NCBI GenBank assembly: GCA_029781865.1
Contig: JAKOVW010000093.1
Coordinates: forward strand, 4,718-68,717
Source of the DNA: Bacteroidota bacterium
Lineage (GTDB): Bacteria > Bacteroidota > Bacteroidia > Chitinophagales > Saprospiraceae
DNA: 64,000 bases
Direction: 5' to 3'
Positions 1 through 64,000 of this stretch are shown in pieces. The notes beneath the pieces were generated by a model. The model was given only the letters and a program-made list of their open reading frames with translations, had not been told where the DNA came from and did not search any database. The translations under genes and the position numbers were made by a program. How positions within the stretch are numbered: position 1 is the first letter of the stretch; each line of letters opens with the position of its first letter.

Positions 1-1253
1 CTAAACTGGTTTCTTCAGCGCTTGCTTTTAAATGCTGCAAAATATTAGCAAGATGCATTTTCATATGTCCGTATTGGATACCTGTAGTAACCAGGGAACG
101 GATAGCCGCAAAATTCTGTGCAAGCCCGGTAGCAGCTGTGATCATCATTAGTTCTTCTGCAGTAGGATTTTCAAGCAATTCCAATGAACGCTTAGCCATT
201 GGATGCAATGCAGTTAAACCACCAACGGTACCCAAAGCCAGGGGGATTTCCAGACTAAAATGAAACTGTCCGTTTTCTATTTTGCAATCACTCAAACTGC
301 TATACACACCGGATCTCGAAGCATAGGCATGTCCGCAGGCTTCAACGGCCCGAAAATCATTTGCCGTTGCAAGAACCACCGCATCGATGCCATTAAAAAT
401 TCCTTTGTTATGCGTCACTGCCCTGTACGGATCCCACTTTGCAATTTGCACTGCAGTATAAAATTTTTCGGCAAATTCATCCGCACTCAGATTTCCATTG
501 AACGCTCCTAATTCTGAAACAGGACAACTGACCCAGGTCCTTACCAAACATTCAGGAGTGTAGTTGGATAGAATGGACATGATAATCTCCAACTCACGTT
601 CATCATCATTGAGTGCTTCTGTTTGTGTGATGAATTGCTCCAGTGTATTGCTGAATGACTCGAGACAAGAGTTGATAAAATTTGCGCCCATCGAGTCACA
701 GGTCTTGAATGAAATCAGAAACTGATGATAATCTTTGATGACGTCCAGTTTTTTCAATTCAATCTCACCCACTCCTCCACCTCTTTCAATCATATTATGC
801 ATAAGCTCTTTTGCTCCATCCAACATCTTCAAACGCAATTCAGGTAATAACTTTTGCAATTTATTGGTATCCCCATTCCACAAAAAATGAATTTGACCGA
901 ATTTTTTGGTGTTCAACACTTCCGCATGTATGCCCCCTCTGTCCATCCAGAATTTTGCAGCAGATGAAGCAGCCGCTACCACGCTGCTTTCCTCGATAAC
1001 CATGGGCACACAATAGGCTTTATTGTTGATGAGAAAATTGGGAGCCACACTGAAAGGCAGAGGAAAATTGGTAATCGTATTTTCGCTGAATCCATCTAAA
1101 ATTTTTTGCTGATCTTCATTGTGATGCCAGTAACTCATTAGCTCATGCATCACATTTTCAGGATCTTTGAAAAAATTTTCAACCATCCATTTGATTTTCC
1201 CCCGTTTTGACAATTTGGAAAAACCCGATATGGTTTTTGTTTTTGTTACCATA
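1..1253 (-). CDS. Hydroxymethylglutaryl-CoA reductase, class II (N-terminal ~417 codons; C-terminus lies beyond window start)
   Basis: Absent from the ORF track because it runs off the window. Manual minus-strand translation from the ATG (plus-strand cat at 1251-1253) gives MVTKTKTISGFSKLSKRGKIKWMVENFF..PMVIEESSVVAAASSAAKFW..CDSMGANFINSCLES..ALGTVGGLTALHPMAK..TTGIQYGHMKMHLANI. These are typical class II HMGR blocks. The frame stays open to position 1. Confidence 0.85.
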
Positions 1254-1269
1254 TTTTTTTGGATTCCTA

Positions 1270-2286
1270 TCAGGATTTAATTTTAAGAAATGAATAGGCA
1301 AGATTCAAACCACGGATTTGCGATTGAATAAACATCCGCAGACTATCATAATCATCCATTGCAAATTTTAAAAAAGACGATGCCTGACCATAAATAGCCG
1401 GTATTTTACTTTTTTGGATCAGATAATAACCATCCAAAAAATCCTGCACTCCTCCGGAAATGATTAATTGCCTGCAAAGTATTTTAGATGTATCAGCAAT
1501 GTCATTGCAAAAGTCCACCATTTCCTCTGCAGTATGACCCACTTTAGTAAGTGGCAACAAAACCTGGTCTGCTGAATCATTTTGTCGTTGCATTTCCAAT
1601 ACCGAAAAATTAGTACCTCCGAAGGCTCCAAATTCAATGGCTTGCAAAGGAAGCTCCAACAATGCTTTCAGGCTTGATGGGCCCATTCCCTGTCCCACTT
1701 CTTTGACAATTACAGGGAAGCTGAATAAGTCCAATACTTTTTTGATACTGTCGATTGGCCTGGATTTAAACCGGTCCCCCTCGGGCTGCAGATATTCCTG
1801 TAATGGATTGATATGAATGATCAATCCATCTGCACGAAGCATTTGAACGATTTTCTTAATGTTCTCCTGTTGCTTGTTTTGCAACCATTGCTCTATTTGG
1901 GCAATGCCAAGATTGGCATAAAAAGGCAACTCACTTCCAATCAATGTGCGCATATCGAAATCGGGAAGATACTCCGGATGGTCAATCAGTTTGCGGCAAG
2001 AACCCAGACCCAGGCCCAATCCAAATTCTCTGCAGGCTCTGGCCAGATTTTGATTAATCCGTTGTGCCAATGCAGTTCCACCGGTCATGCTGGATACCCA
2101 AATCGGATATGCAAGAGTTTTATTCCCAAATGAAACTGCTTTGATTTCCTGATCGGAAGGATGCTGGCTTAATACCGGCTCATAGTAAAAGCGGGCATCA
2201 TTTAATTCTGCACCGGTTTTTGAGCCGATTGCCATTTCGATATGATCCTTCTTGCGGTCTGGCTGTGAATCGTTGTTTTTCGACAT
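1270..2286 (-). CDS. fni: Type 2 (FMN-dependent) isopentenyl-diphosphate delta-isomerase
   Basis: 338 aa with RKKDHIEMA, WVSSMTGG, VKEVGQGMG and FGAFGGTNF blocks typical of IDI-2. Its stop lies 16 nt upstream of the HMGR start on the same strand, suggesting an operon. Confidence 0.85.
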   Translation of the reverse strand: MSKNNDSQPDRKKDHIEMAIGSKTGAELNDARFYYEPVLSQHPSDQEIKAVSFGNKTLAYPIWVSSMTGGTALAQRINQNLARACREFGLGLGLGSCRKLIDHPEYLPDFDMRTLIGSELPFYANLGIAQIEQWLQNKQQENIKKIVQMLRADGLIIHINPLQEYLQPEGDRFKSRPIDSIKKVLDLFSFPVIVKEVGQGMGPSSLKALLELPLQAIEFGAFGGTNFSVLEMQRQNDSADQVLLPLTKVGHTAEEMVDFCNDIADTSKILCRQLIISGGVQDFLDGYYLIQKSKIPAIYGQASSFLKFAMDDYDSLRMFIQSQIRGLNLAYSFLKIKS

Positions 2287-2431
2287 TCTTTCTAATTGGA
2301 CAGGGGTATAACAAAGTAAAGCAAAAATGGATGAAAATCAACCGCGAATTACAAATTCCCATTAACCACTTGCCGGAAAATAATGTTATTCTAATACCCA
2401 AAAGCTCTTTTGCTCCAGGTCCATATATCCT

Positions 2432-2459
2432 TAGTAATTAGTAATTTGTAATTCACAAT
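2432..2459. repeat. Heptamer tandem repeat TAGTAAT TAGTAAT TTGTAAT TCACAAT
   Basis: Read directly from the sequence in the divergent intergenic region between fni and the S8 peptidase. The same TAGTAAT unit and the ATTCACAAT junction recur at 24931-24992. Confidence 0.8.
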
Positions 2460-2473
2460 TTGCTTATATTCTC

Positions 2474-2481
2474 TAACTTTG
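2474..2481 (+). promoter_or_regulatory. Bacteroidota-type -7 promoter box TAACTTTG (TAnnTTTG)
   Basis: Exact match to the TAnnTTTG consensus, ending 14 nt upstream of the ATG at 2496. Confidence 0.45.
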
Positions 2482-2495
2482 CAAAAATTTATTAA

Positions 2496-4202
2496 ATGCG
2501 ATATATCCTCTTTTTTTTACTGGTATTCGGGCAAATTATTAAGGCTCAGATTTCTCCGGATCTCTCCAGAAAAATGGTTTTGAATGAACTCACTCCGGTA
2601 CTGATTGAATTAAAACAACAGGCTGATTTATCGGGCGTTCAGGAATCCTGGACCAAAGAACAAAAGGCCAATTATGTCTACACCACTTTAAAATCTCACG
2701 CAGAGCTTACTCAAAATGCCCTGGTTAATTATTTGGAAAACCATCATATTGAGTACAGGGCTTTTTACCTGGTGAATGCAATTTGGGCGAAAGTGAACCA
2801 GGCTCAGATCCTGGAAATTGCTCAATTTCCGGAAATTCGCAGAGTTAGTTTCGACTCATATAGTCATGCCGTTCCGACTCAGGATAATACCTTATTACTA
2901 AGTAAGCGATCCCCCGAAGTGACCTGGGGAATCCTCAGGGTTGGAGCCGATAAAGTTTGGGCTAAAGGTTTTGAAGGGCAAGGTGTGGTAGTGGCCGGTA
3001 ACGACACAGGGATCAAATGGGATATTCCTGCAATTAAAGACAGATACCGGGGATTTAGCCACGATACTGTAAATCACAATTACAACTGGCACGATGCTAT
3101 TCACCATAACAGTCCACTGAGCAGTCCCGATAATAATCCCTGCGGCCTGGACGTGAAAGAACCTTGTGACGACAATTCGCATGGCACACATACCGTCGGA
3201 ACCATGGTCGGGCTCACCTCAGATCATGCCATCGGAATGGCCCCAAAGGCTCAATTCATCGGTTGCAGAAATATGGAAAGAGGCAATGGCGCACCTTCCA
3301 CGTATATCGAATGCTTCGAATTTTTCCTTGCACCATATAATCTGGATGGCAAAAATGCAAAACCGGAGCTCGCTCCTCATGTCATCAATGACAGCTGGTA
3401 TTGCAGCCTCGAAGAAGGTTGTGATACCTCCACTTTTCCGATTATGGAAGTGGTAGTTGAAAATTTGAGGGCAGCAGGAATCGTCGTCGTGGTATCTGCC
3501 GGAAACGATGGAGCTTCGTGCAATACCTTAAATCATATTCCCGCTCTGTACAAAAACAGCTTTTCCGTTGGCGCTTTTGCTCCAAACGAAATGATCAGTA
3601 GCTTTAGCAGTTGCGGTCCGGTCAATAATTATAAGAGTGTCATTACCAAACCCAATGTCGTGGCTCCGGGATCAGACGTCTTGTCTATGCTTCCCGATGG
3701 TAGCTATGCCTCCTGGAATGGTACTAGTATGGCAGGTCCGCATGTTGCAGGTTTAGTTGCACTTATGATATCAGCTAATCCGGTATTAGCCGGACACGTC
3801 GAACAAATTGAAACGATTATTGAAGAAACGGCGGAACGGTTCCATCCTGATTTTGATTGCTTTCCGTTTTCCGGTATGAGTGTTCCAAATAATGTATATG
3901 GTTTCGGTCTAATCAATGCCGACAAGGCTGTTGAACGCGCACTACTTGCAGTTCGCACTGAAAACGCAAAAGGTAAAGATGAATTCAGGATTTATCCGAA
4001 CCCGTCTAAAAATGAAATTCATATTGACAGACCATCGGCAGAACCCGTTTTAATAAGTATTAAAGATGTATTTGGAAAAACCTGGATCCATCTGGCAATG
4101 AATGGCAAATCTAATACGATCAATATCTCCGGATTAAATTCAGGTGTTTATTTTATTTCAAATGAGAATACAAAGAAAACATATTCGCTGATCAAGCTTT
4201 GA
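2496..4202 (+). CDS. Secreted subtilisin-family (S8) serine peptidase with T9SS C-terminal sorting domain
   Basis: Signal peptide MRYILFFLLVFGQIIKAQ. Catalytic triad contexts are AGNDTGI (Asp), HGTHTVGT (His) and GTSMAGPHVAG (Ser). The C-terminal ~75 aa (FRIYPNPSKNEIHI...GVYFIS...LIKL) resemble a Por/T9SS secretion tail. Confidence 0.9.
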   Translation: MRYILFFLLVFGQIIKAQISPDLSRKMVLNELTPVLIELKQQADLSGVQESWTKEQKANYVYTTLKSHAELTQNALVNYLENHHIEYRAFYLVNAIWAKVNQAQILEIAQFPEIRRVSFDSYSHAVPTQDNTLLLSKRSPEVTWGILRVGADKVWAKGFEGQGVVVAGNDTGIKWDIPAIKDRYRGFSHDTVNHNYNWHDAIHHNSPLSSPDNNPCGLDVKEPCDDNSHGTHTVGTMVGLTSDHAIGMAPKAQFIGCRNMERGNGAPSTYIECFEFFLAPYNLDGKNAKPELAPHVINDSWYCSLEEGCDTSTFPIMEVVVENLRAAGIVVVVSAGNDGASCNTLNHIPALYKNSFSVGAFAPNEMISSFSSCGPVNNYKSVITKPNVVAPGSDVLSMLPDGSYASWNGTSMAGPHVAGLVALMISANPVLAGHVEQIETIIEETAERFHPDFDCFPFSGMSVPNNVYGFGLINADKAVERALLAVRTENAKGKDEFRIYPNPSKNEIHIDRPSAEPVLISIKDVFGKTWIHLAMNGKSNTINISGLNSGVYFISNENTKKTYSLIKL

Positions 4203-4220
4203 TAATTTGACTTTGTTGAA

Positions 4221-5267
4221 ATGAGAAAACTTTATAATCGCATCAATCGCGAGGAACTGATTCAAAAAATGGTTCATAGCACAGAACCAAGGACTACACT
4301 TTCATTTTACAAATATCATAAAATTGAAAATCCACCTTTCTTCAGAAACTATCTTTATGAAAAGCTGGATGACATTCAAACACTTGGACGAATTTATCTG
4401 GCAAAGGAAGGGATCAATGGACAGATCTCCGTCCCGGATCAAAACATAGATTCATTTAAAACGATTATGGATGATATTGAATTCCTTAAAGGGATTCGTC
4501 TTAATTATGCCATTGAAGATGACGGCAAATCGTTTTTTAAACTAATCATCAAAGTAAGAAAAAAAATTGTCGCTGACGGAATCGAAGATCCGGACTTTGA
4601 CTCATCTGATTGCGGCATCCATTTAAATGCCCGTGAATTTAATGAATTGGCTTCCAAAAAGGACACGATTATTGTGGACATGCGCAATCATTATGAATCC
4701 GAAGTCGGTCATTTTGAAAATGCAATCCTGCCACAGGCCGTAACCTTCAGAGAAGAATTGCCAATGGTTAAAGAAATGCTTTCCGATCAGAAAGAAAAAG
4801 ATATTATCATGTACTGCACCGGAGGCATACGTTGCGAAAAAGCCAGTGCTTATCTGAAGCACGCGGGATTCAAAAATGTCTACCAGTTAAATGGCGGCAT
4901 TATCGAATATGCCAGGCAAGTCCACGAACAAAGTCTGGAGAATAAATTTCTCGGTAAGAATTTTGTATTTGACGAACGACTTGGCGAACGCATCTCGGAT
5001 GAAATCATCAGCCGTTGCCATCAATGCGGGACACCATGTGACTCTCATGTGAATTGTAAAAATGATCAATGTCATATATTGTTTATTCAATGTCCGGATT
5101 GTGCAAAAAAATATGAAAATTGTTGTTCCCGCCGCTGTGCTGACTTTATAAAACTGGATCATCAAACTCAGATTCAATTAAAAACCATGATTGAATTCAA
5201 TGGCAGCAAATTTTCAAAAGGGAGGTATAAGGCCCTGGGAAAAGACGAGGCCCTGAATGTGAGTTAG
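4221..5267 (+). CDS. trhO: Rhodanese-domain tRNA uridine(34) hydroxylase (UPF0176/YceA family)
   Basis: 348 aa. Contains the YCTGGIRCEKASAYL rhodanese active-site loop and a Cys-rich C-terminal extension (CHQCGTPCDSHVNCKNDQCH..CPDC), typical of TrhO/YceA. Confidence 0.8.
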   Translation: MRKLYNRINREELIQKMVHSTEPRTTLSFYKYHKIENPPFFRNYLYEKLDDIQTLGRIYLAKEGINGQISVPDQNIDSFKTIMDDIEFLKGIRLNYAIEDDGKSFFKLIIKVRKKIVADGIEDPDFDSSDCGIHLNAREFNELASKKDTIIVDMRNHYESEVGHFENAILPQAVTFREELPMVKEMLSDQKEKDIIMYCTGGIRCEKASAYLKHAGFKNVYQLNGGIIEYARQVHEQSLENKFLGKNFVFDERLGERISDEIISRCHQCGTPCDSHVNCKNDQCHILFIQCPDCAKKYENCCSRRCADFIKLDHQTQIQLKTMIEFNGSKFSKGRYKALGKDEALNVS

Positions 5268-5666
5268 ATTTCAAACAGAATACTGTTGTTGATTGGATAC
5301 AACTGGAAACAAACCATGATTCATTTACAGATCGTATTTGATTCCATATTAGATTAATCGGAAAAGTATAAACACATTAGAATTTACATTAAATTTAGGG
5401 AAATTGATGAATGTGTTTGACTCTAATTTTTGGAATATTCGAATATTCTATACGAGATAATTGATTCACTTTTTAAGTTTTAATTGCTAAATTCAAATAC
5501 GCTTACAGAATTTATTTACTCAAACAGGAAGAATGCAGTTTCACATTGCTTGTACCCGATTTGTCCAGCTGTGTTACATATAACGAAAACGTTGATGAAA
5601 CAATAACAATGAATGGAGTAACTATAACTCATTACACAGAAAATTGTACCTTTGTTCTTATTATTA

Positions 5667-5894
5667 ATGGCAAAGGCTAAAAATATGCATAAAAAACAAC
5701 TCCATCCGCAATACATCACAGACACTGCAGGAAAAAAACTTGTGATTATTCCACAAGAAGAATTTGATTCAATAATAGAAGAATTAGAAGTTGAGGAAGA
5801 TATTGCACTGTATGAAAAAGCTAAAAAAGAAGATGACGGTGAGCGGATTTTATTTTCTGATTATTTGAAGAATCGAAAGAAAATAAATGGCTAA
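5667..5894 (+). CDS. Type II antitoxin (Phd/RelB-like) of a RelE/ParE module
   Basis: Small acidic protein (..KKLVIIPQEEFDSIIEELEVEEDIALYEKAKKEDDG..). Its stop overlaps the ATG of the downstream RelE/ParE-like frame by 8 nt (ATGGCTAA). The start is set at the first ATG (5667); the track ORF begins at a TTG at 5652. Confidence 0.7.
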   Translation: MAKAKNMHKKQLHPQYITDTAGKKLVIIPQEEFDSIIEELEVEEDIALYEKAKKEDDGERILFSDYLKNRKKING

Positions 5895-6144
5895 CTATTC
5901 CGTACAATTATCTACAAAGGCTAAAAAATATCTTGATAAATTATCTGACAGTATTGCGCAACCTATTTTTGATGCCATAAGTAGTTTAGAAACTGACCCT
6001 CGTCCAGGTGGCTGTATAAAACTGAAAAGTTAGGATGCGTATCGCATTCGAGTTGGTAATTATAGAATTATTTATGAAATTTTTGATGAAATTCTTATTG
6101 TAGACGTTATAGAGCTGGGACATAGAAAGGATGTGTACAAATGA
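5887..6144 (+). pseudogene. RelE/ParE-family toxin interrupted by an in-frame TAG (codon 49, nt 6031-6033)
   Basis: Manual translation gives MANYSVQLSTKAKKYLDKLSDSIAQPIFDAISSLETDPRPGGCIKLKS*DAYRIRVGNYRIIYEIFDEILIVDVIELGHRKDVYK*. The YRIRVGNYRIIY..IGHRKDVY core of RelE/ParE toxins lies after the stop in the same frame. The ORF track misses it because each half is under 60 aa. Confidence 0.75.
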
Positions 6145-6159
6145 TATATTACAAAATTC

Positions 6160-6744
6160 ATGATTGCTAAACTGTATATTCCAATATTAATTCTATATTT
6201 TTTATTATTAATTCTCACATCTTCCTGTCAAACCCATGAATTATCCATCGGATCACCTGCACCCGAACTCGTCTCCGTCCAATGGATTCAATCTCCTCCG
6301 TTAAAGCTTAAAGATCTTAAAGGCAAAGTTGTCTTATTGCGATGGTGGACAGATGAATGTATTTTTTGTATCAATTCCGCTGATGCTTTGAATGAATGGT
6401 ATCAGATGTATGCCGATTCCGGCCTTGTCATCATCGGACTGTATCACCCGAAACCGGAACCAAAAACCTGCAATCCAGAAGACGTGAGAGAATATGCAGG
6501 GGATAAAGAATTTCACTTTCCAATTGCAATTGATGATCAATGGCTGAATCTCAAAAAATTCTGGCTGAATAACCGAAAAAGAGATTTTACTTCTGCAAGC
6601 TTTCTCATAGACCGGAATGGAATTATAAGATACATTCATCCGGGAGGTGAATATCACAAAGAATTTTCGGAAGGGCATCAAAAATGTGTCGATGATTTTA
6701 ATGCATTGCAAACTAATCTAATCCAATGTATCCGAACTAAATGA
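6160..6744 (+). CDS. Exported thioredoxin-fold thiol:disulfide oxidoreductase (TlpA/AhpC-TSA-like)
   Basis: N-terminal signal or lipoprotein segment (LLILTSSCQ) and a WWTDECIFCINS CxxC motif in a thioredoxin-fold context. Confidence 0.7.
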   Translation: MIAKLYIPILILYFLLLILTSSCQTHELSIGSPAPELVSVQWIQSPPLKLKDLKGKVVLLRWWTDECIFCINSADALNEWYQMYADSGLVIIGLYHPKPEPKTCNPEDVREYAGDKEFHFPIAIDDQWLNLKKFWLNNRKRDFTSASFLIDRNGIIRYIHPGGEYHKEFSEGHQKCVDDFNALQTNLIQCIRTK

Positions 6745-6942
6745 GCCAGATTTCCAAAAGATCAATGACTATAATCGCCTCTCTATTTTTTTACGACATT
6801 GAACCTCAGGAAGAACGCCCAGAGTGCAGAATATTTGGAACCATGAAAAAAATTTACTTCGCGCCCTTTGCGGAAACTTTGCGTCTTTGTATTTAAGCAA
6901 AATAGGTTACGAAGTACCACCATTTAGACTTAATTTTGCCAC

Positions 6943-7710
6943 ATGTCCAAAGGTATTTTAAAAGAAATACAAAAAAAGAAATCACTTGGGATTAAAAGCC
7001 TTGCCGTATTGGTGGATCCTGATCATTCCAGCTTAAAAAATTTTGAGCACACAATTGAGTTGGCCAATGAATGCAAAGTAGATTATTTTTTCATTGGAGG
7101 AAGTCTGCTGATACAAGACAGAATGGATGAATGTATCAAATTCATCCGGGAAACAAGTAATATTCCCATTGTACTTTTTCCGGGCAATAATTACCAGATT
7201 CATGCAAATGCGGATGCTATTTTATTATTGTCTTTGATCTCCGGCAGAAATCCCGATTATCTTATCGGCAAACATGTCGAGTCGTCCATGCGATTGTTTG
7301 CAAGTAAACTGGAAATTATTTCAACCGCCTATTTATTGATCGATGGACAGAATAGTAATACAGCAGCCTATATCAGTCAAACTTTACCCATCCCTGCCAA
7401 TAAACCTGAAATAGCTTTAGCTACCGCCATGGCGGGTCAATTGCTCAACATGCAGATGATTTATCTGGATGCAGGCAGCGGAGCTAAAATTCCTGTACCG
7501 CAAAATATGATTGAAAAATTGCAGGCCTACATTAAAGTTCCAATAATTGTTGGTGGTGGCCTCCGCGACACAGATTCAGTCCATCAATCATTACAGGCCG
7601 GCGCGGACCTTGTTGTAATTGGAAATGCGCTGGAGGAAAATCCAAAATGGATCAAACGCTTTTCTGAAGTAGTTCATCAGTTTTCTCCTTTACAAGTTAA
7701 AAAGAAATAG
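6943..7710 (+). CDS. Geranylgeranylglyceryl/heptaprenylglyceryl phosphate synthase family protein (PcrB/GGGPS)
   Basis: 255 aa TIM-barrel-like protein with LVDPD, FIGGS, YLDAGSGA and VGGGLR blocks characteristic of the GGGPS/PcrB family. Confidence 0.75.
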   Translation: MSKGILKEIQKKKSLGIKSLAVLVDPDHSSLKNFEHTIELANECKVDYFFIGGSLLIQDRMDECIKFIRETSNIPIVLFPGNNYQIHANADAILLLSLISGRNPDYLIGKHVESSMRLFASKLEIISTAYLLIDGQNSNTAAYISQTLPIPANKPEIALATAMAGQLLNMQMIYLDAGSGAKIPVPQNMIEKLQAYIKVPIIVGGGLRDTDSVHQSLQAGADLVVIGNALEENPKWIKRFSEVVHQFSPLQVKKK

Positions 7711-7711
7711 C

Positions 7712-8659
7712 ATGACTGGATTGATCATGCGTTCTACCGGCAGTTGGTATGAAGTTCTTCTTGATAATGAAGATAGAATTGTTTCCTGCCGCATTGTAGG
7801 GAAGTTGAAATTGGAAAGAGACAATATTACAAATCCCGTTGCTGTCGGAGATAAAGTTGAACTCGAATTGGAAAACCAGCAACAGGGTATCATCAATTCC
7901 ATTTTACCCCGTAAAAATTTCATAGCCCGTCAGTCGCCCAAGTCGCGTTTACAGATTCATTTGATTGCCTGTAACATTGATCAGGCTATGTTGATTACTT
8001 CCATGCGGGAACCTGATTTGAAACCTGGATTCATTGATCGGTTTTTGTTGACCACCGAACCGCAAAATATACCTGTTCTTATTGTCTTCAATAAATGGGA
8101 TATATACACTGATAAAAACAAAAGAGAATTTGAAGAGATAAAGACCATTTACGAACAGATCGGATATGAAGTAATTGCTGCTTCTTCCCTAAACAATCTT
8201 GGCATTGATCAGCTGAAAGAGAAACTCAAAAATAAAACAACTTTGATTTCCGGTCAATCCGGTGTTGGCAAGTCTTCGCTCATTAATAAACTGAGTCCCG
8301 GATTAGACTTAAAAACAAGCAAACTGTCCGGTTATAGCGGAAAAGGTATACATACCACCACTTTCGCAGAAATGTTTAAACTGGACTTTGATGGTTTCAT
8401 TATTGATACACCGGGTATAAAATCGCTGTCCTTTAATAATTTAAGCGTTATGGATGTCGCCCATAATTTCAGAGAGTTTTTTGAAATTTCGGATAAATGC
8501 CGATTCGGATCTAACTGTTCACACCGAAACGAACCGGATTGCGCTGTAAAGTCAGAAATTGAAAAAGGAACCATAAGCGAAATACGGTATAAAAATTACC
8601 TGAACGTAGTCGAGGAAATTGAGGCTATGAATTATTGGGAGCGAAATAAAAAATTCTGA
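7712..8659 (+). CDS. rsgA: Ribosome small-subunit-dependent GTPase A
   Basis: Circularly permuted GTPase with NKWD (G4) before GQSGVGKSSLIN (G1). C-terminal zinc knuckle CRFGSNCSHRNEPDCAV. Confidence 0.9.
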   Translation: MTGLIMRSTGSWYEVLLDNEDRIVSCRIVGKLKLERDNITNPVAVGDKVELELENQQQGIINSILPRKNFIARQSPKSRLQIHLIACNIDQAMLITSMREPDLKPGFIDRFLLTTEPQNIPVLIVFNKWDIYTDKNKREFEEIKTIYEQIGYEVIAASSLNNLGIDQLKEKLKNKTTLISGQSGVGKSSLINKLSPGLDLKTSKLSGYSGKGIHTTTFAEMFKLDFDGFIIDTPGIKSLSFNNLSVMDVAHNFREFFEISDKCRFGSNCSHRNEPDCAVKSEIEKGTISEIRYKNYLNVVEEIEAMNYWERNKKF

Positions 8660-8681
8660 AAGTCTATTATCAATGGGAAGC

Positions 8682-8702
8682 GATGAGTGATGAGTGATGA
8701 GT
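8682..8702. repeat. Heptamer tandem repeat (GATGAGT)x3
   Basis: Read directly; lies in the convergent intergenic region between rsgA and the PrsW-like gene. Confidence 0.8.
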
Positions 8703-8808
8703 TGAAACGCAATTGATTATTCAATAGATTATTCTTCTTTAGATAAATCTCAATAATTGTTTTGCAAATTAAAATTATTCACTTGGATATGTGAAGCTTG
8801 AATGAATT

Positions 8809-9903
8809 TCAGCTTACACTTAAACTTCGTTCTGCATTTTTTAACTTCGATAAGTACCCATAGAATAAAGCAAACGAAAAACCAGCCAGCATTGCGGCAA
8901 GAGTGGGTTGCATGCCACTCAACCAATCATACAAGCCATGAATTACCGCAGACACCATAAATCCAAGCACAATTAATGCACCCATTTTTTCCTTGCGAAT
9001 ATATGCTGTAGTTACAAAATATGCCACTATCCCTGAAAAAACCGCATGGCAAAACACGAGAGAGAGCGACCGCAACATGACATTCACCATTGCGTTTTGC
9101 ACACCTGATACCAGGCCTTCCACTCCATAATTCATTGCCTTTGCATATGCAGAATTAATGGCGCTGTCACCATATTGTAAATTTTCAAAAGCGGCAAATC
9201 CCAATCCACTGAATACACCAATCGTGATCAGCGATAATGCACTGATATCTTTTTTGAACCATCTCAACGCAATAAATACCGGAAGAGATTTAATCAACTC
9301 CTCACAGATTCCAACCTGAAAGACAAATCCCAACAATGAAATGAATGGATTTCGACTATCCGCCATGTTGAGGTAAAAGTCAGGTAAAAATCGGTAGGCA
9401 AAAAGCAATAACCAGATTCCGATTATCCCGGTAAAGAACAACGATGGTATGGCAAGACGATTGGTATAAGGATCATTGACGATAAATTTTTTAAAAATGA
9501 CACCCCAGACAAATGCAAAAAACAAGGCAAACATGGTCAATTGCGTGGAAGGCTGCTTAACTGTTATAATCAGTAACGGAATAATTCCTAAAAAAGTCAC
9601 CGCCCAAAAAACGAAATCCTTTAAGAGCAAATGAATATTGGAATTATCAATAGGAATGACCTCTTGCTTCACCGGAATTTGTTTCAGATCCTCAAGAATA
9701 GTTCGAGCTTGTTGTGCTCCTGCATCAATAAAACTATACTGTTGACTGGTGGTACTGCCTTTGCCTGAACTTTGTTCGGCACTAATTAATGGTACTTTTA
9801 ATTCATGAGCACACACAGAACAATACCGATTTGATCCAGAAGCTGATTCATCAAAATTCAAAACTGTGTTACAAACCGGACAAGTAATTTTAATCACTAG
9901 CAT
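8809..9903 (-). CDS. PrsW-family intramembrane metalloprotease with N-terminal zinc-ribbon
   Basis: N-terminal CPVC..(x17)..CSVC zinc ribbon and multiple TM helices. PrsW signature blocks are ICEELIKSLP and AVIHGLYD. Confidence 0.7.
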   Translation of the reverse strand: MLVIKITCPVCNTVLNFDESASGSNRYCSVCAHELKVPLISAEQSSGKGSTTSQQYSFIDAGAQQARTILEDLKQIPVKQEVIPIDNSNIHLLLKDFVFWAVTFLGIIPLLIITVKQPSTQLTMFALFFAFVWGVIFKKFIVNDPYTNRLAIPSLFFTGIIGIWLLLFAYRFLPDFYLNMADSRNPFISLLGFVFQVGICEELIKSLPVFIALRWFKKDISALSLITIGVFSGLGFAAFENLQYGDSAINSAYAKAMNYGVEGLVSGVQNAMVNVMLRSLSLVFCHAVFSGIVAYFVTTAYIRKEKMGALIVLGFMVSAVIHGLYDWLSGMQPTLAAMLAGFSFALFYGYLSKLKNAERSLSVS

Positions 9904-9932
9904 AATTCACAACCTTTGAATTATAAAAGATC

Positions 9933-10313
9933 TTATTTCTTATCACAAGATAAGCCCCAGATTTTTATTTTTTTTGCGGTTTTTTTAAATTCTACTGTTC
10001 TTTTATCGATAATTTTTACGGATCTGCTTTCATCCAGCGAAGGATCAAATAGAGCCTGCAAATCCGGTAAATCATCCTTATCCAGTTTAAATACAAGCCG
10101 GATGTTTTCTCCTTTGTCATTCCACTTTCCTTCAAACACATATTTTTTGGGTGGTTGTTCTTCAAAAACCTTAAAGTGAATGAGAAAGGTCTGATTTTTT
10201 CTCAGAACCAGATCTATATCCGCTACATCATTGGCAGCAACATGATAGACCGCATGCTTTGCAGGACTGCAGCCAATACAAAAGACCGTTACAACAAAAA
10301 TGATATATTTCAT
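9933..10313 (-). CDS. Hypothetical lipoprotein
   Basis: Signal peptide with a lipobox-like FCIGCS; no recognisable domain. Confidence 0.5.
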   Translation of the reverse strand: MKYIIFVVTVFCIGCSPAKHAVYHVAANDVADIDLVLRKNQTFLIHFKVFEEQPPKKYVFEGKWNDKGENIRLVFKLDKDDLPDLQALFDPSLDESRSVKIIDKRTVEFKKTAKKIKIWGLSCDKK

Positions 10314-10391
10314 TAGAATAATTTGGGGAATGTAAAAATAACGAAATATTGGAACTAGCAGGGGGTAAAGCCAATGAACCAGATACTGACA

Positions 10392-11492
10392 TCACTCTTC
10401 CTTCAGATTATAGTCCCAATCTGTCATTCTAAAGGTTCCATAGCAAAAATCACCTTCCGGATATTTATATATGGTTTCTGCATAAGAAGCCAAAGTATAT
10501 CCCTTAAATTCCTTATACTCCTTCATAGGTGTCGACCAACGAAACTTTTGCATGATGCCCTGATCGTTTAAAGCATATCTGTCCTCAGACGTAAAATTGA
10601 TCAATTGCCAATTTTCATTAAAATACAACAAAGCTGTGATGGTGATTTTATTCCTGGTAAATTTTGCTTCCACTGTTTTCTCATCTATTAACTTCCATGA
10701 AATTCCCGGGTCAATGAGAGTTGCAGGAGCCATCACACACATATCATTAAAAAATGTAACCGTTTCGGCTGTACCCATTTCCATACCCGATTGATATTGC
10801 ACCCTGAATAAAGATAACAATCTTATATCCATAAATGCATTTCCATTTATATAACAATGAAAACCTGCAACGGGTAAATGCTTCATTACTGCTTTCATAA
10901 AAAACAGCCTTGCTGATGAAGATAAAAAATTGTGTTGCTCTGAGTTAAACAGCATCCATTCGGACTTTTCATTTTTCCGGATTCTTCCTTCAAATAATAC
11001 TTTAAAATTTTCAATCTTTGGTTTATTCAGCGAACCGGTATAGGCTATATATTTTTTTACAGGTTCTGGTAAATTTTCAATATCCTTAAGGGTGAGCAAA
11101 TTTGGATGATCTGATGTTGACTGACTCAAATAATTTTTTACCTGTAATTCATATACATGTTCGAATTTCTTTTGAAATAAAGCAACCACTGCAAGCAGTA
11201 AAAATATCAGGTTGAATACAGAACCAAATTTTGCATCCTGCCAGTTAACAAAGAGGAGTACCTGGGAAATGATCACAGCCAAAATCAAAAATAACCACCA
11301 GGTATTTCTTTGTGTTAAATACAAAACCGCTGTCACAACAAAAAGGATACATACCCCGAGCCACATCAGTCCCTGAAGTTTTCCAATGTCGTGATGGAAT
11401 GGCTGCGCATTTTTCAACTGGAATCCGGTAAAAAATCCAATCAGATGTATCAATCCATGAATACACAATATAATGCTGATCATAATCCTCAT
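10392..11492 (-). CDS. Hypothetical membrane protein (about 4 N-terminal TM helices plus a soluble C-terminal domain)
   Basis: 366-aa ORF with a hydrophobic N-terminal 110 aa; no motif I can name. Confidence 0.5.
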   Translation of the reverse strand: MRIMISIILCIHGLIHLIGFFTGFQLKNAQPFHHDIGKLQGLMWLGVCILFVVTAVLYLTQRNTWWLFLILAVIISQVLLFVNWQDAKFGSVFNLIFLLLAVVALFQKKFEHVYELQVKNYLSQSTSDHPNLLTLKDIENLPEPVKKYIAYTGSLNKPKIENFKVLFEGRIRKNEKSEWMLFNSEQHNFLSSSARLFFMKAVMKHLPVAGFHCYINGNAFMDIRLLSLFRVQYQSGMEMGTAETVTFFNDMCVMAPATLIDPGISWKLIDEKTVEAKFTRNKITITALLYFNENWQLINFTSEDRYALNDQGIMQKFRWSTPMKEYKEFKGYTLASYAETIYKYPEGDFCYGTFRMTDWDYNLKEE

Positions 11493-12060
11493 AGTCGTAT
11501 TATTTTAATCGGTTTTCATTTTACTTAAATATTTATAGATTTGATCAGACTTTCGGCTACGACGAAAACATGATATCGCCTTAGCGGATCGCAGTTTCCC
11601 TTGTTTACATTATTGCTATTAGTGTGGTGGAAATACAAAGAACCATTTCGCTTACAGTACCGTTCCTCTTGCCATTGAAGAATAATAAATATAAAATGGG
11701 ACCATTACTTACCTATTAAAGCGATACTCATACCAAATTTTATATGACCTGCTATTCTAAAAACGCATTAAGGGTACTATAAACCTGGCTTATTAAATAG
11801 GTTCACCATCATTTATTAAAGTTAAACTTGTAAAAAGAGGAAGCAATCCTTTGACTAAAAACGGAATCACATTTGGAATTAAGAAGCTAAAGAAAGGCGA
11901 ATTCTCCAGCTCCGTTCTTGTATTCCAGTTGTAACGCTTCCAGCCTTTTAATCAACAAACCTGCGTTTGCATTGCTATTTATAACGAATAATGACTAATA
12001 TTCTATAATCCGATATAAACGGCGGATTGCTTCACTCTGATTACTCAGTCAGTAATGATA

Positions 12061-12441
12061 TTAAACTTCGACCGGTTCCTTCTTTGGATATTTATCCATA
12101 AACTTATCAATCAAATCCGGCAACTTTTCAAATGCACCACTTAGTCCTCTGGAAGACCGCGTAGGAATAAATTGAATTTCATTGCCGCGGGTAACCAGAA
12201 ATCCCACAGGTCCCATACCTATACCGGCTCCTCCTCCACTGCCAAATCCTTCGCCATTACCCGGATTTTTTCCGTTTCCTTTACCTTCTCCGCCGCCGCC
12301 GCCGAAACCAAGCCCAAGAGACATTACAGGAACACAGGAGAATTCTCCGAGCGTAAATGGTTGACCAATGATGGTTTCTGTTTTTGCTTCAGACTTCAAA
12401 AAGTCCGTCATCTTAACTAATAAATCATTTAAATTATCCAT
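12061..12441 (-). CDS. GerW/YtfJ-family protein (sporulation-protein-like)
   Basis: 126 aa with the layout ETIIGQPFTLGEFSCVPVMSLGLGFGGGGGEG...GPVGFLVTRGNEIQFIP, typical of the YtfJ/GerW family including the Gly-rich loop. Confidence 0.7.
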   Translation of the reverse strand: MDNLNDLLVKMTDFLKSEAKTETIIGQPFTLGEFSCVPVMSLGLGFGGGGGEGKGNGKNPGNGEGFGSGGGAGIGMGPVGFLVTRGNEIQFIPTRSSRGLSGAFEKLPDLIDKFMDKYPKKEPVEV

Positions 12442-12454
12442 GACTATTGTTTTA

Positions 12455-12952
12455 TTAATTTGTAATAAACACCCATAATATGCGTGCTAAATTGTTTTCA
12501 ATTTTTAGAACAATACTATTTTCATTTAAAAAATTTATTCTCAATGGCCTGTTGAATTTAGTTTCCAATACATAAAATACCGGGAAAAGGATTCCATTCC
12601 ATTGATTATTTCCCAGATCTAAATTCAATTCACATCTTTTAATTTTAAAACTTTTCAAAACGGACCAATGTTTGTTAATCGGCAACTCTTTTCTAAATTT
12701 AACTTTTGTTTCCGGAGACTCTTTGCTTACATTTTTAGGCAAGTCAAGTAAATTAATATATTTTCTCCAAACAAAAATTTTCAACTTTAACACCAAATTA
12801 TCTTCTTTACTTATGATGGCCACACTCGCTAGACCCCGAAATGATACCTGATAAACATCCGTAATGGTGTTGATTTCAAGACAGATCTTAGCAAACAAGA
12901 CATAGAGGATAACCAAAACAAAACCACTTAAAATCAGATACAACCACAGCAT
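12455..12952 (-). CDS. Membrane-anchored hypothetical protein, YtfI/DUF2953-like
   Basis: Single N-terminal TM. Sits 13 nt upstream of the YtfJ-like gene, mirroring the Bacillus ytfI-ytfJ arrangement. The family call rests mainly on context. Confidence 0.45.
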   Translation of the reverse strand: MLWLYLILSGFVLVILYVLFAKICLEINTITDVYQVSFRGLASVAIISKEDNLVLKLKIFVWRKYINLLDLPKNVSKESPETKVKFRKELPINKHWSVLKSFKIKRCELNLDLGNNQWNGILFPVFYVLETKFNRPLRINFLNENSIVLKIENNLARILWVFITN

Positions 12953-12987
12953 TTAATAATTAAAACAAGTTGTTGCTACCTATTCGT

Positions 12988-13455
12988 TTAGCTCATTTGC
13001 TCCATCAGGTAATTTTTCAATTGCAACTGCCTGATCATTTCGAGCTGCATTTCCAACCAATCCAGATGTCCCTCTTCCTCCATCAAAATAGACCGCATTA
13101 TATATGCCGTTCCGTGATCTCCCAGTTCCATTGCCAAACGGATATTATCATTATACGCTTTAACTGCTAACTCCTCTGCTCTGCAATCATTTTTAAATTG
13201 CTCTTCAATATTCTCACCAATATTCACTTCATTCAGCAAATTGATTTTTGGAGTTCCTTCCAAAAATATAACTCGCTCAATCAATTTCTCTGCATGCTTC
13301 ATTTCCGTTATTGCCCTCACCTTAATATGATCATGCAGTTTCTTATACCCCCAGTTTGCACACATCTCCGCATGAATTATATATTGGCTGATTGCAGTCA
13401 TTTCGTCTGCAAGCAATGCATTCAATTTCTCAATAATTTTAGGCTCTCCTTTCAT
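12988..13455 (-). CDS. bfr: Bacterioferritin
   Basis: MKGEPKIIEKLNALLADEMTAISQYIIHAEM..EMKHAEKLIERVIFLEG..MEEEGHLDWLE carries the di-iron ligands and the haem Met context. The start is set at Met27 of the track ORF (ATG at 13455) because bacterioferritins begin MKG-; the longer ORF reaches 13533. Confidence 0.85.
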   Translation of the reverse strand: MKGEPKIIEKLNALLADEMTAISQYIIHAEMCANWGYKKLHDHIKVRAITEMKHAEKLIERVIFLEGTPKINLLNEVNIGENIEEQFKNDCRAEELAVKAYNDNIRLAMELGDHGTAYIMRSILMEEEGHLDWLEMQLEMIRQLQLKNYLMEQMS

Positions 13456-13686
13456 ATCTAATAAATTTATGCCAATTACTAAACCCGGTAAATTCTCATG
13501 AATGAATGCAAAATTGAAATAATGAATATTCATTTCTATTGATATACGTCATTGCGAAATATGAGATTCATCAATTTCAATCCAACTTAGTATCCAAGGA
13601 GTAGGATCTCCTGAAAAACTGGATTTCATTCTGGAGCTGAATTAGAAGAATTAAACGGTGAAAATAAAAATCAGGAGGTTCGAAAA

Positions 13687-15246
13687 TCAATGCAATTCAA
13701 GGGTTTCAACTTCAGGAATATCTTTTAATGTAAGTTGAATGTGTTTATTATGAGCCTTTGTCCTGAACTCCTGGAAAATTTCCAGTACATCGCGGTCGAT
13801 ATAAACACTGTCCGAGCCAATAATTTCTACAATCGAATATTCCGGTAACTGATCCAGCATTTCCATGAAACGCTTTTTATTAAGAAAGCTGACATTTAAA
13901 GCCAATTCAATAATGTAGTGTTTATTGTGTCCTTCTGAATTCACTTTAACAATAAATCCTGCCCTATAGGTATGCTTAATTAAAAAGTAGATAGCGTACC
14001 CGATCCCAATTAGAACTCCAACCAACAAGTCAGTTAATAAAATAGAAATAACCGTGACCAGGAACGGATAAAATTGCTCTTTACCTTGTTTGCGTAATGC
14101 AAATATCATTTTGGGTTTAACCAGATGATAACCAGTATGAATAAGTATGACAGCCAATACACAATATGGAATCCTGTTTAAAACGGGTATCGCAAACAGA
14201 ACTGCCAGCAACAACCATATACCATGTGTGAACGCTGCTCTTTTCGTCCGGGCGCCTGCTTCTGCATTTGCTGAACTTCTTACAATCACTGCTGTAATCG
14301 GAAGTCCACCACTCAGACCGCTTATAAAATTGGCAACTCCCTGTGCAACCAATTCCCTGTTTTGAGGTGAAATTCGTTTATATGGATCCAACTTATCTAT
14401 TGCGGTAATACTTAGCAAGGTCTCAAGTGCTGCAACAAAACAGATGATAATTGCATTCCTCCAAATATGCGCATTTGAAAACAAAGCAGGAAAATCAGGA
14501 ACTCTTAATTCGACAAATATATTTTCTGGAATATTGATGAACTGCGATTTTTTAAGCTGAAACTCCGAAGTCGTTGTATTTAAAAGAATTGCCATTAACA
14601 CACCCGCAAAAACCAAAACAAAATAAGTAGGAATCAAATTTAATTTCGCAGACAGATATTTATTCCATATGAACAGCAATAACAAACAAACTGCTGAAAT
14701 CAACATAGGTCCTTTCGAACTATGTTCATACAAACTATGAATGCTGCTAAAAACATGGTCCAGGGTGATAATATTAAATAGCTCGTTCGACCAAAAATCT
14801 GGTCTGTCATAACCAATTAAGGTGGGAATTTGCTTTGAAACCAATATAACACCTATAGCGGTGAGCATTCCTTTGATTACGGAAGAGGGAATGAAATAAG
14901 TAAAACTTCCTAACTTAAATAATCCAAGGAGGATCTGCAATAAACCGGCAACTGCAACTGATAAAAAAAATATTTCTATTGAACCCAATTGAATAATAGC
15001 CGCAGCACAGATTGCCGTCAATCCGGCTGCCGGTCCGCTTACACTTAGTTCTGACTTGCTAATGAGCGGGATCAAGATACCACCGATTATACCTGCAATT
15101 AATCCGGAGATTACAGGAACATTAGAAGCCAAAGCGACTCCCAGACAAAGCGGCAAAGCCACAAAAAATACAGCTATACTTGCCTTAAAATCGTGTCTGA
15201 AAAATGAACTTAAATAAAATCTTGTCTTCCTCGCTAATACTTTCAT
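13687..15246 (-). CDS. SulP-family inorganic anion transporter with C-terminal STAS domain
   Basis: 519 aa and polytopic, with a SulP-like N-terminus (FRHDFKASIAVFFVALPLCLGVALAS) and a soluble STAS-like C-terminal domain. Confidence 0.8.
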   Translation of the reverse strand: MKVLARKTRFYLSSFFRHDFKASIAVFFVALPLCLGVALASNVPVISGLIAGIIGGILIPLISKSELSVSGPAAGLTAICAAAIIQLGSIEIFFLSVAVAGLLQILLGLFKLGSFTYFIPSSVIKGMLTAIGVILVSKQIPTLIGYDRPDFWSNELFNIITLDHVFSSIHSLYEHSSKGPMLISAVCLLLLFIWNKYLSAKLNLIPTYFVLVFAGVLMAILLNTTTSEFQLKKSQFINIPENIFVELRVPDFPALFSNAHIWRNAIIICFVAALETLLSITAIDKLDPYKRISPQNRELVAQGVANFISGLSGGLPITAVIVRSSANAEAGARTKRAAFTHGIWLLLAVLFAIPVLNRIPYCVLAVILIHTGYHLVKPKMIFALRKQGKEQFYPFLVTVISILLTDLLVGVLIGIGYAIYFLIKHTYRAGFIVKVNSEGHNKHYIIELALNVSFLNKKRFMEMLDQLPEYSIVEIIGSDSVYIDRDVLEIFQEFRTKAHNKHIQLTLKDIPEVETLELH

Positions 15247-15403
15247 GATTCCCTGTATACTTCTGAATCATTCATTAATTTAAATTTAACAGCTAACCTC
15301 ATGTTTTGTTGTCCTCTGATCTGAATCGGATTTTAAATCTATAATCCATAACAACTATACTTCGTGTATTGCCATCTTACCACCTGATGATTTGAAAATC
15401 ACC

Positions 15404-15733
15404 TCATGAATTTCTCTCTTTCGGGTAAATTTCTTCGACTACTTCAAGCACAGTCCGAAAAGCGACAAAGCGATTGGCATAGCGGTCTATGTGTTCTTTT
15501 TGAAGAGCGGGTGCATGATGAATCATGTAGTTGGTTAATACTTCGTGAGACATTGCATCGTATTGCAGTACATAGGTAACACCATCTTCTTCTTTTATAT
15601 CGAGCTTAGAGAGCCTGCATTTGCGGAATGCTCCTGTCGATAATACTTTTGGAATATGATGAGTACGCATCCACATTAACCATTCGTCTACTAAATCCTG
15701 ATTTATCTTTACTGTGACATTGTATATTACCAT
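15404..15733 (-). CDS. DUF4286-family protein
   Basis: 109 aa; MVIYNVTVKINQDLVDEWLMWMRTHHIPKVLSTGAF matches my recollection of DUF4286. Confidence 0.55.
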   Translation of the reverse strand: MVIYNVTVKINQDLVDEWLMWMRTHHIPKVLSTGAFRKCRLSKLDIKEEDGVTYVLQYDAMSHEVLTNYMIHHAPALQKEHIDRYANRFVAFRTVLEVVEEIYPKERNS

Positions 15734-15789
15734 AAAACTGTTTTCAATTAATATATGATACCTGCACGACCAACAATTCCAATCCTGGC

Positions 15790-17136
15790 TTAAAAATCAA
15801 AATTCATACTTATGCCAAAACTGCTCTTCTGAGGCTGCGCACTTAGCAAAACATAAGTATTATCCAATTGCTTTACAAATACCCGGCTTGGAGCATTATC
15901 ATAATAATATTTGTAAAATATGCCTATTGAAAATCGTTTTTCCACCTCGATATCCAGTGATGAATTAAGATAAAAGAAATAATCCAGTTTTTCATCCCTG
16001 TAATTTCCTTCCGTTACTACATTTTTGATTTTATCAAATGGAAGTAATAAAAACGGGTATATGCGAAATTTATATTTGTCCTTTGGCTTCCATACTAAGC
16101 CTAAACGGATTACAGACTCAAATCTGTTTGTCGGATTGACATTGAAAGTCATCGTAGTATCCTTTCCATTGAAATTAATAGTGTTTTTTATAACCGTTTT
16201 TTCTATTTTATAAAATGCTCCCAACAATAAGGATAGTCTCAATTTGCTGCTTTGTTTTTTATTGGCGATCAAATATCGGGTACGGGAATCTGAAATGATC
16301 TGGATGTCATCCTGACTCAATTGCAAAATATTATTTGCCGGAGCCAGAGTTCGCAAAGATGCAATCAAATCATCCCCTTTCGCACGGTATTCCGGCTTCC
16401 GGTTGATTTCATCTCTTATGGCTCTTCCTCTTTTTGTCAGTGCATTACTATACAAACTAAATACAAATCCAGCTCCGATTTCATATCTGCTTTCAATGCC
16501 CAGATATTCCTCGCTGAATCTTTTTGCAATGATGTAATTTTCAAGCCACAATCCACTGGCATTTGCAGCTGATTCTATCTTGCGGTTATATTTCTTTAAT
16601 AAATATTCATTATTCTCTTTTGCAATATCGCTAAGATTTTTTTCTGCCTGCAGTTCTTTAATCTTGTCCTTATATTTTGTAATCGTGGACTCGATACTCG
16701 GTACATATGGATGAAAGTCGAATGAAATATCTATATTCGATTCGTTTGCCACAAATACACCATCATTCAATAAGGTTTGTATGTCTGCAGAAAAATCAAG
16801 CTCATAGGGATATAGACCCTGATCAATACTTACACCGGCACCAAAATGATATACACTATTTGATTTGGTTTCATTGCCAGCAAAATTAAAAAAGCCTTTT
16901 CCATTCAAACGATGCTCCCTGTTCATGAATTCATACAGATTATCCAGCAAATGATAGGTCTCATTTGAAGTACGAAGTATAGTCGTATAATTGGAATCCT
17001 GCTTATTTAATCCATACAACAATCCTTTCTTGGTGTTCATGTTTTTGTAGAGTTCTTCGAATTCTTTGTCCGTAGTTTGTGCACCAATAAGAATTGGAAG
17101 ACCTATCAACATAAGGAATGTAATTTCTTTTTTCAT
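15790..17136 (-). CDS. Putative outer-membrane beta-barrel protein
   Basis: Signal peptide, alternating beta-strand-like sequence and a C-terminal aromatic residue (..ISMNFDF). Confidence 0.5.
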   Translation of the reverse strand: MKKEITFLMLIGLPILIGAQTTDKEFEELYKNMNTKKGLLYGLNKQDSNYTTILRTSNETYHLLDNLYEFMNREHRLNGKGFFNFAGNETKSNSVYHFGAGVSIDQGLYPYELDFSADIQTLLNDGVFVANESNIDISFDFHPYVPSIESTITKYKDKIKELQAEKNLSDIAKENNEYLLKKYNRKIESAANASGLWLENYIIAKRFSEEYLGIESRYEIGAGFVFSLYSNALTKRGRAIRDEINRKPEYRAKGDDLIASLRTLAPANNILQLSQDDIQIISDSRTRYLIANKKQSSKLRLSLLLGAFYKIEKTVIKNTINFNGKDTTMTFNVNPTNRFESVIRLGLVWKPKDKYKFRIYPFLLLPFDKIKNVVTEGNYRDEKLDYFFYLNSSLDIEVEKRFSIGIFYKYYYDNAPSRVFVKQLDNTYVLLSAQPQKSSFGISMNFDF

Positions 17137-17146
17137 TTCATAAAGA

Positions 17147-17842
17147 TTAATAAATTCTCAATACTCCACCTTCAATTGCATATTTATAACCACTTGCCTG
17201 AATCCGGATCGTTTCTTTGGCAACGAACTCCAATATGGGTAAGCGTTCAGCTTGTTTATAACTTGTGGCCAATTCCCATTGCGATTCATCCGGAATAAAA
17301 ATCAATGCAAGTGAATTGCCGCCAGCAAATTCCCAATGAAAATCTGTAATTTTTTGATTCCATTGAAAATGAATTACACCTCCCCGTCCAAATCCGGTAA
17401 AATATATTCTGGCATAGGAATCCCCAAACGGTTTAAACCCTAAATCTTCCCTGGCACTAATGATTATGGCATTATCAACTTCAAGCCAGCTGGAAATTTC
17501 AGAGTCCGACCGATTGGCCTCAATTAATTTTTTCACCAACGCATATACCAGTTTTTGATTGAGCTCTTCTTTTAATTGCTTATAATTTTTTTCAAACTCA
17601 ATGCGGGCCAATTCGGATGCATTCTTTAAAATTTGGTTGCGCTCCTGTGTTGCCGCAAGTTTTTCATCAATGGCATCCTTTTTGGATTGCAATAAATCCT
17701 CTTTCATTGCATCAAAATGCGATAGACTATCTGCTATCATCTTTTTATAAATTGCAGCATACTCTTCAAGATTTGGATTTTCAGATGGTGATTTGGAAGA
17801 CACTGTTTTAGGATAAGCCGTTGGATTGAGTACAAAATTCAA
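17147..17842 (-). CDS. Hypothetical protein (coiled-coil N-terminal half); start uncertain
   Basis: ORF ending 10 nt upstream of the OMP gene. The track start is a TTG and the first ATG is about 34 codons in. Confidence 0.4.
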   Translation of the reverse strand: MNFVLNPTAYPKTVSSKSPSENPNLEEYAAIYKKMIADSLSHFDAMKEDLLQSKKDAIDEKLAATQERNQILKNASELARIEFEKNYKQLKEELNQKLVYALVKKLIEANRSDSEISSWLEVDNAIIISAREDLGFKPFGDSYARIYFTGFGRGGVIHFQWNQKITDFHWEFAGGNSLALIFIPDESQWELATSYKQAERLPILEFVAKETIRIQASGYKYAIEGGVLRIY

Positions 17843-18550
17843 AATCAGGCATCGCAGTTCGGATGCGCAATGCAGCTAGAGCAGCAAAGATTTTGCCAAA
17901 TTCATTACAGTTAAAATGACATCTATCCTATTGTAAATCTGTAAGTTACGCAATAGTTCACCAAGCCTGGCCTTCCTACTATTTCATATTGAAAGCCCCA
18001 TTTTGAATAGAATTATAGATTCTCAACCAAAGTGGCAGGCTCATTAGGGTTACAGTGGAAGCAGTAATGGTTCCACAATTAAAGAAGTGACCCTTGAGCC
18101 AACCAAATTCTTATAAAAATTCCCTTTGCTTATCGTTAGCCTTTTGGTGATTTACTCCAATCCCGAATACACTGATTTTGATTTGTAATTTTTTTTTAGT
18201 TTAAATAATGATTATGCTCGGAACCCTTAATTTAATTCTGATCAAACTCCGGATAGAAGCAGGTATTGTCTAATTTTCGATATGAATACACTTTAAAATG
18301 TTTACTTCCAATCCAATCGAATTGTTGGATTATTATGCCGGATTCTCCAAATGAATGCAACTCCTGTATAAAACCAAACGCTTGGATTACGGACATAATC
18401 AATAGATTTGAATAATTTTGCAATTGTTGAACAATTCACAATCTAATTTGCTTATTAAATTTATCTGTCCATTTCTACCAAAGGGACGATGTTTGATTCT
18501 TATTTATAGTTACATTGCATTCCTATTAATAACCTTCTAAAAAAAAGAAC

Positions 18551-19195
18551 ATGGATCTAATGCAAACATTGCAGGAACAACTACAGGGACCTGCATTAAG
18601 TCAAATAAGCAAACAAATTGGTGCAACCAATGAACAAACTTCAACTGCAGCCAACGGTATTTTTGCCGCACTGGTTGGAGGATTAGCCAAAAATGCTTCA
18701 TCCGAATCGGGTCTTAACGCGCTTACCAATGCATTGGACAGAGATCATGACGGAAGCATTCTCAATGATGTTGCCGGAATGATTGGAGGCATTCTGCAGG
18801 GACAGGTTTCCGGCGCCAATAATGGAGCTGGCATTTTAGGACACGTCTTAGGTAACAAGCAAGAGCAAGTCGCGCAGCATGTCAGCCAGACTTCCGGCTT
18901 GGATCTTAGTCAGATTATGAAGTTAATGCCTATTCTTGCACCGATAGTAATGGGTGTTCTTGGAAGAATGAGAAACTCAAATGAAAGCACTCCAAGTAGT
19001 GGCGGCGGATTCGGAGATTTAGCTAATATCTTAATGGGATCCGCACAATCCGCAGCACAAAGTGGAGGCTTTGGCGATCTTATTGGATCTGTTTTAGGTG
19101 GAGTCCTCGGAGGACAACAAGCTCCTAACCAGGAAACAGCGCAAAGCAGTGGAGGCTTTTTGGGAAATATACTTGGAAATATTTTCAAGAAGTAA
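18551..19195 (+). CDS. DUF937-domain protein (Gly/Ser-rich)
   Basis: MDLMQTLQEQLQGPALSQISKQIGA..ANGIFAALVGGLAKN..LDRDHDGSILNDV is the typical DUF937 architecture. Confidence 0.6.
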   Translation: MDLMQTLQEQLQGPALSQISKQIGATNEQTSTAANGIFAALVGGLAKNASSESGLNALTNALDRDHDGSILNDVAGMIGGILQGQVSGANNGAGILGHVLGNKQEQVAQHVSQTSGLDLSQIMKLMPILAPIVMGVLGRMRNSNESTPSSGGGFGDLANILMGSAQSAAQSGGFGDLIGSVLGGVLGGQQAPNQETAQSSGGFLGNILGNIFKK

Positions 19196-19435
19196 TCAAC
19201 ATTCTGAATAATCTGATTTTCATTTTTTTGAATATTTTTAATTAGAAATATTCAGCTGAATGGCTCTTTACTTCTTCAACAAGATCCTTATTTAATCTTT
19301 TGGAAAGTACGAATTGAAAAAACGTGTTCTGAACTATTTCAGTCTTCGAATTCAATAATTAGTACAGGAATTTTCAAACCGCTTTGAACTAATTTCTCAA
19401 TTTATTATTGCATGTCTCTTCATTCATCATTCGCC

Positions 19436-20419
19436 TCACTCTTCCTCATCTTTCCTTCTCCTCCCCTGATCACTTTTCTCATAAGCCTTTAAAATATCTT
19501 TGACCAGTCTGTGACGAACGACATCTTCGTGAGTTAAATAGATAGTGGCTATTCCATGTATGTTTTGCAACATTTTTGTTGCCGGTCTTAATCCTGAAAT
19601 GAGATTATAGGGCAAATCAATTTGGGATAAGTCTCCGGTAATGATGCATTTTGCGTAAGGGCCCAAACGCGTAAGAAACATTTTTATTTGTAGTGGTGTG
19701 CAGTTTTGTGCCTCATCAAGTATGATGAATGCATGGTCTAGGGTGCGGCCTCTCATAAAAGCAAGTGGAGCGATTTCAATAACCCGGTTTAACATGAATT
19801 GCTGAAGCCGTTCGGCGGGTATCATATCGTCTAAGGCATCGTACAAAGGCCGTAAATACGGATCGATCTTTTCTTTAAGATCGCCAGGTAAAAAACCAAG
19901 ACTTTCACCAGCTTCTACTGCAGGCCTGGTAAGTATAATTTTTTTAACTTCCTTATTCTTTAAAGCGCGCACTGCAATTGCAACTGCGGTATATGTTTTA
20001 CCGGTACCGGCAGGACCTATTGCAAAGACTACATCGTTTTGGCTGCTTGCATCGACCAGTAACTGTTGATTTCTGGTTTTTGCATAAATGACTTTACCAT
20101 CTCTTCCATGCACCAGCACAACTTTACTTTCATTCGGCGGAACGTGGGCCTGATACGGATTTTCACCGAGTAATAGCTCTTCTACCGTTTGCAGGCTCAG
20201 CTCTTTTCGCTCCCGCAATAATTTAACCATGGTTTCTACTGTTTCCTTAACAGATTGGGTATCCTTTTTTTTGCCGGTTATTTTCAACAAGGACCCACGG
20301 GAAGTAATAACAGTGTCAGGATAAGATTTTCGAATTAGATTTAGCTTATTGTTGTTTTCTCCAAACAGGGCTACCGGATCGACATTCTCAACGGTAAGGA
20401 TGATTTCACTTTGTGACAA
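19436..20419 (-). CDS. phoH: PhoH-family ATPase
   Basis: Walker A GPAGTGKTY, Walker B FIILDEAQN and PhoH-like C-terminal blocks (TGDLSQIDLP). Confidence 0.9.
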   Translation of the reverse strand: MSQSEIILTVENVDPVALFGENNNKLNLIRKSYPDTVITSRGSLLKITGKKKDTQSVKETVETMVKLLRERKELSLQTVEELLLGENPYQAHVPPNESKVVLVHGRDGKVIYAKTRNQQLLVDASSQNDVVFAIGPAGTGKTYTAVAIAVRALKNKEVKKIILTRPAVEAGESLGFLPGDLKEKIDPYLRPLYDALDDMIPAERLQQFMLNRVIEIAPLAFMRGRTLDHAFIILDEAQNCTPLQIKMFLTRLGPYAKCIITGDLSQIDLPYNLISGLRPATKMLQNIHGIATIYLTHEDVVRHRLVKDILKAYEKSDQGRRRKDEEE

Positions 20420-20560
20420 ATAGTTTAAATTTTAACGTTTTGGAATAATTTAATACAAAACTAAGTTTTTTACATCAATTTTGCAACAGATCCTTAATGT
20501 TTATGTGAAATTTTTATACTTATTATTTTACATGAAACATTAAATTAATTACAACTTAAC

Positions 20561-20863
20561 ATGATCACTCGAATTGTAAAAATGAGCTTTAAAAAACAAG
20601 AAATAGACTCATTTTTAAAAATATTTCACGAAAGTCAGTCGCTTATTAATGCGTTTGATGGTTGCATAGATGTCAATCTATTTCAGGACAAACAGGATCC
20701 GCGAATTTTGTTTACGATATCCCATTGGAAATCATCAGATCATTTAGACCAATACAGAAAATCAGAATTATTTAAAACGACCTGGGCGAGAACAAAAGTA
20801 CTGTTTGATGCAAAGCCGGAAGCGTGGAGCCTGAGTGAAGTGAAGAGTGAAGAAAGTCTATAG
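20561..20863 (+). CDS. Antibiotic-biosynthesis-monooxygenase (ABM) domain protein
   Basis: 100 aa with a ferredoxin-like ABM pattern (..FTISHWKSSDHLDQYRKSELF..). Confidence 0.55.
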   Translation: MITRIVKMSFKKQEIDSFLKIFHESQSLINAFDGCIDVNLFQDKQDPRILFTISHWKSSDHLDQYRKSELFKTTWARTKVLFDAKPEAWSLSEVKSEESL

Positions 20864-21054
20864 TGAGGAAGACTAGAAGAAAGTCTTTAGGGAATAAGTC
20901 TATAGTCTATAGTCCTTAGTCAAAAGGATTTTAATCATAAATTTATTTTGTGTAGATACTACAGACTTCTTCCCTACAGACTATAGACTTCTTATAAATA
21001 CCTACAGACTTCTTCCCTACAGACTAATAGACTATAGTCTATAGACTACTTATC
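20864..21054. repeat. Intergenic cluster of direct and inverted repeats built on AGTCTnTAG / CTAnAGACT words
   Basis: A 25-nt direct repeat CTACAGACTTCTTCCCTACAGACTA occurs at 20959-20983 and 21002-21026. An inverted, diverged copy (AGTCTTTAGGGAATAAGTCTATAG) sits near 20890-20915. TCTATAG/CTATAGA words flank both ends. The cluster fills the whole convergent gap between the ABM gene and fabG. Confidence 0.8.
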
Positions 21055-21801
21055 CTACATATTCAAACCTCCGCATACACTAATAACTTGTCCGGTAACA
21101 TAACTCGATTGATCTGAAGCGAGAAATGAAACGACATCAGCTACTTCATCACCTTTAGCCATTCTTCCCAGCGGAATGCTTTTCAGAAATGCTTCTTTGG
21201 TTTTATCATCCAGTACGTGTGTCATTTCCGTTTCAATAAAACCGGGGGCAATGGCATTGCAACGGATATTTCTTGATGCAAGTTCTTTGGCCATGGATTT
21301 TGTAAATCCAATCATTCCTGCTTTAGATGCAGCGTAGTTAGATTGGCCTGCATTGCCAAACATGCCCACCACTGAAGATATATTAATGATCGAACCCGAT
21401 CTGGTCTTCATCATTTGTTTGGCCACGTGCTTTGTGAGATTAAAACAAGATTTTAAATTAGTAGTTATGACCTGGTCCCATTGCTCTTCTGTCATACGCA
21501 AAATCAAATTGTCCTTAGTGATCCCCGCATTGTTTACCAATATATCCAAACCTCCGAAATCTGTCACCACCAGTTGTATCAATTGCTCGGATTCTGCAAA
21601 TACCGCTGCATTCGAATGATACGCGCGTGCATTCACACCATACGATTTGCATCTTTCCACTACTTCCTGCGCTTTGTCCGGAGATGACAAGTAAGTTAAT
21701 GCAATATGGGCACCATTCTTTGCTAATTTTTCAGCAATTGCGGCACCAATGCCACGGCTTCCTCCCGTTACTAATGCTATTTTTCCGGTTACTTTACACA
21801 T
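21055..21801 (-). CDS. fabG: 3-oxoacyl-[acyl-carrier-protein] reductase
   Basis: Classical SDR with TGGSRGIG, NNAG and YAASK motifs; length and blocks typical of FabG. Confidence 0.85.
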   Translation of the reverse strand: MCKVTGKIALVTGGSRGIGAAIAEKLAKNGAHIALTYLSSPDKAQEVVERCKSYGVNARAYHSNAAVFAESEQLIQLVVTDFGGLDILVNNAGITKDNLILRMTEEQWDQVITTNLKSCFNLTKHVAKQMMKTRSGSIINISSVVGMFGNAGQSNYAASKAGMIGFTKSMAKELASRNIRCNAIAPGFIETEMTHVLDDKTKEAFLKSIPLGRMAKGDEVADVVSFLASDQSSYVTGQVISVCGGLNM

Positions 21802-21833
21802 ACATTAAATTTTTGTAAAAATAGGAATAAGTA

Positions 21834-21889
21834 AGGAGTTGGAGGTTAGGAGTTAAGAGTTAGGAGTTAAGAGTTAGGGGTTAGGGGTT
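21834..21889. repeat. Heptamer tandem array, 8 units of RRGRGTT (AGGAGTT GGAGGTT AGGAGTT AAGAGTT AGGAGTT AAGAGTT AGGGGTT AGGGGTT)
   Basis: Read directly. Lies between the anmK stop and the fabG start; the last units overlap the anmK stop codon and its final codons (..GPNP*). Confidence 0.85.
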
Positions 21890-22987
21890 GGGACCATAAT
21901 AAACATCTCCGCTGGAATGATCCCTGCTTGCACCGGTTATGGCTGCCAGTATGTTGTTTTCATTTCTCCATCGCAATAAACCCAACAATGCAAATACAAT
22001 TGCTTCTTTGAAATCAATGATACCTTTATCCGGCAAAACTATACTACATGATTCTGCTACAGATTCCTGCAATTGTTTCATCAGATAAATATTATGAGCA
22101 CCACCACCGGTACATAATATCGTATAATTGGTTTGTATTGAATTTTCCTTATTTATAATTGCTCTTACAAAAGTTGAAATCTGGTGGACGATATGGAAGA
22201 CAGCAGTTGCCAATAAATCATTAGCGGAATGCGATTCCTGTTGGATGTCATCGAGAAAATTGCTTTCAAACCATTCACGGCCAAGGCTTTTAGGTGCCTC
22301 CAGTTTATAAAACGAAAGTTGATTCCATTTTTCCAATAATGTTGGTGAAATCTTTCCTTGTCTCGCCAGGTTGCCATCTTCATCGAATCCGACACCTAAT
22401 TTTTTGCAAATTTCATTCAATAAAATATTGCAAGGGCCAATATCACAAGCCAATCGTTTTCCATTCATTTTCCAGGAAATATTGGAGAAGCCCCCCAGGT
22501 TTAAACAGAAATCATATTCAGAAAAAAGAAGCTCGTCTCCAACAGGCACCAAAGGAGCACCCTGGCCTCCCAATGCAACATCCTGTGCTCTGAAATTATT
22601 GATTACAGGCAACTGTGTGAGCTCATGTATTTTTATACCGGAACCAATCTGCAAGGTATATTTTTCTGATGGTTTATGGAAAATAGTATGTCCATGTGAA
22701 GAAACCAGATCAGGAACGATGTGATACTGATTGATGAACTGTAATACGGAATTGCCAATCCAGACTCCATATTCTTCATCCAATCTTTTCAACTCTTCTG
22801 CACCGGAATGAAATGCATCAGATAATTTTTGTTTCCATTCTTGTGAGTACGGAATCGTCGTACTTTGTATTAATTCAAATTCTATATTTTTATTAACCTT
22901 AAATCTTACATAAGCAATATCCAGACCATCCAAGGAAGTGCCGGACATTAATCCGATAACATTTACCAAAGAATCATTCGCTAACAT
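21881..22987 (-). CDS. anmK: Anhydro-N-acetylmuramic acid kinase
   Basis: 368 aa with GLMSGTSLDGLDIA at the N-terminus and LCTGGGAHN near the C-terminus, typical of AnmK. Confidence 0.85.
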   Translation of the reverse strand: MLANDSLVNVIGLMSGTSLDGLDIAYVRFKVNKNIEFELIQSTTIPYSQEWKQKLSDAFHSGAEELKRLDEEYGVWIGNSVLQFINQYHIVPDLVSSHGHTIFHKPSEKYTLQIGSGIKIHELTQLPVINNFRAQDVALGGQGAPLVPVGDELLFSEYDFCLNLGGFSNISWKMNGKRLACDIGPCNILLNEICKKLGVGFDEDGNLARQGKISPTLLEKWNQLSFYKLEAPKSLGREWFESNFLDDIQQESHSANDLLATAVFHIVHQISTFVRAIINKENSIQTNYTILCTGGGAHNIYLMKQLQESVAESCSIVLPDKGIIDFKEAIVFALLGLLRWRNENNILAAITGASRDHSSGDVYYGPNP

Positions 22988-22993
22988 GACTTA

Positions 22994-23818
22994 TTAATAA
23001 ATGGCCATATCAAATAACTTCCTGTATTCCCTGGTCAACGGATGCTGATTACCTAAAAAATGAAATATAGCGATTCCAACCCTCCTTGCCATTTCATTTT
23101 TGAATTTTGGATTCAGGTTGATTGCTTCAATAATATTTTCAATTGACTTTGCAGTATTACCCTGCAATAACAGATTCCTTGCATGGAGAAGCAATTCAGC
23201 CGATTTTTCGGTTTCGTTAAATTTTGCTTTTTCAAATTCCTTAATCACTTCCATATCTTCAAGTTGCTCAGCAATGTCTTTCCGGTCTTTCGCATGAATT
23301 AACCGCGCAACAGCAGATTCAGAATCATAAAATACTTCGTGTTTTGCCAATGTGAGTATTGCTTTATCATGTTCCGGATTTCCGGAAACAAATAATTTCA
23401 ATCGTTCCACTAAAACAGGATCAGGAAACACCGAACTTTCTGCTACCAGCAAATCAAAGTCATCAATTTGCGCTTCTACAAATTCGGGTAAATCCAATTG
23501 TTTGAACAAGTCATCCAGCCATTTTTTCACGACTGCTTTTGATTGTGCTCCGGAAAATTCTCCTGCCAACTTGCCTTCATAAACTAATTTGCAATTCGGT
23601 ATGCTTTGTATTTTAAAATACGCTGCAATTTCCTGTTCGACTTCTGTATTGATTTTTACCAAAGCCCATTGTCCTTTGGCTTCTTTTTCCAATTCTTCCA
23701 AAACAGGTCCAAGGATTTTACATGGTCCGCACCATGGAGCCCAAAAGTCGATCAACACTGGCTTTTCAAAACTCAGGTCAACAACATCGCGCTTAAAGTC
23801 AAAAATAGCTTCTTCCAT
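22994..23818 (-). CDS. Thioredoxin-domain protein with TPR-like C-terminal domain (YbbN/CnoX-like)
   Basis: N-terminal thioredoxin fold with WAPWCGPCK, followed by a helical C-terminal domain. Confidence 0.75.
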   Translation of the reverse strand: MEEAIFDFKRDVVDLSFEKPVLIDFWAPWCGPCKILGPVLEELEKEAKGQWALVKINTEVEQEIAAYFKIQSIPNCKLVYEGKLAGEFSGAQSKAVVKKWLDDLFKQLDLPEFVEAQIDDFDLLVAESSVFPDPVLVERLKLFVSGNPEHDKAILTLAKHEVFYDSESAVARLIHAKDRKDIAEQLEDMEVIKEFEKAKFNETEKSAELLLHARNLLLQGNTAKSIENIIEAINLNPKFKNEMARRVGIAIFHFLGNQHPLTREYRKLFDMAIY

Positions 23819-23896
23819 GAAAATCGTTTTTGAAGGAACAAAAATAAAGAATGAAGGTTTGTTACATCACAATACCGGAAACGGAAACATTTACTC

Positions 23897-24859
23897 TTAG
23901 TAAATCACACTATTCACCAGATATTGCCTGACATATTCCTGTACAGCATCATCAAATGGGTGAAATGGATTTGCATAACCGGTTGTTTTTAATTTATTCA
24001 TATCCGCACAGGTATAATTCTGATAGGAAGCATTCAGATCTTCAGGCATGGAAATAAATTCAATATCAGGATTTTTGCTCATGGCAGAAAACACATTGTG
24101 GACTAATCTCAAAAATGTATTTGCTTCTCCTGATCCCAAATTGTATATGCCATTAGTTACTTTGTTCTGGTAAAAAAAATACAACACATCAAGCAAATCC
24201 ATTACATAAATAAAATCTCTGCGTTGTTCTCCATCCCTGAAACCCGGATCATTGGATTTAAATAATCTTACCTTGCCGGTTGTGCGTATTTGATTATACG
24301 CATGCATGATCACGGAAGCCATCCGGCCTTTGTGGTATTCATTAGGTCCATACACATTAAAAAACTTAAATCCGGCCCATCGATCCGGAGTAGTCTGTTG
24401 TTCCAATACCCATACATCCATTTTCTGCTTGGACCATCCATATGGATTCATTGGTTTTAATTTGGGAATTATTGAATGATCATCAGAATATCCCAAAGCA
24501 CCATTGCCATAAGTCGCTGCGCTCGATGCATAAATCAAGGGAATGTTGTATTCCGAACAAATTTTCCAAACCGACTTGGAATAGTTTACATTTAATCTAT
24601 CAAATAACTCTTCACTTCGCTCTGCTGTATCTGTACGCGCACCGATGTGAAAAATGAATTCAGGTTCTTTTGGATTTTTAGAAAACCAATCCAGAAATAA
24701 ATCCCGGTCAATATACGACCTGATCTTTTTTCCTTTGAGATTCGGATGATGCTCCTTTGATTTTTCATCCACAGCAATGATATCATCATGTCCTTTCTTG
24801 TTCAGGTAGGATACTAAACAAGATCCGATAAATCCTCCTGCTCCGGTTACAACGATCAT
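23897..24859 (-). CDS. hldD: ADP-L-glycero-D-manno-heptose 6-epimerase
   Basis: MIVVTGAGGFIGS, YASSAATYG, NPYGWSK and FFNVYGPNEYHKGRMASV closely track E. coli HldD blocks as I remember them. Confidence 0.8.
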   Translation of the reverse strand: MIVVTGAGGFIGSCLVSYLNKKGHDDIIAVDEKSKEHHPNLKGKKIRSYIDRDLFLDWFSKNPKEPEFIFHIGARTDTAERSEELFDRLNVNYSKSVWKICSEYNIPLIYASSAATYGNGALGYSDDHSIIPKLKPMNPYGWSKQKMDVWVLEQQTTPDRWAGFKFFNVYGPNEYHKGRMASVIMHAYNQIRTTGKVRLFKSNDPGFRDGEQRRDFIYVMDLLDVLYFFYQNKVTNGIYNLGSGEANTFLRLVHNVFSAMSKNPDIEFISMPEDLNASYQNYTCADMNKLKTTGYANPFHPFDDAVQEYVRQYLVNSVIY

Positions 24860-24870
24860 GGCTGGTTACT

Positions 24871-24919
24871 AATGGTTAGTAGTTAATAGTTAGTAGTTAG
24901 TAGTTAGTAGTTAGTAGTT
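24871..24919. repeat. Heptamer tandem array, 7 units (AATGGTT AGTAGTT AATAGTT AGTAGTT x4)
   Basis: Read directly; begins 12 nt upstream of the hldD start codon on the minus strand. Confidence 0.9.
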
Positions 24920-24929
24920 AATTTAAAAA

Positions 24930-24992
24930 TACCAATTCACAATCAAACATTAGTAATCAGTAATTAGTAATTAGTAATTATCAATCAGTAAT
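24930..24992. repeat. Heptamer tandem array, 9 units ending in AAT/CAT (TACCAAT TCACAAT CAAACAT TAGTAAT CAGTAAT TAGTAAT TAGTAAT TATCAAT CAGTAAT)
   Basis: Read directly; lies just downstream of the gcvP stop at 25002. Same unit family as 2432-2459. Confidence 0.85.
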
Positions 24993-25001
24993 TAGAATCC
25001 C

Positions 25002-27875
25002 CTACATATATTCTTCAATCGGCGGACAAACGCAGATGAGATTGCGATCGCCATAGGCATTGTTTACTCTGCTTACACTTGGCCAGAATTTTCCTTCATG
25101 TTTTAAATAAGGCAAAGGATACGCTGCTTTCTCACGGGAATAAGGCAGATCCCAATCATTCTGTGTGATAACAGCAAGTGTATGCGGTGCATGGTGAAGC
25201 ACATTATTGTCTGCAGGATAGGTCCCCATAGCAACTTCCTGAATTTCACCATGTATATTTAACAATGCATCGCAAAAGCGATCCAGTTCTTCTTTGTTTT
25301 CAGATTCTGTAGGTTCGATCATGATTGTTCCTGCAACCGGAAATGAAAGCGTTGGCGCATGAAATCCATAATCCATCAATCGTTTGGCAACATCTTCAGC
25401 ACTCACGCCAATTTCTTTAAAAGGCCTTAAGTCTAAAATTAATTCATGGGCCACGCGACCTTTGGCTCCGGTATACAATACTTTGTATTTTTCACTCAAC
25501 CTTGTTGCCATATAGTTTGCATTCAAAATAGCATGCTCTGAAGATCGTCTCATGCCATCCGGTCCAAGCATGCGGATATATGCATAAGAAATCAACAGGA
25601 TACTTGCGCTTCCGTAAGGTGCAGCAGAAACGGGAGGAACCGCATTTGCATTTTCATTAACTGCATAAAATGGATGCGATGGCAAAAACGCTTTCAGTTT
25701 ATCATTCACACAAATCGGGCCCATACCGGGACCTCCACCTCCATGCGGAATAGCAAATGTTTTATGCAGGTTCAGATGACATACATCAGCACCAATAGTA
25801 GCAGGACTGGTGAGACCAACCTGTGCATTCATATTTGCACCATCCATATAAACCAAACCTCCATTGTCATGTACAATCTTACAAATCTCCTGAATCGAAG
25901 TTTCGAATACGCCATGCGTTGATGGATAAGTTACCATTAAACAGGCAAGATGATCTTTATGCTGTTCTGCTCTTGCTTTCAATTCAGCTACAATGATATT
26001 GCCATGATCATCGCAGGGCGTTACCAGAACTTCGTATCCTGCAATTACGGCACTGGCAGGATTGGTGCCATGTGCAGATGATGGAATCAAAGCAATATTT
26101 CGATGTTTATCTCCCCTTGATTCGTGATATGCGCGAATGGTCAAAAGACCTGCAAATTCACCCTGCGCACCGGAATTGGGTTGTAAAGAGCAGGCTGTAA
26201 ATCCGGTAATCTCACACAGATAGCGTTCCAGTTCACTGATCATCTGATGATAACCTTCTGTTTGATTTGCGGGAGCGAATGGATGTATGTTAGCAAACTC
26301 CGGCCAGCTTACCGGAATTAATTCTGTAGCTGCATTCAACTTCATCGTACAAGAACCAAGCGTAATCATCGAATGCACCAAAGAAAGATCTTTGTTTTCA
26401 AGACGTTTGATATAACGCATCATTGCTGACTCTGTATGGTATTTATTGAACACCGGATGCGTCAGGAATTCAGAATACCGCACAAGATGAGTTGGAATAT
26501 TTAATGCAGCCGGTTGATTCAATTTTGTTTCTTTTTTTCCTGCTGCTTTACAAATCAGTTGATTGATCTGAATGAGTTCTTCTTCCGTAATCGTTTCATC
26601 CAAACTGATTTGCAATGATTCATTCGATTCCCAGAAATTATACCCGGTATTGACGGCCAGTGCATGAATGGCTTCACGTAACTTCTGATCCGCTTTAATG
26701 GAAATGGTATCAAAAAAATAATCGCTATGAATGGTAAAACCTTCTTGTTTTAAAGCATTAGCCAATGATGATGTCATATCGTGCACTCTTCTTGCAATGG
26801 CTTTTAATCCATGCGGTCCATGATACACGGCATACATAGAAGCCATTATCGCAAGCAATGCCTGAGCTGTACATATATTCGAAGTCGCTTTTTCACGGCG
26901 TATATGTTGCTCGCGGGTTTGCAATGCCATCCGCAGCGCATGATTTCCCTTTTCATCTATCGACACGCCAATGATCCTGCCTGGAATGACTCGTTTAAAT
27001 TCATCCTTCGTGGCAAAAAACGCAGCATGAGGTCCTCCAAAACCCATAGGAACTCCAAATCGCTGGCTGTTACCAAAAGCTACATCAGCATCTAATTCAC
27101 CCGGACTTTTTAATAAACATAAAGCAAGTAAGTCAGTGGCCATCGCTACTAAACAATTCGCCGCTTTCGCTTTTTTTACGAATTCCTGATAATCATGAAC
27201 GGAACCGGATTTATCCGGATATTGAATCAATACACCGAAACAATTCGCCGGAATCGGATCAGTCTGCCAATTTCCAACGACCAATTCTATTCCCTGGGGC
27301 CAGGCTCTTGATTTCAACACGGCCAGGGTCTGATCATACACAAGGTGATCTATAAAAAACACATTTGGAGATTCCTCCTTATTCTTTTTGGCTTTCTCGT
27401 GATAGAACATCATCATGGTTTCTGCAGCAGCGGTGCCTTCATCCAGTAATGATGCATTGGCAATGGGCAATCCGGTCAGATCGGAAACCATAGTTTGAAA
27501 ATTCAGCAAGGCTTCCAGCCTTCCCTGTGCTATTTCCGCCTGGTATGGAGTGTATTGGGTATACCAACCCGGGTTTTGAAATACATTTCTTAAAATAGCA
27601 GATGGGGTAACGGTGCCAAAATATCCCTGACCAATGAAGCTGCGCATGAGCTGGTTTTTGGAGGCCAGTTCTTTTAACATCCTCAGGTAATCGTATTCGG
27701 ATAATGCCGCAGGTGTATTTAATTCAGCTTTTAACCGGATAATATCGGGTATGGTCTGACGAATTAATTCATCTAAACTAGTAACGCCGGTAGTTTTAAG
27801 CATAGGTCCCAGATCCGGGCCCGTAGTCCCAATATGTCTGGATTCAAAGCGATCGTAACGTGGAAAACAAGTCAT
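25002..27875 (-). CDS. gcvP: Glycine dehydrogenase (aminomethyl-transferring), single-chain P protein
   Basis: 957 aa with FESRHIG at the N-terminus, YTPYQAEIAQGRLE, and the NLHKTFAIPHGGGGPG PLP-lysine block. Confidence 0.95.
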   Translation of the reverse strand: MTCFPRYDRFESRHIGTTGPDLGPMLKTTGVTSLDELIRQTIPDIIRLKAELNTPAALSEYDYLRMLKELASKNQLMRSFIGQGYFGTVTPSAILRNVFQNPGWYTQYTPYQAEIAQGRLEALLNFQTMVSDLTGLPIANASLLDEGTAAAETMMMFYHEKAKKNKEESPNVFFIDHLVYDQTLAVLKSRAWPQGIELVVGNWQTDPIPANCFGVLIQYPDKSGSVHDYQEFVKKAKAANCLVAMATDLLALCLLKSPGELDADVAFGNSQRFGVPMGFGGPHAAFFATKDEFKRVIPGRIIGVSIDEKGNHALRMALQTREQHIRREKATSNICTAQALLAIMASMYAVYHGPHGLKAIARRVHDMTSSLANALKQEGFTIHSDYFFDTISIKADQKLREAIHALAVNTGYNFWESNESLQISLDETITEEELIQINQLICKAAGKKETKLNQPAALNIPTHLVRYSEFLTHPVFNKYHTESAMMRYIKRLENKDLSLVHSMITLGSCTMKLNAATELIPVSWPEFANIHPFAPANQTEGYHQMISELERYLCEITGFTACSLQPNSGAQGEFAGLLTIRAYHESRGDKHRNIALIPSSAHGTNPASAVIAGYEVLVTPCDDHGNIIVAELKARAEQHKDHLACLMVTYPSTHGVFETSIQEICKIVHDNGGLVYMDGANMNAQVGLTSPATIGADVCHLNLHKTFAIPHGGGGPGMGPICVNDKLKAFLPSHPFYAVNENANAVPPVSAAPYGSASILLISYAYIRMLGPDGMRRSSEHAILNANYMATRLSEKYKVLYTGAKGRVAHELILDLRPFKEIGVSAEDVAKRLMDYGFHAPTLSFPVAGTIMIEPTESENKEELDRFCDALLNIHGEIQEVAMGTYPADNNVLHHAPHTLAVITQNDWDLPYSREKAAYPLPYLKHEGKFWPSVSRVNNAYGDRNLICVCPPIEEYM

Positions 27876-28017
27876 GGGTTTTAAAAATTTAGTCAGATAA
27901 TTTAGTCCAATAAAATAATCCGATAATCAGGACCAAATTACCGGACCGCAAAAATAGGATGGAAAAGAAGGTTTATTGCTACTATTTTTACTTTAAACAG
28001 GGCAATTTTTTTCTGAT

Positions 28018-30345
28018 CTACCGATCATAAAAAAACACGCTCAATTCAGTTTGGTTGCTGTTCCAATCCACGGATTTCAGCGTAATTTCATGTGGTATTC
28101 CCTGACTATCTTTTGAGGTCTGTTTCCACGACAATTGAGCGACTTTGGATTGCGCATCCCGGCCGGTTAGCGTTTTGCCAATAATCTGACCCGGCAGGTA
28201 ATCTTCCAATGGGAAATTTTGTAAAACTATAGCCGCCTGATAAGTCCAGTCTCCGCCATAGGCTATTCCTGTATAAATGGCGGATAGGGATGTGATTTTC
28301 TTTCCGTCATCTGATAAAGTACCATGAATTGTGCAGGTATAGGTTGCCGGAAATAAGTTGAATTGAAAATCTGCATCAAAGGTGTTTTTATTCCAGCTGA
28401 GTGCCGGAGCTGTACCTGTATATTTATTAGACCAGGCAATTGACGGAATATCAGAACCATCTGATGCTTTGATGGTGCTTGGTGGGTTTGTGTCCATTCC
28501 TTTAAGCGTTATGGCGATTTTAGGCCATATGGTAGCAGTGGCTTTTGTGGTCACTTTTGCCACTTCTTTTTGATTGTCCAGATCAATCACGCTTAGCGTG
28601 ATCTCAAAAGTTCCGGGATTTTTATATTTATGAATGATGAAAGTATCTGTTGTTGAAACTTTGTTTTCACTGGAAGGACTGGCCGGATCTCCAAAATCCC
28701 AGTCAAACCGGGCACGTTTTGGTGCTGATCCATTATTCCGTGCAACAAATTTGACTTCGACATTCAGGCCAACTGAAGTATCTGCCGGCTCTATCCAAAT
28801 ATCGGATAGTTGGATTTTAAACCAATCAAATCCAATCCATTTCTCGTATTTGCCTCCGGGCGGAATCGCTTTCAAATAAAGTCCCATAAGAGTGTCTTTA
28901 TTGGTCATCTTTACTGTCGTTGCAGGATTAATGCGTTCCTGACCAAAACCAGGTAAAAAGCTGGTCATCTCCAATTTCAGATTGTATGAAGGATCAATAC
29001 CGGTTACTTCAAAGTCAAACTCATCAAACGGTATATAATTGACAATGCTATTGTCACTTATATTCAATTCTACTTTAGTAAATGAAGGGTCTTTTGGAAC
29101 TGCATACACTTTATAAGGAGGGAATATACCGTCTCCGATGGTGTTATTCTGAACTTTCTGCCATAAGAAATTCATTTCATCATCAGTCATCACGGATGAA
29201 AGCGGTACTAAAGCAATTTTATCACATTGAAATAAGTCCCCGTCTTCTATGGCTTTTGCGTTGGCTGCGGAAGTATATGGTTTAAATGTTTTATTGATCA
29301 AATCATATTCAATGACATTTTCCAAACCAGGGTAATTCGGATCATATACGTGAATCTTTGCATTGCTTGCATTGATTTCATAGGAAAATCCAATGATCAT
29401 GTGCGCCGTATCCTTACGGGAATCCTTAACATAAATCAATTGAGGTTGATTATTGACTAACATGCTATAAATGAGATTCCAGAAGCGGTCGTCCTGTGGT
29501 GCATCCAGCATTTCCGTAATGCTTTGATTATTGCTGGACCAGAATATTTCCTGAACCCGGTGAATGGCTGTTGCAAATTGCAGACCCTTAACATCGTCTT
29601 CCCAAAAATCGGTAGTGCGAAACCAAAGTTTGTCATTTTCAAAAAAACTGAAGAGGTTTACGCTGGAATTAAAATTTTTAAAATAGTAGGCCGCTCCTAT
29701 ACTCATTCCGGCACATATTCCATCCGGTGCTGGATATGTACCAAAATTTCTGAAACTCCATCCATTGACCTGGGGAGCAAACAAGGTATGAAAACCACCA
29801 CCCTGAATTAAAAGATCTTTTTGAACTTCCGTCACGACGATCAGGGAAAAATGCCTTACAGCGATTTCAATAAAATGATCTCCAATGCTAACTGCAGGTA
29901 TTCCTTCTAACAATCCTGATTTTTTATCGTAGTAATAAGCCATACGATAAAATCCGGCATTCGGAGTAACCGGAATCTGAAGCTTCATCATTTTATCAGA
30001 ATATTTTCCGCCATTAGTTATTTCGATTAATGGGCTGACCGGATTAAAATACTGACCTAAACTATGTGAACTGATTTTGGAATAAGAGACTGAAAAGTCT
30101 TTTGCTTCTAAATAGGCTCCATCAGGAACAATAATGCGGAGACCTTCCAAAGGAGTTTGTGTGCCACTTATACTCAATTCCCCGCCATTGGCAGGAATCG
30201 ATTTTTTGATTACCAAAACAGAACTCTCCGTTTTTATTTTTCCAGAATCCGTATTTGGCTCGTTTTCGTCTTTGGAACAGGAAGAAATAATAATAAGTCC
30301 CAAACTTATCCATATACCTGCAAAAAAATAACAGTACTTTTTCAT
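28018..30345 (-). CDS. Large lipoprotein with a PKD domain and a possible papain-fold (C39-like) cysteine-peptidase-like region
   Basis: Lipobox IISSCS. PKD-like block FDWDFGD..HKYKNPGTFEITLSV. Central DGICAGMSIGAAYYF ... AHMIIGFSYE ... IHVYDPNYPG is arranged as Cys/His/Asp. Confidence 0.6.
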   Translation of the reverse strand: MKKYCYFFAGIWISLGLIIISSCSKDENEPNTDSGKIKTESSVLVIKKSIPANGGELSISGTQTPLEGLRIIVPDGAYLEAKDFSVSYSKISSHSLGQYFNPVSPLIEITNGGKYSDKMMKLQIPVTPNAGFYRMAYYYDKKSGLLEGIPAVSIGDHFIEIAVRHFSLIVVTEVQKDLLIQGGGFHTLFAPQVNGWSFRNFGTYPAPDGICAGMSIGAAYYFKNFNSSVNLFSFFENDKLWFRTTDFWEDDVKGLQFATAIHRVQEIFWSSNNQSITEMLDAPQDDRFWNLIYSMLVNNQPQLIYVKDSRKDTAHMIIGFSYEINASNAKIHVYDPNYPGLENVIEYDLINKTFKPYTSAANAKAIEDGDLFQCDKIALVPLSSVMTDDEMNFLWQKVQNNTIGDGIFPPYKVYAVPKDPSFTKVELNISDNSIVNYIPFDEFDFEVTGIDPSYNLKLEMTSFLPGFGQERINPATTVKMTNKDTLMGLYLKAIPPGGKYEKWIGFDWFKIQLSDIWIEPADTSVGLNVEVKFVARNNGSAPKRARFDWDFGDPASPSSENKVSTTDTFIIHKYKNPGTFEITLSVIDLDNQKEVAKVTTKATATIWPKIAITLKGMDTNPPSTIKASDGSDIPSIAWSNKYTGTAPALSWNKNTFDADFQFNLFPATYTCTIHGTLSDDGKKITSLSAIYTGIAYGGDWTYQAAIVLQNFPLEDYLPGQIIGKTLTGRDAQSKVAQLSWKQTSKDSQGIPHEITLKSVDWNSNQTELSVFFYDR

Positions 30346-30486
30346 GACGATTCACATTTTTACAAATATTCGGACGAATTAAAACGATAAGCATTGATGA
30401 AAATCAACCGGCTAACTGACAGAGATCTATAGGCTCCATCTGCAACATTTAAAATAAATAATAGAATAAGATTTTTTGCAATACTC

Positions 30487-31254
30487 TTAGAGATCTTTCT
30501 TTCCAAACGACCTCATCGCTAAGTAAAGCGGCAACAGGATCCACAGCAACATTATTCCTCCTGTAAAAAAAATACCGGTCGAACTACCAAAAAAATCTTT
30601 GTACAATGCACCGGTATAACCCATCAGGGCACTGACATCCATCTTGAGCATGATAGATACGCGTGCAAGATCAATCGGATTGAATGCTGTCAGCACCAAA
30701 GTGAATTTTTCTAATGGATAATCACTAAATGTAAACAGCAGCATCATTACAATCCCATCATAAATCAATGCGAAATAAAACCACAACAACAAAACGATAC
30801 CAATGCCACGTGCTTTGTCCCTCGATTTGACAGCAGCCCAATACGCAAGAGAGGTGCAGGCCAAAGTCAGTCCAATACCCGTTAGGATCAATGTAAAACC
30901 CGTTTCACCGCTTGAATATAAAAGAACCGGTATTCCCATACCAATGAGCAACGCAAGTACAAGTGAGATACCGGTACTCAGATATTCACAAAACAATACC
31001 TTAGTTCTGCTTATCGGTTGCGCAAGTAACATCTCAATGAATTCATAGGAATTGTAATAATGTATGGTCGAAAAGATCATGCTGATCAGCGGAATGGTGA
31101 TCAACTGAATATTCAATAAGCTCAAAATGGCTTTGCTTGAATTTTCTTCAAGATTAAATAACAACAAGCTTACCAGCAACAAAAATCCGGTATACGCAAG
31201 GATGACTTTATTGCGTATGATATCATACAAGATGTATTTGGATAATTTAAACAT
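30487..31254 (-). CDS. nosY: ABC-2 type permease NosY
   Basis: 255 aa with 6 TM helices. Its start overlaps the nosF stop by 1 nt, within a nosDFY context. Confidence 0.8.
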   Translation of the reverse strand: MFKLSKYILYDIIRNKVILAYTGFLLLVSLLLFNLEENSSKAILSLLNIQLITIPLISMIFSTIHYYNSYEFIEMLLAQPISRTKVLFCEYLSTGISLVLALLIGMGIPVLLYSSGETGFTLILTGIGLTLACTSLAYWAAVKSRDKARGIGIVLLLWFYFALIYDGIVMMLLFTFSDYPLEKFTLVLTAFNPIDLARVSIMLKMDVSALMGYTGALYKDFFGSSTGIFFTGGIMLLWILLPLYLAMRSFGKKDL

Positions 31255-31967
31255 TAGTTCCCTTTAGCTTTCATCAATTCAGCAATGGCCTTTTCAAATT
31301 TTTGCTCTCCGGTTATCTTACGCAGATTTCCCATGTCGCCGGAAAATTCGATATTACCCTCCTGCAAGTAAAGCACATGCGTTGTCAGATCATCGAGATC
31401 ACTTAAAATATGCGAAGTAATGAGGATGAGTTTGTCATTATTTTTTTCTTTCTGAATTTTTTCCTTAAGCAGTTCTGATGCAAGCGGATCCAACCCGGCC
31501 GTCGGTTCATCGAGTATTAAGATCTCCGGACTAAATAAAAATGCAATGGCCGCACTGACTTTTTGCCGGGTACCTCCTGATAACGTACGCATGGATTTAT
31601 CTGAAATCGAATCCAATCCATACGTTTGAATTAATTCCTCATCTACAACTGATTTGGTATGATTCCGCAAATTTTTCAGAAGTTTGAAAATCTGACCCAC
31701 TTTCATATGATCCGGATAACGCCCGATTTGCGGCATGTATCCGATACGTGATCTATACTGATCATCGCTGAGAATATTCTTACCTTCCAATAGTATCTGT
31801 CCTTCGTCCGGTTTAACCATTCCAAGTATGCATTTGATCAATGTTGTTTTGCCGGATCCATTCGGCCCAATTAATGAAACGACCTGTCCTTTCTGAAATG
31901 AAGCAGAAATTTCATTTAATGCAATTGTTTTTTTAAATCGCTTGTGCAGGCTTTGAACTTCTATCAT
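31254..31967 (-). CDS. nosF: ABC transporter ATP-binding protein NosF
   Basis: Walker A GPNGSGKTT, signature LSGGTRQK and Walker B ILILDEP. Overlaps nosD by 4 nt. Confidence 0.85.
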   Translation of the reverse strand: MIEVQSLHKRFKKTIALNEISASFQKGQVVSLIGPNGSGKTTLIKCILGMVKPDEGQILLEGKNILSDDQYRSRIGYMPQIGRYPDHMKVGQIFKLLKNLRNHTKSVVDEELIQTYGLDSISDKSMRTLSGGTRQKVSAAIAFLFSPEILILDEPTAGLDPLASELLKEKIQKEKNNDKLILITSHILSDLDDLTTHVLYLQEGNIEFSGDMGNLRKITGEQKFEKAIAELMKAKGN

Positions 31968-33223
31968 ATCCGGTTGGGGATCATTTTAGGTTTCTCATCA
32001 ACCAGGTTTTCCGGTGTAATGCTGGGTATTGCTTTTTCTGCTTTGTCCAATATGGAAATCAATATGCTTCGCAACAAGATAAGACAAACCGGGTTCTCTT
32101 CCACAATCATTGCATACATACTTACCGGATGATAGGGGATATCTCCATAACTGTCTTTGTTGAGATCATAACCTTCGTATTTATCCCAGTAATTACTGGT
32201 AAAGGTATTGAGCATCATGGTTCCATTCGTAGCCACATCAAAAGTATTGCCCGTAAAATTATTGAATTGAAATTGATTATCGTTACAACTGGCCTGCACT
32301 TTTAATGCCCAGCCATTATCCTGAAATTTATTTTTTTCGACTACCATGCGGCTACTGCCTTCCATATGTATCCCCACTGTGTTTCTGATAAAATAATTAG
32401 CTTGAATTTTACTGTCCGAAATATCTTTCAACAAAATCCCATACGCAGAAGCACCCCAGTTATCTTCAAAAGTATTGTTTTCCATTTGAACATTATGCGA
32501 GTACATCACTGCCACACCTGCTCCATTATTTTTAAAATCATTATGGCTGTAAAAGTCATTGTGCGAAAACATAAAATGCAAACCATAGCGGATATTTTTT
32601 GTGCTGTAATTATTTTGAATCTGCGACTCTGTTACAAATTCAAAATAAATGCCATCCCTGTGACCACTGATTTGGTTTCCAACTATCATCGCATGATTGC
32701 ACTTCCAGAGATGAATGCCATTGCCTGTGTTTTGTTCGCTTTTAGAATGTCCTTCAATAATATTGTTTTTGACCTGCGCATCGATAGTATTTGAAATGTG
32801 AATTGCAAAATAGGCATTGACAATAATATTATCAGAAACAAGCACACTTGTAGCATCAATGCATTTGATCGAAGCAAAGTCATTCATTGCAGAGGCACCG
32901 CTGTTTAAAAATTTAAATCCGGAAACACAAATATTTTTACCACTCAGGGTAATGATTTCGTATTGATTTTCGCCATCCAGTACCGGTTGATTTTTTCCAA
33001 TAAGGGCAATAGATTTATTGATAATTAAATTACCTTCTTTGTACAAGCCTCCTTCTACTAGTACGGTGTCACCTGGTTTAGCAGTTTGAATTCCCGCCTT
33101 AATGCTTTTTACAACCTGTGTTTCACCAACATATATGGTTCTACCGCCTAAAGGCATTAAAAATAGTAAGGATAGGATGATTCCGGAAAATCTTTGAATC
33201 TGTGTTCTATTCAATGTTCTCAT
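31964..33223 (-). CDS. nosD: Periplasmic parallel-beta-helix copper-binding protein NosD
   Basis: 419 aa with a signal peptide and repeated ..N.I.GN.. beta-helix rungs (GIHLWKCNHAMIVGNQISGHRDGIYFEF, GLHFMFS). Positioned between nosL and nosF. Confidence 0.85.
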   Translation of the reverse strand: MRTLNRTQIQRFSGIILSLLFLMPLGGRTIYVGETQVVKSIKAGIQTAKPGDTVLVEGGLYKEGNLIINKSIALIGKNQPVLDGENQYEIITLSGKNICVSGFKFLNSGASAMNDFASIKCIDATSVLVSDNIIVNAYFAIHISNTIDAQVKNNIIEGHSKSEQNTGNGIHLWKCNHAMIVGNQISGHRDGIYFEFVTESQIQNNYSTKNIRYGLHFMFSHNDFYSHNDFKNNGAGVAVMYSHNVQMENNTFEDNWGASAYGILLKDISDSKIQANYFIRNTVGIHMEGSSRMVVEKNKFQDNGWALKVQASCNDNQFQFNNFTGNTFDVATNGTMMLNTFTSNYWDKYEGYDLNKDSYGDIPYHPVSMYAMIVEENPVCLILLRSILISILDKAEKAIPSITPENLVDEKPKMIPNRI

Positions 33224-34223
33224 AAATTGGTTTCCACTCCAACAGCTTACCCTGGGTCTTCAACATAAATTGCTTTGCGGACTCTGTATTTGAAAATGCT
33301 GCCACATGAAAATTCATTGGACTTTTAATTTGCTCACCAACTACGAATGTACTTTTGTTTACATCCATTAAATCGTTTTCTTTTTCATAATTGACGACCA
33401 GGATTTGATTATATTCTGATGCCCGCACTGTTTCTGATTTCATAAACCGGATCATACAACCCACATCATCAAACTTATAAATCTTTCCTTTCTTTGTAAC
33501 CAGTTCACTTCCGAATTTAGCATCGACGATTCCCATTTTACAGGTATAACATACATCTGTACCAAATTTGAATGGTTCCGGTTTTGCTGTGCAGGCTTGT
33601 TGAACACTTAACAAAGATACCAAAATTACACTCAAAGCGATCCGGTTGGCTTTGTGATGTTTGTACCATTCCAGGCACCAAATAAACACCATGATAGATG
33701 CTGCAATGATAATAATCCAACCCCCGATATCGGGCTGTGAATAAGCATCAAAATTAAGTAATCGCTTATGCCCAATCAACGGTGGCTGATAAGATAATCC
33801 GGGAACTTTAATAGCCGCTGCAGGATCCAGATTATGTCCATATTCATAACCCCAGCGATAGAAATCATACATGCTAAATACTCCTCCGAACGCAGTAAAT
33901 ACCAGGTACCAGAACAGTATGGCCATTTTACCGGAATAAGCCACGAGCAATCCAAGTATGATGTAAAAAATCACGATATACGTCAAAAAAGAAAACTCCG
34001 GAAACATTTCGACACTGATATGTCGCATACCGATATAATGATTCAAACCATTTATAATATCGATGTCTCCTTTAAGGGTATTCAACCATATTTTCATGGT
34101 CAGCCCTTCCGGATACTGTGGCGCAAACAAATCGATTCTCCAGAAGGGCACAAAGAATGTGCCGATTAAGGATAAGGATGAGATTGCTACTACGATTCGC
34201 GAGGTATTATTTACGTTAGTCAT
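33207..34223 (-). CDS. nosL: NosL copper chaperone domain fused to an N-terminal 4-TM membrane domain
   Basis: The C-terminal ~125 aa carry the NosL signature CYTCKMGIVDAKFGSE..KIYKFDDVGCMIRF. The N-terminal ~200 aa have 4 predicted TM helices. An internal lipoprotein-signal-like segment (IALSVILVSLLSVQQAC) sits at the junction. Confidence 0.75.
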   Translation of the reverse strand: MTNVNNTSRIVVAISSLSLIGTFFVPFWRIDLFAPQYPEGLTMKIWLNTLKGDIDIINGLNHYIGMRHISVEMFPEFSFLTYIVIFYIILGLLVAYSGKMAILFWYLVFTAFGGVFSMYDFYRWGYEYGHNLDPAAAIKVPGLSYQPPLIGHKRLLNFDAYSQPDIGGWIIIIAASIMVFIWCLEWYKHHKANRIALSVILVSLLSVQQACTAKPEPFKFGTDVCYTCKMGIVDAKFGSELVTKKGKIYKFDDVGCMIRFMKSETVRASEYNQILVVNYEKENDLMDVNKSTFVVGEQIKSPMNFHVAAFSNTESAKQFMLKTQGKLLEWKPIYENIE

Positions 34224-34368
34224 TTTCCAAGTATTGAAACTTCATAAATCATTATTCGTTAATCGATGTTCATTATAAAAAATGATGCCCCATATTATAA
34301 TTTATTAAAGCAACAAATTCCAAATGAATTAAAGGAAGTGTCCGATTAATGAATTCGTATTTTGATAA

Positions 34369-34410
34369 GTGAAACAAAAAGGGCCGGGCACATCAGAATG
34401 GGTCCGACCC
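34369..34410 (-). terminator. Putative rho-independent terminator downstream of the fasciclin gene, inside the nos cluster
   Basis: The minus strand reads GGGTCGGACCcattctgatgTGCCCGGCCC followed by TTTTTGTTTC. The stem is GC-rich (7 bp including one G-U) and conspicuous in AT-rich DNA, and a T-tract follows. Confidence 0.5.
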
Positions 34411-34446
34411 GTGACTCAAATTAAATGCTTCTGAAAACTTTACATT

Positions 34447-35016
34447 CTATTTAGATGGCAGCAATACAGCATCAATTACATGAATTATTCCGTTTGTTGC
34501 AGGAATAGTAGCTACCACATTAGCAGTACCATTGACCATCATTTTACCATCTTTCATCTGAATGGTGATATTGCTACCATTCACCATACCGATACTTTGT
34601 CCATCCTGAAGCATTTCCGGTTTATAAACGCCAACCGCAACATGATACTCCAGAATATTTTGCAGTGCATCCTTTTTATCCGGTTTCATCAAGCCATCGA
34701 CTGTACCTGGTGGCAGTTTGTCAAAAGCCGCATTGGTCGGAGCAAATACGGTAAAGGGTCCTGCATTGGAGAGATCATCTACATATTCTGCTTGTTTTAA
34801 TGCAGCAACTAAAGTAGTATGATCCTTCGAACCAATAGCAATCTTCACAATATCCTTTTGTGACACATCATCTTTAACTCCTGCCTGTCCCATATCTGCT
34901 GCAACTGCATTAGATTCAGCCGGCTTTGCATTTTCTTCTGCCGGTTTATTTGGATTGCCACATGAAAACAGAAACATCAACACTGAAATCATGCAACATT
35001 GAATAATTTGTTTCAT
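34447..35016 (-). CDS. Fasciclin (FAS1) domain lipoprotein
   Basis: Lipobox LFSCG and a low-complexity linker. FAS1 blocks are TLVAALKQA, GPFTVFAPTNAAF and NGIIHVIDAVLLP. Confidence 0.8.
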   Translation of the reverse strand: MKQIIQCCMISVLMFLFSCGNPNKPAEENAKPAESNAVAADMGQAGVKDDVSQKDIVKIAIGSKDHTTLVAALKQAEYVDDLSNAGPFTVFAPTNAAFDKLPPGTVDGLMKPDKKDALQNILEYHVAVGVYKPEMLQDGQSIGMVNGSNITIQMKDGKMMVNGTANVVATIPATNGIIHVIDAVLLPSK

Positions 35017-35047
35017 ATACTAAATTTAAAATTTGATGCAATGGTTT

Positions 35048-37051
35048 TTATTGATTCGTTGGTGCCGGATTGGTCTTCCCGGTACTAAAACTAATTGGAA
35101 CGTTTGCATTGGCCGGACTTACTCTGACGTAACCCTGCATTTCCTGATGAAGAGCGGAACAAAAATCGGTGCAGTACATCGGAAATACGCCAACGCGTTC
35201 CGGTTTCCATATCAAGGTTTGCGTTTCACCCGGCATAATCAACAATTCTGCATTATTAGCACCTTTGACTGCAAATCCATGGGGTACGTCCCAGTCTTGT
35301 TCAAGATTGGTAACATGGAAGTAAACGGCATCTCCCATTTTTACTCCTTCAATGTTATCCGGTACAAAGTGCGAACGAATCGAAGTCATATAAACATGAA
35401 CTTCATTTCCTTTGCGTTCCACTTTTGCATTTTTTTCACCCATAGCAACATATGGATTTTTATTCTCCTCAATTTTAAAAATCTTAGTACTGTTTTTTGC
35501 TAACAGTTCTGCAGGAATGGCTTCCGCATAATGTGGCTCACCTATGGTTGGAAAATCCAATAACAACTTCATTTTATCTCCATCAATAGAATACAATTGA
35601 GCAGATTGTGCCAGTTCAGGTCCCGTTGGAAGAAATCTGTCTTTGGTAATTTTATTGTAAGCGATAACATATTTTCCCCACGGCTTTTTAGTAGGACCGC
35701 CTGGCACACAAAGGTGACCAATAGAATAATAGGTAGGAACTCTATCTAAAACCTGTAAATCGCTCAAACGCCATTTTACAATTTCAGAAGAAACAAAAAA
35801 TGAAGTATATGCATTTCCATTCGCATCAAACTCAGTATGAAGAGGACCCAAACCTGGTTTTTTTACTTCGCCATGTAACACGGCATCGTATTTTAAAACA
35901 GGTATTCCTTCATAATCGCCATCATAATTTTTAGCCGCAATGGCAGCCTGTATTTTTGTAAAGGAAAAAACAGGTATTACTGCAGCCAATTTACCACTAC
36001 CCACGATATATTCTCCTGTAGGATCGGTATCGCAACCATGTGGGGATTTTGGACAAGGCATGAAATAAACCATATCAGGACAATCTTTTGGATCCAGAAC
36101 GATAACTTCATTTTCCATACTGGAGCTGGCCGAATGTGTTTGTTCATCATACGAATTGTGTGCATACTTCACCTGCTTTTTCATTCCTTTTCCTGCTTTC
36201 AGATATTCTTCTGCTTTTTTCCAGTTCACGGCAAGCACAAAGTCTTTATCCTTTTGAGATGCATTTACTTCTAATAAAGTATTTGCTCTTTCTGAGTTGT
36301 AACAACTGAAGAAAAACCATCCATGTGATTTTCCCTTTCCTGCACGAGCCAGGTCAAAATTTACACCGGGAAGTAAGATCTGAAATGCAATATGCATCTT
36401 ACCGGAAGCCGGATCCACACCTATAAAACTCACTGTTCCTCTGAAATTTTCCTTATACGTATTGATAGGCACATCCTGCTTGTCACCAATGGGTACACTA
36501 AACCGGGTTCCTGCAACTACATATTCTGAATTTTCAGTAATAAAAGGCGAGGAGTGATTTCCTGCACTATTGGGAATTTCAATAATTTCAGCAGTGCGGA
36601 ATGTTTTTAAATCCACACGCGCAATCCGTGGTGTATTATTTCCATTACCAAAAACCCATCTTCCATCATGCACCCCATCCGTTTCGGAAAGAGCAATGTG
36701 ATGTAAATCGTCCCAGGGAACAAAACCATGAGATGTATTTAACATCGGTTTGGTTTCTTCCGAATATCCATATCCTTTTTCAGGATCTACCGAAAAAACA
36801 GGGATCACTCTGAACAGCCTTCCTGATGGCAATCCGTAAACAGACATCTGACCACTGAATCCGCCGGATACGAAGTTGTAAAACTCGTCGTATTTTCCGG
36901 GAGGTACATACGCTTTAACAGCGGCATCACCGCCCATGGCAGTTTGGATTCCTTTAGGTTTGCAGGCATTCATTAAAAATGTAGCAAACAAAACAAATCC
37001 AAAGAGAGAGAGCAGCTGCATTCGTTTAAAAATCATGATTTCTTTATTCAT
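35048..37051 (-). CDS. nosZ: Nitrous-oxide reductase, Sec-dependent clade II type
   Basis: 667 aa. The C-terminal CuA motif is CTDFCSALHQEM. The N-terminal signal (MNKEIMIFKRMQLLSLFGFVLFATFLMNAC) has no twin-arginine motif. A beta-propeller region carries His-containing blocks. Confidence 0.9.
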   Translation of the reverse strand: MNKEIMIFKRMQLLSLFGFVLFATFLMNACKPKGIQTAMGGDAAVKAYVPPGKYDEFYNFVSGGFSGQMSVYGLPSGRLFRVIPVFSVDPEKGYGYSEETKPMLNTSHGFVPWDDLHHIALSETDGVHDGRWVFGNGNNTPRIARVDLKTFRTAEIIEIPNSAGNHSSPFITENSEYVVAGTRFSVPIGDKQDVPINTYKENFRGTVSFIGVDPASGKMHIAFQILLPGVNFDLARAGKGKSHGWFFFSCYNSERANTLLEVNASQKDKDFVLAVNWKKAEEYLKAGKGMKKQVKYAHNSYDEQTHSASSSMENEVIVLDPKDCPDMVYFMPCPKSPHGCDTDPTGEYIVGSGKLAAVIPVFSFTKIQAAIAAKNYDGDYEGIPVLKYDAVLHGEVKKPGLGPLHTEFDANGNAYTSFFVSSEIVKWRLSDLQVLDRVPTYYSIGHLCVPGGPTKKPWGKYVIAYNKITKDRFLPTGPELAQSAQLYSIDGDKMKLLLDFPTIGEPHYAEAIPAELLAKNSTKIFKIEENKNPYVAMGEKNAKVERKGNEVHVYMTSIRSHFVPDNIEGVKMGDAVYFHVTNLEQDWDVPHGFAVKGANNAELLIMPGETQTLIWKPERVGVFPMYCTDFCSALHQEMQGYVRVSPANANVPISFSTGKTNPAPTNQ

Positions 37052-37077
37052 CGTAAAAAATTTTAATACTGTGTCAA

Positions 37078-37551
37078 CTATTGTTCGCCATCATTCTTGC
37101 GCATAAACTCAATGATATCCCTGGCTTGTTCTTTACTTACATTTTGATTAGGCATTCTTACCAAACAGAGTTCCAATAGCTTTTGCGCTTCCGGATCTTT
37201 TTCAAGCATCATATCCACATTGGTGATCATGTTCATGATCCAGGTTGGCGTACGTCTTTTAGTAACTCCGGCCCATCCGGGACCGACCAGTTTCTCACTG
37301 GTAAGTCGGTGACAAGCATTGCATTTTAAATCAAAAATGTTTTGTCCTCCCTTTACCATATCTGCATTTAATGGATTTTTAAATTCAATCTCGCCCTCTT
37401 TTATTTCAGTGCCATGTACTTCCGTTTGATTTTTGGCCAGATCCTGAATATCTACCGCTTTATAATCCTTTTTTACACCACCACTACAGGCCGATTGCAA
37501 TAAGCCAAATAAGAGTAACAAGGAGAACACATTTAAAATGTTGTTTTTCAT
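37078..37551 (-). CDS. Mono-haem c-type cytochrome (nosC-like electron donor)
   Basis: Signal/lipobox LLQSACS, a single CNACH haem-binding site and a distal Met context (VRMPNQ). Sits 26 nt upstream of nosZ on the same strand. Confidence 0.8.
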   Translation of the reverse strand: MKNNILNVFSLLLLFGLLQSACSGGVKKDYKAVDIQDLAKNQTEVHGTEIKEGEIEFKNPLNADMVKGGQNIFDLKCNACHRLTSEKLVGPGWAGVTKRRTPTWIMNMITNVDMMLEKDPEAQKLLELCLVRMPNQNVSKEQARDIIEFMRKNDGEQ

Positions 37552-37626
37552 TTTTCAGAATTTTAATTTGATAAAATATTTTTAATGACTAATAATAAAG
37601 GATATTCAAGTCTTTTAATAATAACT

Positions 37627-37634
37627 CAAAATTA
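37627..37634 (-). promoter_or_regulatory. Candidate -7 box (TAATTTTG on the minus strand) for the cytochrome c-nosZ transcript
   Basis: Plus-strand CAAAATTA is the reverse complement of a TAnnTTTG match, about 75 nt upstream of the cytochrome c ATG. Confidence 0.3.
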
Positions 37635-37714
37635 TTTTTGGAAAAATTTGGATTCAATGATAATGCTCAGTGAAGAACATGATAAATATCAGGGAACTAC
37701 TATTTGATGAAAAC

Positions 37715-37722
37715 TAGCTTTG
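37715..37722 (+). promoter_or_regulatory. Bacteroidota-type -7 box TAGCTTTG
   Basis: TAnnTTTG match ending 16 nt upstream of the Rrf2 gene ATG (37739). Confidence 0.45.
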
Positions 37723-37738
37723 CCTTTCTGAAATAGTA

Positions 37739-38188
37739 ATGATGTATTTTTCAAAATCATTTGGCTATGCAATACGTGGTATCCTGTATCTTGCCATGAA
37801 TGAAAGTGATTCTAGTAATAACATACAGTCGGATGAGCTGGCTGAACAACTGTCCATTCCCAAGTATTTCATGGCCAAATTGCTGAAAAAACTGGCAAAA
37901 GCTGAAATTATTAAATCCATTAAAGGCCCTTCCGGTGGATTTCATCTCATGCCGGGAACACTGGATAAAAAGTTAATTGACATTTTAAAGATAACCGATC
38001 CGAAAGATCCTTTTGACAAATGTATATTGGAATGGAAGCTTTGCAATGCCAAACAACCCTGCCCCATGCATCATCTCATTACCAAGTCTAAAAATGAATT
38101 GATTACCGTTTTACATTCCACTTCGATCTCCGATTTAATTGGAAACAAAGCCAATTTAAGAATACAATTATTGGATAAGGTGATCTGA
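37739..38188 (+). CDS. Rrf2-family transcriptional regulator with a three-Cys (Fe-S type) motif
   Basis: N-terminal wHTH (FGYAIRGILYLA..SDELAEQLSIPKYFMAKLLKKLAKAEIIKSIKGPSGGF). Also a C-x6-C-x5-C cluster followed by His (CILEWKLCNAKQPCPMHH). Confidence 0.8.
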   Translation: MMYFSKSFGYAIRGILYLAMNESDSSNNIQSDELAEQLSIPKYFMAKLLKKLAKAEIIKSIKGPSGGFHLMPGTLDKKLIDILKITDPKDPFDKCILEWKLCNAKQPCPMHHLITKSKNELITVLHSTSISDLIGNKANLRIQLLDKVI

Positions 38189-38286
38189 GAATGAAGTGAT
38201 TTAAACACAGCTTTGAAACTAATTTCAACTACATTTGCGAAAACAAAGTCCTTATTACACTTCTGGCTTATTTATTATCCTTATTC

Positions 38287-39060
38287 ATGGGCTTCATTCT
38301 TGGCCTTCTTGGAGCCGGAGGAGCTATTCTGACGATTCCCATACTTGTGTATCTCGTTGGAATGGATGCACAATTGGCGATTACCTGCTCTCTATTTATT
38401 GTATGTGTGACCAGCCTGACAGGTGGCTTTCGGTATATTTATTCTAAACAAGTTCATTTTGATTCTATTTATTTGTTTGGAATTCCATCTGTTATTGCTG
38501 TTTGGACGGTAAGAAAATTTGTTTTACCTGCTATTCCGGAAGATCTGATTCATACCGTATTTTTTAAATTGAGCAAATCATCTGCTTTACTATTCCTGTT
38601 TTCCATTCTGATGATGATAGCCGCATATAAGATGATTAAACCAGGTATTAAACATGATGAGAAAAACTATTCTGACCGGAGCAAACTTCCTTTTATACTC
38701 AACGGTATTTTGGTTGGCTGTATCACCGGTTTGCTGGGCGCCGGAGGTGGTTTTTTAATTGTGCCTGCATTAGTAATCATTCAAAAACTGGATTTTAAAA
38801 TTGCCGCAGGTACGTCCCTTTGCATTATTGCCATTAATTCTGCAATTGGATTTGTAAGTAATACCGAACATCTCCATGAAATGGACTGGTCCTTTTTGCT
38901 CACCTTTACCGGAATATCTGTAATTGGCATTTTTATAGGAAGCTATACCGCCACTAAGTATCCCTCTCAAAAATTAAAACCTGCTTTTGGTTACCTGTTG
39001 ATACTCATGTCTGTCTTCATTCTTGTCAAAGAATTATACGCAATTATGACTACTATGTGA
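38287..39060 (+). CDS. TauE/SafE-family (DUF81) anion exporter
   Basis: 257 aa and polytopic, with duplicated GxLGAGGxxxxxP motifs (GLLGAGGAILTIP, GLLGAGGGFLIVP). Confidence 0.8.
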   Translation: MGFILGLLGAGGAILTIPILVYLVGMDAQLAITCSLFIVCVTSLTGGFRYIYSKQVHFDSIYLFGIPSVIAVWTVRKFVLPAIPEDLIHTVFFKLSKSSALLFLFSILMMIAAYKMIKPGIKHDEKNYSDRSKLPFILNGILVGCITGLLGAGGGFLIVPALVIIQKLDFKIAAGTSLCIIAINSAIGFVSNTEHLHEMDWSFLLTFTGISVIGIFIGSYTATKYPSQKLKPAFGYLLILMSVFILVKELYAIMTTM

Positions 39061-39142
39061 TTTTTTCATTTAAATCCTGGAGCATACTGTACTGAGATGG
39101 ACTGGAGCTTTCGGGATCTTTAAAATTGTTGAAAAACATCGT

Positions 39143-39150
39143 TAACTTTG
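39143..39150 (+). promoter_or_regulatory. Bacteroidota-type -7 box TAACTTTG
   Basis: TAnnTTTG match about 100 nt upstream of the rhodanese ATG (39249). Confidence 0.35.
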
Positions 39151-39248
39151 CCAAAGGAAAATTAATTTCAACAAAATTCAAGCTGATTTGTATAATCTAT
39201 GCTTTTCAAGATTAGATTCATTTATTTTCAATTATTAAAACATTCATC

Positions 39249-39617
39249 ATGAAGCAAAATTTTTTTCTCATACTCATGTTGTTTCTGGGTTTATTTTCCT
39301 GTAAAAATGAGATTTCCGGACAGGCCAAAGGCAAAGATATTGAAACACAGTTCAAAAAGGATTCCGGTATCCTGGTAGATGTAAGAACGCTTGATGAGTG
39401 GAATGAAGGCCATCATAAAAAAGCCATCCATTCCGATTGGAACAGTGGCGAATTTAAAGAACAGTCAAAAAACTGGGATCCATCAAAGGCTTATTATCTG
39501 CATTGCGCAGCTGGTGTTCGTGCAGGTAAAGCAGCAGATTATCTGAAGAGTAAAGGCTTTAAAAAAGTCTACAATCTTGGTGGCTACGACGATGTGAAAA
39601 ATTTAAAACTAGAGTAA
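39249..39617 (+). CDS. Exported single-domain rhodanese (PspE-like sulfurtransferase), probable lipoprotein
   Basis: Lipobox GLFSCK, a rhodanese fold (VDVRTLDEWNEGH) and the active-site loop HCAAGVRAGKAA. Confidence 0.8.
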   Translation: MKQNFFLILMLFLGLFSCKNEISGQAKGKDIETQFKKDSGILVDVRTLDEWNEGHHKKAIHSDWNSGEFKEQSKNWDPSKAYYLHCAAGVRAGKAADYLKSKGFKKVYNLGGYDDVKNLKLE

Positions 39618-39625
39618 ATAAGTAC

Positions 39626-40837
39626 ATGCAAAAAACCTCATTTAACGTACGGGACACTCAAAAAAGAAATACTCAAGAACCTGAAAAAGCCATTCTTGTT
39701 GGCGTCATACTTCCCGATCAAAGCGAAGCTCTTGTAAACGAACATCTTGATGAACTGGAATTTCTTGCATTAACAGCAGGCGCTCAGGTAATCAAGCGAT
39801 TTACGCAAAAGCTTTCTGCAATCAACAGCCACTCCTTTATAGGTTCCGGTAAAATTGAAGAAATCAAAAAATACATGGAACACTTTCCTGTGGATCTCAT
39901 CATTTTTGATGATGATCTCAGTGGCAAGCAACAAAATCACCTGGAAGAAAAATTAGAAGTTAAAATTGTCGATCGCAGCTTTTTAATACTCGACATCTTT
40001 GCCAGTCGTGCACAAACCGCACAAGCCAAAACCCAGGTCGAACTGGCTCAATTGCAATATATCTATCCAAAATTGCGGGGGATGTGGTCACATCTCGAGC
40101 GCCAGCGAGGTGGTATCGGGATGCGTGGGCCCGGCGAACAGGAAATTGAAACAGACCGACGGATTGTAAAGGAAAAAATTTCTCTGCTCAAGAAAAAACT
40201 GGAAAAGATCGATCTCCAAAATATAACGCAAAGAAAAAACCGGGATGAAATGATCCGCGTCTCGTTAGTAGGATATACCAATGTTGGCAAGTCTACTTTA
40301 ATGAATGTACTTAGCAAGTCTGACTTGTTTGCAGAAAATAAATTATTTGCAACGCTCGACACCACAGTTCGAAAAGTCGTATGGGACGCAATGCCATTTT
40401 TATTATCTGACACCGTCGGTTTTATTCGAAAACTACCACATCATTTAATTGAAAGTTTTAAATCGACCCTGGATGAAGTCCGTGAATCTGATATACTCCT
40501 TCATGTGATCGACATATCTCATCCACAGTATCTCGATCATATTGAAACAGTAAATTCGACCTTAAAAGATATTGGAGCCGGAGACAAAAGTATGATTCTG
40601 GTTTGTAACAAAATGGATGCATACCGGACCAATCATTTTGATGATTTACTTGACATGGAAACGAAAAAGGAACTGGAAGAAGAATTGGTACAGAAAATGG
40701 AAAATTTGTTTCCCGGACCTGTGGTCTTTATTTCAGCAAAGTCTATGGAGAATATCAACCAACTGAAAACCCTGCTAAAGGAACACATTGCAAAGCAATA
40801 TCTGATCCGTTATCCTTATCGAGCAAAAACATGGTAG
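39626..40837 (+). CDS. hflX: GTPase HflX
   Basis: HflX N-terminal domain (ILDIFASRAQTAQAKTQVELAQLQY), G1 GYTNVGKST, G3 DTVGF and G4 NKMD. Confidence 0.9.
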   Translation: MQKTSFNVRDTQKRNTQEPEKAILVGVILPDQSEALVNEHLDELEFLALTAGAQVIKRFTQKLSAINSHSFIGSGKIEEIKKYMEHFPVDLIIFDDDLSGKQQNHLEEKLEVKIVDRSFLILDIFASRAQTAQAKTQVELAQLQYIYPKLRGMWSHLERQRGGIGMRGPGEQEIETDRRIVKEKISLLKKKLEKIDLQNITQRKNRDEMIRVSLVGYTNVGKSTLMNVLSKSDLFAENKLFATLDTTVRKVVWDAMPFLLSDTVGFIRKLPHHLIESFKSTLDEVRESDILLHVIDISHPQYLDHIETVNSTLKDIGAGDKSMILVCNKMDAYRTNHFDDLLDMETKKELEEELVQKMENLFPGPVVFISAKSMENINQLKTLLKEHIAKQYLIRYPYRAKTW

Positions 40838-41009
40838 TTTCGTTAGGGCTATACAACTATCAAATTGCAAATTGAAATTCTATAAATACTGAGAGATAGA
40901 ATTGATAACAATAAAGTGACCTCTTTGAAACTCATAGAACTTCATAGAAATCATAGATTTTTTTAATAGTTTAATGTGTTTCAATATGTTTGATGCAAAC
41001 TCATAACTT

Positions 41010-42104
41010 ATGAATTGGATAGAAAAGTACGCGAAACTTCTCGCCGGGTATTCTTTATACCTGAATGAAAACGAAAAAGTGTTTATCAGAAGTACTACCC
41101 TGGCTGAACCTTTGCTCAAAGCTCTCTATAAAGAAATTTTACAAGCAGGTGCAATTGCCGAATTTGAAATGTCATTTGAAGATCAGGAATCCATTCTCTT
41201 AGAATACGGAAATGAAAATCAATTAAATTATCTTTCACCATCATACCAAGACGCCATTCAACATTTTGATGCGTACTTATTTATCCGTGCGCCTTACTCC
41301 TCAACCATACTTTATCAAACGGATGAAAACAAAAAGAAAATCAGAATGGCTGCGACAAGTCCATTTGACAAATTGTATTTTGAGCGTCTTGGCAATGGCA
41401 CATTAAAACGAAGTTTGTGCCAGTATCCGACTGCTTATTCAGCACATTTAGCAGATCTTTCACTGGATGCATATTCAGAATTTATTCAATCTGCATGTTT
41501 TCTTGATCGCGAAAATCCTGCTAGCGAATGGAAAAAATTATCGGAGATGCAACAATCGATTGTTGACTATTTAAATCACTGCGATAAGATTAGTTATAAA
41601 CATCCAAGCTTTGAAATATCCTTTTCGGTAAAAGGCAGAAAATGGATCAATTCCGATGGCAAATCAAATATGCCCTCCGGCGAAGTATTTACCAGTCCGG
41701 TTGAAGATTCCGCACAGGGCGAAATTTATTTTAACTATCCCAGCATAATGTGGAATCAGGAAGTTTCCGGTGTTCGGTTAATTGTCAAAAAAGGTGAAAT
41801 TATTCATTGGTCTGCTGAGCAAGGCATGGAAATACTGGACAAAGTATTTAGCATTGAAGGAACCCGCAGGTTTGGTGAAGTAGCAATAGGCACAAACCAA
41901 AATATACAAAGACCTACGAAAAATATTTTATTCGATGAAAAGATAGGCGGTACAGTTCATATGGCTATCGGACAATCCTATCTGCAAACCGGCGGGAAAA
42001 ATATATCGTCCATTCATTGGGATCTCATAACTGAAATGAGAAATGGGGGTGAGATCATCGCTGATGGAAAACGAATCTATGAGAATGGGAAATTTCTTAT
42101 CTGA
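41010..42104 (+). CDS. M29-family aminopeptidase (AmpS/PepS-like)
   Basis: 364 aa. The N-terminus (KYAKLLAGYSLYLNENEKVFI) and C-terminal blocks (NMPSGEVFTSP, GGTVHMAIGQSY, IHWDL) are typical of M29. Confidence 0.8.
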   Translation: MNWIEKYAKLLAGYSLYLNENEKVFIRSTTLAEPLLKALYKEILQAGAIAEFEMSFEDQESILLEYGNENQLNYLSPSYQDAIQHFDAYLFIRAPYSSTILYQTDENKKKIRMAATSPFDKLYFERLGNGTLKRSLCQYPTAYSAHLADLSLDAYSEFIQSACFLDRENPASEWKKLSEMQQSIVDYLNHCDKISYKHPSFEISFSVKGRKWINSDGKSNMPSGEVFTSPVEDSAQGEIYFNYPSIMWNQEVSGVRLIVKKGEIIHWSAEQGMEILDKVFSIEGTRRFGEVAIGTNQNIQRPTKNILFDEKIGGTVHMAIGQSYLQTGGKNISSIHWDLITEMRNGGEIIADGKRIYENGKFLI

Positions 42105-42273
42105 TTATTATTTGACATGAGCAATACAATTTCCATAGAATCGCAAGCTCAATTCGTACTAAAATTCAAAAAATAATTTTTAGGATCTGCTTTCCGGAAA
42201 CTAGATTTAATCCAATATAGATTCTTTACGTTGACTTTTTATTCAATAGAAAATTTTAACCCGGTTGCCTGCA

Positions 42274-43269
42274 TTAATGCTTATGAATGCCTCGATGTTT
42301 TTTATACCAGTCCACCGTCCGCCTTACAGAAGTTTGAAAATCTGCCACCGGCTTATATCCCAGGATTTTATTCGCTTTAGCTACTGAAAAGTGATAATCT
42401 TTTCCTGCATTATTAATGCGATATCTCGTTAGCAACGGTGCCTTTTTAATTCGCAATGCTTTATAGCTTAGCTCCATTAAATATGCGATAAAATAAATAA
42501 ACAGAAATGGAATGGATCTCCGCGTTGGTTTTATATTTAATTCCTGTGACAGCGAATCGGTAAATTCTTTCCAGGCAATTTCCAGCCCGTCAGTAATAAT
42601 AAATGTTTCACCGTTAGCGCCGGGATGGAAACAAGCCAGCTCGATGCCGTGAACCAAATTTTCAATGTACGTCGGACAAGTCAATGATTTTCCTTTATTT
42701 ATGTAAACGAACTGTCCCTTGCGAATAAGATCGAGATAAGGAGCGATAAATTTTTCATCACTTGGTCCGAACACATTTCCAGGCCGTACGATCACTATTT
42801 CCATTGACGTTTGCTTTGCATATTCATTCAGCCAGGTTTCCGCTGCTATTTTAGACTGGCTGTAGGCCACTTCTGATTTTACCATTGCCCGTTCTTCTGT
42901 TCCATTTTTAAAGTCAAAACCATGAACGGCCACAGAACTTATTTGCACAAATCGCTTTACACCGGATACGGATGCCAGCGTTGCCACATATTGCGTTCCA
43001 TTCACATTGCTTTTTTCAAAATGGGAATAGGGTCCCCAATCTATCACTGCTCCTGCTGTATGGATAACTATATCAATTCCGTCAAAAATCCCCTTTAAAC
43101 TATCCGGATTGGTAATATCACCATACTTCAGTTGAATGTCAATTCCACGGAGTAAATCAAGATTAGCGTTTTTTCTAACCAATCCAAAAACTTCATGCTG
43201 TTTCGTCAGAAAATGCAAACACGTTCTGCTGCCAATAAATCCGTTTGCACCTGTAACCAGAATTTTCAT
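42274..43269 (-). CDS. NAD(P)-dependent epimerase/dehydratase-family (extended SDR) reductase; candidate 3-ketosphingoid/ceramide reductase
   Basis: GANGFIGS Rossmann motif and YSQSK catalytic Tyr-x3-Lys. It is the last gene of the spt-like operon; the functional assignment is contextual. Confidence 0.7.
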   Translation of the reverse strand: MKILVTGANGFIGSRTCLHFLTKQHEVFGLVRKNANLDLLRGIDIQLKYGDITNPDSLKGIFDGIDIVIHTAGAVIDWGPYSHFEKSNVNGTQYVATLASVSGVKRFVQISSVAVHGFDFKNGTEERAMVKSEVAYSQSKIAAETWLNEYAKQTSMEIVIVRPGNVFGPSDEKFIAPYLDLIRKGQFVYINKGKSLTCPTYIENLVHGIELACFHPGANGETFIITDGLEIAWKEFTDSLSQELNIKPTRRSIPFLFIYFIAYLMELSYKALRIKKAPLLTRYRINNAGKDYHFSVAKANKILGYKPVADFQTSVRRTVDWYKKHRGIHKH

Positions 43270-43357
43270 TTATATAATTTAGTAATTTCTGCTTTAATTC
43301 TTATCGTTGATATACCAACAATGAACTATGTCAACTTTTTTTGATAAAATTTTCAGA

Positions 43358-44080
43358 TTAAAAAACAATACCTGACTGCTTCAATACAAAATAATCAGTC
43401 AATACTCCGATTGTGATATGCATAAACCATACGTACCAGATAGACCTGGTTTGTATAGCAATATATCCAAAAACAATTCCCGCTGCGATGGATCCCAATG
43501 TTTCGCCTTCCGGCTTGCCCAAATGAATTAAGCAGGAAGAAATGGTTTGAATTAAAATGGCAGAAGCAATCCCAAATTCTTTTTTCAATCCAAAAAGTAA
43601 AAACCCCCGAAAGAAAAACTCCCAGGCAATATAATACAGAAGGATATACAATAATTCATATTGCCAAAAAGAACTGCTATCCCGAAATAATGATCTTGCC
43701 ATTGGATATTCTGCACGTATATCAGGCATCTGTGCAGCAAACCAGATCAATGGTACAATGACGAGCGGAACAAAAATGGCCAGTAACTTTAAACCCAATT
43801 TATAATTTCCCAGACCCAGCCCGAAATCCGCAAGAGGCTTTTTCACCACAAATAACAAGTAAGACAGTGGTATTAAGCCAACCAACAAGAAAAACAAAGA
43901 GAACTTCCAGTATTGAACAAACAAATCAAGGGATGGATGACCGGTATAGCCCGGGAACAGACTTAGAAATTGCTGCCCGGTATTATGATAGTAATACAGA
44001 CTTAGTAAAACGGGTGCACACAAAAGGTACACAAAGGTATGTGAAAAGCTGAATGTACTTTTTGTTTCCATTCTGTTCAA
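43358..44080 (-). CDS. CPBP-family intramembrane glutamic endopeptidase (CAAX-protease-like)
   Basis: Polytopic protein with motif 1 AWEFFFRGF (EExxxR-type), motif 2 SSCLIHLG and a downstream FMHITIG His. Confidence 0.75.
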   Translation of the reverse strand: MNRMETKSTFSFSHTFVYLLCAPVLLSLYYYHNTGQQFLSLFPGYTGHPSLDLFVQYWKFSLFFLLVGLIPLSYLLFVVKKPLADFGLGLGNYKLGLKLLAIFVPLVIVPLIWFAAQMPDIRAEYPMARSLFRDSSSFWQYELLYILLYYIAWEFFFRGFLLFGLKKEFGIASAILIQTISSCLIHLGKPEGETLGSIAAGIVFGYIAIQTRSIWYVWFMHITIGVLTDYFVLKQSGIVF

Positions 44081-44092
44081 TAACTGAATGCC

Positions 44093-45220
44093 TTAGGCAA
44101 TTGATTTCCTGAAGATCCGGTATTTTTTTTCAACAATACCTCCTGCTTTGATCAGTGCCTGGTTCATTTCCGGATTATTCTCAAGTATCCAGGATGCTTC
44201 TCCGGTTTCGAGGTAAGGATGTTTTTGGACATAGTCAAAACTTCTGGCATAGAAATACGCATCAATTCCCAATTTTCTGTATTCCTCCAGCACACCCAAA
44301 GCTATGACCCTTGTATTTTTTATTTTCCCTTTATTGAGCAGCAGTTTAAAAATGCCGAATGGCAATAATCGTCCTCTTTTTATTTTGATCTGAACTTCAT
44401 TGATGTCCGGAAGAGTAAGAGAAAATCCGATCACCTGTCCATCTTTTTCTGCAAGCATAACCAATTCAGGATCGATTATCATTTTCATGTCCTTTGCTGC
44501 ATGCAAAAATTCTTTCTCACTCATAGGAGTGTATCCCAAATTTTTACTCCATGCCTGATTATATACGTGAACTGTGCTTTTTACATCATTGATGAAATTC
44601 TTCATATTGATCTTTCTCACCGTAATTCCCTTTCTTTCCAGTCTTTCTTTCAGCATGGGTGCTGATTGGCGGAGTCTTTCCGGAAATTTATTGGAGTCCA
44701 ATTTATATGCAAGCAGATCCATTTTCTTTTGCAAACCATATCGCTCCAGAAATGTCTGATAATAAGGTTTGTTATACGTCATCATTACTGCAGGAGGAAC
44801 ATCAAATCCTTCGATTAGTAAACCGCAGGTATGATTCACTGAAAAATTATAAGGCCCTTCAAGAAATTTCAGATTTTCATTTTTCAACCATTCGACAGCC
44901 GTATTTAATAATGCTTCTGCAACCTGGTAGTCATTGATAACATCAAAAAAACCAAAAACGCCGATAGGCTCTTTGGTAAAATCGATCATATTGTCATCGC
45001 GAACAGCAGCAATTCGCCCAACCACTTTACCATTGTCCTTTGCTAAAAACAACTGTGCTTTTGCCGTATCGAAAAAAGGATTTTTCTTTGGGTCCAGATG
45101 ATCGCGCTGGGCTATAAATAATTCAGGAACAAAATTGGGGTCTCCTTCATATAAATCATACACAAAATCAATAAACTCAGCGACCTCCTTTTTATTTTGA
45201 ACTGGCTGTATAACTAACAT
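44093..45220 (-). CDS. Large GNAT-superfamily N-acyltransferase; candidate sphingoid-base N-acyltransferase (bacterial ceramide synthase-like)
   Basis: 375 aa with two GNAT-like halves (..GKVVGRIAAV.. and ..VIALGVLEEYRKLGIDAYFY..). It lies 13 nt downstream of the alpha-oxoamine synthase gene. The functional call is by context. Confidence 0.6.
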   Translation of the reverse strand: MLVIQPVQNKKEVAEFIDFVYDLYEGDPNFVPELFIAQRDHLDPKKNPFFDTAKAQLFLAKDNGKVVGRIAAVRDDNMIDFTKEPIGVFGFFDVINDYQVAEALLNTAVEWLKNENLKFLEGPYNFSVNHTCGLLIEGFDVPPAVMMTYNKPYYQTFLERYGLQKKMDLLAYKLDSNKFPERLRQSAPMLKERLERKGITVRKINMKNFINDVKSTVHVYNQAWSKNLGYTPMSEKEFLHAAKDMKMIIDPELVMLAEKDGQVIGFSLTLPDINEVQIKIKRGRLLPFGIFKLLLNKGKIKNTRVIALGVLEEYRKLGIDAYFYARSFDYVQKHPYLETGEASWILENNPEMNQALIKAGGIVEKKYRIFRKSIA

Positions 45221-45233
45221 CTGAACATGTTGA

Positions 45234-46439
45234 TTATAAGATCTTCAGATCTTTAGCGTGATCATAGATTTTGTTTGTGGCAAAATCTATTTGCGCCTTG
45301 GTATGATTCGACATGATAGAGAAGCGTATCAAAGAAGAATCAGCACTTGTGGCCGGAGAAACTACCGGATTTAGGAAAATGCCATCTTCATATAATCTCT
45401 TCGTAATGATATACGTTTTGTAATCGTCCCGGATATACAATGGGATAATAGGCGTTTCTGCTTTTCCTACGTCAAAGCCCATATCCTTGAACAGCTTGAT
45501 TGAATAATGGGTGTTTTCCCATAATTTTTCAATCAGTTCAGGCTGCTCCTCGATAATATCCAAAGCCTCCATGACTGCTGCAACTGAAGAAGGCTGCAGA
45601 CCTGCACTAAACATGAGTGCTCTGGAACTGTGTTTAATATGGTTTACAATGTCTTTATCAGCAGCTACAAACCCGCCTAAAGCGGCCAGTGACTTACTAA
45701 ATGTGCCTGTAATGAGGTGTACCCGATCAGTCAAATTAAAGTAAGACGATGTACCGGAGCCATTTTTGCCCAACACTCCAATGGCATGGGCGTCATCGAC
45801 CATTACCATAGCATTGTGCCGCTCAGCTGTTTCTACAATGTCGGGTAACGCAGAAATGTCGCCATCCATACTAAATATTCCCTCGGTGACTACCAGCTTA
45901 ATTGCCTGATTAGGACAGTGTTGCAGTAGTTTTTCGAGTGACTGTACATTATTATGCTCGAATTTGTATTTTTTGCCGAGAGAAAGGGTAGCACTTTCAA
46001 TAATGGATGCATGGCTTAATTTATCCATAAAAAGACAGCCATTGCGATCTATTATAGGAGGTATTGCTCCTAAATTAGCCTGGAAACCCGTACTAAAAAT
46101 GACTGAATCTTCCTTACCTACATAATCTGCCAGGCGCTCTTCCAACTCTCTGTGTATACCCAGGTTGCCATTTAATAAGCGGGAACCTGATACACCCGTT
46201 CCGTATTTTTCGATTGCCTTTATGGCAGCCGCTTTAACTCTCGGATGGTTGGTCAAACCTAAGTAACTATTCGAACCGAACATGAGGATTTTCCGCCCGT
46301 GTTCTGTCATTTCGACATCCTGGGCAGAGTCCAGCTCCCTATAAAAAAGATAAATATCATTATCCTTCAGATAGTCAACCTGGGCACCTAAATGCTCAAT
46401 TTTTTGCCTTAGCAGATCCATTTCAACTTGTTGTTTCAT
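45234..46439 (-). CDS. PLP-dependent alpha-oxoamine synthase (serine palmitoyltransferase / cysteate-acyltransferase / KBL-BioF family)
   Basis: 401 aa with FGSNSYLGL, DDAHAIGVLG and the PLP lysine block GTFSKSLAALGG. Its lipid-gene neighbourhood favours an Spt-like rather than BioF role. Confidence 0.8.
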   Translation of the reverse strand: MKQQVEMDLLRQKIEHLGAQVDYLKDNDIYLFYRELDSAQDVEMTEHGRKILMFGSNSYLGLTNHPRVKAAAIKAIEKYGTGVSGSRLLNGNLGIHRELEERLADYVGKEDSVIFSTGFQANLGAIPPIIDRNGCLFMDKLSHASIIESATLSLGKKYKFEHNNVQSLEKLLQHCPNQAIKLVVTEGIFSMDGDISALPDIVETAERHNAMVMVDDAHAIGVLGKNGSGTSSYFNLTDRVHLITGTFSKSLAALGGFVAADKDIVNHIKHSSRALMFSAGLQPSSVAAVMEALDIIEEQPELIEKLWENTHYSIKLFKDMGFDVGKAETPIIPLYIRDDYKTYIITKRLYEDGIFLNPVVSPATSADSSLIRFSIMSNHTKAQIDFATNKIYDHAKDLKIL

Positions 46440-46540
46440 GGATTGATTTGAATATTTTGAAAAAATATGTAAAATAATTTACACATGTAACTATAATGGA
46501 ATCTATTTTTTGCAAGGATACAAAACATTTTCTTAATTCT

Positions 46541-47209
46541 TTATGATAAGGGTAACTGTATTTTAAACCAAATCCAAGATACCCATTTATATGCTAAATA
46601 AGCACAGGCAACACCACCGATTATATCAACGGTGTAATGACAGTGCTGAATCAAAAGCAAAATAGCCATTAATCCCGTAATAATACCAAAAATAAACTTT
46701 AAGCCCGGACTATTCCAGGTTAAGAGCATAAAGATAAAGATTGTTGCGGTATGTCCGCTGAAAAATAAGTCTTTCAAATTCGCCCGATGATTATACGCTA
46801 TGGTTTCGAGAACCGGATCCTGCAAGGCAAGAATGCCTACCGGTGCATTTAACGGAGTAACATACAAGCAGATATTCCTCATATACTGCAAAACAATCAG
46901 TACCTGGATGCCTCTGAATAATAACCATGGCATGCGCAAACAATATAAAATCGCCACAGCAGCAGAAGAATACAGAATAAAAAAAATAAAATTTGAAAGA
47001 TCTATAGCCGGAATCCAGTTTAATAAAATGTCGTTCATTTCACATCCTGGCCGACCTTCGATATAATCCAGAAAAGGGTTCAGATAAAAAAACAAAGGAA
47101 TCATTGAAATAAACGTAATCAGAACCGTTTGTCTGAATTTTTTTATCCGTGATGCCATTCGCCACTCCTCCTTTACATTTTTAAGATATTGATTGATCAA
47201 TTGAATCAT
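46541..47209 (-). CDS. Sphingomyelin-synthase-like PAP2_C family phosphotransferase
   Basis: 222 aa and polytopic. FFSGHTATIF and HYTVDIIGG correspond to the SGHT and HYTxD catalytic motifs of the SMS/LPP superfamily. Confidence 0.7.
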   Translation of the reverse strand: MIQLINQYLKNVKEEWRMASRIKKFRQTVLITFISMIPLFFYLNPFLDYIEGRPGCEMNDILLNWIPAIDLSNFIFFILYSSAAVAILYCLRMPWLLFRGIQVLIVLQYMRNICLYVTPLNAPVGILALQDPVLETIAYNHRANLKDLFFSGHTATIFIFMLLTWNSPGLKFIFGIITGLMAILLLIQHCHYTVDIIGGVACAYLAYKWVSWIWFKIQLPLS

Positions 47210-48045
47210 TAGTAAAAATCTTAATTTGTAAAGCTTTATAAATAAGAATGAGCGCGATTTGCTTCTTTAACAGAATAGCAGTCTAAATTGCTTTTGAAAT
47301 TTCAAAGACCTGTTTAAGATTCTTCCTTTAATCTTATTAGGCTAAAGCCGAATTTTGCTATGATTTTAAAGAATTGAAGTACTGACTTTAATTTTAAAAT
47401 ACAGGGTGCAAAGATACAAACTCATTCCATCATATCAACTTTCCAGACCACACTAACAACTTATTATAGATTTTTATATTAATAAAGTTTTGATATTGAT
47501 AGGATTCGAGATCAATTCAGCTTCAGGTTAAGAAATAAATAACGAATGCTTCCCATATTGTTTGAAAACCAATACCTTTCAATCGAGTAAACTGCATTCA
47601 AAATGACGAATATCAATGCTTCTTTTTTAAATTACCCCATTGAGGGCTGCAGGACTTTCGTCTATTATCATATCGATTCTCGTTTAAATCACCCATTCCT
47701 TCAATTTTGCAAGTATCAATTCGCAGAGAAAATTCATCCACTTTATTGATCAAAAACCAACCTGATGTTAATGTCGTATTTTAAGTACTTTGATAGTAGC
47801 TTTCAAGAAATTCAATGGCCGTTCGCCAGAAAACTAAACCGGAAAATTTGTACTCAATTCAATTTAGTGATATTGAATTTTTCGTATGGAATTACTTTTT
47901 TTAATCTCAGGAAATATAATCATTCCAAGATATAAAAACTCTTGTGAATCAACCAATTAAAAATATTGTAGAAAACTTTGGATGAAAAAAAGCTGGTCAT
48001 CGGATCTCATTTTCTCCAAATCACAATCAGTTATAAAACATAATG

Positions 48046-48053
48046 TAATTTTG
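48046..48053 (+). promoter_or_regulatory. Bacteroidota-type -7 box TAATTTTG
   Basis: TAnnTTTG match about 73 nt upstream of the GTG start at 48127. Confidence 0.35.
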
Positions 48054-48126
48054 GGGGTTTGTTCTCTATCAAAAAATTACATCAGATCTTAAGATTGGAA
48101 TTTACTCAATTTAAAAACGAATAGCT

Positions 48127-49185
48127 GTGGAAACTAAAAAAGCGGAAATTACTTATCTGGACAGAAATGAACATCAATATGGTCCTGCACCTGCATGTTT
48201 TGATGCATTAAAAAATTTAAATTCAGAGACCTTAAGAGAATATTCCCGTGATCATATGCTGGGAATCAAAAGTCCGTTGTCTCTTCGATTGGCTAATGAT
48301 TACGGAATCGATGAAAAAAATGTAATGCTCGGTTTTGGTGGAGAAGATATTCTTAAACAAACTATACATTGCTATATCCATGAAGGGGATAAAATCATGA
48401 TTCCATCTTATTCCTGGTGGTATTACAAAAAAATAGCTGATGAAGTTGGTGGTATCAAAATAGAATACCCAATTGTTGAAGGTGAAGATTCCTTTTATTA
48501 TGACATTGAAGGAATGCTGAAGATCTACGATGAACAAAAGCCTAAGTTGGTACTTATTAGTTCGCCGAATAATCCCACCGGAAACCGATTGGACTTTAAT
48601 CAGTTGAAGGAAGTTTTAAACAGGATGAAAGATGCCGTGGTTGTTATGGACGAAGCTTATTCGTTGTTTTTCAATGATGACAAATCCTATCTGAAAGATA
48701 TCATAAACCATTTTTCAAACGTATTAATCATCCGTACGTTTTCCAAATTTTATGGTTTGGCCGGAGTTAGAATTGGTTTTGCATTGATGGGGAAAAACCA
48801 TGAACAACTATCGATGTTCAGCGCACGCTATCTGGGATATAACCGCTTATCAGAGCGCATTGCATTGGCTGCACTGGATTCTCAGGAATACTACAATGAC
48901 ATCTGCAAAAAAATGGCAGCAGATATGGAAATGTTCAGAACCGAATTTAATAAATTACCCGGTTTTAAAGCCTATAAATCGTATGCCAATTTTATCCTGG
49001 TCAAAATTCCTGTTGAACTAAAAGATGCATTAAAAAAATATCTTACGGAACGCAATATGGTTGTTAAGTTTATGGCCGAAGATGGGCTATTTAATCATTT
49101 GCGCATTACGATCGGAACCCAGGAACAAAATCAAATGCTCATGCAAATGGTAAAAGCATTTTTAAATGAAGCTAATAAATCATGA
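48127..49185 (+). CDS. Class I/II PLP-dependent enzyme, HisC/CobD-like (aminotransferase or phospho-amino-acid decarboxylase)
   Basis: 352 aa with a GTG start. Contains SSPNNPTGN and the PLP-Lys block RTFSKFYGLAGVRIGF, typical of histidinol-phosphate aminotransferase and threonine-phosphate decarboxylase relatives. Confidence 0.75.
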   Translation: METKKAEITYLDRNEHQYGPAPACFDALKNLNSETLREYSRDHMLGIKSPLSLRLANDYGIDEKNVMLGFGGEDILKQTIHCYIHEGDKIMIPSYSWWYYKKIADEVGGIKIEYPIVEGEDSFYYDIEGMLKIYDEQKPKLVLISSPNNPTGNRLDFNQLKEVLNRMKDAVVVMDEAYSLFFNDDKSYLKDIINHFSNVLIIRTFSKFYGLAGVRIGFALMGKNHEQLSMFSARYLGYNRLSERIALAALDSQEYYNDICKKMAADMEMFRTEFNKLPGFKAYKSYANFILVKIPVELKDALKKYLTERNMVVKFMAEDGLFNHLRITIGTQEQNQMLMQMVKAFLNEANKS

Positions 49186-50060
49186 GCTGGCTGGCGGAGT
49201 ATAAAAAATCATTGAAAATGCCTGAGGTCGAAGATGTATTTGACCTCGTTTTTTACAGGCCTCTTGCGTTCCAATTGGTCAAACTTATTTTTCCAACTAA
49301 CATCACTCCGAATCAACTCACCTTTACGGCATTAATACTGGGAATCATTTCCGGATATTTTTATGCACAGGGTTTACCTTATGGATTTTTATTGGGTGCA
49401 CTCTTCTTTATGTTATATAATGTGTTTGACTGCAGTGATGGTCAACTTGCACGCCTTAAAAATAATGGAACTCATGCAGGAAGAATTATCGATGGCATTG
49501 GGGATTACATAGCCACCCTTGCCGTTTTTCTTGGTATCGGATTTGGTTTTGCCAATCAGCAGGAAAATCCGGCATTTTGGTGGTTTCTCATTTTATTATT
49601 AATTGTTTTTAGCGTCATTCAGGCTGTGCTGGTCGATTTCTACCGCAACCGGTTTTTGGATTATGTGCTTCAGAGAAAAAACACTTTTGAAGAAGATCTT
49701 CAATCATATAAAGATGAATACGAAGTTTTGAAAGGGCAGAAAAACAAATGGTTGGACAGAACGATTATTCAAATTTATCTCTACTATTCTTCTTTTCAGG
49801 ATAAGCTGATATCAAAAGGTAAAAAGACAGTCTTTTTCATAGCCACTCCACAAGAGTATTATGAGAAAAATAAATTAATCATGAGATTGTGGACGCTGAT
49901 TAGCTCAACTGCAGAGATTACCGTATTGATCATTTGCTCTGTAATCAATCGCCTTGATCTGTTTTTTGCCATTATACTGATCGGATTCAACGCATTCGCC
50001 ATTGTTCTCTGGTTTGTGCAAAGAACTATTGACCAATCATTCAAATTGGCAAGCGAATGA
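49182..50060 (+). CDS. CDP-alcohol phosphatidyltransferase family protein
   Basis: Complete D-G-x2-A-R-x8-G-x3-D-x3-D motif (DGQLARLKNNGTHAGRIIDGIGD) in a polytopic protein. Its start overlaps the upstream stop (ATGA). Confidence 0.85.
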   Translation: MSWLAEYKKSLKMPEVEDVFDLVFYRPLAFQLVKLIFPTNITPNQLTFTALILGIISGYFYAQGLPYGFLLGALFFMLYNVFDCSDGQLARLKNNGTHAGRIIDGIGDYIATLAVFLGIGFGFANQQENPAFWWFLILLLIVFSVIQAVLVDFYRNRFLDYVLQRKNTFEEDLQSYKDEYEVLKGQKNKWLDRTIIQIYLYYSSFQDKLISKGKKTVFFIATPQEYYEKNKLIMRLWTLISSTAEITVLIICSVINRLDLFFAIILIGFNAFAIVLWFVQRTIDQSFKLASE

Positions 50061-50785
50061 AAGCACTCATTCTTGCTGCCGGAATTGCTTCCCGGCTCAG
50101 ACCGTTGACAGATAATACGCCCAAATGCCTTTTAAAGGTTGGCAACAAAAATATTCTCTCACTTACTCTGGATAATATTATCTCCAACCGTATTCAGAAA
50201 GTCGTTGTCGTGACCGGATACCGCGAAGATCAAATTAAAAATTTTATTGCTTCCGAATATCCAACTCTAGATGTGAAATATATTTATAATCCTGTTTACG
50301 ATTCAACCAATAACATTTATTCACTTTGGCTGGTAAAAAATGAGTTTGCCGGTGAAGACATGTTGCTGATGGATAGCGATATCATTTTTGACCAAAGCAT
50401 AATTACAAAACTTCTGAACTCCGGATTCGATAATTGCCTTGCATTAAAAAAGCATGAAGTTCAGGAGGAAGAAATAAAAGTTAAAGGGGATTCTGAAGGT
50501 CGTATTCTCGAGATCGGAAAAGAAGTAATCCCCAAGGAAGCTATGGGTGAATCGATTGGCATTGAAAAATTCAGCGCGCCTCTTGTAGAAAAACTGTATA
50601 AAATCCTCGATCATCTGATCATCAGGGAAAACAAAGTCAATTTGTTCTATGAAGCTGCCTTTCAAAACCTGATCGATGACGGAGAGTCTATTTTTGCCGT
50701 TGATATTACGGAACATAAATGCATGGAAATCGATACAGCACATGATCTGGAAATGGCTAATAGAATGATTACGGAAAATTATTAA
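50057..50785 (+). CDS. LicC-like nucleotidyltransferase (phospho-alcohol cytidylyltransferase family)
   Basis: N-terminal LAAGIASRLRPLTDNTPKCLL NTP-binding loop and an NNIYSLW block. Its start overlaps the upstream stop (ATGA). Confidence 0.8.
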   Translation: MKALILAAGIASRLRPLTDNTPKCLLKVGNKNILSLTLDNIISNRIQKVVVVTGYREDQIKNFIASEYPTLDVKYIYNPVYDSTNNIYSLWLVKNEFAGEDMLLMDSDIIFDQSIITKLLNSGFDNCLALKKHEVQEEEIKVKGDSEGRILEIGKEVIPKEAMGESIGIEKFSAPLVEKLYKILDHLIIRENKVNLFYEAAFQNLIDDGESIFAVDITEHKCMEIDTAHDLEMANRMITENY

Positions 50786-50805
50786 TTGAATTTTATTTCT
50801 ATCCT

Positions 50806-51639
50806 TTGACTGAGAATCTCATTATCATTTCTGTTATCGGATTAATCATAGGTCTGGTTTTATCCATTCCTGCCGGAGGACCAACCAGTATAGTCATTTT
50901 TACAAATGCGCTCAAAGGACGTACACGGTATTGTAACCTAATCAATTTTGGCGCAGCACTGGCCGATTTTACCTACCCGTTTATTTCCGTATTCTGTTTA
51001 ACTAAAATTTATTCCCTTTACAAGCCTTATATTCCTTATGTATTTCTGGCAGGTGCTTTGTTTGTCATATATACAAGTATAAAAATTTTCAAAACAAAGC
51101 TGGACATCGAAGAGAGCAATCCTGAACATCTGTTACCATCCACTATTAAAATCAAAAAAGAAAATGGTTTTTTAACCGGCATGATGTTGGGCTTTCTCAA
51201 CCCCGGCTTGTTTATCAGCTCCATGACTTCATCACTTCTGGTCCTGACCATACTCACGTCTTATGGATTTGATACAGGCGGCCTGGATAAAAAGATGAGC
51301 GAGGAAATGAAAGAGATCCGTAGCAATGACAAACCAACAAAAGATACCAATACACTTAACCTTTCAAAATATATTAAATCCAAAATTCCAAACCCAAATA
51401 ACCCTGACGAAGATCCAATTAATTTTCCTTCCAGTTATCCATTTTGGCTTAGCTTCTGTTATGCATTTTTTATTGCCATTGGAAGTGTAAGTTGGTTTTA
51501 TTATCTGACTTATCTCATTTCCAAATTCAGAAAGCGAATTAAGTCACAAGTCATAGACTATATCATAAAAGCGTTGGGATTCATCTTATTCTTAATCGGA
51601 CTATTGCTTGGTTATAAAGGAATAGCTGCTATTTTATAA
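50806..51639 (+). CDS. LysE/RhtB-like membrane protein with a ~70-aa hydrophilic insert
   Basis: TTG start 20 nt after the nucleotidyltransferase stop. Hydrophobic N- and C-terminal halves are separated by DKKMSEEMKEIRSNDKPTKDTNTLNLSKYIKSKIPNPNNPDEDPINF. Confidence 0.5.
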   Translation: MTENLIIISVIGLIIGLVLSIPAGGPTSIVIFTNALKGRTRYCNLINFGAALADFTYPFISVFCLTKIYSLYKPYIPYVFLAGALFVIYTSIKIFKTKLDIEESNPEHLLPSTIKIKKENGFLTGMMLGFLNPGLFISSMTSSLLVLTILTSYGFDTGGLDKKMSEEMKEIRSNDKPTKDTNTLNLSKYIKSKIPNPNNPDEDPINFPSSYPFWLSFCYAFFIAIGSVSWFYYLTYLISKFRKRIKSQVIDYIIKALGFILFLIGLLLGYKGIAAIL

Positions 51640-51790
51640 TATTAAATTATATACCCATTCCATTTGTTGCATCACATTAACTCGTAAGCATAAATTTTAT
51701 CCTTAACAGTTTGCAATACCCTGAATCCGGTGGAGTTCCAGTACGTAAATTAAAAAGAAATATTCAAAGGAAATTAAAGAAGCAGGACAC

Positions 51791-53896
51791 TTAATTTTCT
51801 GAAAGCAATGCAAACATAAATGCATACTCCATTGCAATTTCCTTAAGCCGTTCAAATCTTCCAGATGCGCCACCATGCCCGGCATCCAGGTTGGTATAAA
51901 ACAAAATGACCTCATTCTTCACGGATCTCATTTTTCGAAGTTTGGCCACCCATTTTGCAGGCTCCCAATATTGCACCTGGCTATCAGAAAATCCCGTTGT
52001 AACCAGCAAATTGGTGTGTTTACCGGGAGTTATATTATCAATCGGAGAATAGGTCTTCATGTAATTATACTCTTCTTTGATATCCGGATTACCCCATTCA
52101 TTGTATTCTCCTGTAGTCAATGGAATGTTGGGATCTGACATTGTGGTGATCACATCCACAAATGGCACATGAGCTAATAAACCTTTAAATAAATCAGGTC
52201 TCATATTGTATACCGCACCCATTAACAGACCACCTGCGGATCCACCTCTGCCAAACAATCGATCTGCATTGGTATATTTTTGTGCAATCAGAAATTCAGC
52301 ACAATCGATATAATCATTAAAGGTGTTTATTTTCTTCAGCATCTTACCATCTTCATACCACTGCCACCCTTTTTCCTTACCACCTCTGATATGCGCCAGT
52401 GCAAAAACAAATCCACGATCCAGTAAAGACAATAAATTACTACTAAATGCAGCATCTGTTGTAATTCCATAACTACCATAAGCATACAATAAGGCAGGTG
52501 CTTTGCCATCGCGGGTAAATCCATTTCTATATACAAGAGTAAGCGGTATATCAACACCATCCCGCGATTTCACCTGTACATATTCCGAATGATAATTTTC
52601 CTTTTGAAAATCTCCTAACACGGGATTTTCCTTTAATAAAATCAATGTTTTGTTTTTGATATCATAATCATACGTAGAAACAGGTGTGGTTAATGAAGTG
52701 TAACCCAACCTTAATACATCAGAAGTCATTTCATAATTCGGTCCCAGCCAGCAATCATAACTGGAATCTCTGAACGATATATAATGATCCTCTTGCAAAT
52801 CGTTCCATGGAATAATGTGAATCTGATTTAATCCATCTTTGCGCTCATGCAGTACCAGCCAATTCGCCAGCACTTCCAACCCATCGATGAATACATCTTC
52901 TTTATGGGGAATCAAGACCTGCCATTGATCATGAGTATATTGACTTACCGGCGTTTTCGCAATTTTAAAATTACGGGCATCATCATTGGTCAAAATCAAA
53001 AAACTACCGTCGAAATGCTCTACGGAATAATAGAAACCGTGTTCCCTTTTTTTGATCAGTTGTGGAGGACTTTGATATTGATCCAGTAGAATAAATTGAC
53101 ATTCTACTGACTCAGTGTAACCGGAATGAATAAAAAGGTATTTCCGGTCCTTGGATGCATTAATCGATGCATATGTGGTCTCATCTGTTTCATGAAAGAC
53201 CAACTTGTCCTGATCAAATGTGGTATGTAGTGTGTGCAACCACACTTTGTCCGTTCTTAGTGTATCGACATCCTTTGTATCGTAAAAAAAAGCTTTGTTA
53301 TCAGGGGTCCAGACAAAATCACCGGCGATCACCGGCGAGTTTTGTTCAATAATTTCACCCGTCTCTAAATTTTTCACAAACGCCTGATGCAAATTTCTCC
53401 CTGTTGTATCCAGTCCATAAACGGCGAGTTTATTATCCGGACTTATTTTAGGTGAAATGACGTTACAGAATTTTTGTCCTTTGGCCAGATCATTTACATT
53501 GACAATAATTTCTTCTGACTGATTTTGACCGTTTAACTTTTTGCGGCAATAAATTGGATATTCCTTCCCCGTTTCATAGCGCGTATAATATGCATATCCA
53601 TTTTTATTGTATGGTACAGTATTGTCATCCTGTTTGATCCGGGAAATCATTTCTTGGTACAAATCCAGACGCAATTGCTTAACAGGAGAAAGCACTTTTT
53701 CCAGATATTCATTTTCCTGTTTCAGATACGCTTTTACTTCAGGATTGTCACGCTCATTAAGCCAATAATAATCGTCTTCTCTCACATCGCCATGCAGGAT
53801 CAATTGCCTGGGTTTACGCAACGCTACAGGTTCCTGAATTTCCTGGCTGTTTTTGGTAATGGATCCTTTGATGTTTAATTTCAATTGTTCATTCAT
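51791..53896 (-). CDS. S9A prolyl-oligopeptidase-family serine peptidase (oligopeptidase B-like)
   Basis: 701 aa with a beta-propeller N-domain, the nucleophile block GGSAGGLLMG and a C-terminal DAGHGG His context. Confidence 0.85.
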   Translation of the reverse strand: MNEQLKLNIKGSITKNSQEIQEPVALRKPRQLILHGDVREDDYYWLNERDNPEVKAYLKQENEYLEKVLSPVKQLRLDLYQEMISRIKQDDNTVPYNKNGYAYYTRYETGKEYPIYCRKKLNGQNQSEEIIVNVNDLAKGQKFCNVISPKISPDNKLAVYGLDTTGRNLHQAFVKNLETGEIIEQNSPVIAGDFVWTPDNKAFFYDTKDVDTLRTDKVWLHTLHTTFDQDKLVFHETDETTYASINASKDRKYLFIHSGYTESVECQFILLDQYQSPPQLIKKREHGFYYSVEHFDGSFLILTNDDARNFKIAKTPVSQYTHDQWQVLIPHKEDVFIDGLEVLANWLVLHERKDGLNQIHIIPWNDLQEDHYISFRDSSYDCWLGPNYEMTSDVLRLGYTSLTTPVSTYDYDIKNKTLILLKENPVLGDFQKENYHSEYVQVKSRDGVDIPLTLVYRNGFTRDGKAPALLYAYGSYGITTDAAFSSNLLSLLDRGFVFALAHIRGGKEKGWQWYEDGKMLKKINTFNDYIDCAEFLIAQKYTNADRLFGRGGSAGGLLMGAVYNMRPDLFKGLLAHVPFVDVITTMSDPNIPLTTGEYNEWGNPDIKEEYNYMKTYSPIDNITPGKHTNLLVTTGFSDSQVQYWEPAKWVAKLRKMRSVKNEVILFYTNLDAGHGGASGRFERLKEIAMEYAFMFALLSEN

Positions 53897-54106
53897 CCGG
53901 TTTTCTTTACACGAGATGTATAACAGGATTTATATCAATATGTTTATCAGGCATGTATCCATTATGGTAATCAATTGCAATTCATTGCTTTAAGAGTTCC
54001 AACATCGCTGGTATTCACAGCTTAATGTGTAATTTAATGAATGAAGTGGAACGCCGGAACTGAGCGACAAATTTCCAATGGAATCAAAGAATGCACGCTT
54101 TCTTGT

Positions 54107-54114
54107 TAACTTTG
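54107..54114 (+). promoter_or_regulatory. Bacteroidota-type -7 box TAACTTTG
   Basis: TAnnTTTG match ending 23 nt upstream of the ATG at 54138. It lies inside the longer track ORF, which argues for the downstream start. Confidence 0.45.
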
Positions 54115-54137
54115 TAACTCAATCCACACTCAAGACC

Positions 54138-57100
54138 ATGTCATTTGTTCACCTACATTGCCATACCCAGTTTTCACTATTAGACGGCGCAACTGATATT
54201 GCTTCCCTAATGAAAAAAGCCGCCGCTGATGGGCAAAAAGCCGTGGCACTGACAGATCATGGCAATATGTTTGGTTGCTTCAGTTTTGTAAAAGAAGCGA
54301 AAGCAAATGGGATTAAACCAATTCTGGGTTGTGAATTTTATCTCGTTCCCGACCGGCATAAGCACAGTTTTTTAAAAAGTGGTGGCGAGAAAGATGAACG
54401 CTATCATCAGCTCATTCTTGCCAAAAACCAAACCGGATATGAGAATCTTTCAAAACTTTGCTCACTGGGATTTATCGAAGGATTGTATGGAAAATTTCCA
54501 CGTATAGATAAAGAATTACTTCTCAAATATCATGAAGGTTTGATAGCGACGAGTTGTTGTGTTGGTGCTGAGTTGCCACAGACAATTATGAAAGGAGATA
54601 TTGCCGGAGCAGAAAATAAATTAAAATGGTGGCTGGATCTTTTTGGAGAAGATTATTACATCGAAATTCAAAGACACAGGGGATGTGATAACCTGGATGG
54701 CTCCGGTGTAAGCCAGGAAGATATTAATCAGGTTTTATTGGGTTTTGCAAAAAAATACAATGTCAAAGTTATTGTCACCAATGATGTTCATTATCTGGAA
54801 GAAGAAGATTTTGAACCACATGATGTGTTGCTTTGCATTAATACAAACTCCAATGTCGAAGAAACAGATCGTTTTAGTTTTCCCAGTTCTGACTTCTATT
54901 TCAAGACGACTGCAGAAATGCAAAAACATTTTGCTGATATTCCCTTCGCAGTTGAACAAACTGTGGAAATTGCTGAAAAGTGTTATACGCCAAATCTCGA
55001 ACGCGATGTTCTACTACCCAACTTTCCAATACCACCCAACTTTAAAAATCAAAATGAGTATTTGGATCACCTGGTTTATGAAGGTGCAAAGAAACGGTAT
55101 GGTCATATAGACGCCGTTTTGCAAAGCCGTCTCCAATTTGAACTTTCCGTAATTGAAAAAATGAAATTTGCAGGATATTTTCTGATTGTGCAGGATTTCA
55201 TTCGTGCGGCCAGAGAATTAGGCGTGAGTGTAGGTCCCGGAAGAGGAAGTGCTGCCGGATCTGCAGTGGCCTATTGTTTATCGATAACTGACATTGATCC
55301 CATTAAATACAATTTACTTTTTGAACGCTTTTTAAATCCGGAACGGATATCATGGCCCGATATTGATATTGACTTCGATGACAAAGGCCGTCAAAAAGTA
55401 ATTGATTACGTCGTACAAAAATATGGCAGAAATCAGGTCGCACAAATTGTGACTTTTGGTACCATGGCTGCTAAGTCTTCCATCCGCGATGTGGCGCGCG
55501 TAAAACAATTGGACCTCGCTACTTCAGATCGCTTGGCTAAAATGGTTCCGACTCGTCCGGGTGTCAATCTCAATTCCATATTGGATGAAAAGACTGCAAT
55601 CTCAGATGAGTTTACCTCAGATGAAAAAAAGAAAATACAGGATCTTCGGCAGGTTTTAAAATTTCCGGGACTGGAATCCGATGTGTTGCGAATGGCTATG
55701 AAACTGGAAGGTTCTGTCCGGAATACCGGTGTTCACGCAGCAGGAATCATCATTGCACCGGATGAAATCACCCGATTTTTACCCGTTTGCACTGCAAAAG
55801 ATACGGACCTGTTGGTCACCCAGATCGAAGGCAATGTCATTGAATACACGGGCTTGCTTAAAATGGATTTTCTGGGTTTAAGCACATTGACCATTATTGA
55901 CAATGCGATCCAAAATATTGTAAGACGCTTTGGTGAAGAGAAGAGAATTAATCTGCATGATATTCCACTCGATGATCCTCAAACGCTGGAGATATTTCAA
56001 AAAGGTCAGACCATCGGATTGTTCCAGTTTGAAAGTGAAGGCATGCGTTCTAACCTGCGAAATCTAAAACCATCCGGCATAGAAGATATCATTGCTATGA
56101 ATGCTTTGTTCAGACCCGGACCTATGGCGTTCATCGATGAATTTATTGCGCGTAAAAACAAAAAAGTAGCCGTTGAGTATCCACATCCCTGGTTGAAAGA
56201 TATTCTTGAACCCACATATGGTATTATGGTTTACCAGGAGCAAATCATGCAGGCAGCACAAATCATGGCTGATTATTCATTAGGTGAAGCGGATGTACTG
56301 CGCAGGGCAATGGGTAAAAAGAAAAAAGAAGAAATGGACAAGCAAAGTAGTTTGTTTGTTGAACGCGCCGGTAAAAAGGGAATTGAGGAAAAAAAGGCCA
56401 AAGATATTTTTGAAGTAATGGCCAAATTTGCGGCTTATGGTTTCAACAGGTCACACGCCGCGGCATATTCTGTACTTGCATTTCAAACTGCATATCTAAA
56501 AGCCCATTATCCCGCAGAGTTTATGGCTGCAGTACTCACTGCAAATAAAAACAACGTTACAGACCTGAGCATCTACCTGAATGAATGCCAGCAAATGAAA
56601 CTCACCGTTTTAGGTCCTGATATCAATGAATCCGAATTAGAGTTTACCGTAAATGCAAAAGGGCAGATCCGTTTTGGTTTGTCTGCCATGAAAGGAGTCG
56701 GCGAAGGACCCGTAACGGAAATTCTGAAGGAACGCGATGAACATGGAATGTTTACCGATTTCGTGGATATGATTAAGCGTTTGAATTCACGCACCTTTAA
56801 TAAAAAGGTTATCGAAAGTTGTGTATATGGTGGTGCTTTTGATTGCTTCCCAAATTTGCACAGAGCTCAGTATTTTGCTCCGGTTGATAAATATCCAAGT
56901 TATATTGAATGTATGATCCGTTGGGGCAATCAATATCAGCTATCCATGGAAAATCAACAGGCTTCTCTTTTCGGAGAAACCAATCAGGATGATATACAAG
57001 CTCCAAACGCCCCAGTTTGTGCACCCTGGAATAGCCTTGAAAAACTGGCTCATGAAGTTGAAATTGCGGGCATTTACCTGAGCGCTCATCCATTGGACGA

Positions 57101-57683
57101 TTACAAACTGGAATTAAAATATGCAGCAACGGTAAGCATCGATAAACTGGAAAAATTCAAAGAAGACGATATTTCAGGTGTTCGTCACAGATTATGCGGA
57201 ATCATTACCGATGTTCAGCACCGCACAAATCAAAAAGGAGAAGGCTTTGGAATTATCAAATTGCAGGATTATTTTGGAAGCATTACGATACGTTTATTTA
57301 AAGAACAATATCTGAATTACAAGGGTTTATTGAATAATGGCGTCGCCGTTATGGTGGAAGGGTCGTATGAAAAATCCAACTGGAAACAAAATGAAGATGA
57401 ATGGGTATTCCGCGTAACCAATATGATTTTGTTATCTTCCGCATTGGAACATATTGCAAAGAAATTTACCGTCTATGTGCGACTGGATTCGATAAATGAT
57501 GCGCTGATTCAAAAATTTGATAACCTGGTCAAAAAGAACAAAGGGCCACTCTTATTGAAATTACAACTGGTTGATATTGCCAACGAACAACAACTCGCAA
57601 TGCTATCTGCCAAAAAAGTAAACGTTAGCAGCGAACTTCTGCACGAACTGGAAGAACTCGGATTAAATTATAAACTCAATTAA
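54138..57683 (+). CDS. dnaE: DNA polymerase III alpha subunit
   Basis: The PHP domain starts at MSFVHLHCHTQFSLLDG. Polymerase core blocks include GPGRGSAAGS, PDIDIDF and FNRSHAAAY. The track ORF begins 20 codons earlier (54078). Confidence 0.95.
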   Translation: MSFVHLHCHTQFSLLDGATDIASLMKKAAADGQKAVALTDHGNMFGCFSFVKEAKANGIKPILGCEFYLVPDRHKHSFLKSGGEKDERYHQLILAKNQTGYENLSKLCSLGFIEGLYGKFPRIDKELLLKYHEGLIATSCCVGAELPQTIMKGDIAGAENKLKWWLDLFGEDYYIEIQRHRGCDNLDGSGVSQEDINQVLLGFAKKYNVKVIVTNDVHYLEEEDFEPHDVLLCINTNSNVEETDRFSFPSSDFYFKTTAEMQKHFADIPFAVEQTVEIAEKCYTPNLERDVLLPNFPIPPNFKNQNEYLDHLVYEGAKKRYGHIDAVLQSRLQFELSVIEKMKFAGYFLIVQDFIRAARELGVSVGPGRGSAAGSAVAYCLSITDIDPIKYNLLFERFLNPERISWPDIDIDFDDKGRQKVIDYVVQKYGRNQVAQIVTFGTMAAKSSIRDVARVKQLDLATSDRLAKMVPTRPGVNLNSILDEKTAISDEFTSDEKKKIQDLRQVLKFPGLESDVLRMAMKLEGSVRNTGVHAAGIIIAPDEITRFLPVCTAKDTDLLVTQIEGNVIEYTGLLKMDFLGLSTLTIIDNAIQNIVRRFGEEKRINLHDIPLDDPQTLEIFQKGQTIGLFQFESEGMRSNLRNLKPSGIEDIIAMNALFRPGPMAFIDEFIARKNKKVAVEYPHPWLKDILEPTYGIMVYQEQIMQAAQIMADYSLGEADVLRRAMGKKKKEEMDKQSSLFVERAGKKGIEEKKAKDIFEVMAKFAAYGFNRSHAAAYSVLAFQTAYLKAHYPAEFMAAVLTANKNNVTDLSIYLNECQQMKLTVLGPDINESELEFTVNAKGQIRFGLSAMKGVGEGPVTEILKERDEHGMFTDFVDMIKRLNSRTFNKKVIESCVYGGAFDCFPNLHRAQYFAPVDKYPSYIECMIRWGNQYQLSMENQQASLFGETNQDDIQAPNAPVCAPWNSLEKLAHEVEIAGIYLSAHPLDDYKLELKYAATVSIDKLEKFKEDDISGVRHRLCGIITDVQHRTNQKGEGFGIIKLQDYFGSITIRLFKEQYLNYKGLLNNGVAVMVEGSYEKSNWKQNEDEWVFRVTNMILLSSALEHIAKKFTVYVRLDSINDALIQKFDNLVKKNKGPLLLKLQLVDIANEQQLAMLSAKKVNVSSELLHELEELGLNYKLN

Positions 57684-57693
57684 ATGAGTTCAG

Positions 57694-58662
57694 ATGAAAT
57701 TTAAAATTACCTTACTGTTACAATTTGTTTTCTTAGCCTGTATAATGTCACAGGAATTGGACGAGCTGACAACGGACAAAGAAGTCATGATTTTTGTGAA
57801 AAAGGAATTTGACCAATTAAAAAGCTTTACACTTGGAATAAAATGTCCAGAAGACGAAAACCAATTTTATCTGGATTCATTGGAATACTCTCCCTGGTAT
57901 GTAGGTGATTTCAACAATGATAAAATTCCGGATCTGTTTATCACCGGTCAGGAAAAGAAAGACCAGGCTCATTATTTAATCCTGGGAAAAGATGTGCTGG
58001 ATGAAGAATCGAAATTTAATTTAATATCGGTCTTCCCTCCAAAAAACAAAGGCAATTTACAAATTCCATTTATTGAAGAAACGAAATCCGGATTGATGAT
58101 CATTTTCAGACAATTCGAAACCAAAGTTCGCACAGAAACCCGCAATGGTCAGGAAGTAAGAGTTCCTCGAACCTACCAGGATTACTACAAAATGGGATTG
58201 ATAAAGAAAGATACCCTGATTTACAAATTCGGCGGAATTGTTGAATTTAATCCCAAACCCGTTTTTAAAGACATCCGTTTTATACAACTCCATTCGTTTT
58301 GTCAATATGGAGTCTGTCCTGATTACCGGATGAAAATTGACAGCGCCCGGAATCTGATCCTATCTAATATCAAAGGCACCGATCAGCAAATTGGCAAGTA
58401 TGCAGCAATTTGTGATGAGAAATTGTTTAAGCAAATATTTGAACTCGCCAATTATTTAAAATTTAATAAATCAAGTCAAAAATTCGGAGAAGACAGTGCA
58501 GATCATGCGATCACTATGATCATCACCTACCAGGACAACTCAGCAGTCACCTGGTATGATTATGAGCAGGGACCAACTCTGGCGATGAGTAAATTATATG
58601 ATCTGCTTTATGAAGTGAAAACCACTGCCGCCTGGGAGTTTAAAGAAACAGATCCGGATTAA
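57694..58662 (+). CDS. Hypothetical secreted protein
   Basis: Signal peptide and one FG-GAP-like segment (GDFNNDKIPDLFITG); otherwise unrecognised. Lies 10 nt after dnaE. Confidence 0.5.
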   Translation: MKFKITLLLQFVFLACIMSQELDELTTDKEVMIFVKKEFDQLKSFTLGIKCPEDENQFYLDSLEYSPWYVGDFNNDKIPDLFITGQEKKDQAHYLILGKDVLDEESKFNLISVFPPKNKGNLQIPFIEETKSGLMIIFRQFETKVRTETRNGQEVRVPRTYQDYYKMGLIKKDTLIYKFGGIVEFNPKPVFKDIRFIQLHSFCQYGVCPDYRMKIDSARNLILSNIKGTDQQIGKYAAICDEKLFKQIFELANYLKFNKSSQKFGEDSADHAITMIITYQDNSAVTWYDYEQGPTLAMSKLYDLLYEVKTTAAWEFKETDPD

Positions 58663-58785
58663 GAGATAACAATAGTTGCAAATCCGGTTCAACCTTAATT
58701 TAACAAAGCTCAATGGATTCAACCAGAAACATAAAAACCGGCAATAGCTAATGTGCAGAATTATGATAATTTGAAATTCACTACA

Positions 58786-58807
58786 ACCTAAAAACCTAAA
58801 ACCTAAA
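58786..58807. repeat. Short tandem repeat ACCTAAA (A)ACCTAAA ACCTAAA
   Basis: Read directly in a convergent intergenic region. Its reverse complement TTTAGGT resembles the GGTTAGG-type units at 21834-21889. Confidence 0.7.
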
Positions 58808-58831
58808 CACCTTCTTTCCTACACTCCTTCC

Positions 58832-60244
58832 TCACTTCTTCTTTCTCCGTTCCTGGTCCTGATTGATAATAAATGCGATTTGTTCCGGATGAAGATTCTT
58901 TCCAATGATTTTACGCTCTTTATTCAGCACATAAATTTCAGGAGTGATATCTACAAAATACTTGGCGTAAATACTTTTGTTCGTAGGGTCAAACACATTG
59001 ATCCAGGATTCAGTATGATATTTTGCTACAAATTCTCTCCATTTTTGTTCGGTTGAATTCAATACGATTGCAAAAACCTCTACGCTTTTCGGTTTCCATT
59101 CTTTATAAAATTGCAGCAACTCAGGTGTTTCTTTCTGACAATGATCACAATCTGGATCATACATGAATACGATGATGTAATCTTCTTTAAGTTCATATAT
59201 CGATCTTGTTTTACCATATAAATCCGTTGAAACGACGTCAGGCCCCTGCGCATTTACCAGGCTGCTTTTCATTTCATATACTTTCTTCTTCACTGCCGCA
59301 AGATCCTGATCCGTCATCCAGTAAGCCAGCTCTTTGGTAAAGTACTTATCGAGTACATGCACCATAACCGCTTCTCCATCCATTACTTTAGTCACCGTAG
59401 GTTGATAGGTAAGGGCAATCCAATTGCTTACAAACTGAAATATTTCTTTATTCGCCAGAGACTTGTCGATGACAATGTCTGCTTGTCTGATAATAGAATC
59501 CGGCTGTTGTGCGGTCATCTCCGTGATAAACTTTTTAAGCTTATTGGCTATTACCGGTGTTCGCAATAAACGCACATCCGTAAAATCGACATTATCCCAA
59601 AATGCATCCCGGAACAATTGAAATTGTTTTTCCTTGTCTAATTCTCCATTTGGTTTTTTAACATCAACCAGCTCCGGGTTTTGTCCTGCTGTTTTAAATT
59701 TGGTAAAAAAGGAATTGGGATATTTCTTCTGAAAATACTCCAACTGTTTCTTTTTATCGGATTGTATCCTTTTCAGTTGCTTCTCTACTTCTTCAACCTT
59801 CGCTTTATCCGGATTGGCGGCATTCTTAATGACATTTAATGAATCCACTTCCCGGTCGATCCCTATCTGAAATTTTAATGACTCATATAAAAGCGTATTA
59901 TCAATAGAGGATTCCACTTTCATGTTTCCGATTAAATCAGATTTCTTCGTATCCATGCTAAAATGCTGTTCCTGATCAATAATCATATGAAAGTTTCCAT
60001 TGTCAGGCATTATCGTATAATAATAACCTGCCTTCAAAGGACTTTTTCGTTTAAATTCAAATCGTCCGGTTGAATCAATTTTGGCCGAGTCCTCCAAAAA
60101 ATTGCGATCACCATAAATGCTGATCAGTTTGGCTGTGCCTCCTTTATAGCCTGCGGCGTGTATCCTGATGTAACAGCTATCCTCCTGAGCGCTTAATGTT
60201 TTCAAAGAAAACAGAATAACCAGAATAATCAGATTCTTCATCAT
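58832..60244 (-). CDS. Exported thioredoxin-fold protein (TlpA/AhpC-TSA-like C-terminal domain, large N-terminal domain)
   Basis: Signal peptide and a C-terminal thioredoxin fold with YDPDCDHCQKE (CxxC). Confidence 0.7.
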   Translation of the reverse strand: MMKNLIILVILFSLKTLSAQEDSCYIRIHAAGYKGGTAKLISIYGDRNFLEDSAKIDSTGRFEFKRKSPLKAGYYYTIMPDNGNFHMIIDQEQHFSMDTKKSDLIGNMKVESSIDNTLLYESLKFQIGIDREVDSLNVIKNAANPDKAKVEEVEKQLKRIQSDKKKQLEYFQKKYPNSFFTKFKTAGQNPELVDVKKPNGELDKEKQFQLFRDAFWDNVDFTDVRLLRTPVIANKLKKFITEMTAQQPDSIIRQADIVIDKSLANKEIFQFVSNWIALTYQPTVTKVMDGEAVMVHVLDKYFTKELAYWMTDQDLAAVKKKVYEMKSSLVNAQGPDVVSTDLYGKTRSIYELKEDYIIVFMYDPDCDHCQKETPELLQFYKEWKPKSVEVFAIVLNSTEQKWREFVAKYHTESWINVFDPTNKSIYAKYFVDITPEIYVLNKERKIIGKNLHPEQIAFIINQDQERRKKK

Positions 60245-60739
60245 TTTAGATCAATGCTTTATTGAGATGGAAAAATATAAAGATTATTCGTAATCTGTGT
60301 ATCCGAACTGAATTCTTAACGATGTGTTAGATAAAATTTTGTCTTTTTTAAATTTTTATGTTAAATATTCTGCAAAATTTTTTGGCTCAAAGCCATTGGG
60401 TTGTCGAATTTCTGGAATTGCAGTCTCTGTTTTTTATGGTTAAAATTCAATGGACAGATCAATTGGGACTTTCTGGTATTTTGATATAGTATCCATCCTG
60501 AAAAGGAAATAGATTGTTTGAAACAAAAAAACTTTAATATGCTGATACAAATGGCAAGCATTGTAATTAGTAATAGCATTGCCGCTTCTGAAATTCGTAT
60601 CCAAATGGTCTCCCAAAAATTTATCCCATGACGCAGGCTCCGTCCCAAAGAACGATTGGAAAGGTACAGTTTAGCCTGCGTCCGATTGGGATAAATAATA
60701 ATCAAATGAAAAACTTGAACAACAATAAGTTGCTTCAGT

Positions 60740-63700
60740 CTAATTTTTTAACTGTTTTATTCTATAAACCCTATATACAATCACCGGAAAAAGAATTAAT
60801 GTTAGTAAAGTAGCACTCAGCAATCCTCCGACAATTACAATAGCCAATGGCTTTTGAGTCTCGGAACCAATTCCTGTAGATATGGCTGCAGGTAATAATC
60901 CAAATATAGCCATCAGGGCCGTCATGACTATGGGTCGCACACGGCTTATGGCTCCTGTTTTTATCGCTTCTTCCAATGGCAAATTCTTATCGATGTTTTG
61001 CTTAATTACCGAAATAATGATCACGCCGTTTTGAATACAAATGCCAAATAAGGCAATAAACCCAATTCCACCTGCAATATTAAAATTCGTTCCGGTAAGC
61101 AGTAATGCAATGATCCCACCAACAATTGCAAACGGAACATTGAGGAGAACCAATAACACATCCCTTACTTTCCGGAATAAGATCAGCAATATGATAAAAA
61201 TTATCATTAGACTAATCGGGACCACAATCGATAATTTGGTCATAGCCCTGATTTCACTTTCATATTCGCCGCTGAACTGAATGGTATAGCCTTTAGGTAA
61301 ATTAATTTTTTCGCTCAATAAATTTTGAGCTTCAGACACTGTACTACCTAAGTCACGACCACGCACAGCAAATTGCACTGCCGAAAATAATCTGTTATTA
61401 TCCCTGTAGATAAACGCAGGACCACTTTTTAATTGAATGTCAGCTATTTCCTTCAAAGGTATTTTTAAACCGCTGGAACAAGGAATCATGAGATTGCCAA
61501 TATCCGTTTCGTTTTTTCGATAAGTGGATTGATATCTTACTCTGATATCAAATTTTTTCTCCCCTTCATACAACTGAGATGCAGCCTTTCCGCCAATTGC
61601 CAGTTCTATCATAGCATTTGCCTCTGCTGCGGAAATTCCATACAAACCCATTTTCTTTCGGTCGAGTTTGATTTGCAATTCCGGCTGACCCAGATTTTTT
61701 ACAATACCAACATCCTCCATACCGGGAACCGATTTCAAAAGGCGGTCAACTTCTTTACTGATTCTGGAAATAGTATCCAGATTCTCCCCGAATACTTTAA
61801 CTGCCTGGTTTACATTGATACCTGCAACAGCTTCATTGACATTGTCGATAATAGGCTGAGAGAAACTCCAAATTGTTCCGAGATATTTTGAGTCCAAAAC
61901 CCTGGACATTTTATCAATCAATTCATCTTTAGTTAAACCCGATTTCCATTGTTCTTTAGGGTATAAATCAACAAGGCATTCAATAGAAAAGAATCCCTTT
62001 GGATCTGTACCATCATCCGGTCTTCCTACCTGAGAGACTACTTCCCGTACTTCCGGAAATCGCAGCAAATCATTTCTCATGCTATCCGATAGTGCCTTTG
62101 CCTGAGGCAATGAAATACTCATAGGTGCATCTCCTTCTACCCAAAGAGATCCTTCATCCAAATGAGGAATAAATTCAGATCCTAAAAATTTGGAAGATGC
62201 AAATGCGCCGACTACGATGGCCAATCCAATTACAAGACTTAGCTTTTTGTTACGCATAACCCAATCAAATATCTTTTCATAATACTTGATCATTCCTTCC
62301 ACCAGCGGATTGTGTTTTTCCTTGATGTTTTTATTGAATAAACGATGGGATAATGCAGGCACCATGGTCAGTGTGAAAAACAATGCGCCTAATAACGCAA
62401 AGCCAAGTGTATACGCCAAAGGAGAAAACAACTTACCTTCAACTTTTTCGAAAGAAAATATCGGTATAAGTGCTGCAATGATAATCATCTTGGAAAAGAA
62501 AATGGCCTTTCCCATATCCACCCCGGTTTTACGGATCAAACTCATTTTGGCTACCTTGTTGAATTTTTCCATACCCATTTCAGCGGCATGATATCCAAGC
62601 GCAACAAAGACTCCTTCGACCATAACGACAGCGCCATCAATCAGGATCCCAAAGTCAATCGCACCAATCGAAATCAGGTTGGCAAACATTCCTTTCATGT
62701 AAAGCAACATAAAAGCAAAAAGCAGAGATAGCGGAATAATCAATGAAACAATTAACGTCGCTCTCCAGTCATTCATAAAAAGAAAGACGATAAGCGTAAC
62801 AAGTAATATCCCTTCAAGCACATTGTGAAAAACAGTATGAAGACAAAAATCAATCAAATTTTTTCTATCATAAAATGTACGGATTTCTACTCCTGCCGGA
62901 AGTATTTTGTCATGCAATTCAATCACTTTTTCCTCTAAAGCTTTCAACACAGGTGCAGGATCTATATTTTTACGCATCAGCACAATTCCCTCCACCACAT
63001 CTTGTTCGTGACCTCTTGATACGATACCCAGTCTAGGATTAAAGGATTCAAATACATCTCCAATGTTCTTTACTAAAACGGGAACCCCATTGATATTCTT
63101 GACAATAATATTTCTAATATCCTCAATATCCGTTAATAAACCCAATCCTCTAACTACAAAGGCTTGTGACGATTTCTCGATCACATCCCCACCTACATTT
63201 ACATTGCTCTTGGAAATGGCTTCATAAACATCGAGGGCAGTGAGATTATACTGAATCAGTAAATTTGGATTCACACTGACTTCAAAGGTCTTCACCGGAC
63301 CCCCAAAGGTTACCACATCAGCAACTCCTGGTACCGTTCTGAGATTTCTATCAATAACCCAATCTTGTATGGTGCGCAATTCAGCCGGAGTGTGATGATC
63401 CGAGTGCAAGGTATATCTGAAAATTTCATCCGTTGGTCCGGTAGGCGGAGTGAGTTCAGCGACTGCACCTTCCGGTAATTCTACTCCGGAAAGTAATGCA
63501 GTAATTTGCTGTCTCGCATATGAATCGTCCACATCATCCTCAAAGTTTAATGTAATGACAGAAAGCCCAAACATGGATTGCGAACGAAGGTTGATTTTTC
63601 TTTGTACCCCATTCATTGCAATCTCTATTGGAATGGTAACAAACCGTTCCACTTCCTGTGCACTTCTTCCCGGCCACCGTGTGATAATTCTGATTTGGGT

Positions 63701-63841
63701 GTTTGTAAAATCCGGGAATGCAACAATTGGCGTTTTTACAAAACAATAGATTCCGGCCACTGCCAGCAAGGCTGTCATAAAAAAGGTAAATAATTTATGA
63801 CGTAGCGAAAACGAAATTATATTTTTTACAAGTTGATCCAT
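60740..63841 (-). CDS. RND efflux permease, CusA/CzcA heavy-metal-efflux family
   Basis: 1033 aa with 12 TM helices and two large periplasmic loops. The N-terminus (IISFSLRHKLFTFFMTALLAVAGIYCF..PIVAFPDFTNTQIRIIT.WPGRSAQEVE) is typical of HME-RND pumps. Confidence 0.85.
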   Translation of the reverse strand: MDQLVKNIISFSLRHKLFTFFMTALLAVAGIYCFVKTPIVAFPDFTNTQIRIITRWPGRSAQEVERFVTIPIEIAMNGVQRKINLRSQSMFGLSVITLNFEDDVDDSYARQQITALLSGVELPEGAVAELTPPTGPTDEIFRYTLHSDHHTPAELRTIQDWVIDRNLRTVPGVADVVTFGGPVKTFEVSVNPNLLIQYNLTALDVYEAISKSNVNVGGDVIEKSSQAFVVRGLGLLTDIEDIRNIIVKNINGVPVLVKNIGDVFESFNPRLGIVSRGHEQDVVEGIVLMRKNIDPAPVLKALEEKVIELHDKILPAGVEIRTFYDRKNLIDFCLHTVFHNVLEGILLVTLIVFLFMNDWRATLIVSLIIPLSLLFAFMLLYMKGMFANLISIGAIDFGILIDGAVVMVEGVFVALGYHAAEMGMEKFNKVAKMSLIRKTGVDMGKAIFFSKMIIIAALIPIFSFEKVEGKLFSPLAYTLGFALLGALFFTLTMVPALSHRLFNKNIKEKHNPLVEGMIKYYEKIFDWVMRNKKLSLVIGLAIVVGAFASSKFLGSEFIPHLDEGSLWVEGDAPMSISLPQAKALSDSMRNDLLRFPEVREVVSQVGRPDDGTDPKGFFSIECLVDLYPKEQWKSGLTKDELIDKMSRVLDSKYLGTIWSFSQPIIDNVNEAVAGINVNQAVKVFGENLDTISRISKEVDRLLKSVPGMEDVGIVKNLGQPELQIKLDRKKMGLYGISAAEANAMIELAIGGKAASQLYEGEKKFDIRVRYQSTYRKNETDIGNLMIPCSSGLKIPLKEIADIQLKSGPAFIYRDNNRLFSAVQFAVRGRDLGSTVSEAQNLLSEKINLPKGYTIQFSGEYESEIRAMTKLSIVVPISLMIIFIILLILFRKVRDVLLVLLNVPFAIVGGIIALLLTGTNFNIAGGIGFIALFGICIQNGVIIISVIKQNIDKNLPLEEAIKTGAISRVRPIVMTALMAIFGLLPAAISTGIGSETQKPLAIVIVGGLLSATLLTLILFPVIVYRVYRIKQLKN

Positions 63842-63871
63842 TCTGATTTTAACTTCGACTTCATCTGATAA

Positions 63872-64000
63872 TTATCTTTTTCTCAATGCAGTGAACACAA
63901 AAAGATTGTTGGCATTGACAACCAGATCTCCGCTATTTAATCCATCAGATTGAATATAACTCATGTCTCGAAATGACTTTATCACTTTTACTTCTTTCAA
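63872..64000 (-). CDS. RND efflux periplasmic adaptor (MFP), C-terminal 42 codons only
   Basis: Manual minus-strand translation from the window edge gives LKEVKVIKSFRDMSYIQSDGLNSGDLVVNANNLFVFTALRKR*. The stop is 30 nt upstream of the RND pump start, the usual adaptor-pump order. Confidence 0.55.
   Translation of the reverse strand: MKEVKVIKSFRDMSYIQSDGLNSGDLVVNANNLFVFTALRKR

Follow-up and report, generated by a model that had tools for sequence, protein, structure and literature searches.

A candidate phosphosphingolipid island in a Saprospiraceae-like bacterium places ceramide-type genes beside two possible head-group routes

In Caulobacter crescentus, the sphingolipid region CC_1152-CC_1168 contains spt, acpR, cerR, aasR and cerS together with head-group and transport genes, and the head group is phosphoglycerate (PMC11324152). 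In many environmental Bacteroidota, the genes for serine palmitoyltransferase (SPT), bCerS and CerR are directly followed by an inositol module, in which an enzyme of the CDP-alcohol family works with a transferase, PAP2 or another, to end on dihydroceramide. Both kinds of head-group transfer have precedents among the animal CPE synthases, namely insect CPES, a CDP-alcohol family enzyme that uses CDP-ethanolamine, and human SMSr, of the SMS family. For the production of ethanolamine or serinol phosphate from a central metabolite in a single PLP-dependent step, the precedents are Campylobacter Cj1436 and Cj1437 (PMC11800397); the products of these enzymes, and of the cytidylyltransferases LicC and PntC, decorate teichoic acid, LPS or capsule.

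The window analysed here, a stretch of 64,000 nucleotides from an uncultured Saprospiraceae-like bacterium, carries ceramide genes beside two candidate routes for a phosphate-linked head group. Nine ORFs at 42274-51639 form two divergent operons flanking a 917-bp spacer. An ORF check reproduced the coordinates and strands that a sequence-only reading had given for all nine, as well as the tight packing it described: the intergenic gaps of the minus operon are 88, 12, 13 and 101 bp, and in the plus operon two neighbouring pairs overlap by 4 bp while the third is 20 bp apart. The earlier family labels also held in profile searches, which returned an Epimerase-type SDR, a Rce1-like CPBP protein, a GNAT, a class I/II alpha-oxoamine synthase (AOS) and PAP2_C (the SMS-type model) for the minus operon, and a HisC/CobD-like PLP enzyme, CDP-OH_P_transf, NTP_transferase and LysE for the plus operon. 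Three further lineages (L175, L176 and L177) have all nine genes in the same divergent order, at protein identities of ~70-83%, and the arrangement is not due to chance. We consider that the locus is probably a biosynthetic island for a phosphosphingolipid, all substrates and products being those that we infer.

Like the Caulobacter region, the locus is a multi-operon island that combines a ceramide core with the means to add an anionic or zwitterionic phospho-head group, namely nucleotidyltransferases and a CDP-alcohol-type enzyme (PMC11324152), and its GNAT is homologous to the cerS-family protein, as seen via YghO and a Roseomonas protein. However, a dedicated ACP, an acyl-ACP synthetase, a ceramide kinase and LptC2F2G2 are all missing from the window, while Caulobacter lacks the PLP enzyme, the LicC-type enzyme, the SMS-like PAP2 and the LysE-like partner. 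The best reading is that the head-group module of the island is unlike the inositol module of most relatives: over 130 residues its CDP-alcohol enzyme shares just ~27-30% identity with the PIPS type, the head group would come from a PLP enzyme instead of MIPS, and no MIPS, PgpA-like phosphatase, AUR1-like PAP2 or BT1527-like gene of such a module was found in the window. Both classes of animal CPE synthase are represented at this one locus. The sequence-only reading had regarded the combination of ceramide and head-group genes as new to Bacteroidota; since one-piece clusters with an inositol module are common there and the Caulobacter island has been described (PMC11324152), the novelty is narrower, and that interpretation as a whole is partly supported.

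The AOS (45234..46439, minus strand) is of the serine palmitoyltransferase type, scoring 566.5 bits against NCBIfam SerpalmtaseCFB, compared with 374 for KBL and 364 for BioF, and, among PDB entries, 437 bits against Sphingobacterium SPT and 255 against KBL. A grouping with KBL or BioF, which would have spoken against the earlier proposal, is rejected by these scores, the protein siding with the Bacteroidota serine palmitoyltransferases; the 566.5 bits lie under the equivalog cut-off of 640, which counts against our reading. The GNAT (44093..45220, minus strand) is a candidate ceramide synthase of the bCerS/YghO family, sharing 33-35% identity over its full length with YghO of E. coli and with the Roseomonas protein, which sits at the CC_1154 (cerS) position of proteobacterial spt clusters. 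The YghO and Roseomonas clusters, both proteobacterial, contain an AOS, an ACP, an acyl-AMP ligase, an epimerase and extra LptF/G, in agreement with the Caulobacter region (PMC11324152). The extended SDR (epimerase/dehydratase; 42274..43269, minus strand; Pfam Epimerase 1e-35) is a candidate 3-keto(ceramide/sphinganine) reductase equivalent to CerR. Its best NCBIfam matches, HpnA and OleD (2-alkyl-3-oxoalkanoate reductase), are both far under cut-off; it is 56% identical to the sole SDR of a Saprospiraceae sphingolipid/inositol cluster (L046), 29% to an Aureispira SDR adjoining AOS/GNAT and 23% (E 5e-14) to the epimerase encoded in the yghO-linked cluster of E. coli. It is ~25% identical to the SDR found directly after the GNAT in 68/80 genomes, a further point against our reading. 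In this set of 80 Bacteroidota genomes, GTDB loci picked by GNAT similarity, SPT-GNAT-SDR is syntenic in ~70 and the GNAT lies directly downstream of SPT in 73. Scores, full-length homology and synteny thus bear out the proposed core of Spt, bCerS-type GNAT and CerR-type SDR, and the trio is, as judged from sequence, a well supported candidate for ceramide synthesis. The same operon encodes a CPBP/Rce1-like polytopic membrane protein (43358..44080, minus strand; Pfam Rce1-like 1e-11) with the invariant motifs WEFFFRG, CLIH and HxxIGVLTD, whose orthologues (54-72% identity) lie within sphingolipid clusters L025, L046 and L175-L177. Gene callers place its start at 44071.

The first gene of the minus operon (46541..47209, minus strand) encodes a candidate SMS/SMSr-like PAP2 phospho-head-group transferase. 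It matches PF14360 PAP2_C at 30.9 bits (cut-off 27) and has the invariant SMS catalytic motifs DLFFSGH(T) and H-Y-T-x-D (D147-H153, H191, Y192, D195); among PDB entries, its AF2 model (pLDDT 92) comes closest in fold to the human SMSr-ceramide structure (8ijq, TM 0.62), ahead of LPP1 and an IPC synthase. These features confirm the SMS-like label, although the structural alignment shows only 18% identity to SMSr, the bacterial proteins fall well below the animal enzymes in length, and the activity is a prediction. Orthologues at >=40% identity lie upstream of SPT in L007, L173 and IPM92, and PAP2-SPT linkage is found in four Saprospiraceae lineages; in L007, the nearest other species, PAP2-SPT-GNAT is present and no head-group cassette lies nearby, which tells against our reading.

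The plus operon begins with a HisC/CobD-family PLP enzyme (48127..49185, plus strand), a candidate amino-alcohol phosphate maker that is 50-76% identical across 54 cassette loci. It scores 234 bits against TIGR01141 hisC (cut-off 276.55) and 127 against CobD (cut-off 290.55) in NCBIfam and, among PDB entries, 123 bits against HisC and 88 against the Ser/Thr-phosphate decarboxylase-like 6oux; its sequence fits neither a decarboxylase nor a transaminase decisively, another point against our reading. Its stop overlaps by 4 bp the start of the CDP-alcohol phosphotransferase gene (49182..50060, plus strand; Pfam CDP-OH_P_transf 7e-14). That protein carries the invariant motif D83xxD86G87xxA90R91x8G100xxxD104xxxD108, has an AF2 model of pLDDT 84 with AF2299 as best fold (TM 0.55), and belongs to a family of 231 clusters at E<=1e-30. 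A further 4-bp overlap couples it translationally to the gene for a LicC-like cytidylyltransferase (50057..50785, plus strand), whose best solved relatives are the CTP:phosphocholine cytidylyltransferase LicC, at 77.6 bits over the full length, and PntC, a phosphonate cytidylyltransferase, at 61 bits. This coupling, together with CDP-OH/NTP-transferase fusions in some relatives (P0477, P0485), bears out the earlier suggestion of a head-group activation route; a phosphonate head group is unlikely, given the absence of a PEP mutase. The LysE-like membrane protein (50806..51639, plus strand; Pfam LysE 2e-10) is a constant partner of the CDP-alcohol enzyme, present in 52/80 cassette loci and retained in a variant without HisC-like and LicC-like genes. 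The four genes are a conserved, self-contained and previously undescribed "activate and transfer" cassette, with identical gene order in 52-56 of the 80 loci.

The nine genes do not behave as the single unit that had been claimed. Of 31 metagenome loci of at least 9 kb, 29 have the cassette standing alone, with no SPT inside 10 kb. None of the 80 GTDB loci picked by GNAT similarity carries it, and in Saprospiraceae L174 (GNAT 72% identical) it comes immediately after GT9, Wzz and Wzy_C genes, so the expected co-occurrence of the two operons in relatives holds only in part. The part that stood is that the cassette adjoins SPT-bCerS-CerR in four independent gene arrangements, among them the divergent one of the window and L175-L177, a convergent one with 9 bp in between (L098) and a co-directional seven-gene operon, SPT-GNAT-SDR-LysE-HisC-CDPOH-NTP, without PAP2 (L166, partly L144); the chance of two loci lying within 10 kb in a 4-6 Mb genome is ~0.5% per genome.

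It is possible, if on the whole unlikely, that the operons adjoin but work independently, with a phosphosphingolipid made by the minus operon alone and a glycerophospholipid by the cassette; equally tentatively, SMSr-like transfer would then run from phosphatidylethanolamine to ceramide, and the cassette would act in Kennedy-type fashion on diacylglycerol, with no obligatory ceramide link. The mostly solitary cassette and the PAP2-SPT linkage without it agree with this, and the nearest structural relatives of the CDP-alcohol enzyme are uninformative on the acceptor; however, the four arrangements, including the one without PAP2, argue against it, and the cassette takes the place at which most relatives carry their inositol head-group module. 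It is very unlikely that the cassette instead decorates a surface glycan or LPS with a phospho-amino-alcohol, as in LicC-dependent phosphocholine, and shares with the sphingolipid genes just an envelope function. LicC is indeed the best solved relative of the nucleotidyltransferase, and besides the L174 locus there is one lineage in which the cassette precedes a UDP-glucose dehydrogenase and an UpxY-like gene, but such neighbours are lineage-specific (1 and 5 loci) and the cassette has an integral-membrane enzyme of the CDP-OH_P_transf type that bears the lipid-synthase motif, whereas glycan decoration from CDP-alcohols employs LicD-type transferases. We give hardly any credence to the AOS-GNAT-SDR trio making, in place of ceramide, a non-sphingolipid acyl-amino lipid such as a capnine/sulfonolipid-type or other 2-amino-3-keto product, despite the sub-cut-off Spt score and the sulfonolipids that Bacteroidota also make via a related AOS (PMC9304779), because the match of the AOS to Sphingobacterium SPT, at 437 bits, far exceeds that to cysteate acyltransferase, at 219, no cysteate synthase lies near the locus, and relatives join the trio to an inositol phosphoceramide module.

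Under the phosphosphingolipid island that we favour, Spt would condense serine with an acyl thioester, the GNAT would N-acylate the product, and the SDR would reduce the 3-keto group to give dihydroceramide; the CPBP-like protein is given no step. The PAP2 protein may then take a phospho-head group from a glycerophospholipid and place it on ceramide. The plus operon would be a Kennedy-type module, in which the PLP enzyme may form a small amino-alcohol phosphate: either phosphoserine would be decarboxylated to ethanolamine phosphate, or dihydroxyacetone phosphate transaminated to serinol phosphate. The LicC-like enzyme would convert the amino-alcohol phosphate to a CDP-alcohol, and the next enzyme, here a membrane CDP-alcohol phosphotransferase, would pass the phospho-alcohol to a lipid hydroxyl, most likely of ceramide itself. 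Alternatively, diacylglycerol would be the acceptor and the SMS-like enzyme would pass the head group from that product to ceramide. The LysE-like partner may be a translocator of either the product or the head group. What is observed is which genes are present, the families they belong to, their catalytic motifs, and their synteny and linkage; from this we infer both the head group, be it ethanolamine, serinol or another, and the acceptor, which would be ceramide directly or else diacylglycerol. Because PAP2-SPT linkage occurs without the cassette in other Saprospiraceae, we picture two possibly redundant routes and not one linear pathway; that two routes at one locus appear redundant counts against our reading. 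The locus offers candidates, amenable to testing, for the bacterial enzymes behind ceramide phosphoethanolamine-type lipids.

The spacer (47210..48126; 29.6% GC) is a predicted AT-rich divergent promoter region. It had been described as ORF-free, and we agree: its longest ORF, of 56 aa, is not conserved in relatives, and an Rfam search of the 917 bp gave no match. In relatives the spacer measures 874, 524 and ~940 bp, and conservation is limited to short blocks. Bacteroidota promoters are marked by a -7 element with the consensus TAnnTTTG, to which the spacer has two matches only. The candidate for the minus operon (TATCTTTG; 47409..47416, minus strand) lies 207 nt upstream of the PAP2 ATG and is present in L175, L176 and L177, and that for the plus operon (TAATTTTG; 48046..48053, plus strand) lies 81 nt upstream of the HisC-like GTG and is present in L175 and L177.

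Nine ORFs, each where the sequence-only reading had placed it, lie in two divergent, tightly packed operons (42274-51639) on either side of an ORF-poor spacer. On the minus strand, genes for an SDR protein (42274-43269), a CPBP protein (43358-44080), a GNAT protein (44093-45220), an alpha-oxoamine synthase (AOS, 45234-46439) and a PAP2 protein (46541-47209) are separated by 88, 12, 13 and 101 bp. On the plus strand, genes for a HisC-like PLP enzyme (48127-49185), a CDP-alcohol phosphotransferase (49182-50060), a LicC-like nucleotidyltransferase (50057-50785) and a LysE-like protein (50806-51639) are joined by two 4-bp overlaps and one 20-bp gap; we refer to these four genes as the cassette. 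A convergent peptidase gene abuts the end of each of the two operons, and the closest named relatives of the window proteins are found in Saprospiraceae MAGs.

The spacer (47210-48126; 917 bp, 29.6% GC, longest ORF 56 aa) matches the Bacteroidota -7 consensus TAnnTTTG at exactly two sites, one on the plus strand at 48046, facing the plus operon, and one on the minus strand at 47416, facing the minus operon. Both are kept in relatives, where the spacer measures from 524 to approximately 940 bp and the sequence outside the -7 elements is variable. In a sigma-70 scan, sites were no more numerous than in shuffled sequence, and the spacer holds no terminators. Rfam gave no family at the gathering score or at E≤1; its sole match, a snoRNA model at 19.7 bits, was dismissed as noise. 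There is also no conserved small ORF, the 40-aa gene called in the related locus L177 being without a counterpart. On these grounds, and since its length is not kept, the spacer was rejected as a functional element and is regarded here as an ordinary divergent promoter region rich in AT.

The Spt and GNAT ceramide core that had been proposed for the minus-strand operon is well supported. Against NCBIfam, the AOS scored 566.5 bits with the CFB-group serine palmitoyltransferase (SPT) model NF047600, which is under its equivalog cut-off of 640 bits yet far ahead of any other family (KBL, 374; BioF, 364), and in the PDB the best match was the Sphingobacterium SPT (437 bits; KBL, 255; cysteate acyltransferase, 219). 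The sequence-only reading had named a grouping with BioF or KBL as the outcome that would speak against it; the enzyme instead groups with the characterised serine palmitoyltransferases, apart from KBL, BioF, ALAS and cysteate acyltransferase.

The 375-aa GNAT protein matched no curated family, and a PDB profile search with its alignment gave marginal GNAT matches only; its membership of the bCerS family was set through homology to YghO and synteny in Roseomonas. Over its full length it is 35% identical to E. coli YghO and 33% identical to a Roseomonas protein in the cerS position. The E. coli gene is divergent from an operon encoding an acyl-AMP ligase, an epimerase, an ACP and an AOS, with extra lptF/lptG genes adjoining, and by gene content this region is predicted to be a complete Caulobacter-type ceramide gene set. 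The Roseomonas gene is flanked by a sterol-desaturase-like gene and a nucleotidyltransferase, with LptF/G, CDP-alcohol enzyme and acylglycerol-kinase-like genes close by, and its cluster, like that of E. coli, also contains AOS, ACP, acyl-AMP ligase and epimerase genes. This agrees with the published layout of the Caulobacter cerS region (PMC11324152). Because its homologues sit in this layout, the window GNAT is assigned to the bCerS family. One E. coli match of the GNAT search (H6) is a record without annotation; in the E. coli record NZ_MG591698.1 (locus L169), yghO lies at L169:7983-9125 and its neighbours at L169:1346-7579.

When GTDB species genomes were scanned with the GNAT alignment, 80 loci were returned. 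The SPT, GNAT and SDR genes, which share one operon in the window, stay clustered in 68-73 of these 80 Bacteroidota genomes, with SPT immediately upstream of GNAT in 73 and an epimerase-type SDR immediately downstream in 68. The SDR following GNAT in these 68 genomes shares only approximately 25% identity with the window SDR, and the epimerase of the E. coli cluster shares 23% (E 5e-14). Identity rises to 56% with the one SDR encoded in L046, a sphingolipid cluster from Saprospiraceae in which a CPBP gene likewise comes before the SDR gene. By family and position the window SDR is assigned as the candidate for the reductase step. The core genes can also be plasmid-borne, since an SDR, an AOS and a bCerS-type GNAT lie side by side on the 122-kb plasmid pAUEa of the Saprospiraceae isolate Aureispira anguillae (L170:6320-10149). 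The CPBP/Rce1-like gene is conserved in Saprospiraceae sphingolipid clusters (window 43358-44080, minus strand; L025:8819-9568; L046:16165-16884), and its product has an invariant WEFFFRG where canonical CPBP proteases have EExxxR. The first glutamate is thus lost, and the protein is possibly not a protease.

An inositol module comes after the SPT-GNAT-SDR trio in 39-54 of the 80 genomes, and it carries genes for inositol-phosphate synthase, a PgpA-like phosphatase, GtrA-like and BT1527-like proteins, a PIPS-type CDP-alcohol enzyme, an AUR1-like PAP2 and a hydroxylase. These are the inositol phosphoceramide genes of B. thetaiotaomicron (PMC8791184, PMC9246714). Because the module trails the trio so often, one-piece clusters of core plus head-group genes are common in environmental Bacteroidota; the three core genes have been stated not to lie close together in the known producers of the phylum (PMC11334938). 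In many Chitinophagaceae, Dyadobacter, Pedobacter, Mucilaginibacter and Saprospiraceae genomes SPT, bCerS and CerR are followed directly by the whole module, as a single supercluster of approximately 10 genes (L014, L017, L022, L041 and about 40 others of the loci L007-L086, e.g. L046:8781-19583). The whole 64-kb window contains no member of any family of the Bacteroides-type module BT1522-1526 (MIPS, PgpA-like phosphatase, PIPS, AUR1-like PAP2). A BT1527-like protein of approximately 720-870 aa with a carboxypeptidase-regulatory-like domain is found with sphingolipid clusters irrespective of their head-group module (L166:254-2416; family fam3 in 54 of the 80 loci, e.g. L045:12244-14814), and a role in the transport or assembly of sphingolipids is conceivable for it; the window is without one.

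Two enzymes of the island are candidates for head-group attachment. The first, the PAP2 protein, scored 30.9 bits against the SMS-type model PF14360 (PAP2_C; gathering cut-off 27). Its catalytic His-His-Asp lies in the motifs S-G-H-T (S151, G152, H153, T154) and H-Y-T-x-D (H191, Y192, T193, V194, D195), and DLFFSGH(T) and HYTxD are invariant or nearly so across 25 homologues. Because a PDB sequence search gave no match, an AF2 model (pLDDT 92) was built and searched by fold. The top PDB match was human SMSr, a ceramide phosphoethanolamine synthase, with ceramide (8ijq; TM 0.62/0.53, with a modest E of 1e-3); the next matches were lipid phosphate phosphatase 1 and an IPC synthase. In L007, L173, the IPM92 genome and L175-L177, the gene immediately upstream of SPT encodes an orthologue of at least 40% identity, and this linkage is seen also without the plus-strand operon. 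Distant homologues (Melioribacter and one Bacteroidota MAG) have no SPT nearby, so that the link is limited to the closer orthologues. It is this linkage that makes the PAP2 protein a candidate transferase, one that would take a phospho-head group from a glycerophospholipid and place it on ceramide.

The second candidate, the CDP-alcohol phosphotransferase of the cassette, was recognised by Pfam (7e-14) and had AF2299 as best fold match (TM 0.55). The signature D-x2-D-G-x2-A-R-x8-G-x3-D-x3-D is present (D83, D86, G87, A90, R91, G100, D104, D108), its residues are fully or almost fully conserved across 16 homologues, and the family comprises 231 clusters at E≤1e-30. A metagenome scan with the alignment of this enzyme gave 80 loci, in which the HisC-like (54), LicC-like (56) and LysE-like (52) genes stand alongside in fixed order; since these loci hold no other conserved neighbour family, the cassette is a self-contained unit. 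Together with the 4-bp gene overlaps and the constant co-occurrence, natural fusions of a cassette-type CDP-alcohol phosphotransferase (N-terminal) to an NTP transferase (C-terminal) in two relatives (P0477, P0485) argue for a Kennedy-type pairing, where the transferase would use the CDP-alcohol made by the adjacent nucleotidyltransferase. These fusions resemble the archaeal IPCT-DIPPS fusion.

As to the head group, the best solved relative of the nucleotidyltransferase is LicC, in an alignment that covers its full length, and the phosphonate cytidylyltransferase PntC is second best. A phosphonate was set aside, as neither PEP mutase nor any other conserved neighbour occurs with the cassette, and phosphocholine seems unlikely because the PLP enzyme supplies the substrate. 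The PLP enzyme falls below the equivalog cut-offs of both HisC (TIGR01141, 234 vs. 276.55 bits) and CobD (TIGR01140, 127.4 vs. 290.55 bits); it was ruled out as HisC and is a HisC-family paralogue, nearer in the PDB to HisC (123 bits) than to phospho-amino-acid decarboxylases (decarboxylase-like 6oux, 88 bits). We take Cj1436 and Cj1437 to be members of the same broad PLP family. Both have been characterised, Cj1436 as converting phosphoserine to ethanolamine phosphate and Cj1437 as converting dihydroxyacetone phosphate to serinol phosphate (PMC11800397). Either reaction is a candidate for the cassette enzyme. In a variant cassette, the CDP-alcohol phosphotransferase is kept, usually with the LysE-like gene, and a FabG-like SDR and/or a TagD-like cytidylyltransferase replace the HisC-like and LicC-like genes (L128:4254-6328; L131:9507-11852; also L127, L130, L132, L136, L138-L141 and L154). 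This hints that a different head group, possibly glycerol, is made on the same transferase scaffold and, because the pair is kept while the other two genes are swapped, suggests that the supply steps may be exchangeable around a constant CDP-alcohol and LysE-like pair.

The evidence on a link between the two operons points both ways. The nine-gene divergent layout was found again in three other lineages (L175, L176, L177). Among metagenome loci, L098 has 9 bp between the end of the cassette and an SPT-GNAT-SDR operon that converges on it, and in L166 a single tight co-directional operon, without PAP2, encodes SPT, GNAT, SDR, the LysE-like protein, the HisC-like enzyme, the CDP-alcohol enzyme and the nucleotidyltransferase, an arrangement partly present in L144. 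Since the two would fall within 10 kb of each other by chance in roughly 0.5% of genomes, several independent arrangements among approximately 35 informative loci are very unlikely to have arisen by chance. However, among the 31 metagenome loci that measure at least 9 kb, 29 have no SPT within reach of the cassette, the cassette lies near GNAT in 0 of the 80 GNAT-selected genomes, and in a genome from Saprospiraceae whose GNAT is 72% identical the cassette comes after Wzz/Wzy_C genes. The sequence-only reading as a whole is thus partly supported: the ceramide core stands, while the cassette is usually away from sphingolipid genes. We read the cassette as a putatively mobile head-group module that would have been recruited repeatedly to sphingolipid loci.

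Because of this gene linkage, ceramide is favoured as the probable acceptor, and it is the L166 operon and L098 that suggest a CPES-like use of it. Diacylglycerol, with or without a hand-over by the SMS-like enzyme, is a less favoured candidate acceptor of the cassette. With ceramide as acceptor, a far-reaching version, which we hold to be unlikely, would make this the first bacterial Kennedy-type route ending on ceramide, its CDP-amino-alcohol:ceramide phosphotransferase having arisen independently of insect CPES; the head group may then be one unreported in lipids (e.g. serinol phosphate from dihydroxyacetone phosphate), and the sister cassette, with a reductase and a TagD-like cytidylyltransferase for the PLP enzyme, would make the glycerol analogue.

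Among the major lipids of Bacteroidota are ceramide phosphoethanolamine and related phosphoceramides, and the phylum includes gut and oral species whose sphingolipids act on the host. We know of no enzyme identified in Bacteroidota as adding ethanolamine phosphate. For Bacteroides, the literature reports that the ethanolamine phosphoceramide synthase could not be found. When insect CPES was used as a BLAST query against B. thetaiotaomicron, nothing was recovered (PMC8791184). The island offers two concrete bacterial candidates, from both enzyme classes that carry out this addition in animals, and a portable head-group supply cassette. In environmental Bacteroidota, ceramide core genes are clustered and head-group modules, inositol or cassette, are swapped at the same site, a simple genomic rule by which the sphingolipid of a given genome could be predicted.

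Of the systems described so far, the Caulobacter island comes closest, likewise with core genes, nucleotidyltransferases and a CDP-alcohol enzyme (PMC11324152); within the phylum, the Bacteroides inositol clusters do. The novelty is narrower than first proposed, one-piece inositol clusters being common in Bacteroidota, but the composition of the cassette (HisC-family PLP enzyme, LicC-like enzyme, distinct CDP-alcohol enzyme family and LysE-like partner) is new, as are its repeated linkage to ceramide genes and the SMSr-like bacterial PAP2; a search of a limited set of papers found no description of any of the three. Beyond the M29 peptidase and HflX genes on the SDR side lie rhodanese, TauE-like, Rrf2-regulator, cytochrome c and NosZ-type (nos_propeller) genes (window approximately 35200-39700, gene content read from locus L001:16823-21206), a neighbourhood that suggests a nitrous-oxide-reducing organism.

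Follow-up and report, generated by a model that had tools for sequence, protein, structure and literature searches.

What do three overlapping genes make together when one encodes a PLP-dependent enzyme, the next a CDP-alcohol phosphotransferase and the third a LicC-like nucleotidyltransferase? Such a trio lies in the stretch of Saprospiraceae DNA analysed here (64,000 nucleotides; hereafter the window). An earlier note, made from the sequence alone, had proposed a Kennedy-like route in which a phosphorylated amino acid is decarboxylated, activated to a CDP-alcohol and transferred to ceramide or diacylglycerol without an alcohol kinase. We find that the trio belongs to a four-gene module that is widely conserved in bacteria and previously undescribed, no description of it having been found in the literature. 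This module may be a missing route to the head groups of ceramide or diacylglycerol.

Conservation of a four-gene module

The coupling of the three genes was borne out by the open reading frame coordinates, with ATGA stop/start overlaps at exactly 49182-49185 and 50057-50060 (Table 1). Every motif listed earlier was found in the translations: S145-S-P-N-N-P-T-G-N153 and F205-S-K207-F-Y-G-L-A-G-V-R215-I-G-F in the PLP enzyme, the complete D83-x2-D86-G87-x2-A90-R91-x8-G100-x3-D104-x3-D108 in the transferase, and the NTP loop L6-A-A-G-I-A-S-R-L-R-P-L-T18 in the nucleotidyltransferase.

Table 1. Features of the head-group module and of the divergent ceramide operon in the window
Feature	Position	Strand	Details	Proposed role
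PLP-dependent fold-type I enzyme, uncharacterised HisC-like family	48127..49185	+	GTG start; 352 aa; short N-terminus; Pfam Aminotran_1_2, 1e-40	Putative maker of a phosphorylated amino-alcohol
CDP-alcohol phosphotransferase	49182..50060	+	292 aa; Pfam CDP-OH_P_transf (PF01066), 6.9e-14, 52.9 bits against a cut-off of 22	Candidate for phospho-aminoalcohol transfer to a membrane lipid
LicC/PntC-like nucleotidyltransferase, probably cytidylyl	50057..50785	+	242 aa; Pfam NTP_transferase, 2.1e-13	Putative maker of the CDP-activated head group
LysE-family membrane protein	50806..51639	+	Long hydrophilic insertion; Pfam LysE, 2.2e-10; also matches TIGR00949	Possibly a lipid or solute translocator
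AT-rich spacer between the divergent head-group and sphingolipid operons	47210..48126	.	918 bp	Presumably holds both promoters
PAP2_C sphingomyelin-synthase-like membrane protein	46541..47209	-	Pfam PAP2_C, 4e-7, above the gathering score	Candidate for passing the phospho-head group from glycerolipid to ceramide
Serine palmitoyltransferase-like alpha-oxoamine synthase	45234..46439	-	NF047600, 566 bits	
GNAT-type acyltransferase	44093..45220	-	Pfam Acetyltransf_1, LPG_synthase_C	Candidate bacterial ceramide synthase
CPBP/Rce1-like intramembrane protease in the ceramide operon	43358..44080	-	Pfam Rce1-like, 1.1e-11	
NAD-dependent epimerase/3-beta-HSD reductase	42274..43269	-	Pfam Epimerase, 9.4e-36	Candidate CerR-like ceramide reductase

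The trio is a real unit. Of 70 related loci, 53 have the three genes side by side, most of the gaps being between -4 and +5 nt, and the loci with the trio span three phyla (Bacteroidota, Ignavibacteriota and Calditrichia). Around relatives of 39-49% identity, the trio is adjacent in every sufficiently long locus, with the gene order shuffled. Because of these two observations, the arrangement is beyond chance. Conservation as a unit, on which the earlier proposal hinged, is also evident from the co-divergence of the three proteins in the distant modules, over nearly their full length (PLP enzyme 39-49%, nucleotidyltransferase 38-47% and transferase 26-37% identity). The PLP gene adjoins the transferase gene in 63 loci, and six adequately flanked loci have this pair without a nearby nucleotidyltransferase or LysE gene and without a pseudogene remnant. 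Judging by record titles, the hosts come from lineages of freshwater, peat, soil and sludge, not from thermophiles or halophiles.

In our survey of related loci, conservation around the PLP gene was confined to four gene families, and no alcohol kinase is among them, in keeping with the earlier proposal. The fourth member, overlooked in that note, is the LysE-like gene, which 41 of the 53 complete loci contain. In Bacteroidota it is found downstream of the three genes, in Ignavibacteriota and Calditrichia upstream of them; the distant modules have no LysE gene. Relatives of the PLP enzyme include wHTH-NTP_transferase-aminotransferase fusion proteins. In a cultured Prevotella, the orthologous PLP and nucleotidyltransferase pair is followed by a LicD-family transferase in place of the CDP-alcohol enzyme; use of CDP-ethanolamine by a LicD-type enzyme has been demonstrated (PMC11982090). 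The fusions and the Prevotella pair point to a functional link between the PLP enzyme and the nucleotidyltransferase.

A PLP enzyme distinct from HisC and CobD

The PLP enzyme scored 234 bits against the hisC model TIGR01141 (cut-off 276.55) and 127 bits against the CobD model TIGR01140 (cut-off 290.55), and every family member tested falls under the hisC cut-off. Its best matches in the PDB are HisC structures, and Foldseek ranked HisC first, SMUL_1544 26th and CobD 38th. Of the "HisC/CobD hallmarks" described earlier, the motifs stand, but the enzyme is much closer to HisC-type aminotransferases than to CobD. Among 216 members, the family has the signature R/K13, E73, W97-W98-Y99-Y100, R234-Y235-L236-G237, K314 and R326, and N149, D175, Y178, S206, K207 and R215 are invariant. 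The HisC phosphate site (R326, K314 and N149) is kept, and the cofactor-contacting Tyr178, which is Phe in Salmonella CobD, is aminotransferase-like. The N-terminal lid, including the lid tyrosine, is absent, and the imidazole pocket defined in E. coli and M. tuberculosis HisC (PMC4703992) is remodelled by the substitutions Y110 to W97, M112 to Y99, P242 to R234 and D85 to E73, the imidazole-contact tyrosine being Trp in 214 of the 216 members. No his genes were found across the 64-kb window or, in the 86 loci searched, at a distance of up to 10 kb. Based on the sub-threshold scores, the missing lid, the altered pocket and the lack of his neighbours, we assign the enzyme to a large, uncharacterised HisC-like family that is distinct from HisC and CobD, and the concern that it might be a histidine biosynthesis gene can be set aside.

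An acidic pocket in the nucleotidyltransferase

The LicC-type assignment made earlier agrees with the best PDB matches of the nucleotidyltransferase, LicC (1jyk, 1e-20) and then PntC-AEPT (6pd1, 9e-16). In 58 orthologues, D106, D108, E138, E139, E165 and E170 are fully conserved and E199 is conserved in 98%. The invariant E139 occupies the position of the LicC choline-box W136, E165 and E170 are additional invariant glutamates, and E199 corresponds to LicC D192, where PntC specific for 2-aminoethylphosphonate (AEP) also has Glu (PMC6697681). This acidic pocket fits a small cationic primary amine, and would suit neither choline nor a carboxylated substrate.

The transferase and its acceptor

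The transferase is predicted to have six transmembrane helices, TM4 and TM5 being separated by a helical insertion of ~75 residues. By both sequence and fold, its best PDB match is AF2299, followed by PIP synthases and IPCT-DIPPS, all of which it resembles more than any known ethanolamine phosphotransferase; the eukaryotic choline/ethanolamine phosphotransferases are not its nearest kin. AF2299 and DIPPS use soluble CDP-alcohol donors, with a soluble acceptor in the case of DIPPS, whereas PIP synthases use CDP-diacylglycerol as the donor and an alcohol phosphate as the acceptor.

Gene context links the module to ceramide synthesis. Bacterial ceramide synthesis requires spt, an acyltransferase and a reductase, the reductase CerR being described as NDUFA9-like (PMC11087976). 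Candidates for all three adjoin or enclose the module in 7 of the 70 loci, which show three independent layouts, and the module is embedded inside the ceramide operon in loci L016 and L025. In the window, the best match of the Spt-like protein is NF047600 (Spt, Cytophaga-Flavobacteria-Bacteroides type), with a score that is under the cut-off of 640 bits and well above those of the Kbl/BioF models (364-384 bits). The GNAT acyltransferase is co-located with spt in six loci, the epimerase-family reductase in the window, L001-L003, L015/L016 and L025, and the CPBP/Rce1-like gene holds the same place in L001-L003 and is also found in L025. The PAP2_C protein contains both SMS-type motifs (SGHT and HYTVDI); its gene is kept beside spt in L001-L003 and L022 and accompanies the module in Saprospiraceae loci only. 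The spacer between the two operons contains no ORF of note and no Rfam match. TAnnTTTG occurs in it at 48046-48053 (+) and 47409-47416 (-), a motif that is not enriched in the window.

The link to ceramide genes is genuine and repeated, which favours the earlier suggestion of transfer to ceramide or diacylglycerol; against it, 63 of 70 loci lack sphingolipid genes within 10 kb. Because most loci lack such neighbours, the acceptor could be ceramide, diacylglycerol or another molecule. A phospholipase-C-family gene, which would supply diacylglycerol, is coupled downstream in L080 and L085.

A proposed kinase-free Kennedy-like pathway

From the observed gene order, motifs, conservation and co-divergence, we infer the following substrates, products and acceptor. 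The HisC-like enzyme would convert a phosphorylated central metabolite to a phosphorylated primary amino-alcohol. The LicC-like enzyme, judging by its family and pocket, would join this product with CTP to form a CDP-aminoalcohol, and the CDP-alcohol phosphotransferase, judging by its family and context, would place the phospho-aminoalcohol on a lipid alcohol. In sphingolipid-making lineages, such as the Saprospiraceae of the window, the transferase may act directly on ceramide, or instead on diacylglycerol, from which the PAP2_C protein would then hand the head group to ceramide. This logic is supported because the trio is conserved, the PLP enzyme differs from both HisC and CobD, its family is fused to nucleotidyltransferases and the nucleotidyltransferase pocket fits a primary amine. 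Two further considerations count against the pathway: most Bacteroidota are expected to make phosphatidylethanolamine via Pss/Psd, which leaves the need for a second route unexplained, and all members of the module come from organisms without a known lipid phenotype. On balance, we consider the chances of the four-gene module being a Kennedy-like pathway without an alcohol kinase to be about even.

Our first choice for the PLP step, somewhat less likely than not, is decarboxylation of O-phospho-L-serine to phosphoethanolamine. If the phosphate of L-phosphoserine occupied the HisC phosphate site, the carboxylate would stand perpendicular to the cofactor as it does in CobD, consistent with established PLP chemistry. 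Because the enzyme is closer to HisC-type proteins than to CobD, the decarboxylation proposed earlier can only be inferred and is not visible in the sequence; a transamination of the type performed by Cj1437, which we take to be HisC-like, would fit equally well. Nothing among the sequence features discriminates between the two reactions.

Alternative readings

A serious rival, though on present evidence an unlikely one, is that the PLP enzyme transfers an amino group from glutamate to dihydroxyacetone phosphate, as the PLP-dependent transaminase Cj1437 does (PMC11800397). The same module logic would then place a serinol-phosphate (2-amino-2-deoxyglycerol 3-phosphate) head group on diacylglycerol or ceramide, either via CDP-serinol or, since the free hydroxyl of serinol phosphate could attack CDP-diacylglycerol, by a reaction like that of PGP/PIP synthases. 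The closest characterised relatives of the enzyme are aminotransferases, not decarboxylases, Tyr178 is retained, and the near-invariant R234, from a neighbouring-subunit loop, might just as well bind the distal carboxylate of glutamate as the co-substrate. This reading also suits the closeness of the transferase to alcohol-phosphate-acceptor enzymes (PIPS, AIPS and DIPPS), would explain the six loci that lack a nucleotidyltransferase, and is compatible with a Glu-rich pocket that could hydrogen-bond both amine and hydroxyl. However, we know of no serinol-phosphate glycerolipid or sphingolipid in these phyla, and the bulkier W97 and Y99 appear to fill the side-chain pocket and would hinder glutamate. 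Ceramide phosphoethanolamine and phosphatidylethanolamine are abundant in Bacteroidota, which makes ethanolamine the parsimonious head group. That the PLP gene is instead a divergent histidinol-phosphate aminotransferase, adjacent incidentally or supplying histidinol phosphate as the head group, seems extremely unlikely. Annotators give it that name, hisC is its top curated model, and it retains every PLP-binding residue and one phosphate-binding Arg, but its scores, missing lid tyrosine and pocket argue otherwise, it never adjoins his genes, it always neighbours the transferase or the nucleotidyltransferase over large evolutionary distances, and fusions with nucleotidyltransferases exist.

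Two further alternatives concern the product. The PLP enzyme might make AEP from phosphonoacetaldehyde, with the nucleotidyltransferase forming CMP-AEP like PntC and the transferase building a phosphonolipid or phosphonosphingolipid. The PntC-AEP transaminase fusion 6pd1 is the second-best match of the nucleotidyltransferase, Glu199 corresponds to Glu196, which binds AEP in PntC, and NTP-aminotransferase fusions are a hallmark of the PntC-type system (PMC6697681). We nevertheless judge this reading highly improbable; the earlier note had already pointed out that the PEP mutase and phosphonopyruvate decarboxylase it would need are not in the window. The PEP mutase motif, ED[KQR]x5NS, was absent in a crude test of ORFs of at least 200 aa in the window and 76 loci (1.2 Mb). 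In addition, the conserved neighbourhood is limited to four families, the spacing of the HisC phosphate site suits a C-O-P ester, and known AEP transaminases are class V, not HisC-like (6pd1 description). It is also very improbable that the module transfers a CDP-aminoalcohol to a soluble alcohol, yielding a soluble phosphodiester, such as a DIPP-like compatible solute or signalling compound, for export by the LysE-like protein. The top transferase matches, AF2299 and IPCT-DIPPS, are membrane enzymes, with soluble substrates for DIPPS, and LysE-family proteins, matched here by Pfam and TIGR00949, are small-solute exporters; yet the module recurs inside ceramide operons, a phospholipase-C-family gene is coupled to it in L080 and L085, its hosts are not thermophiles or halophiles, and the LysE gene is missing from distant modules.

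Comparison with known systems

The preferred, kinase-free reading resembles the CDP-choline pathway of Treponema denticola (LicCA and diacylglycerol cholinephosphotransferase) and the eukaryotic Kennedy pathway, including Drosophila ceramide phosphoethanolamine synthase. In these systems, a LicC-type or analogous cytidylyltransferase precedes an enzyme of the CDP-alcohol phosphotransferase family that acts on a lipid alcohol. The module differs in that it has no kinase or free-alcohol uptake, the phospho-alcohol putatively coming from the PLP enzyme; its nucleotidyltransferase lacks the choline aromatic-box Trp, and its transferase belongs with AF2299/PIPS/DIPPS, not with the CPT/EPT type.

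Several enzymes of the HisC/CobD lineage share fold-type I with the PLP enzyme. Campylobacter jejuni Cj1436 is an L-serine-phosphate decarboxylase and Cj1437 a DHAP transaminase that yields serinol phosphate (PMC11800397), and these enzymes, Sulfurospirillum SMUL_1544 and Salmonella CobD use phosphorylated metabolites to make phosphoethanolamine, serinol phosphate or aminopropanol phosphate (PMC11800397; PDB 6oux, 1lkc). Their products serve capsule amidation or cobamide synthesis and are not passed on to a nucleotidyltransferase and then a membrane enzyme. The family described here appears to be a separate clade with a signature of its own (SWWYY, RYLG, VKF and no N-terminal arm). In PntC-AEPT (Rice et al. 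2019, PMC6697681; 6pd1), an aminotransferase-fold PLP enzyme likewise feeds LicC-like cytidylylation, the two activities are often fused, and LicD-type or CDP-alcohol-type transfer follows. However, that enzyme is class V and acts on PEP-mutase-derived phosphonoacetaldehyde, whereas the one here is class I/II and HisC-like, and PEP mutase was not detected near the module.

Within the Bacteroidota, a parallel in logic is a putative, unconfirmed alternative inositol-lipid cluster of Bacteroides vulgatus and Prevotella, in which an NTP transferase, a CDP-alcohol phosphatidyltransferase and a HAD hydrolase lie beside MIPS (Heaver et al. 2022, PMC9246714). It shares the LicC-like and CDP-alcohol enzymes and the proposal of a Kennedy-like route to sphingolipid head groups. 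There, the supplier is myo-inositol-phosphate synthase rather than a HisC-like PLP enzyme; neither MIPS nor a HAD hydrolase is among the conserved neighbours of the module, and the acidic pocket of its nucleotidyltransferase suggests an amine, not inositol. Bacteroides also provides a precedent for the two-enzyme option, in which a glycerolipid made by a CDP-alcohol enzyme gives up its head group to ceramide through a PAP2-type enzyme: in B. thetaiotaomicron, the PIP synthase BT_1523 builds the glycerophospholipid and the AUR1-like PI-ceramide synthase BT_1522, of the PAP2 superfamily, moves the head group to dihydroceramide (PMC9246714). A CDP-alcohol enzyme and a PAP2_C enzyme likewise flank the spt operon in the window, although the head group differs, the PAP2 subfamily is sphingomyelin-synthase-like, and the donor is probably a CDP-alcohol instead of CDP-diacylglycerol.

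A conserved module of three or four small genes

We classify the PLP gene and its neighbors as a putative head-group activation pathway, of the Kennedy type or of the type that uses the 2-aminoethylphosphonate (AEP) cytidylyltransferase PntC, with a new supplier enzyme. Comparative genomics bears out two parts of the earlier interpretation of this locus, a kinase-free CDP-aminoalcohol logic and a link to membrane and sphingolipid synthesis, and we consider both predictions well supported. The ATGA stop/start overlaps that the earlier note had read between the genes are present at 49182-49185 and 50057-50060 and join the three open reading frames (ORFs), which contain every motif it had cited for the PLP enzyme, the CDP-alcohol phosphotransferase and the LicC/PntC-like nucleotidyltransferase (NTP). 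An in-frame TAA at 48112-48114 bars any more upstream start of the PLP gene.

Features of the module, the divergent ceramide operon and a related operon in Prevotella
Feature	Coordinates	Strand	Remarks
Epimerase-family reductase	42274-43269	-
CPBP/Rce1-like intramembrane protease	43358-44080	-	Inside ceramide operon; also at 13640-14353 in related locus L025
GNAT acyltransferase	44093-45220	-
Serine-palmitoyltransferase-like enzyme (spt)	45234-46439	-	NF047600, 566 bits, by far best match
PAP2_C (sphingomyelin-synthase-like) protein	46541-47209	-	Directly upstream of spt
PLP gene	48127-49185	+	GTG start, 352 aa; Pfam Aminotran_1_2 1e-40
CDP-alcohol phosphotransferase gene	49182-50060	+	292 aa; Pfam CDP-OH_P_transf 6.9e-14
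Nucleotidyltransferase gene	50057-50785	+	242 aa; Pfam NTP_transferase 2.1e-13
LysE-family membrane protein	50806-51639		Fourth gene, 21 nt past NTP gene; Pfam LysE 2.2e-10
Prevotella PLP-NTP-LicD operon	9007-11605		Locus L081 (NC_022111.1)

One genome per GTDB species was scanned, giving 70 loci with PLP relatives at 50-84% identity, all of them in metagenome-assembled genomes of Saprospiraceae, Chitinophagales, environmental Bacteroidales, Ignavibacteriota, Calditrichia or Chlorobiota. ORF clustering across the 70 loci yielded four conserved families and no others, namely the PLP enzyme, transferase, NTP and LysE-like protein. No alcohol kinase is among these four; the other two Kennedy steps are present as families. 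The trio is intact in 53 of the 70 loci, 41 of which also have the LysE gene, and the gaps between module genes are mostly -4 to +5 nt. Gene order is PLP-transferase-NTP-LysE in Bacteroidota and LysE-PLP-transferase-NTP in Ignavibacteriota and Calditrichia. Among more distant PLP relatives (39-49% identity to the window protein), the three families are adjacent in every informative contig, ordered PLP-NTP-transferase amid housekeeping genes (fabD, dciA, nusA/infB, uvrD and rho). The distant NTPs are 38-47% identical to the window NTP, and the distant transferases are 26-37% identical to the window transferase over nearly the full length, with the motif intact. Because a homologous trio is adjacent in both near and distant loci, the three genes have co-diverged as a module. 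The earlier reading hinged on the trio being kept as a unit, as it is in both sets of loci.

The PLP and transferase genes stand alone in six amply flanked loci (L010, L012, L018, L019, L023 and L027), which belong to one environmental Bacteroidales clade. Close relatives of this clade (L020, L024 and L026) have the same upstream genes and retain the NTP and LysE genes, and a search of the loci without these two genes found no pseudogene remnants of them. Their joint absence from one clade and presence in its close relatives suggest that NTP-LysE is a separable sub-module.

Two other variants were observed. At locus L087 (5026-8665), the PLP-NTP pair is flanked by two paralogous CDP-alcohol transferases, one of the 'DC[SA]DGQLAR' type (34% identical to the window protein) and one of the 'DSADGQLARxK..YSRxGRFxDSIGD' type (26% identical), which may serve two acceptors. 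At locus L048 (Calditrichia), a Lactamase_B_2 family protein (7787-8809), whose cluster occurs in only 2 of the 70 loci, lies just upstream of the LysE-PLP-transferase-NTP operon; this family includes the phospholipase D that hydrolyzes NAPE.

The spacer between the divergent operons of the window (47210-48126) is unusually long (918 bp, compared to about 520 bp in related locus L001) and AT-rich, with short ORFs only. An Rfam scan of 40000-58000 with E values up to 1, in which a riboswitch or leader in the spacer was sought, gave no match. Scans for sigma-70 promoters and terminators gave counts not above those of shuffled sequence, and both terminator-like matches fall within the transferase ORF. 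The Bacteroidota-type element TAnnTTTG sits upstream of both operons; since it is not enriched in the window (69 observed, 78.6 expected), we claim no promoter. Elsewhere in the window, on the minus strand at 30487-35016, is a nitrous-oxide reductase accessory set (NosY-like ABC-2 permease, NosF-like ATPase, NosD and NosL) accompanied by a fasciclin-domain protein. The set perhaps reaches 37051, as a 667-aa ORF at 35048-37051 could be nosZ.

Identity of the PLP enzyme

The best curated model for the PLP enzyme, hisC TIGR01141, scored 234 bits, below its cut-off of 276.55; ten sampled relatives scored 175-267 bits, none reaching the cut-off. The CobD model TIGR01140 gave 127 bits, below a cut-off of 290.55. 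HisC structures ranked first both in a PDB sequence search and in a Foldseek search with an AF2 model (pLDDT 85.5), where the comparison PLP enzymes SMUL_1544 and Salmonella CobD (1lc8) ranked 26th and 38th, behind about 25 HisC chains. Foldseek searches with the AF2 models of the PLP enzyme and the transferase confirmed their fold families and did not resolve specificity. A plasmid-collection match, H2 (Clostridium estertheticum, 31% identity), was set aside as part of an unrelated radical-SAM/amine-ligase cluster.

Alignment with E. coli HisC (sequence from NC_000913) and Salmonella CobD (verified against PDB 1lc5) locates the differences. The N-terminal lid of about 20-25 residues is missing, the match beginning at hisC profile position 21, and with it the lid tyrosine (E. 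coli Y20, M. tuberculosis Y25). An exhaustive profile search placed the PLP enzyme in a large family whose members likewise align only from about hisC position 21 onward and so have no N-terminal arm. The roles of the HisC lid and imidazole-pocket residues have been described, the latter being N103, Y127, M129, P260 and Y261 in M. tuberculosis HisC (PMC4703992). This pocket is altered in the PLP enzyme: D85, Y110, M112 and P242-Y243 of the E. coli protein correspond to E73, W97, Y99 and R234-Y235. Of 216 family members, 214 have W97 and 194 have R234; the signature of this set comprises R/K13, E73, W97-W98-Y99-Y100, R234-Y235-L236-G237, K314 and R326. The cofactor- and anion-binding residues N149, D175, Y178, S206, K207, R215, Y39 and R326 are invariant. 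In the phosphate site, R326 (E. coli R335) is kept and the second arginine (E. coli R322) is Lys314. From this alignment, the PLP enzyme is predicted still to accommodate a phosphate ester located two atoms away from the reactive carbon, with a rebuilt side-chain pocket.

Neighboring genes offer no tie to histidine biosynthesis: tblastn with E. coli HisG, HisD, HisB, HisH and HisA found none of these in the 64-kb window or in 86 fetched loci. A plain HisC reading, an outcome that the earlier note had held against its own proposal, is thus contradicted by the scores below cut-off, the missing lid, the changed pocket and the absent his genes, and we conclude that the gene is neither a histidine-biosynthesis gene nor cobD.

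Activation and transfer of the head group

The NTP has the N-terminal nucleotide-binding loop L-A-A-G-x-x-[ST]-R-L-x-P-L-T (LAAGIASRLRPLT, residues 6-18). Its best PDB match is Streptococcus pneumoniae LicC (1jyk, 1e-20, residues 1-235), followed by a Treponema PntC-AEP-transaminase fusion (9e-16). [quoted passage not shown] This choline box is not kept in the window NTP: across 58 orthologues, LicC W136 is replaced by E139 (100% conserved) and D192 by E199 (98%), and two additional glutamates, 165 and 170, are invariant; LicC Y190 is F197 in the window protein. The GES-G-E and FYE motifs are also kept in the NTPs of the distant modules. The NTP is therefore predicted to act like LicC and PntC, yet to be no phosphocholine enzyme. 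An acidic pocket without the W136 tryptophan would fit a small cationic primary amine and argues against choline and against carboxylated substrates such as phosphoserine, so the product of the PLP enzyme should be free of a carboxylate. For the same reason we rejected CDP-serine as the activated intermediate, as the glutamate-rich pocket should repel its carboxylate.

The transferase is a polytopic membrane protein with a complete D83xxDGxxARx8Gx3Dx3D108 motif at residues 83-108. Among 35 orthologues, D83, D86, G87, R91, G100, D104 and D108 never vary and A90 reaches at least 90% conservation; the catalytic motif is also retained in eight distant homologues. In the AF2 model (pLDDT 87.6) the protein is helical throughout, and a long helical insertion separates membrane helices 4 and 5. 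The closest solved relative is AF2299 (4e-9 by sequence, 8.6e-6 by Foldseek), followed by PIP synthases and IPCT-DIPPS; the eukaryotic cholinephosphotransferase is a marginal match. These solved relatives (AF2299, PIPS and DIPPS) differ in donor and acceptor type. NCBIfam gave weak matches to archaetidylinositol-phosphate, PIP and DIPP synthases, and a homologue search with the transferase returned close orthologues only, with merely generic names.

A supply pair shared with LicD

A protein search of the plasmid collection recovered a 42%-identical PLP homologue in a cultured strain, Prevotella sp. oral taxon 299 F0039, on a replicon of 1.77 Mb. It is followed by an NTP that is 45% identical to the window NTP, with the acidic residues kept, and by a LicD-family transferase (Pfam LicD 5.9e-43) as third gene. 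LicD enzymes transfer a phospho-alcohol from a CDP-donor to a glycan or glycolipid, and one accepts CDP-ethanolamine (PMC11982090). In three relatives (P0182, P0185 and P0207), the two activities are joined in one polypeptide of 650-670 aa with the domain order wHTH-NTP_transferase-Aminotran_1_2. The PLP-NTP pair thus appears to be a general CDP-aminoalcohol supplier that can serve a membrane CDP-alcohol transferase or, alternatively, LicD. The Prevotella operon adjoins a sialic-acid utilization cluster (NanA-like protein, GlcNAc 2-epimerase, MFS transporter and NanM). In another relative, P0160, hexapeptide-repeat (acyltransferase-type) matches lie N-terminal of the PLP domain.

Ceramide genes and the lipid acceptor

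The bacterial ceramide gene set consists of Spt, an acyltransferase and an NDUFA9-like reductase (PMC11087976), and putative counterparts are divergent from the module in the window. Seven of the 70 loci have genes of the spt type within 10 kb. Three layouts occur: the spt genes are divergent in the window, L001-L003 and L022, immediately upstream and on the same strand in L015/L016 (order spt, GNAT, reductase, PLP, transferase, NTP, LysE), and interleaved with the module in L025 (order spt, GNAT, PLP, transferase, NTP, LysE, CPBP, reductase). By our own rough estimate, a single-copy gene would fall this close by chance in about 0.5% of genomes of about 4 Mb. In two other related loci, start/stop coupling links PLP-NTP-transferase to a downstream PF04185 phosphoesterase of the phospholipase C family (L080 3531-5897 and L085 3971-6328), which has about 785 aa and a beta-propeller and may supply diacylglycerol for head-group remodeling. 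Together, the spt neighbors and this coupling favor a lipid acceptor. The sphingolipid link must not be over-read, as 63 of the 70 loci have no sphingolipid genes nearby.

Several lineages have the CPBP protease gene within the operon of spt, acyltransferase and reductase, although no role in ceramide synthesis is obvious for it. In L016, a DUF6580 membrane protein (5801-6355) is immediately upstream of spt. The position of PAP2_C beside spt is conserved only in the Saprospiraceae loci L001-L003 and L022.

The window PAP2_C protein has both catalytic motifs of sphingomyelin synthase, SGHT and HYTVDI, and is a candidate bacterial head-group:ceramide transferase. Knock-outs in Bacteroides thetaiotaomicron showed that the CDP-alcohol enzyme BT_1523 makes a glycerolipid, from which the PAP2-type BT_1522 passes the head group to dihydroceramide (PMC9246714); given this precedent, a parallel two-step route is plausible in the window. 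The transferase would convert CDP-X and diacylglycerol to Ptd-X, and PAP2_C would then convert Ptd-X and ceramide to Cer-P-X and diacylglycerol. Alternatively, the head group could be transferred directly to ceramide. Direct transfer is the route of the Drosophila CPE synthase.

Substrate of the PLP enzyme and alternative pathways

The PLP enzyme could be a decarboxylase or a transaminase. The argument for decarboxylation draws on established PLP stereochemistry. If the phosphate of L-phosphoserine is supposed to occupy the conserved site, the carboxylate would project at right angles to the cofactor, the orientation it has in CobD, and the side-chain pocket would hold only a hydrogen, which agrees with the bulkier W97 and Y99. 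We regard conversion of phosphoserine to phosphoethanolamine as a serious possibility, somewhat short of probable. Transamination of dihydroxyacetone phosphate (DHAP) to serinol phosphate seems rather unlikely, and other substrates share what remains. On the side of transamination, all of the nearest characterized relatives are transaminases, Tyr178 is aminotransferase-like, the equivalent residue in Salmonella CobD being Phe, and R234, on a loop entering the active site of the neighboring subunit, could bind the distal carboxylate of glutamate. R234 was rejected as a discriminator since it is readable both ways and is Met in the Prevotella orthologue. Both reactions are carried out by PLP enzymes of Campylobacter, Cj1436 being a serine-phosphate decarboxylase and Cj1437 converting DHAP to serinol phosphate (PMC11800397). 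The full proposal that the head group is serinol phosphate (2-amino-1,3-propanediol phosphate) made by DHAP transamination, new to bacterial membrane lipids, widespread and shared with LicD, is in our estimation unlikely. If it were true, the module would yield 'phosphatidylserinol', 'ceramide phosphoserinol' or both, as an amino counterpart of phosphatidylglycerol with a wide distribution among uncultured Bacteroidota, Ignavibacteriota and Calditrichia, and oral Prevotella LicD enzymes would decorate glycans from the same CDP-serinol.

Pathways of other kinds were also considered. A phosphonate (AEP) pathway is weakened by the aminotransferase being HisC-type rather than class V, and by a crude scan, by motif only, of 1.2 Mb (window plus loci), in which nothing resembling the PEP mutase motif turned up, in agreement with the earlier note, which had seen no PEP mutase in the window. 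An unlikely but conceivable product is a soluble phosphodiester of the DIPP kind that the LysE protein would export; neither the ceramide and phospholipase C neighbors nor the habitats suit it well. For an inositol route of the Bacteroides vulgatus type the partner genes are missing: neither myo-inositol-phosphate synthase (MIPS) nor a HAD hydrolase is among the conserved neighbors in the 70 loci; the Pfam-annotated genes of the distant loci do not include them either.

Significance and relation to known systems

In public annotations, the PLP enzyme, transferase and NTP are named 'histidinol-phosphate aminotransferase', 'phosphatidylglycerophosphate synthase' and 'choline kinase', and in the full-text literature that we searched, no PLP enzyme is described as coupled with both a LicC-like enzyme and a CDP-alcohol transferase. 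The module bears on the unsettled question of how bacteria attach phosphoethanolamine-type head groups to ceramide. Deletion of BT_1522, the Bacteroides inositol enzyme, leaves PE-dihydroceramide unaffected (PMC9246714), and the searchable literature gave us no ceramide phosphoethanolamine synthase identified in Bacteroidota. The module is a concrete, testable candidate, consisting of three or four small genes, with the PLP-NTP pair present in a cultured Prevotella. If confirmed, it would constitute a kinase-independent entry to bacterial CDP-aminoalcohol metabolism, in which one PLP-cytidylyltransferase pair is reused with lipid (CDP-alcohol) or glycan (LicD) transferases, and thousands of genes under the three current annotations would be reassigned. 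It would also provide a genetic marker for environmental lipidomics, pointing to producers of amino-phospholipids or sphingophospholipids in the uncultured Fibrobacterota-Chlorobiota-Bacteroidota (FCB) group.

Compared to known systems, the module differs from the B. vulgatus-type inositol lipid cluster, which has MIPS and HAD genes beside it. With the Kennedy pathway it shares the cytidylyltransferase and phosphotransferase families, whereas the alcohol kinase of that pathway has no counterpart in the module.
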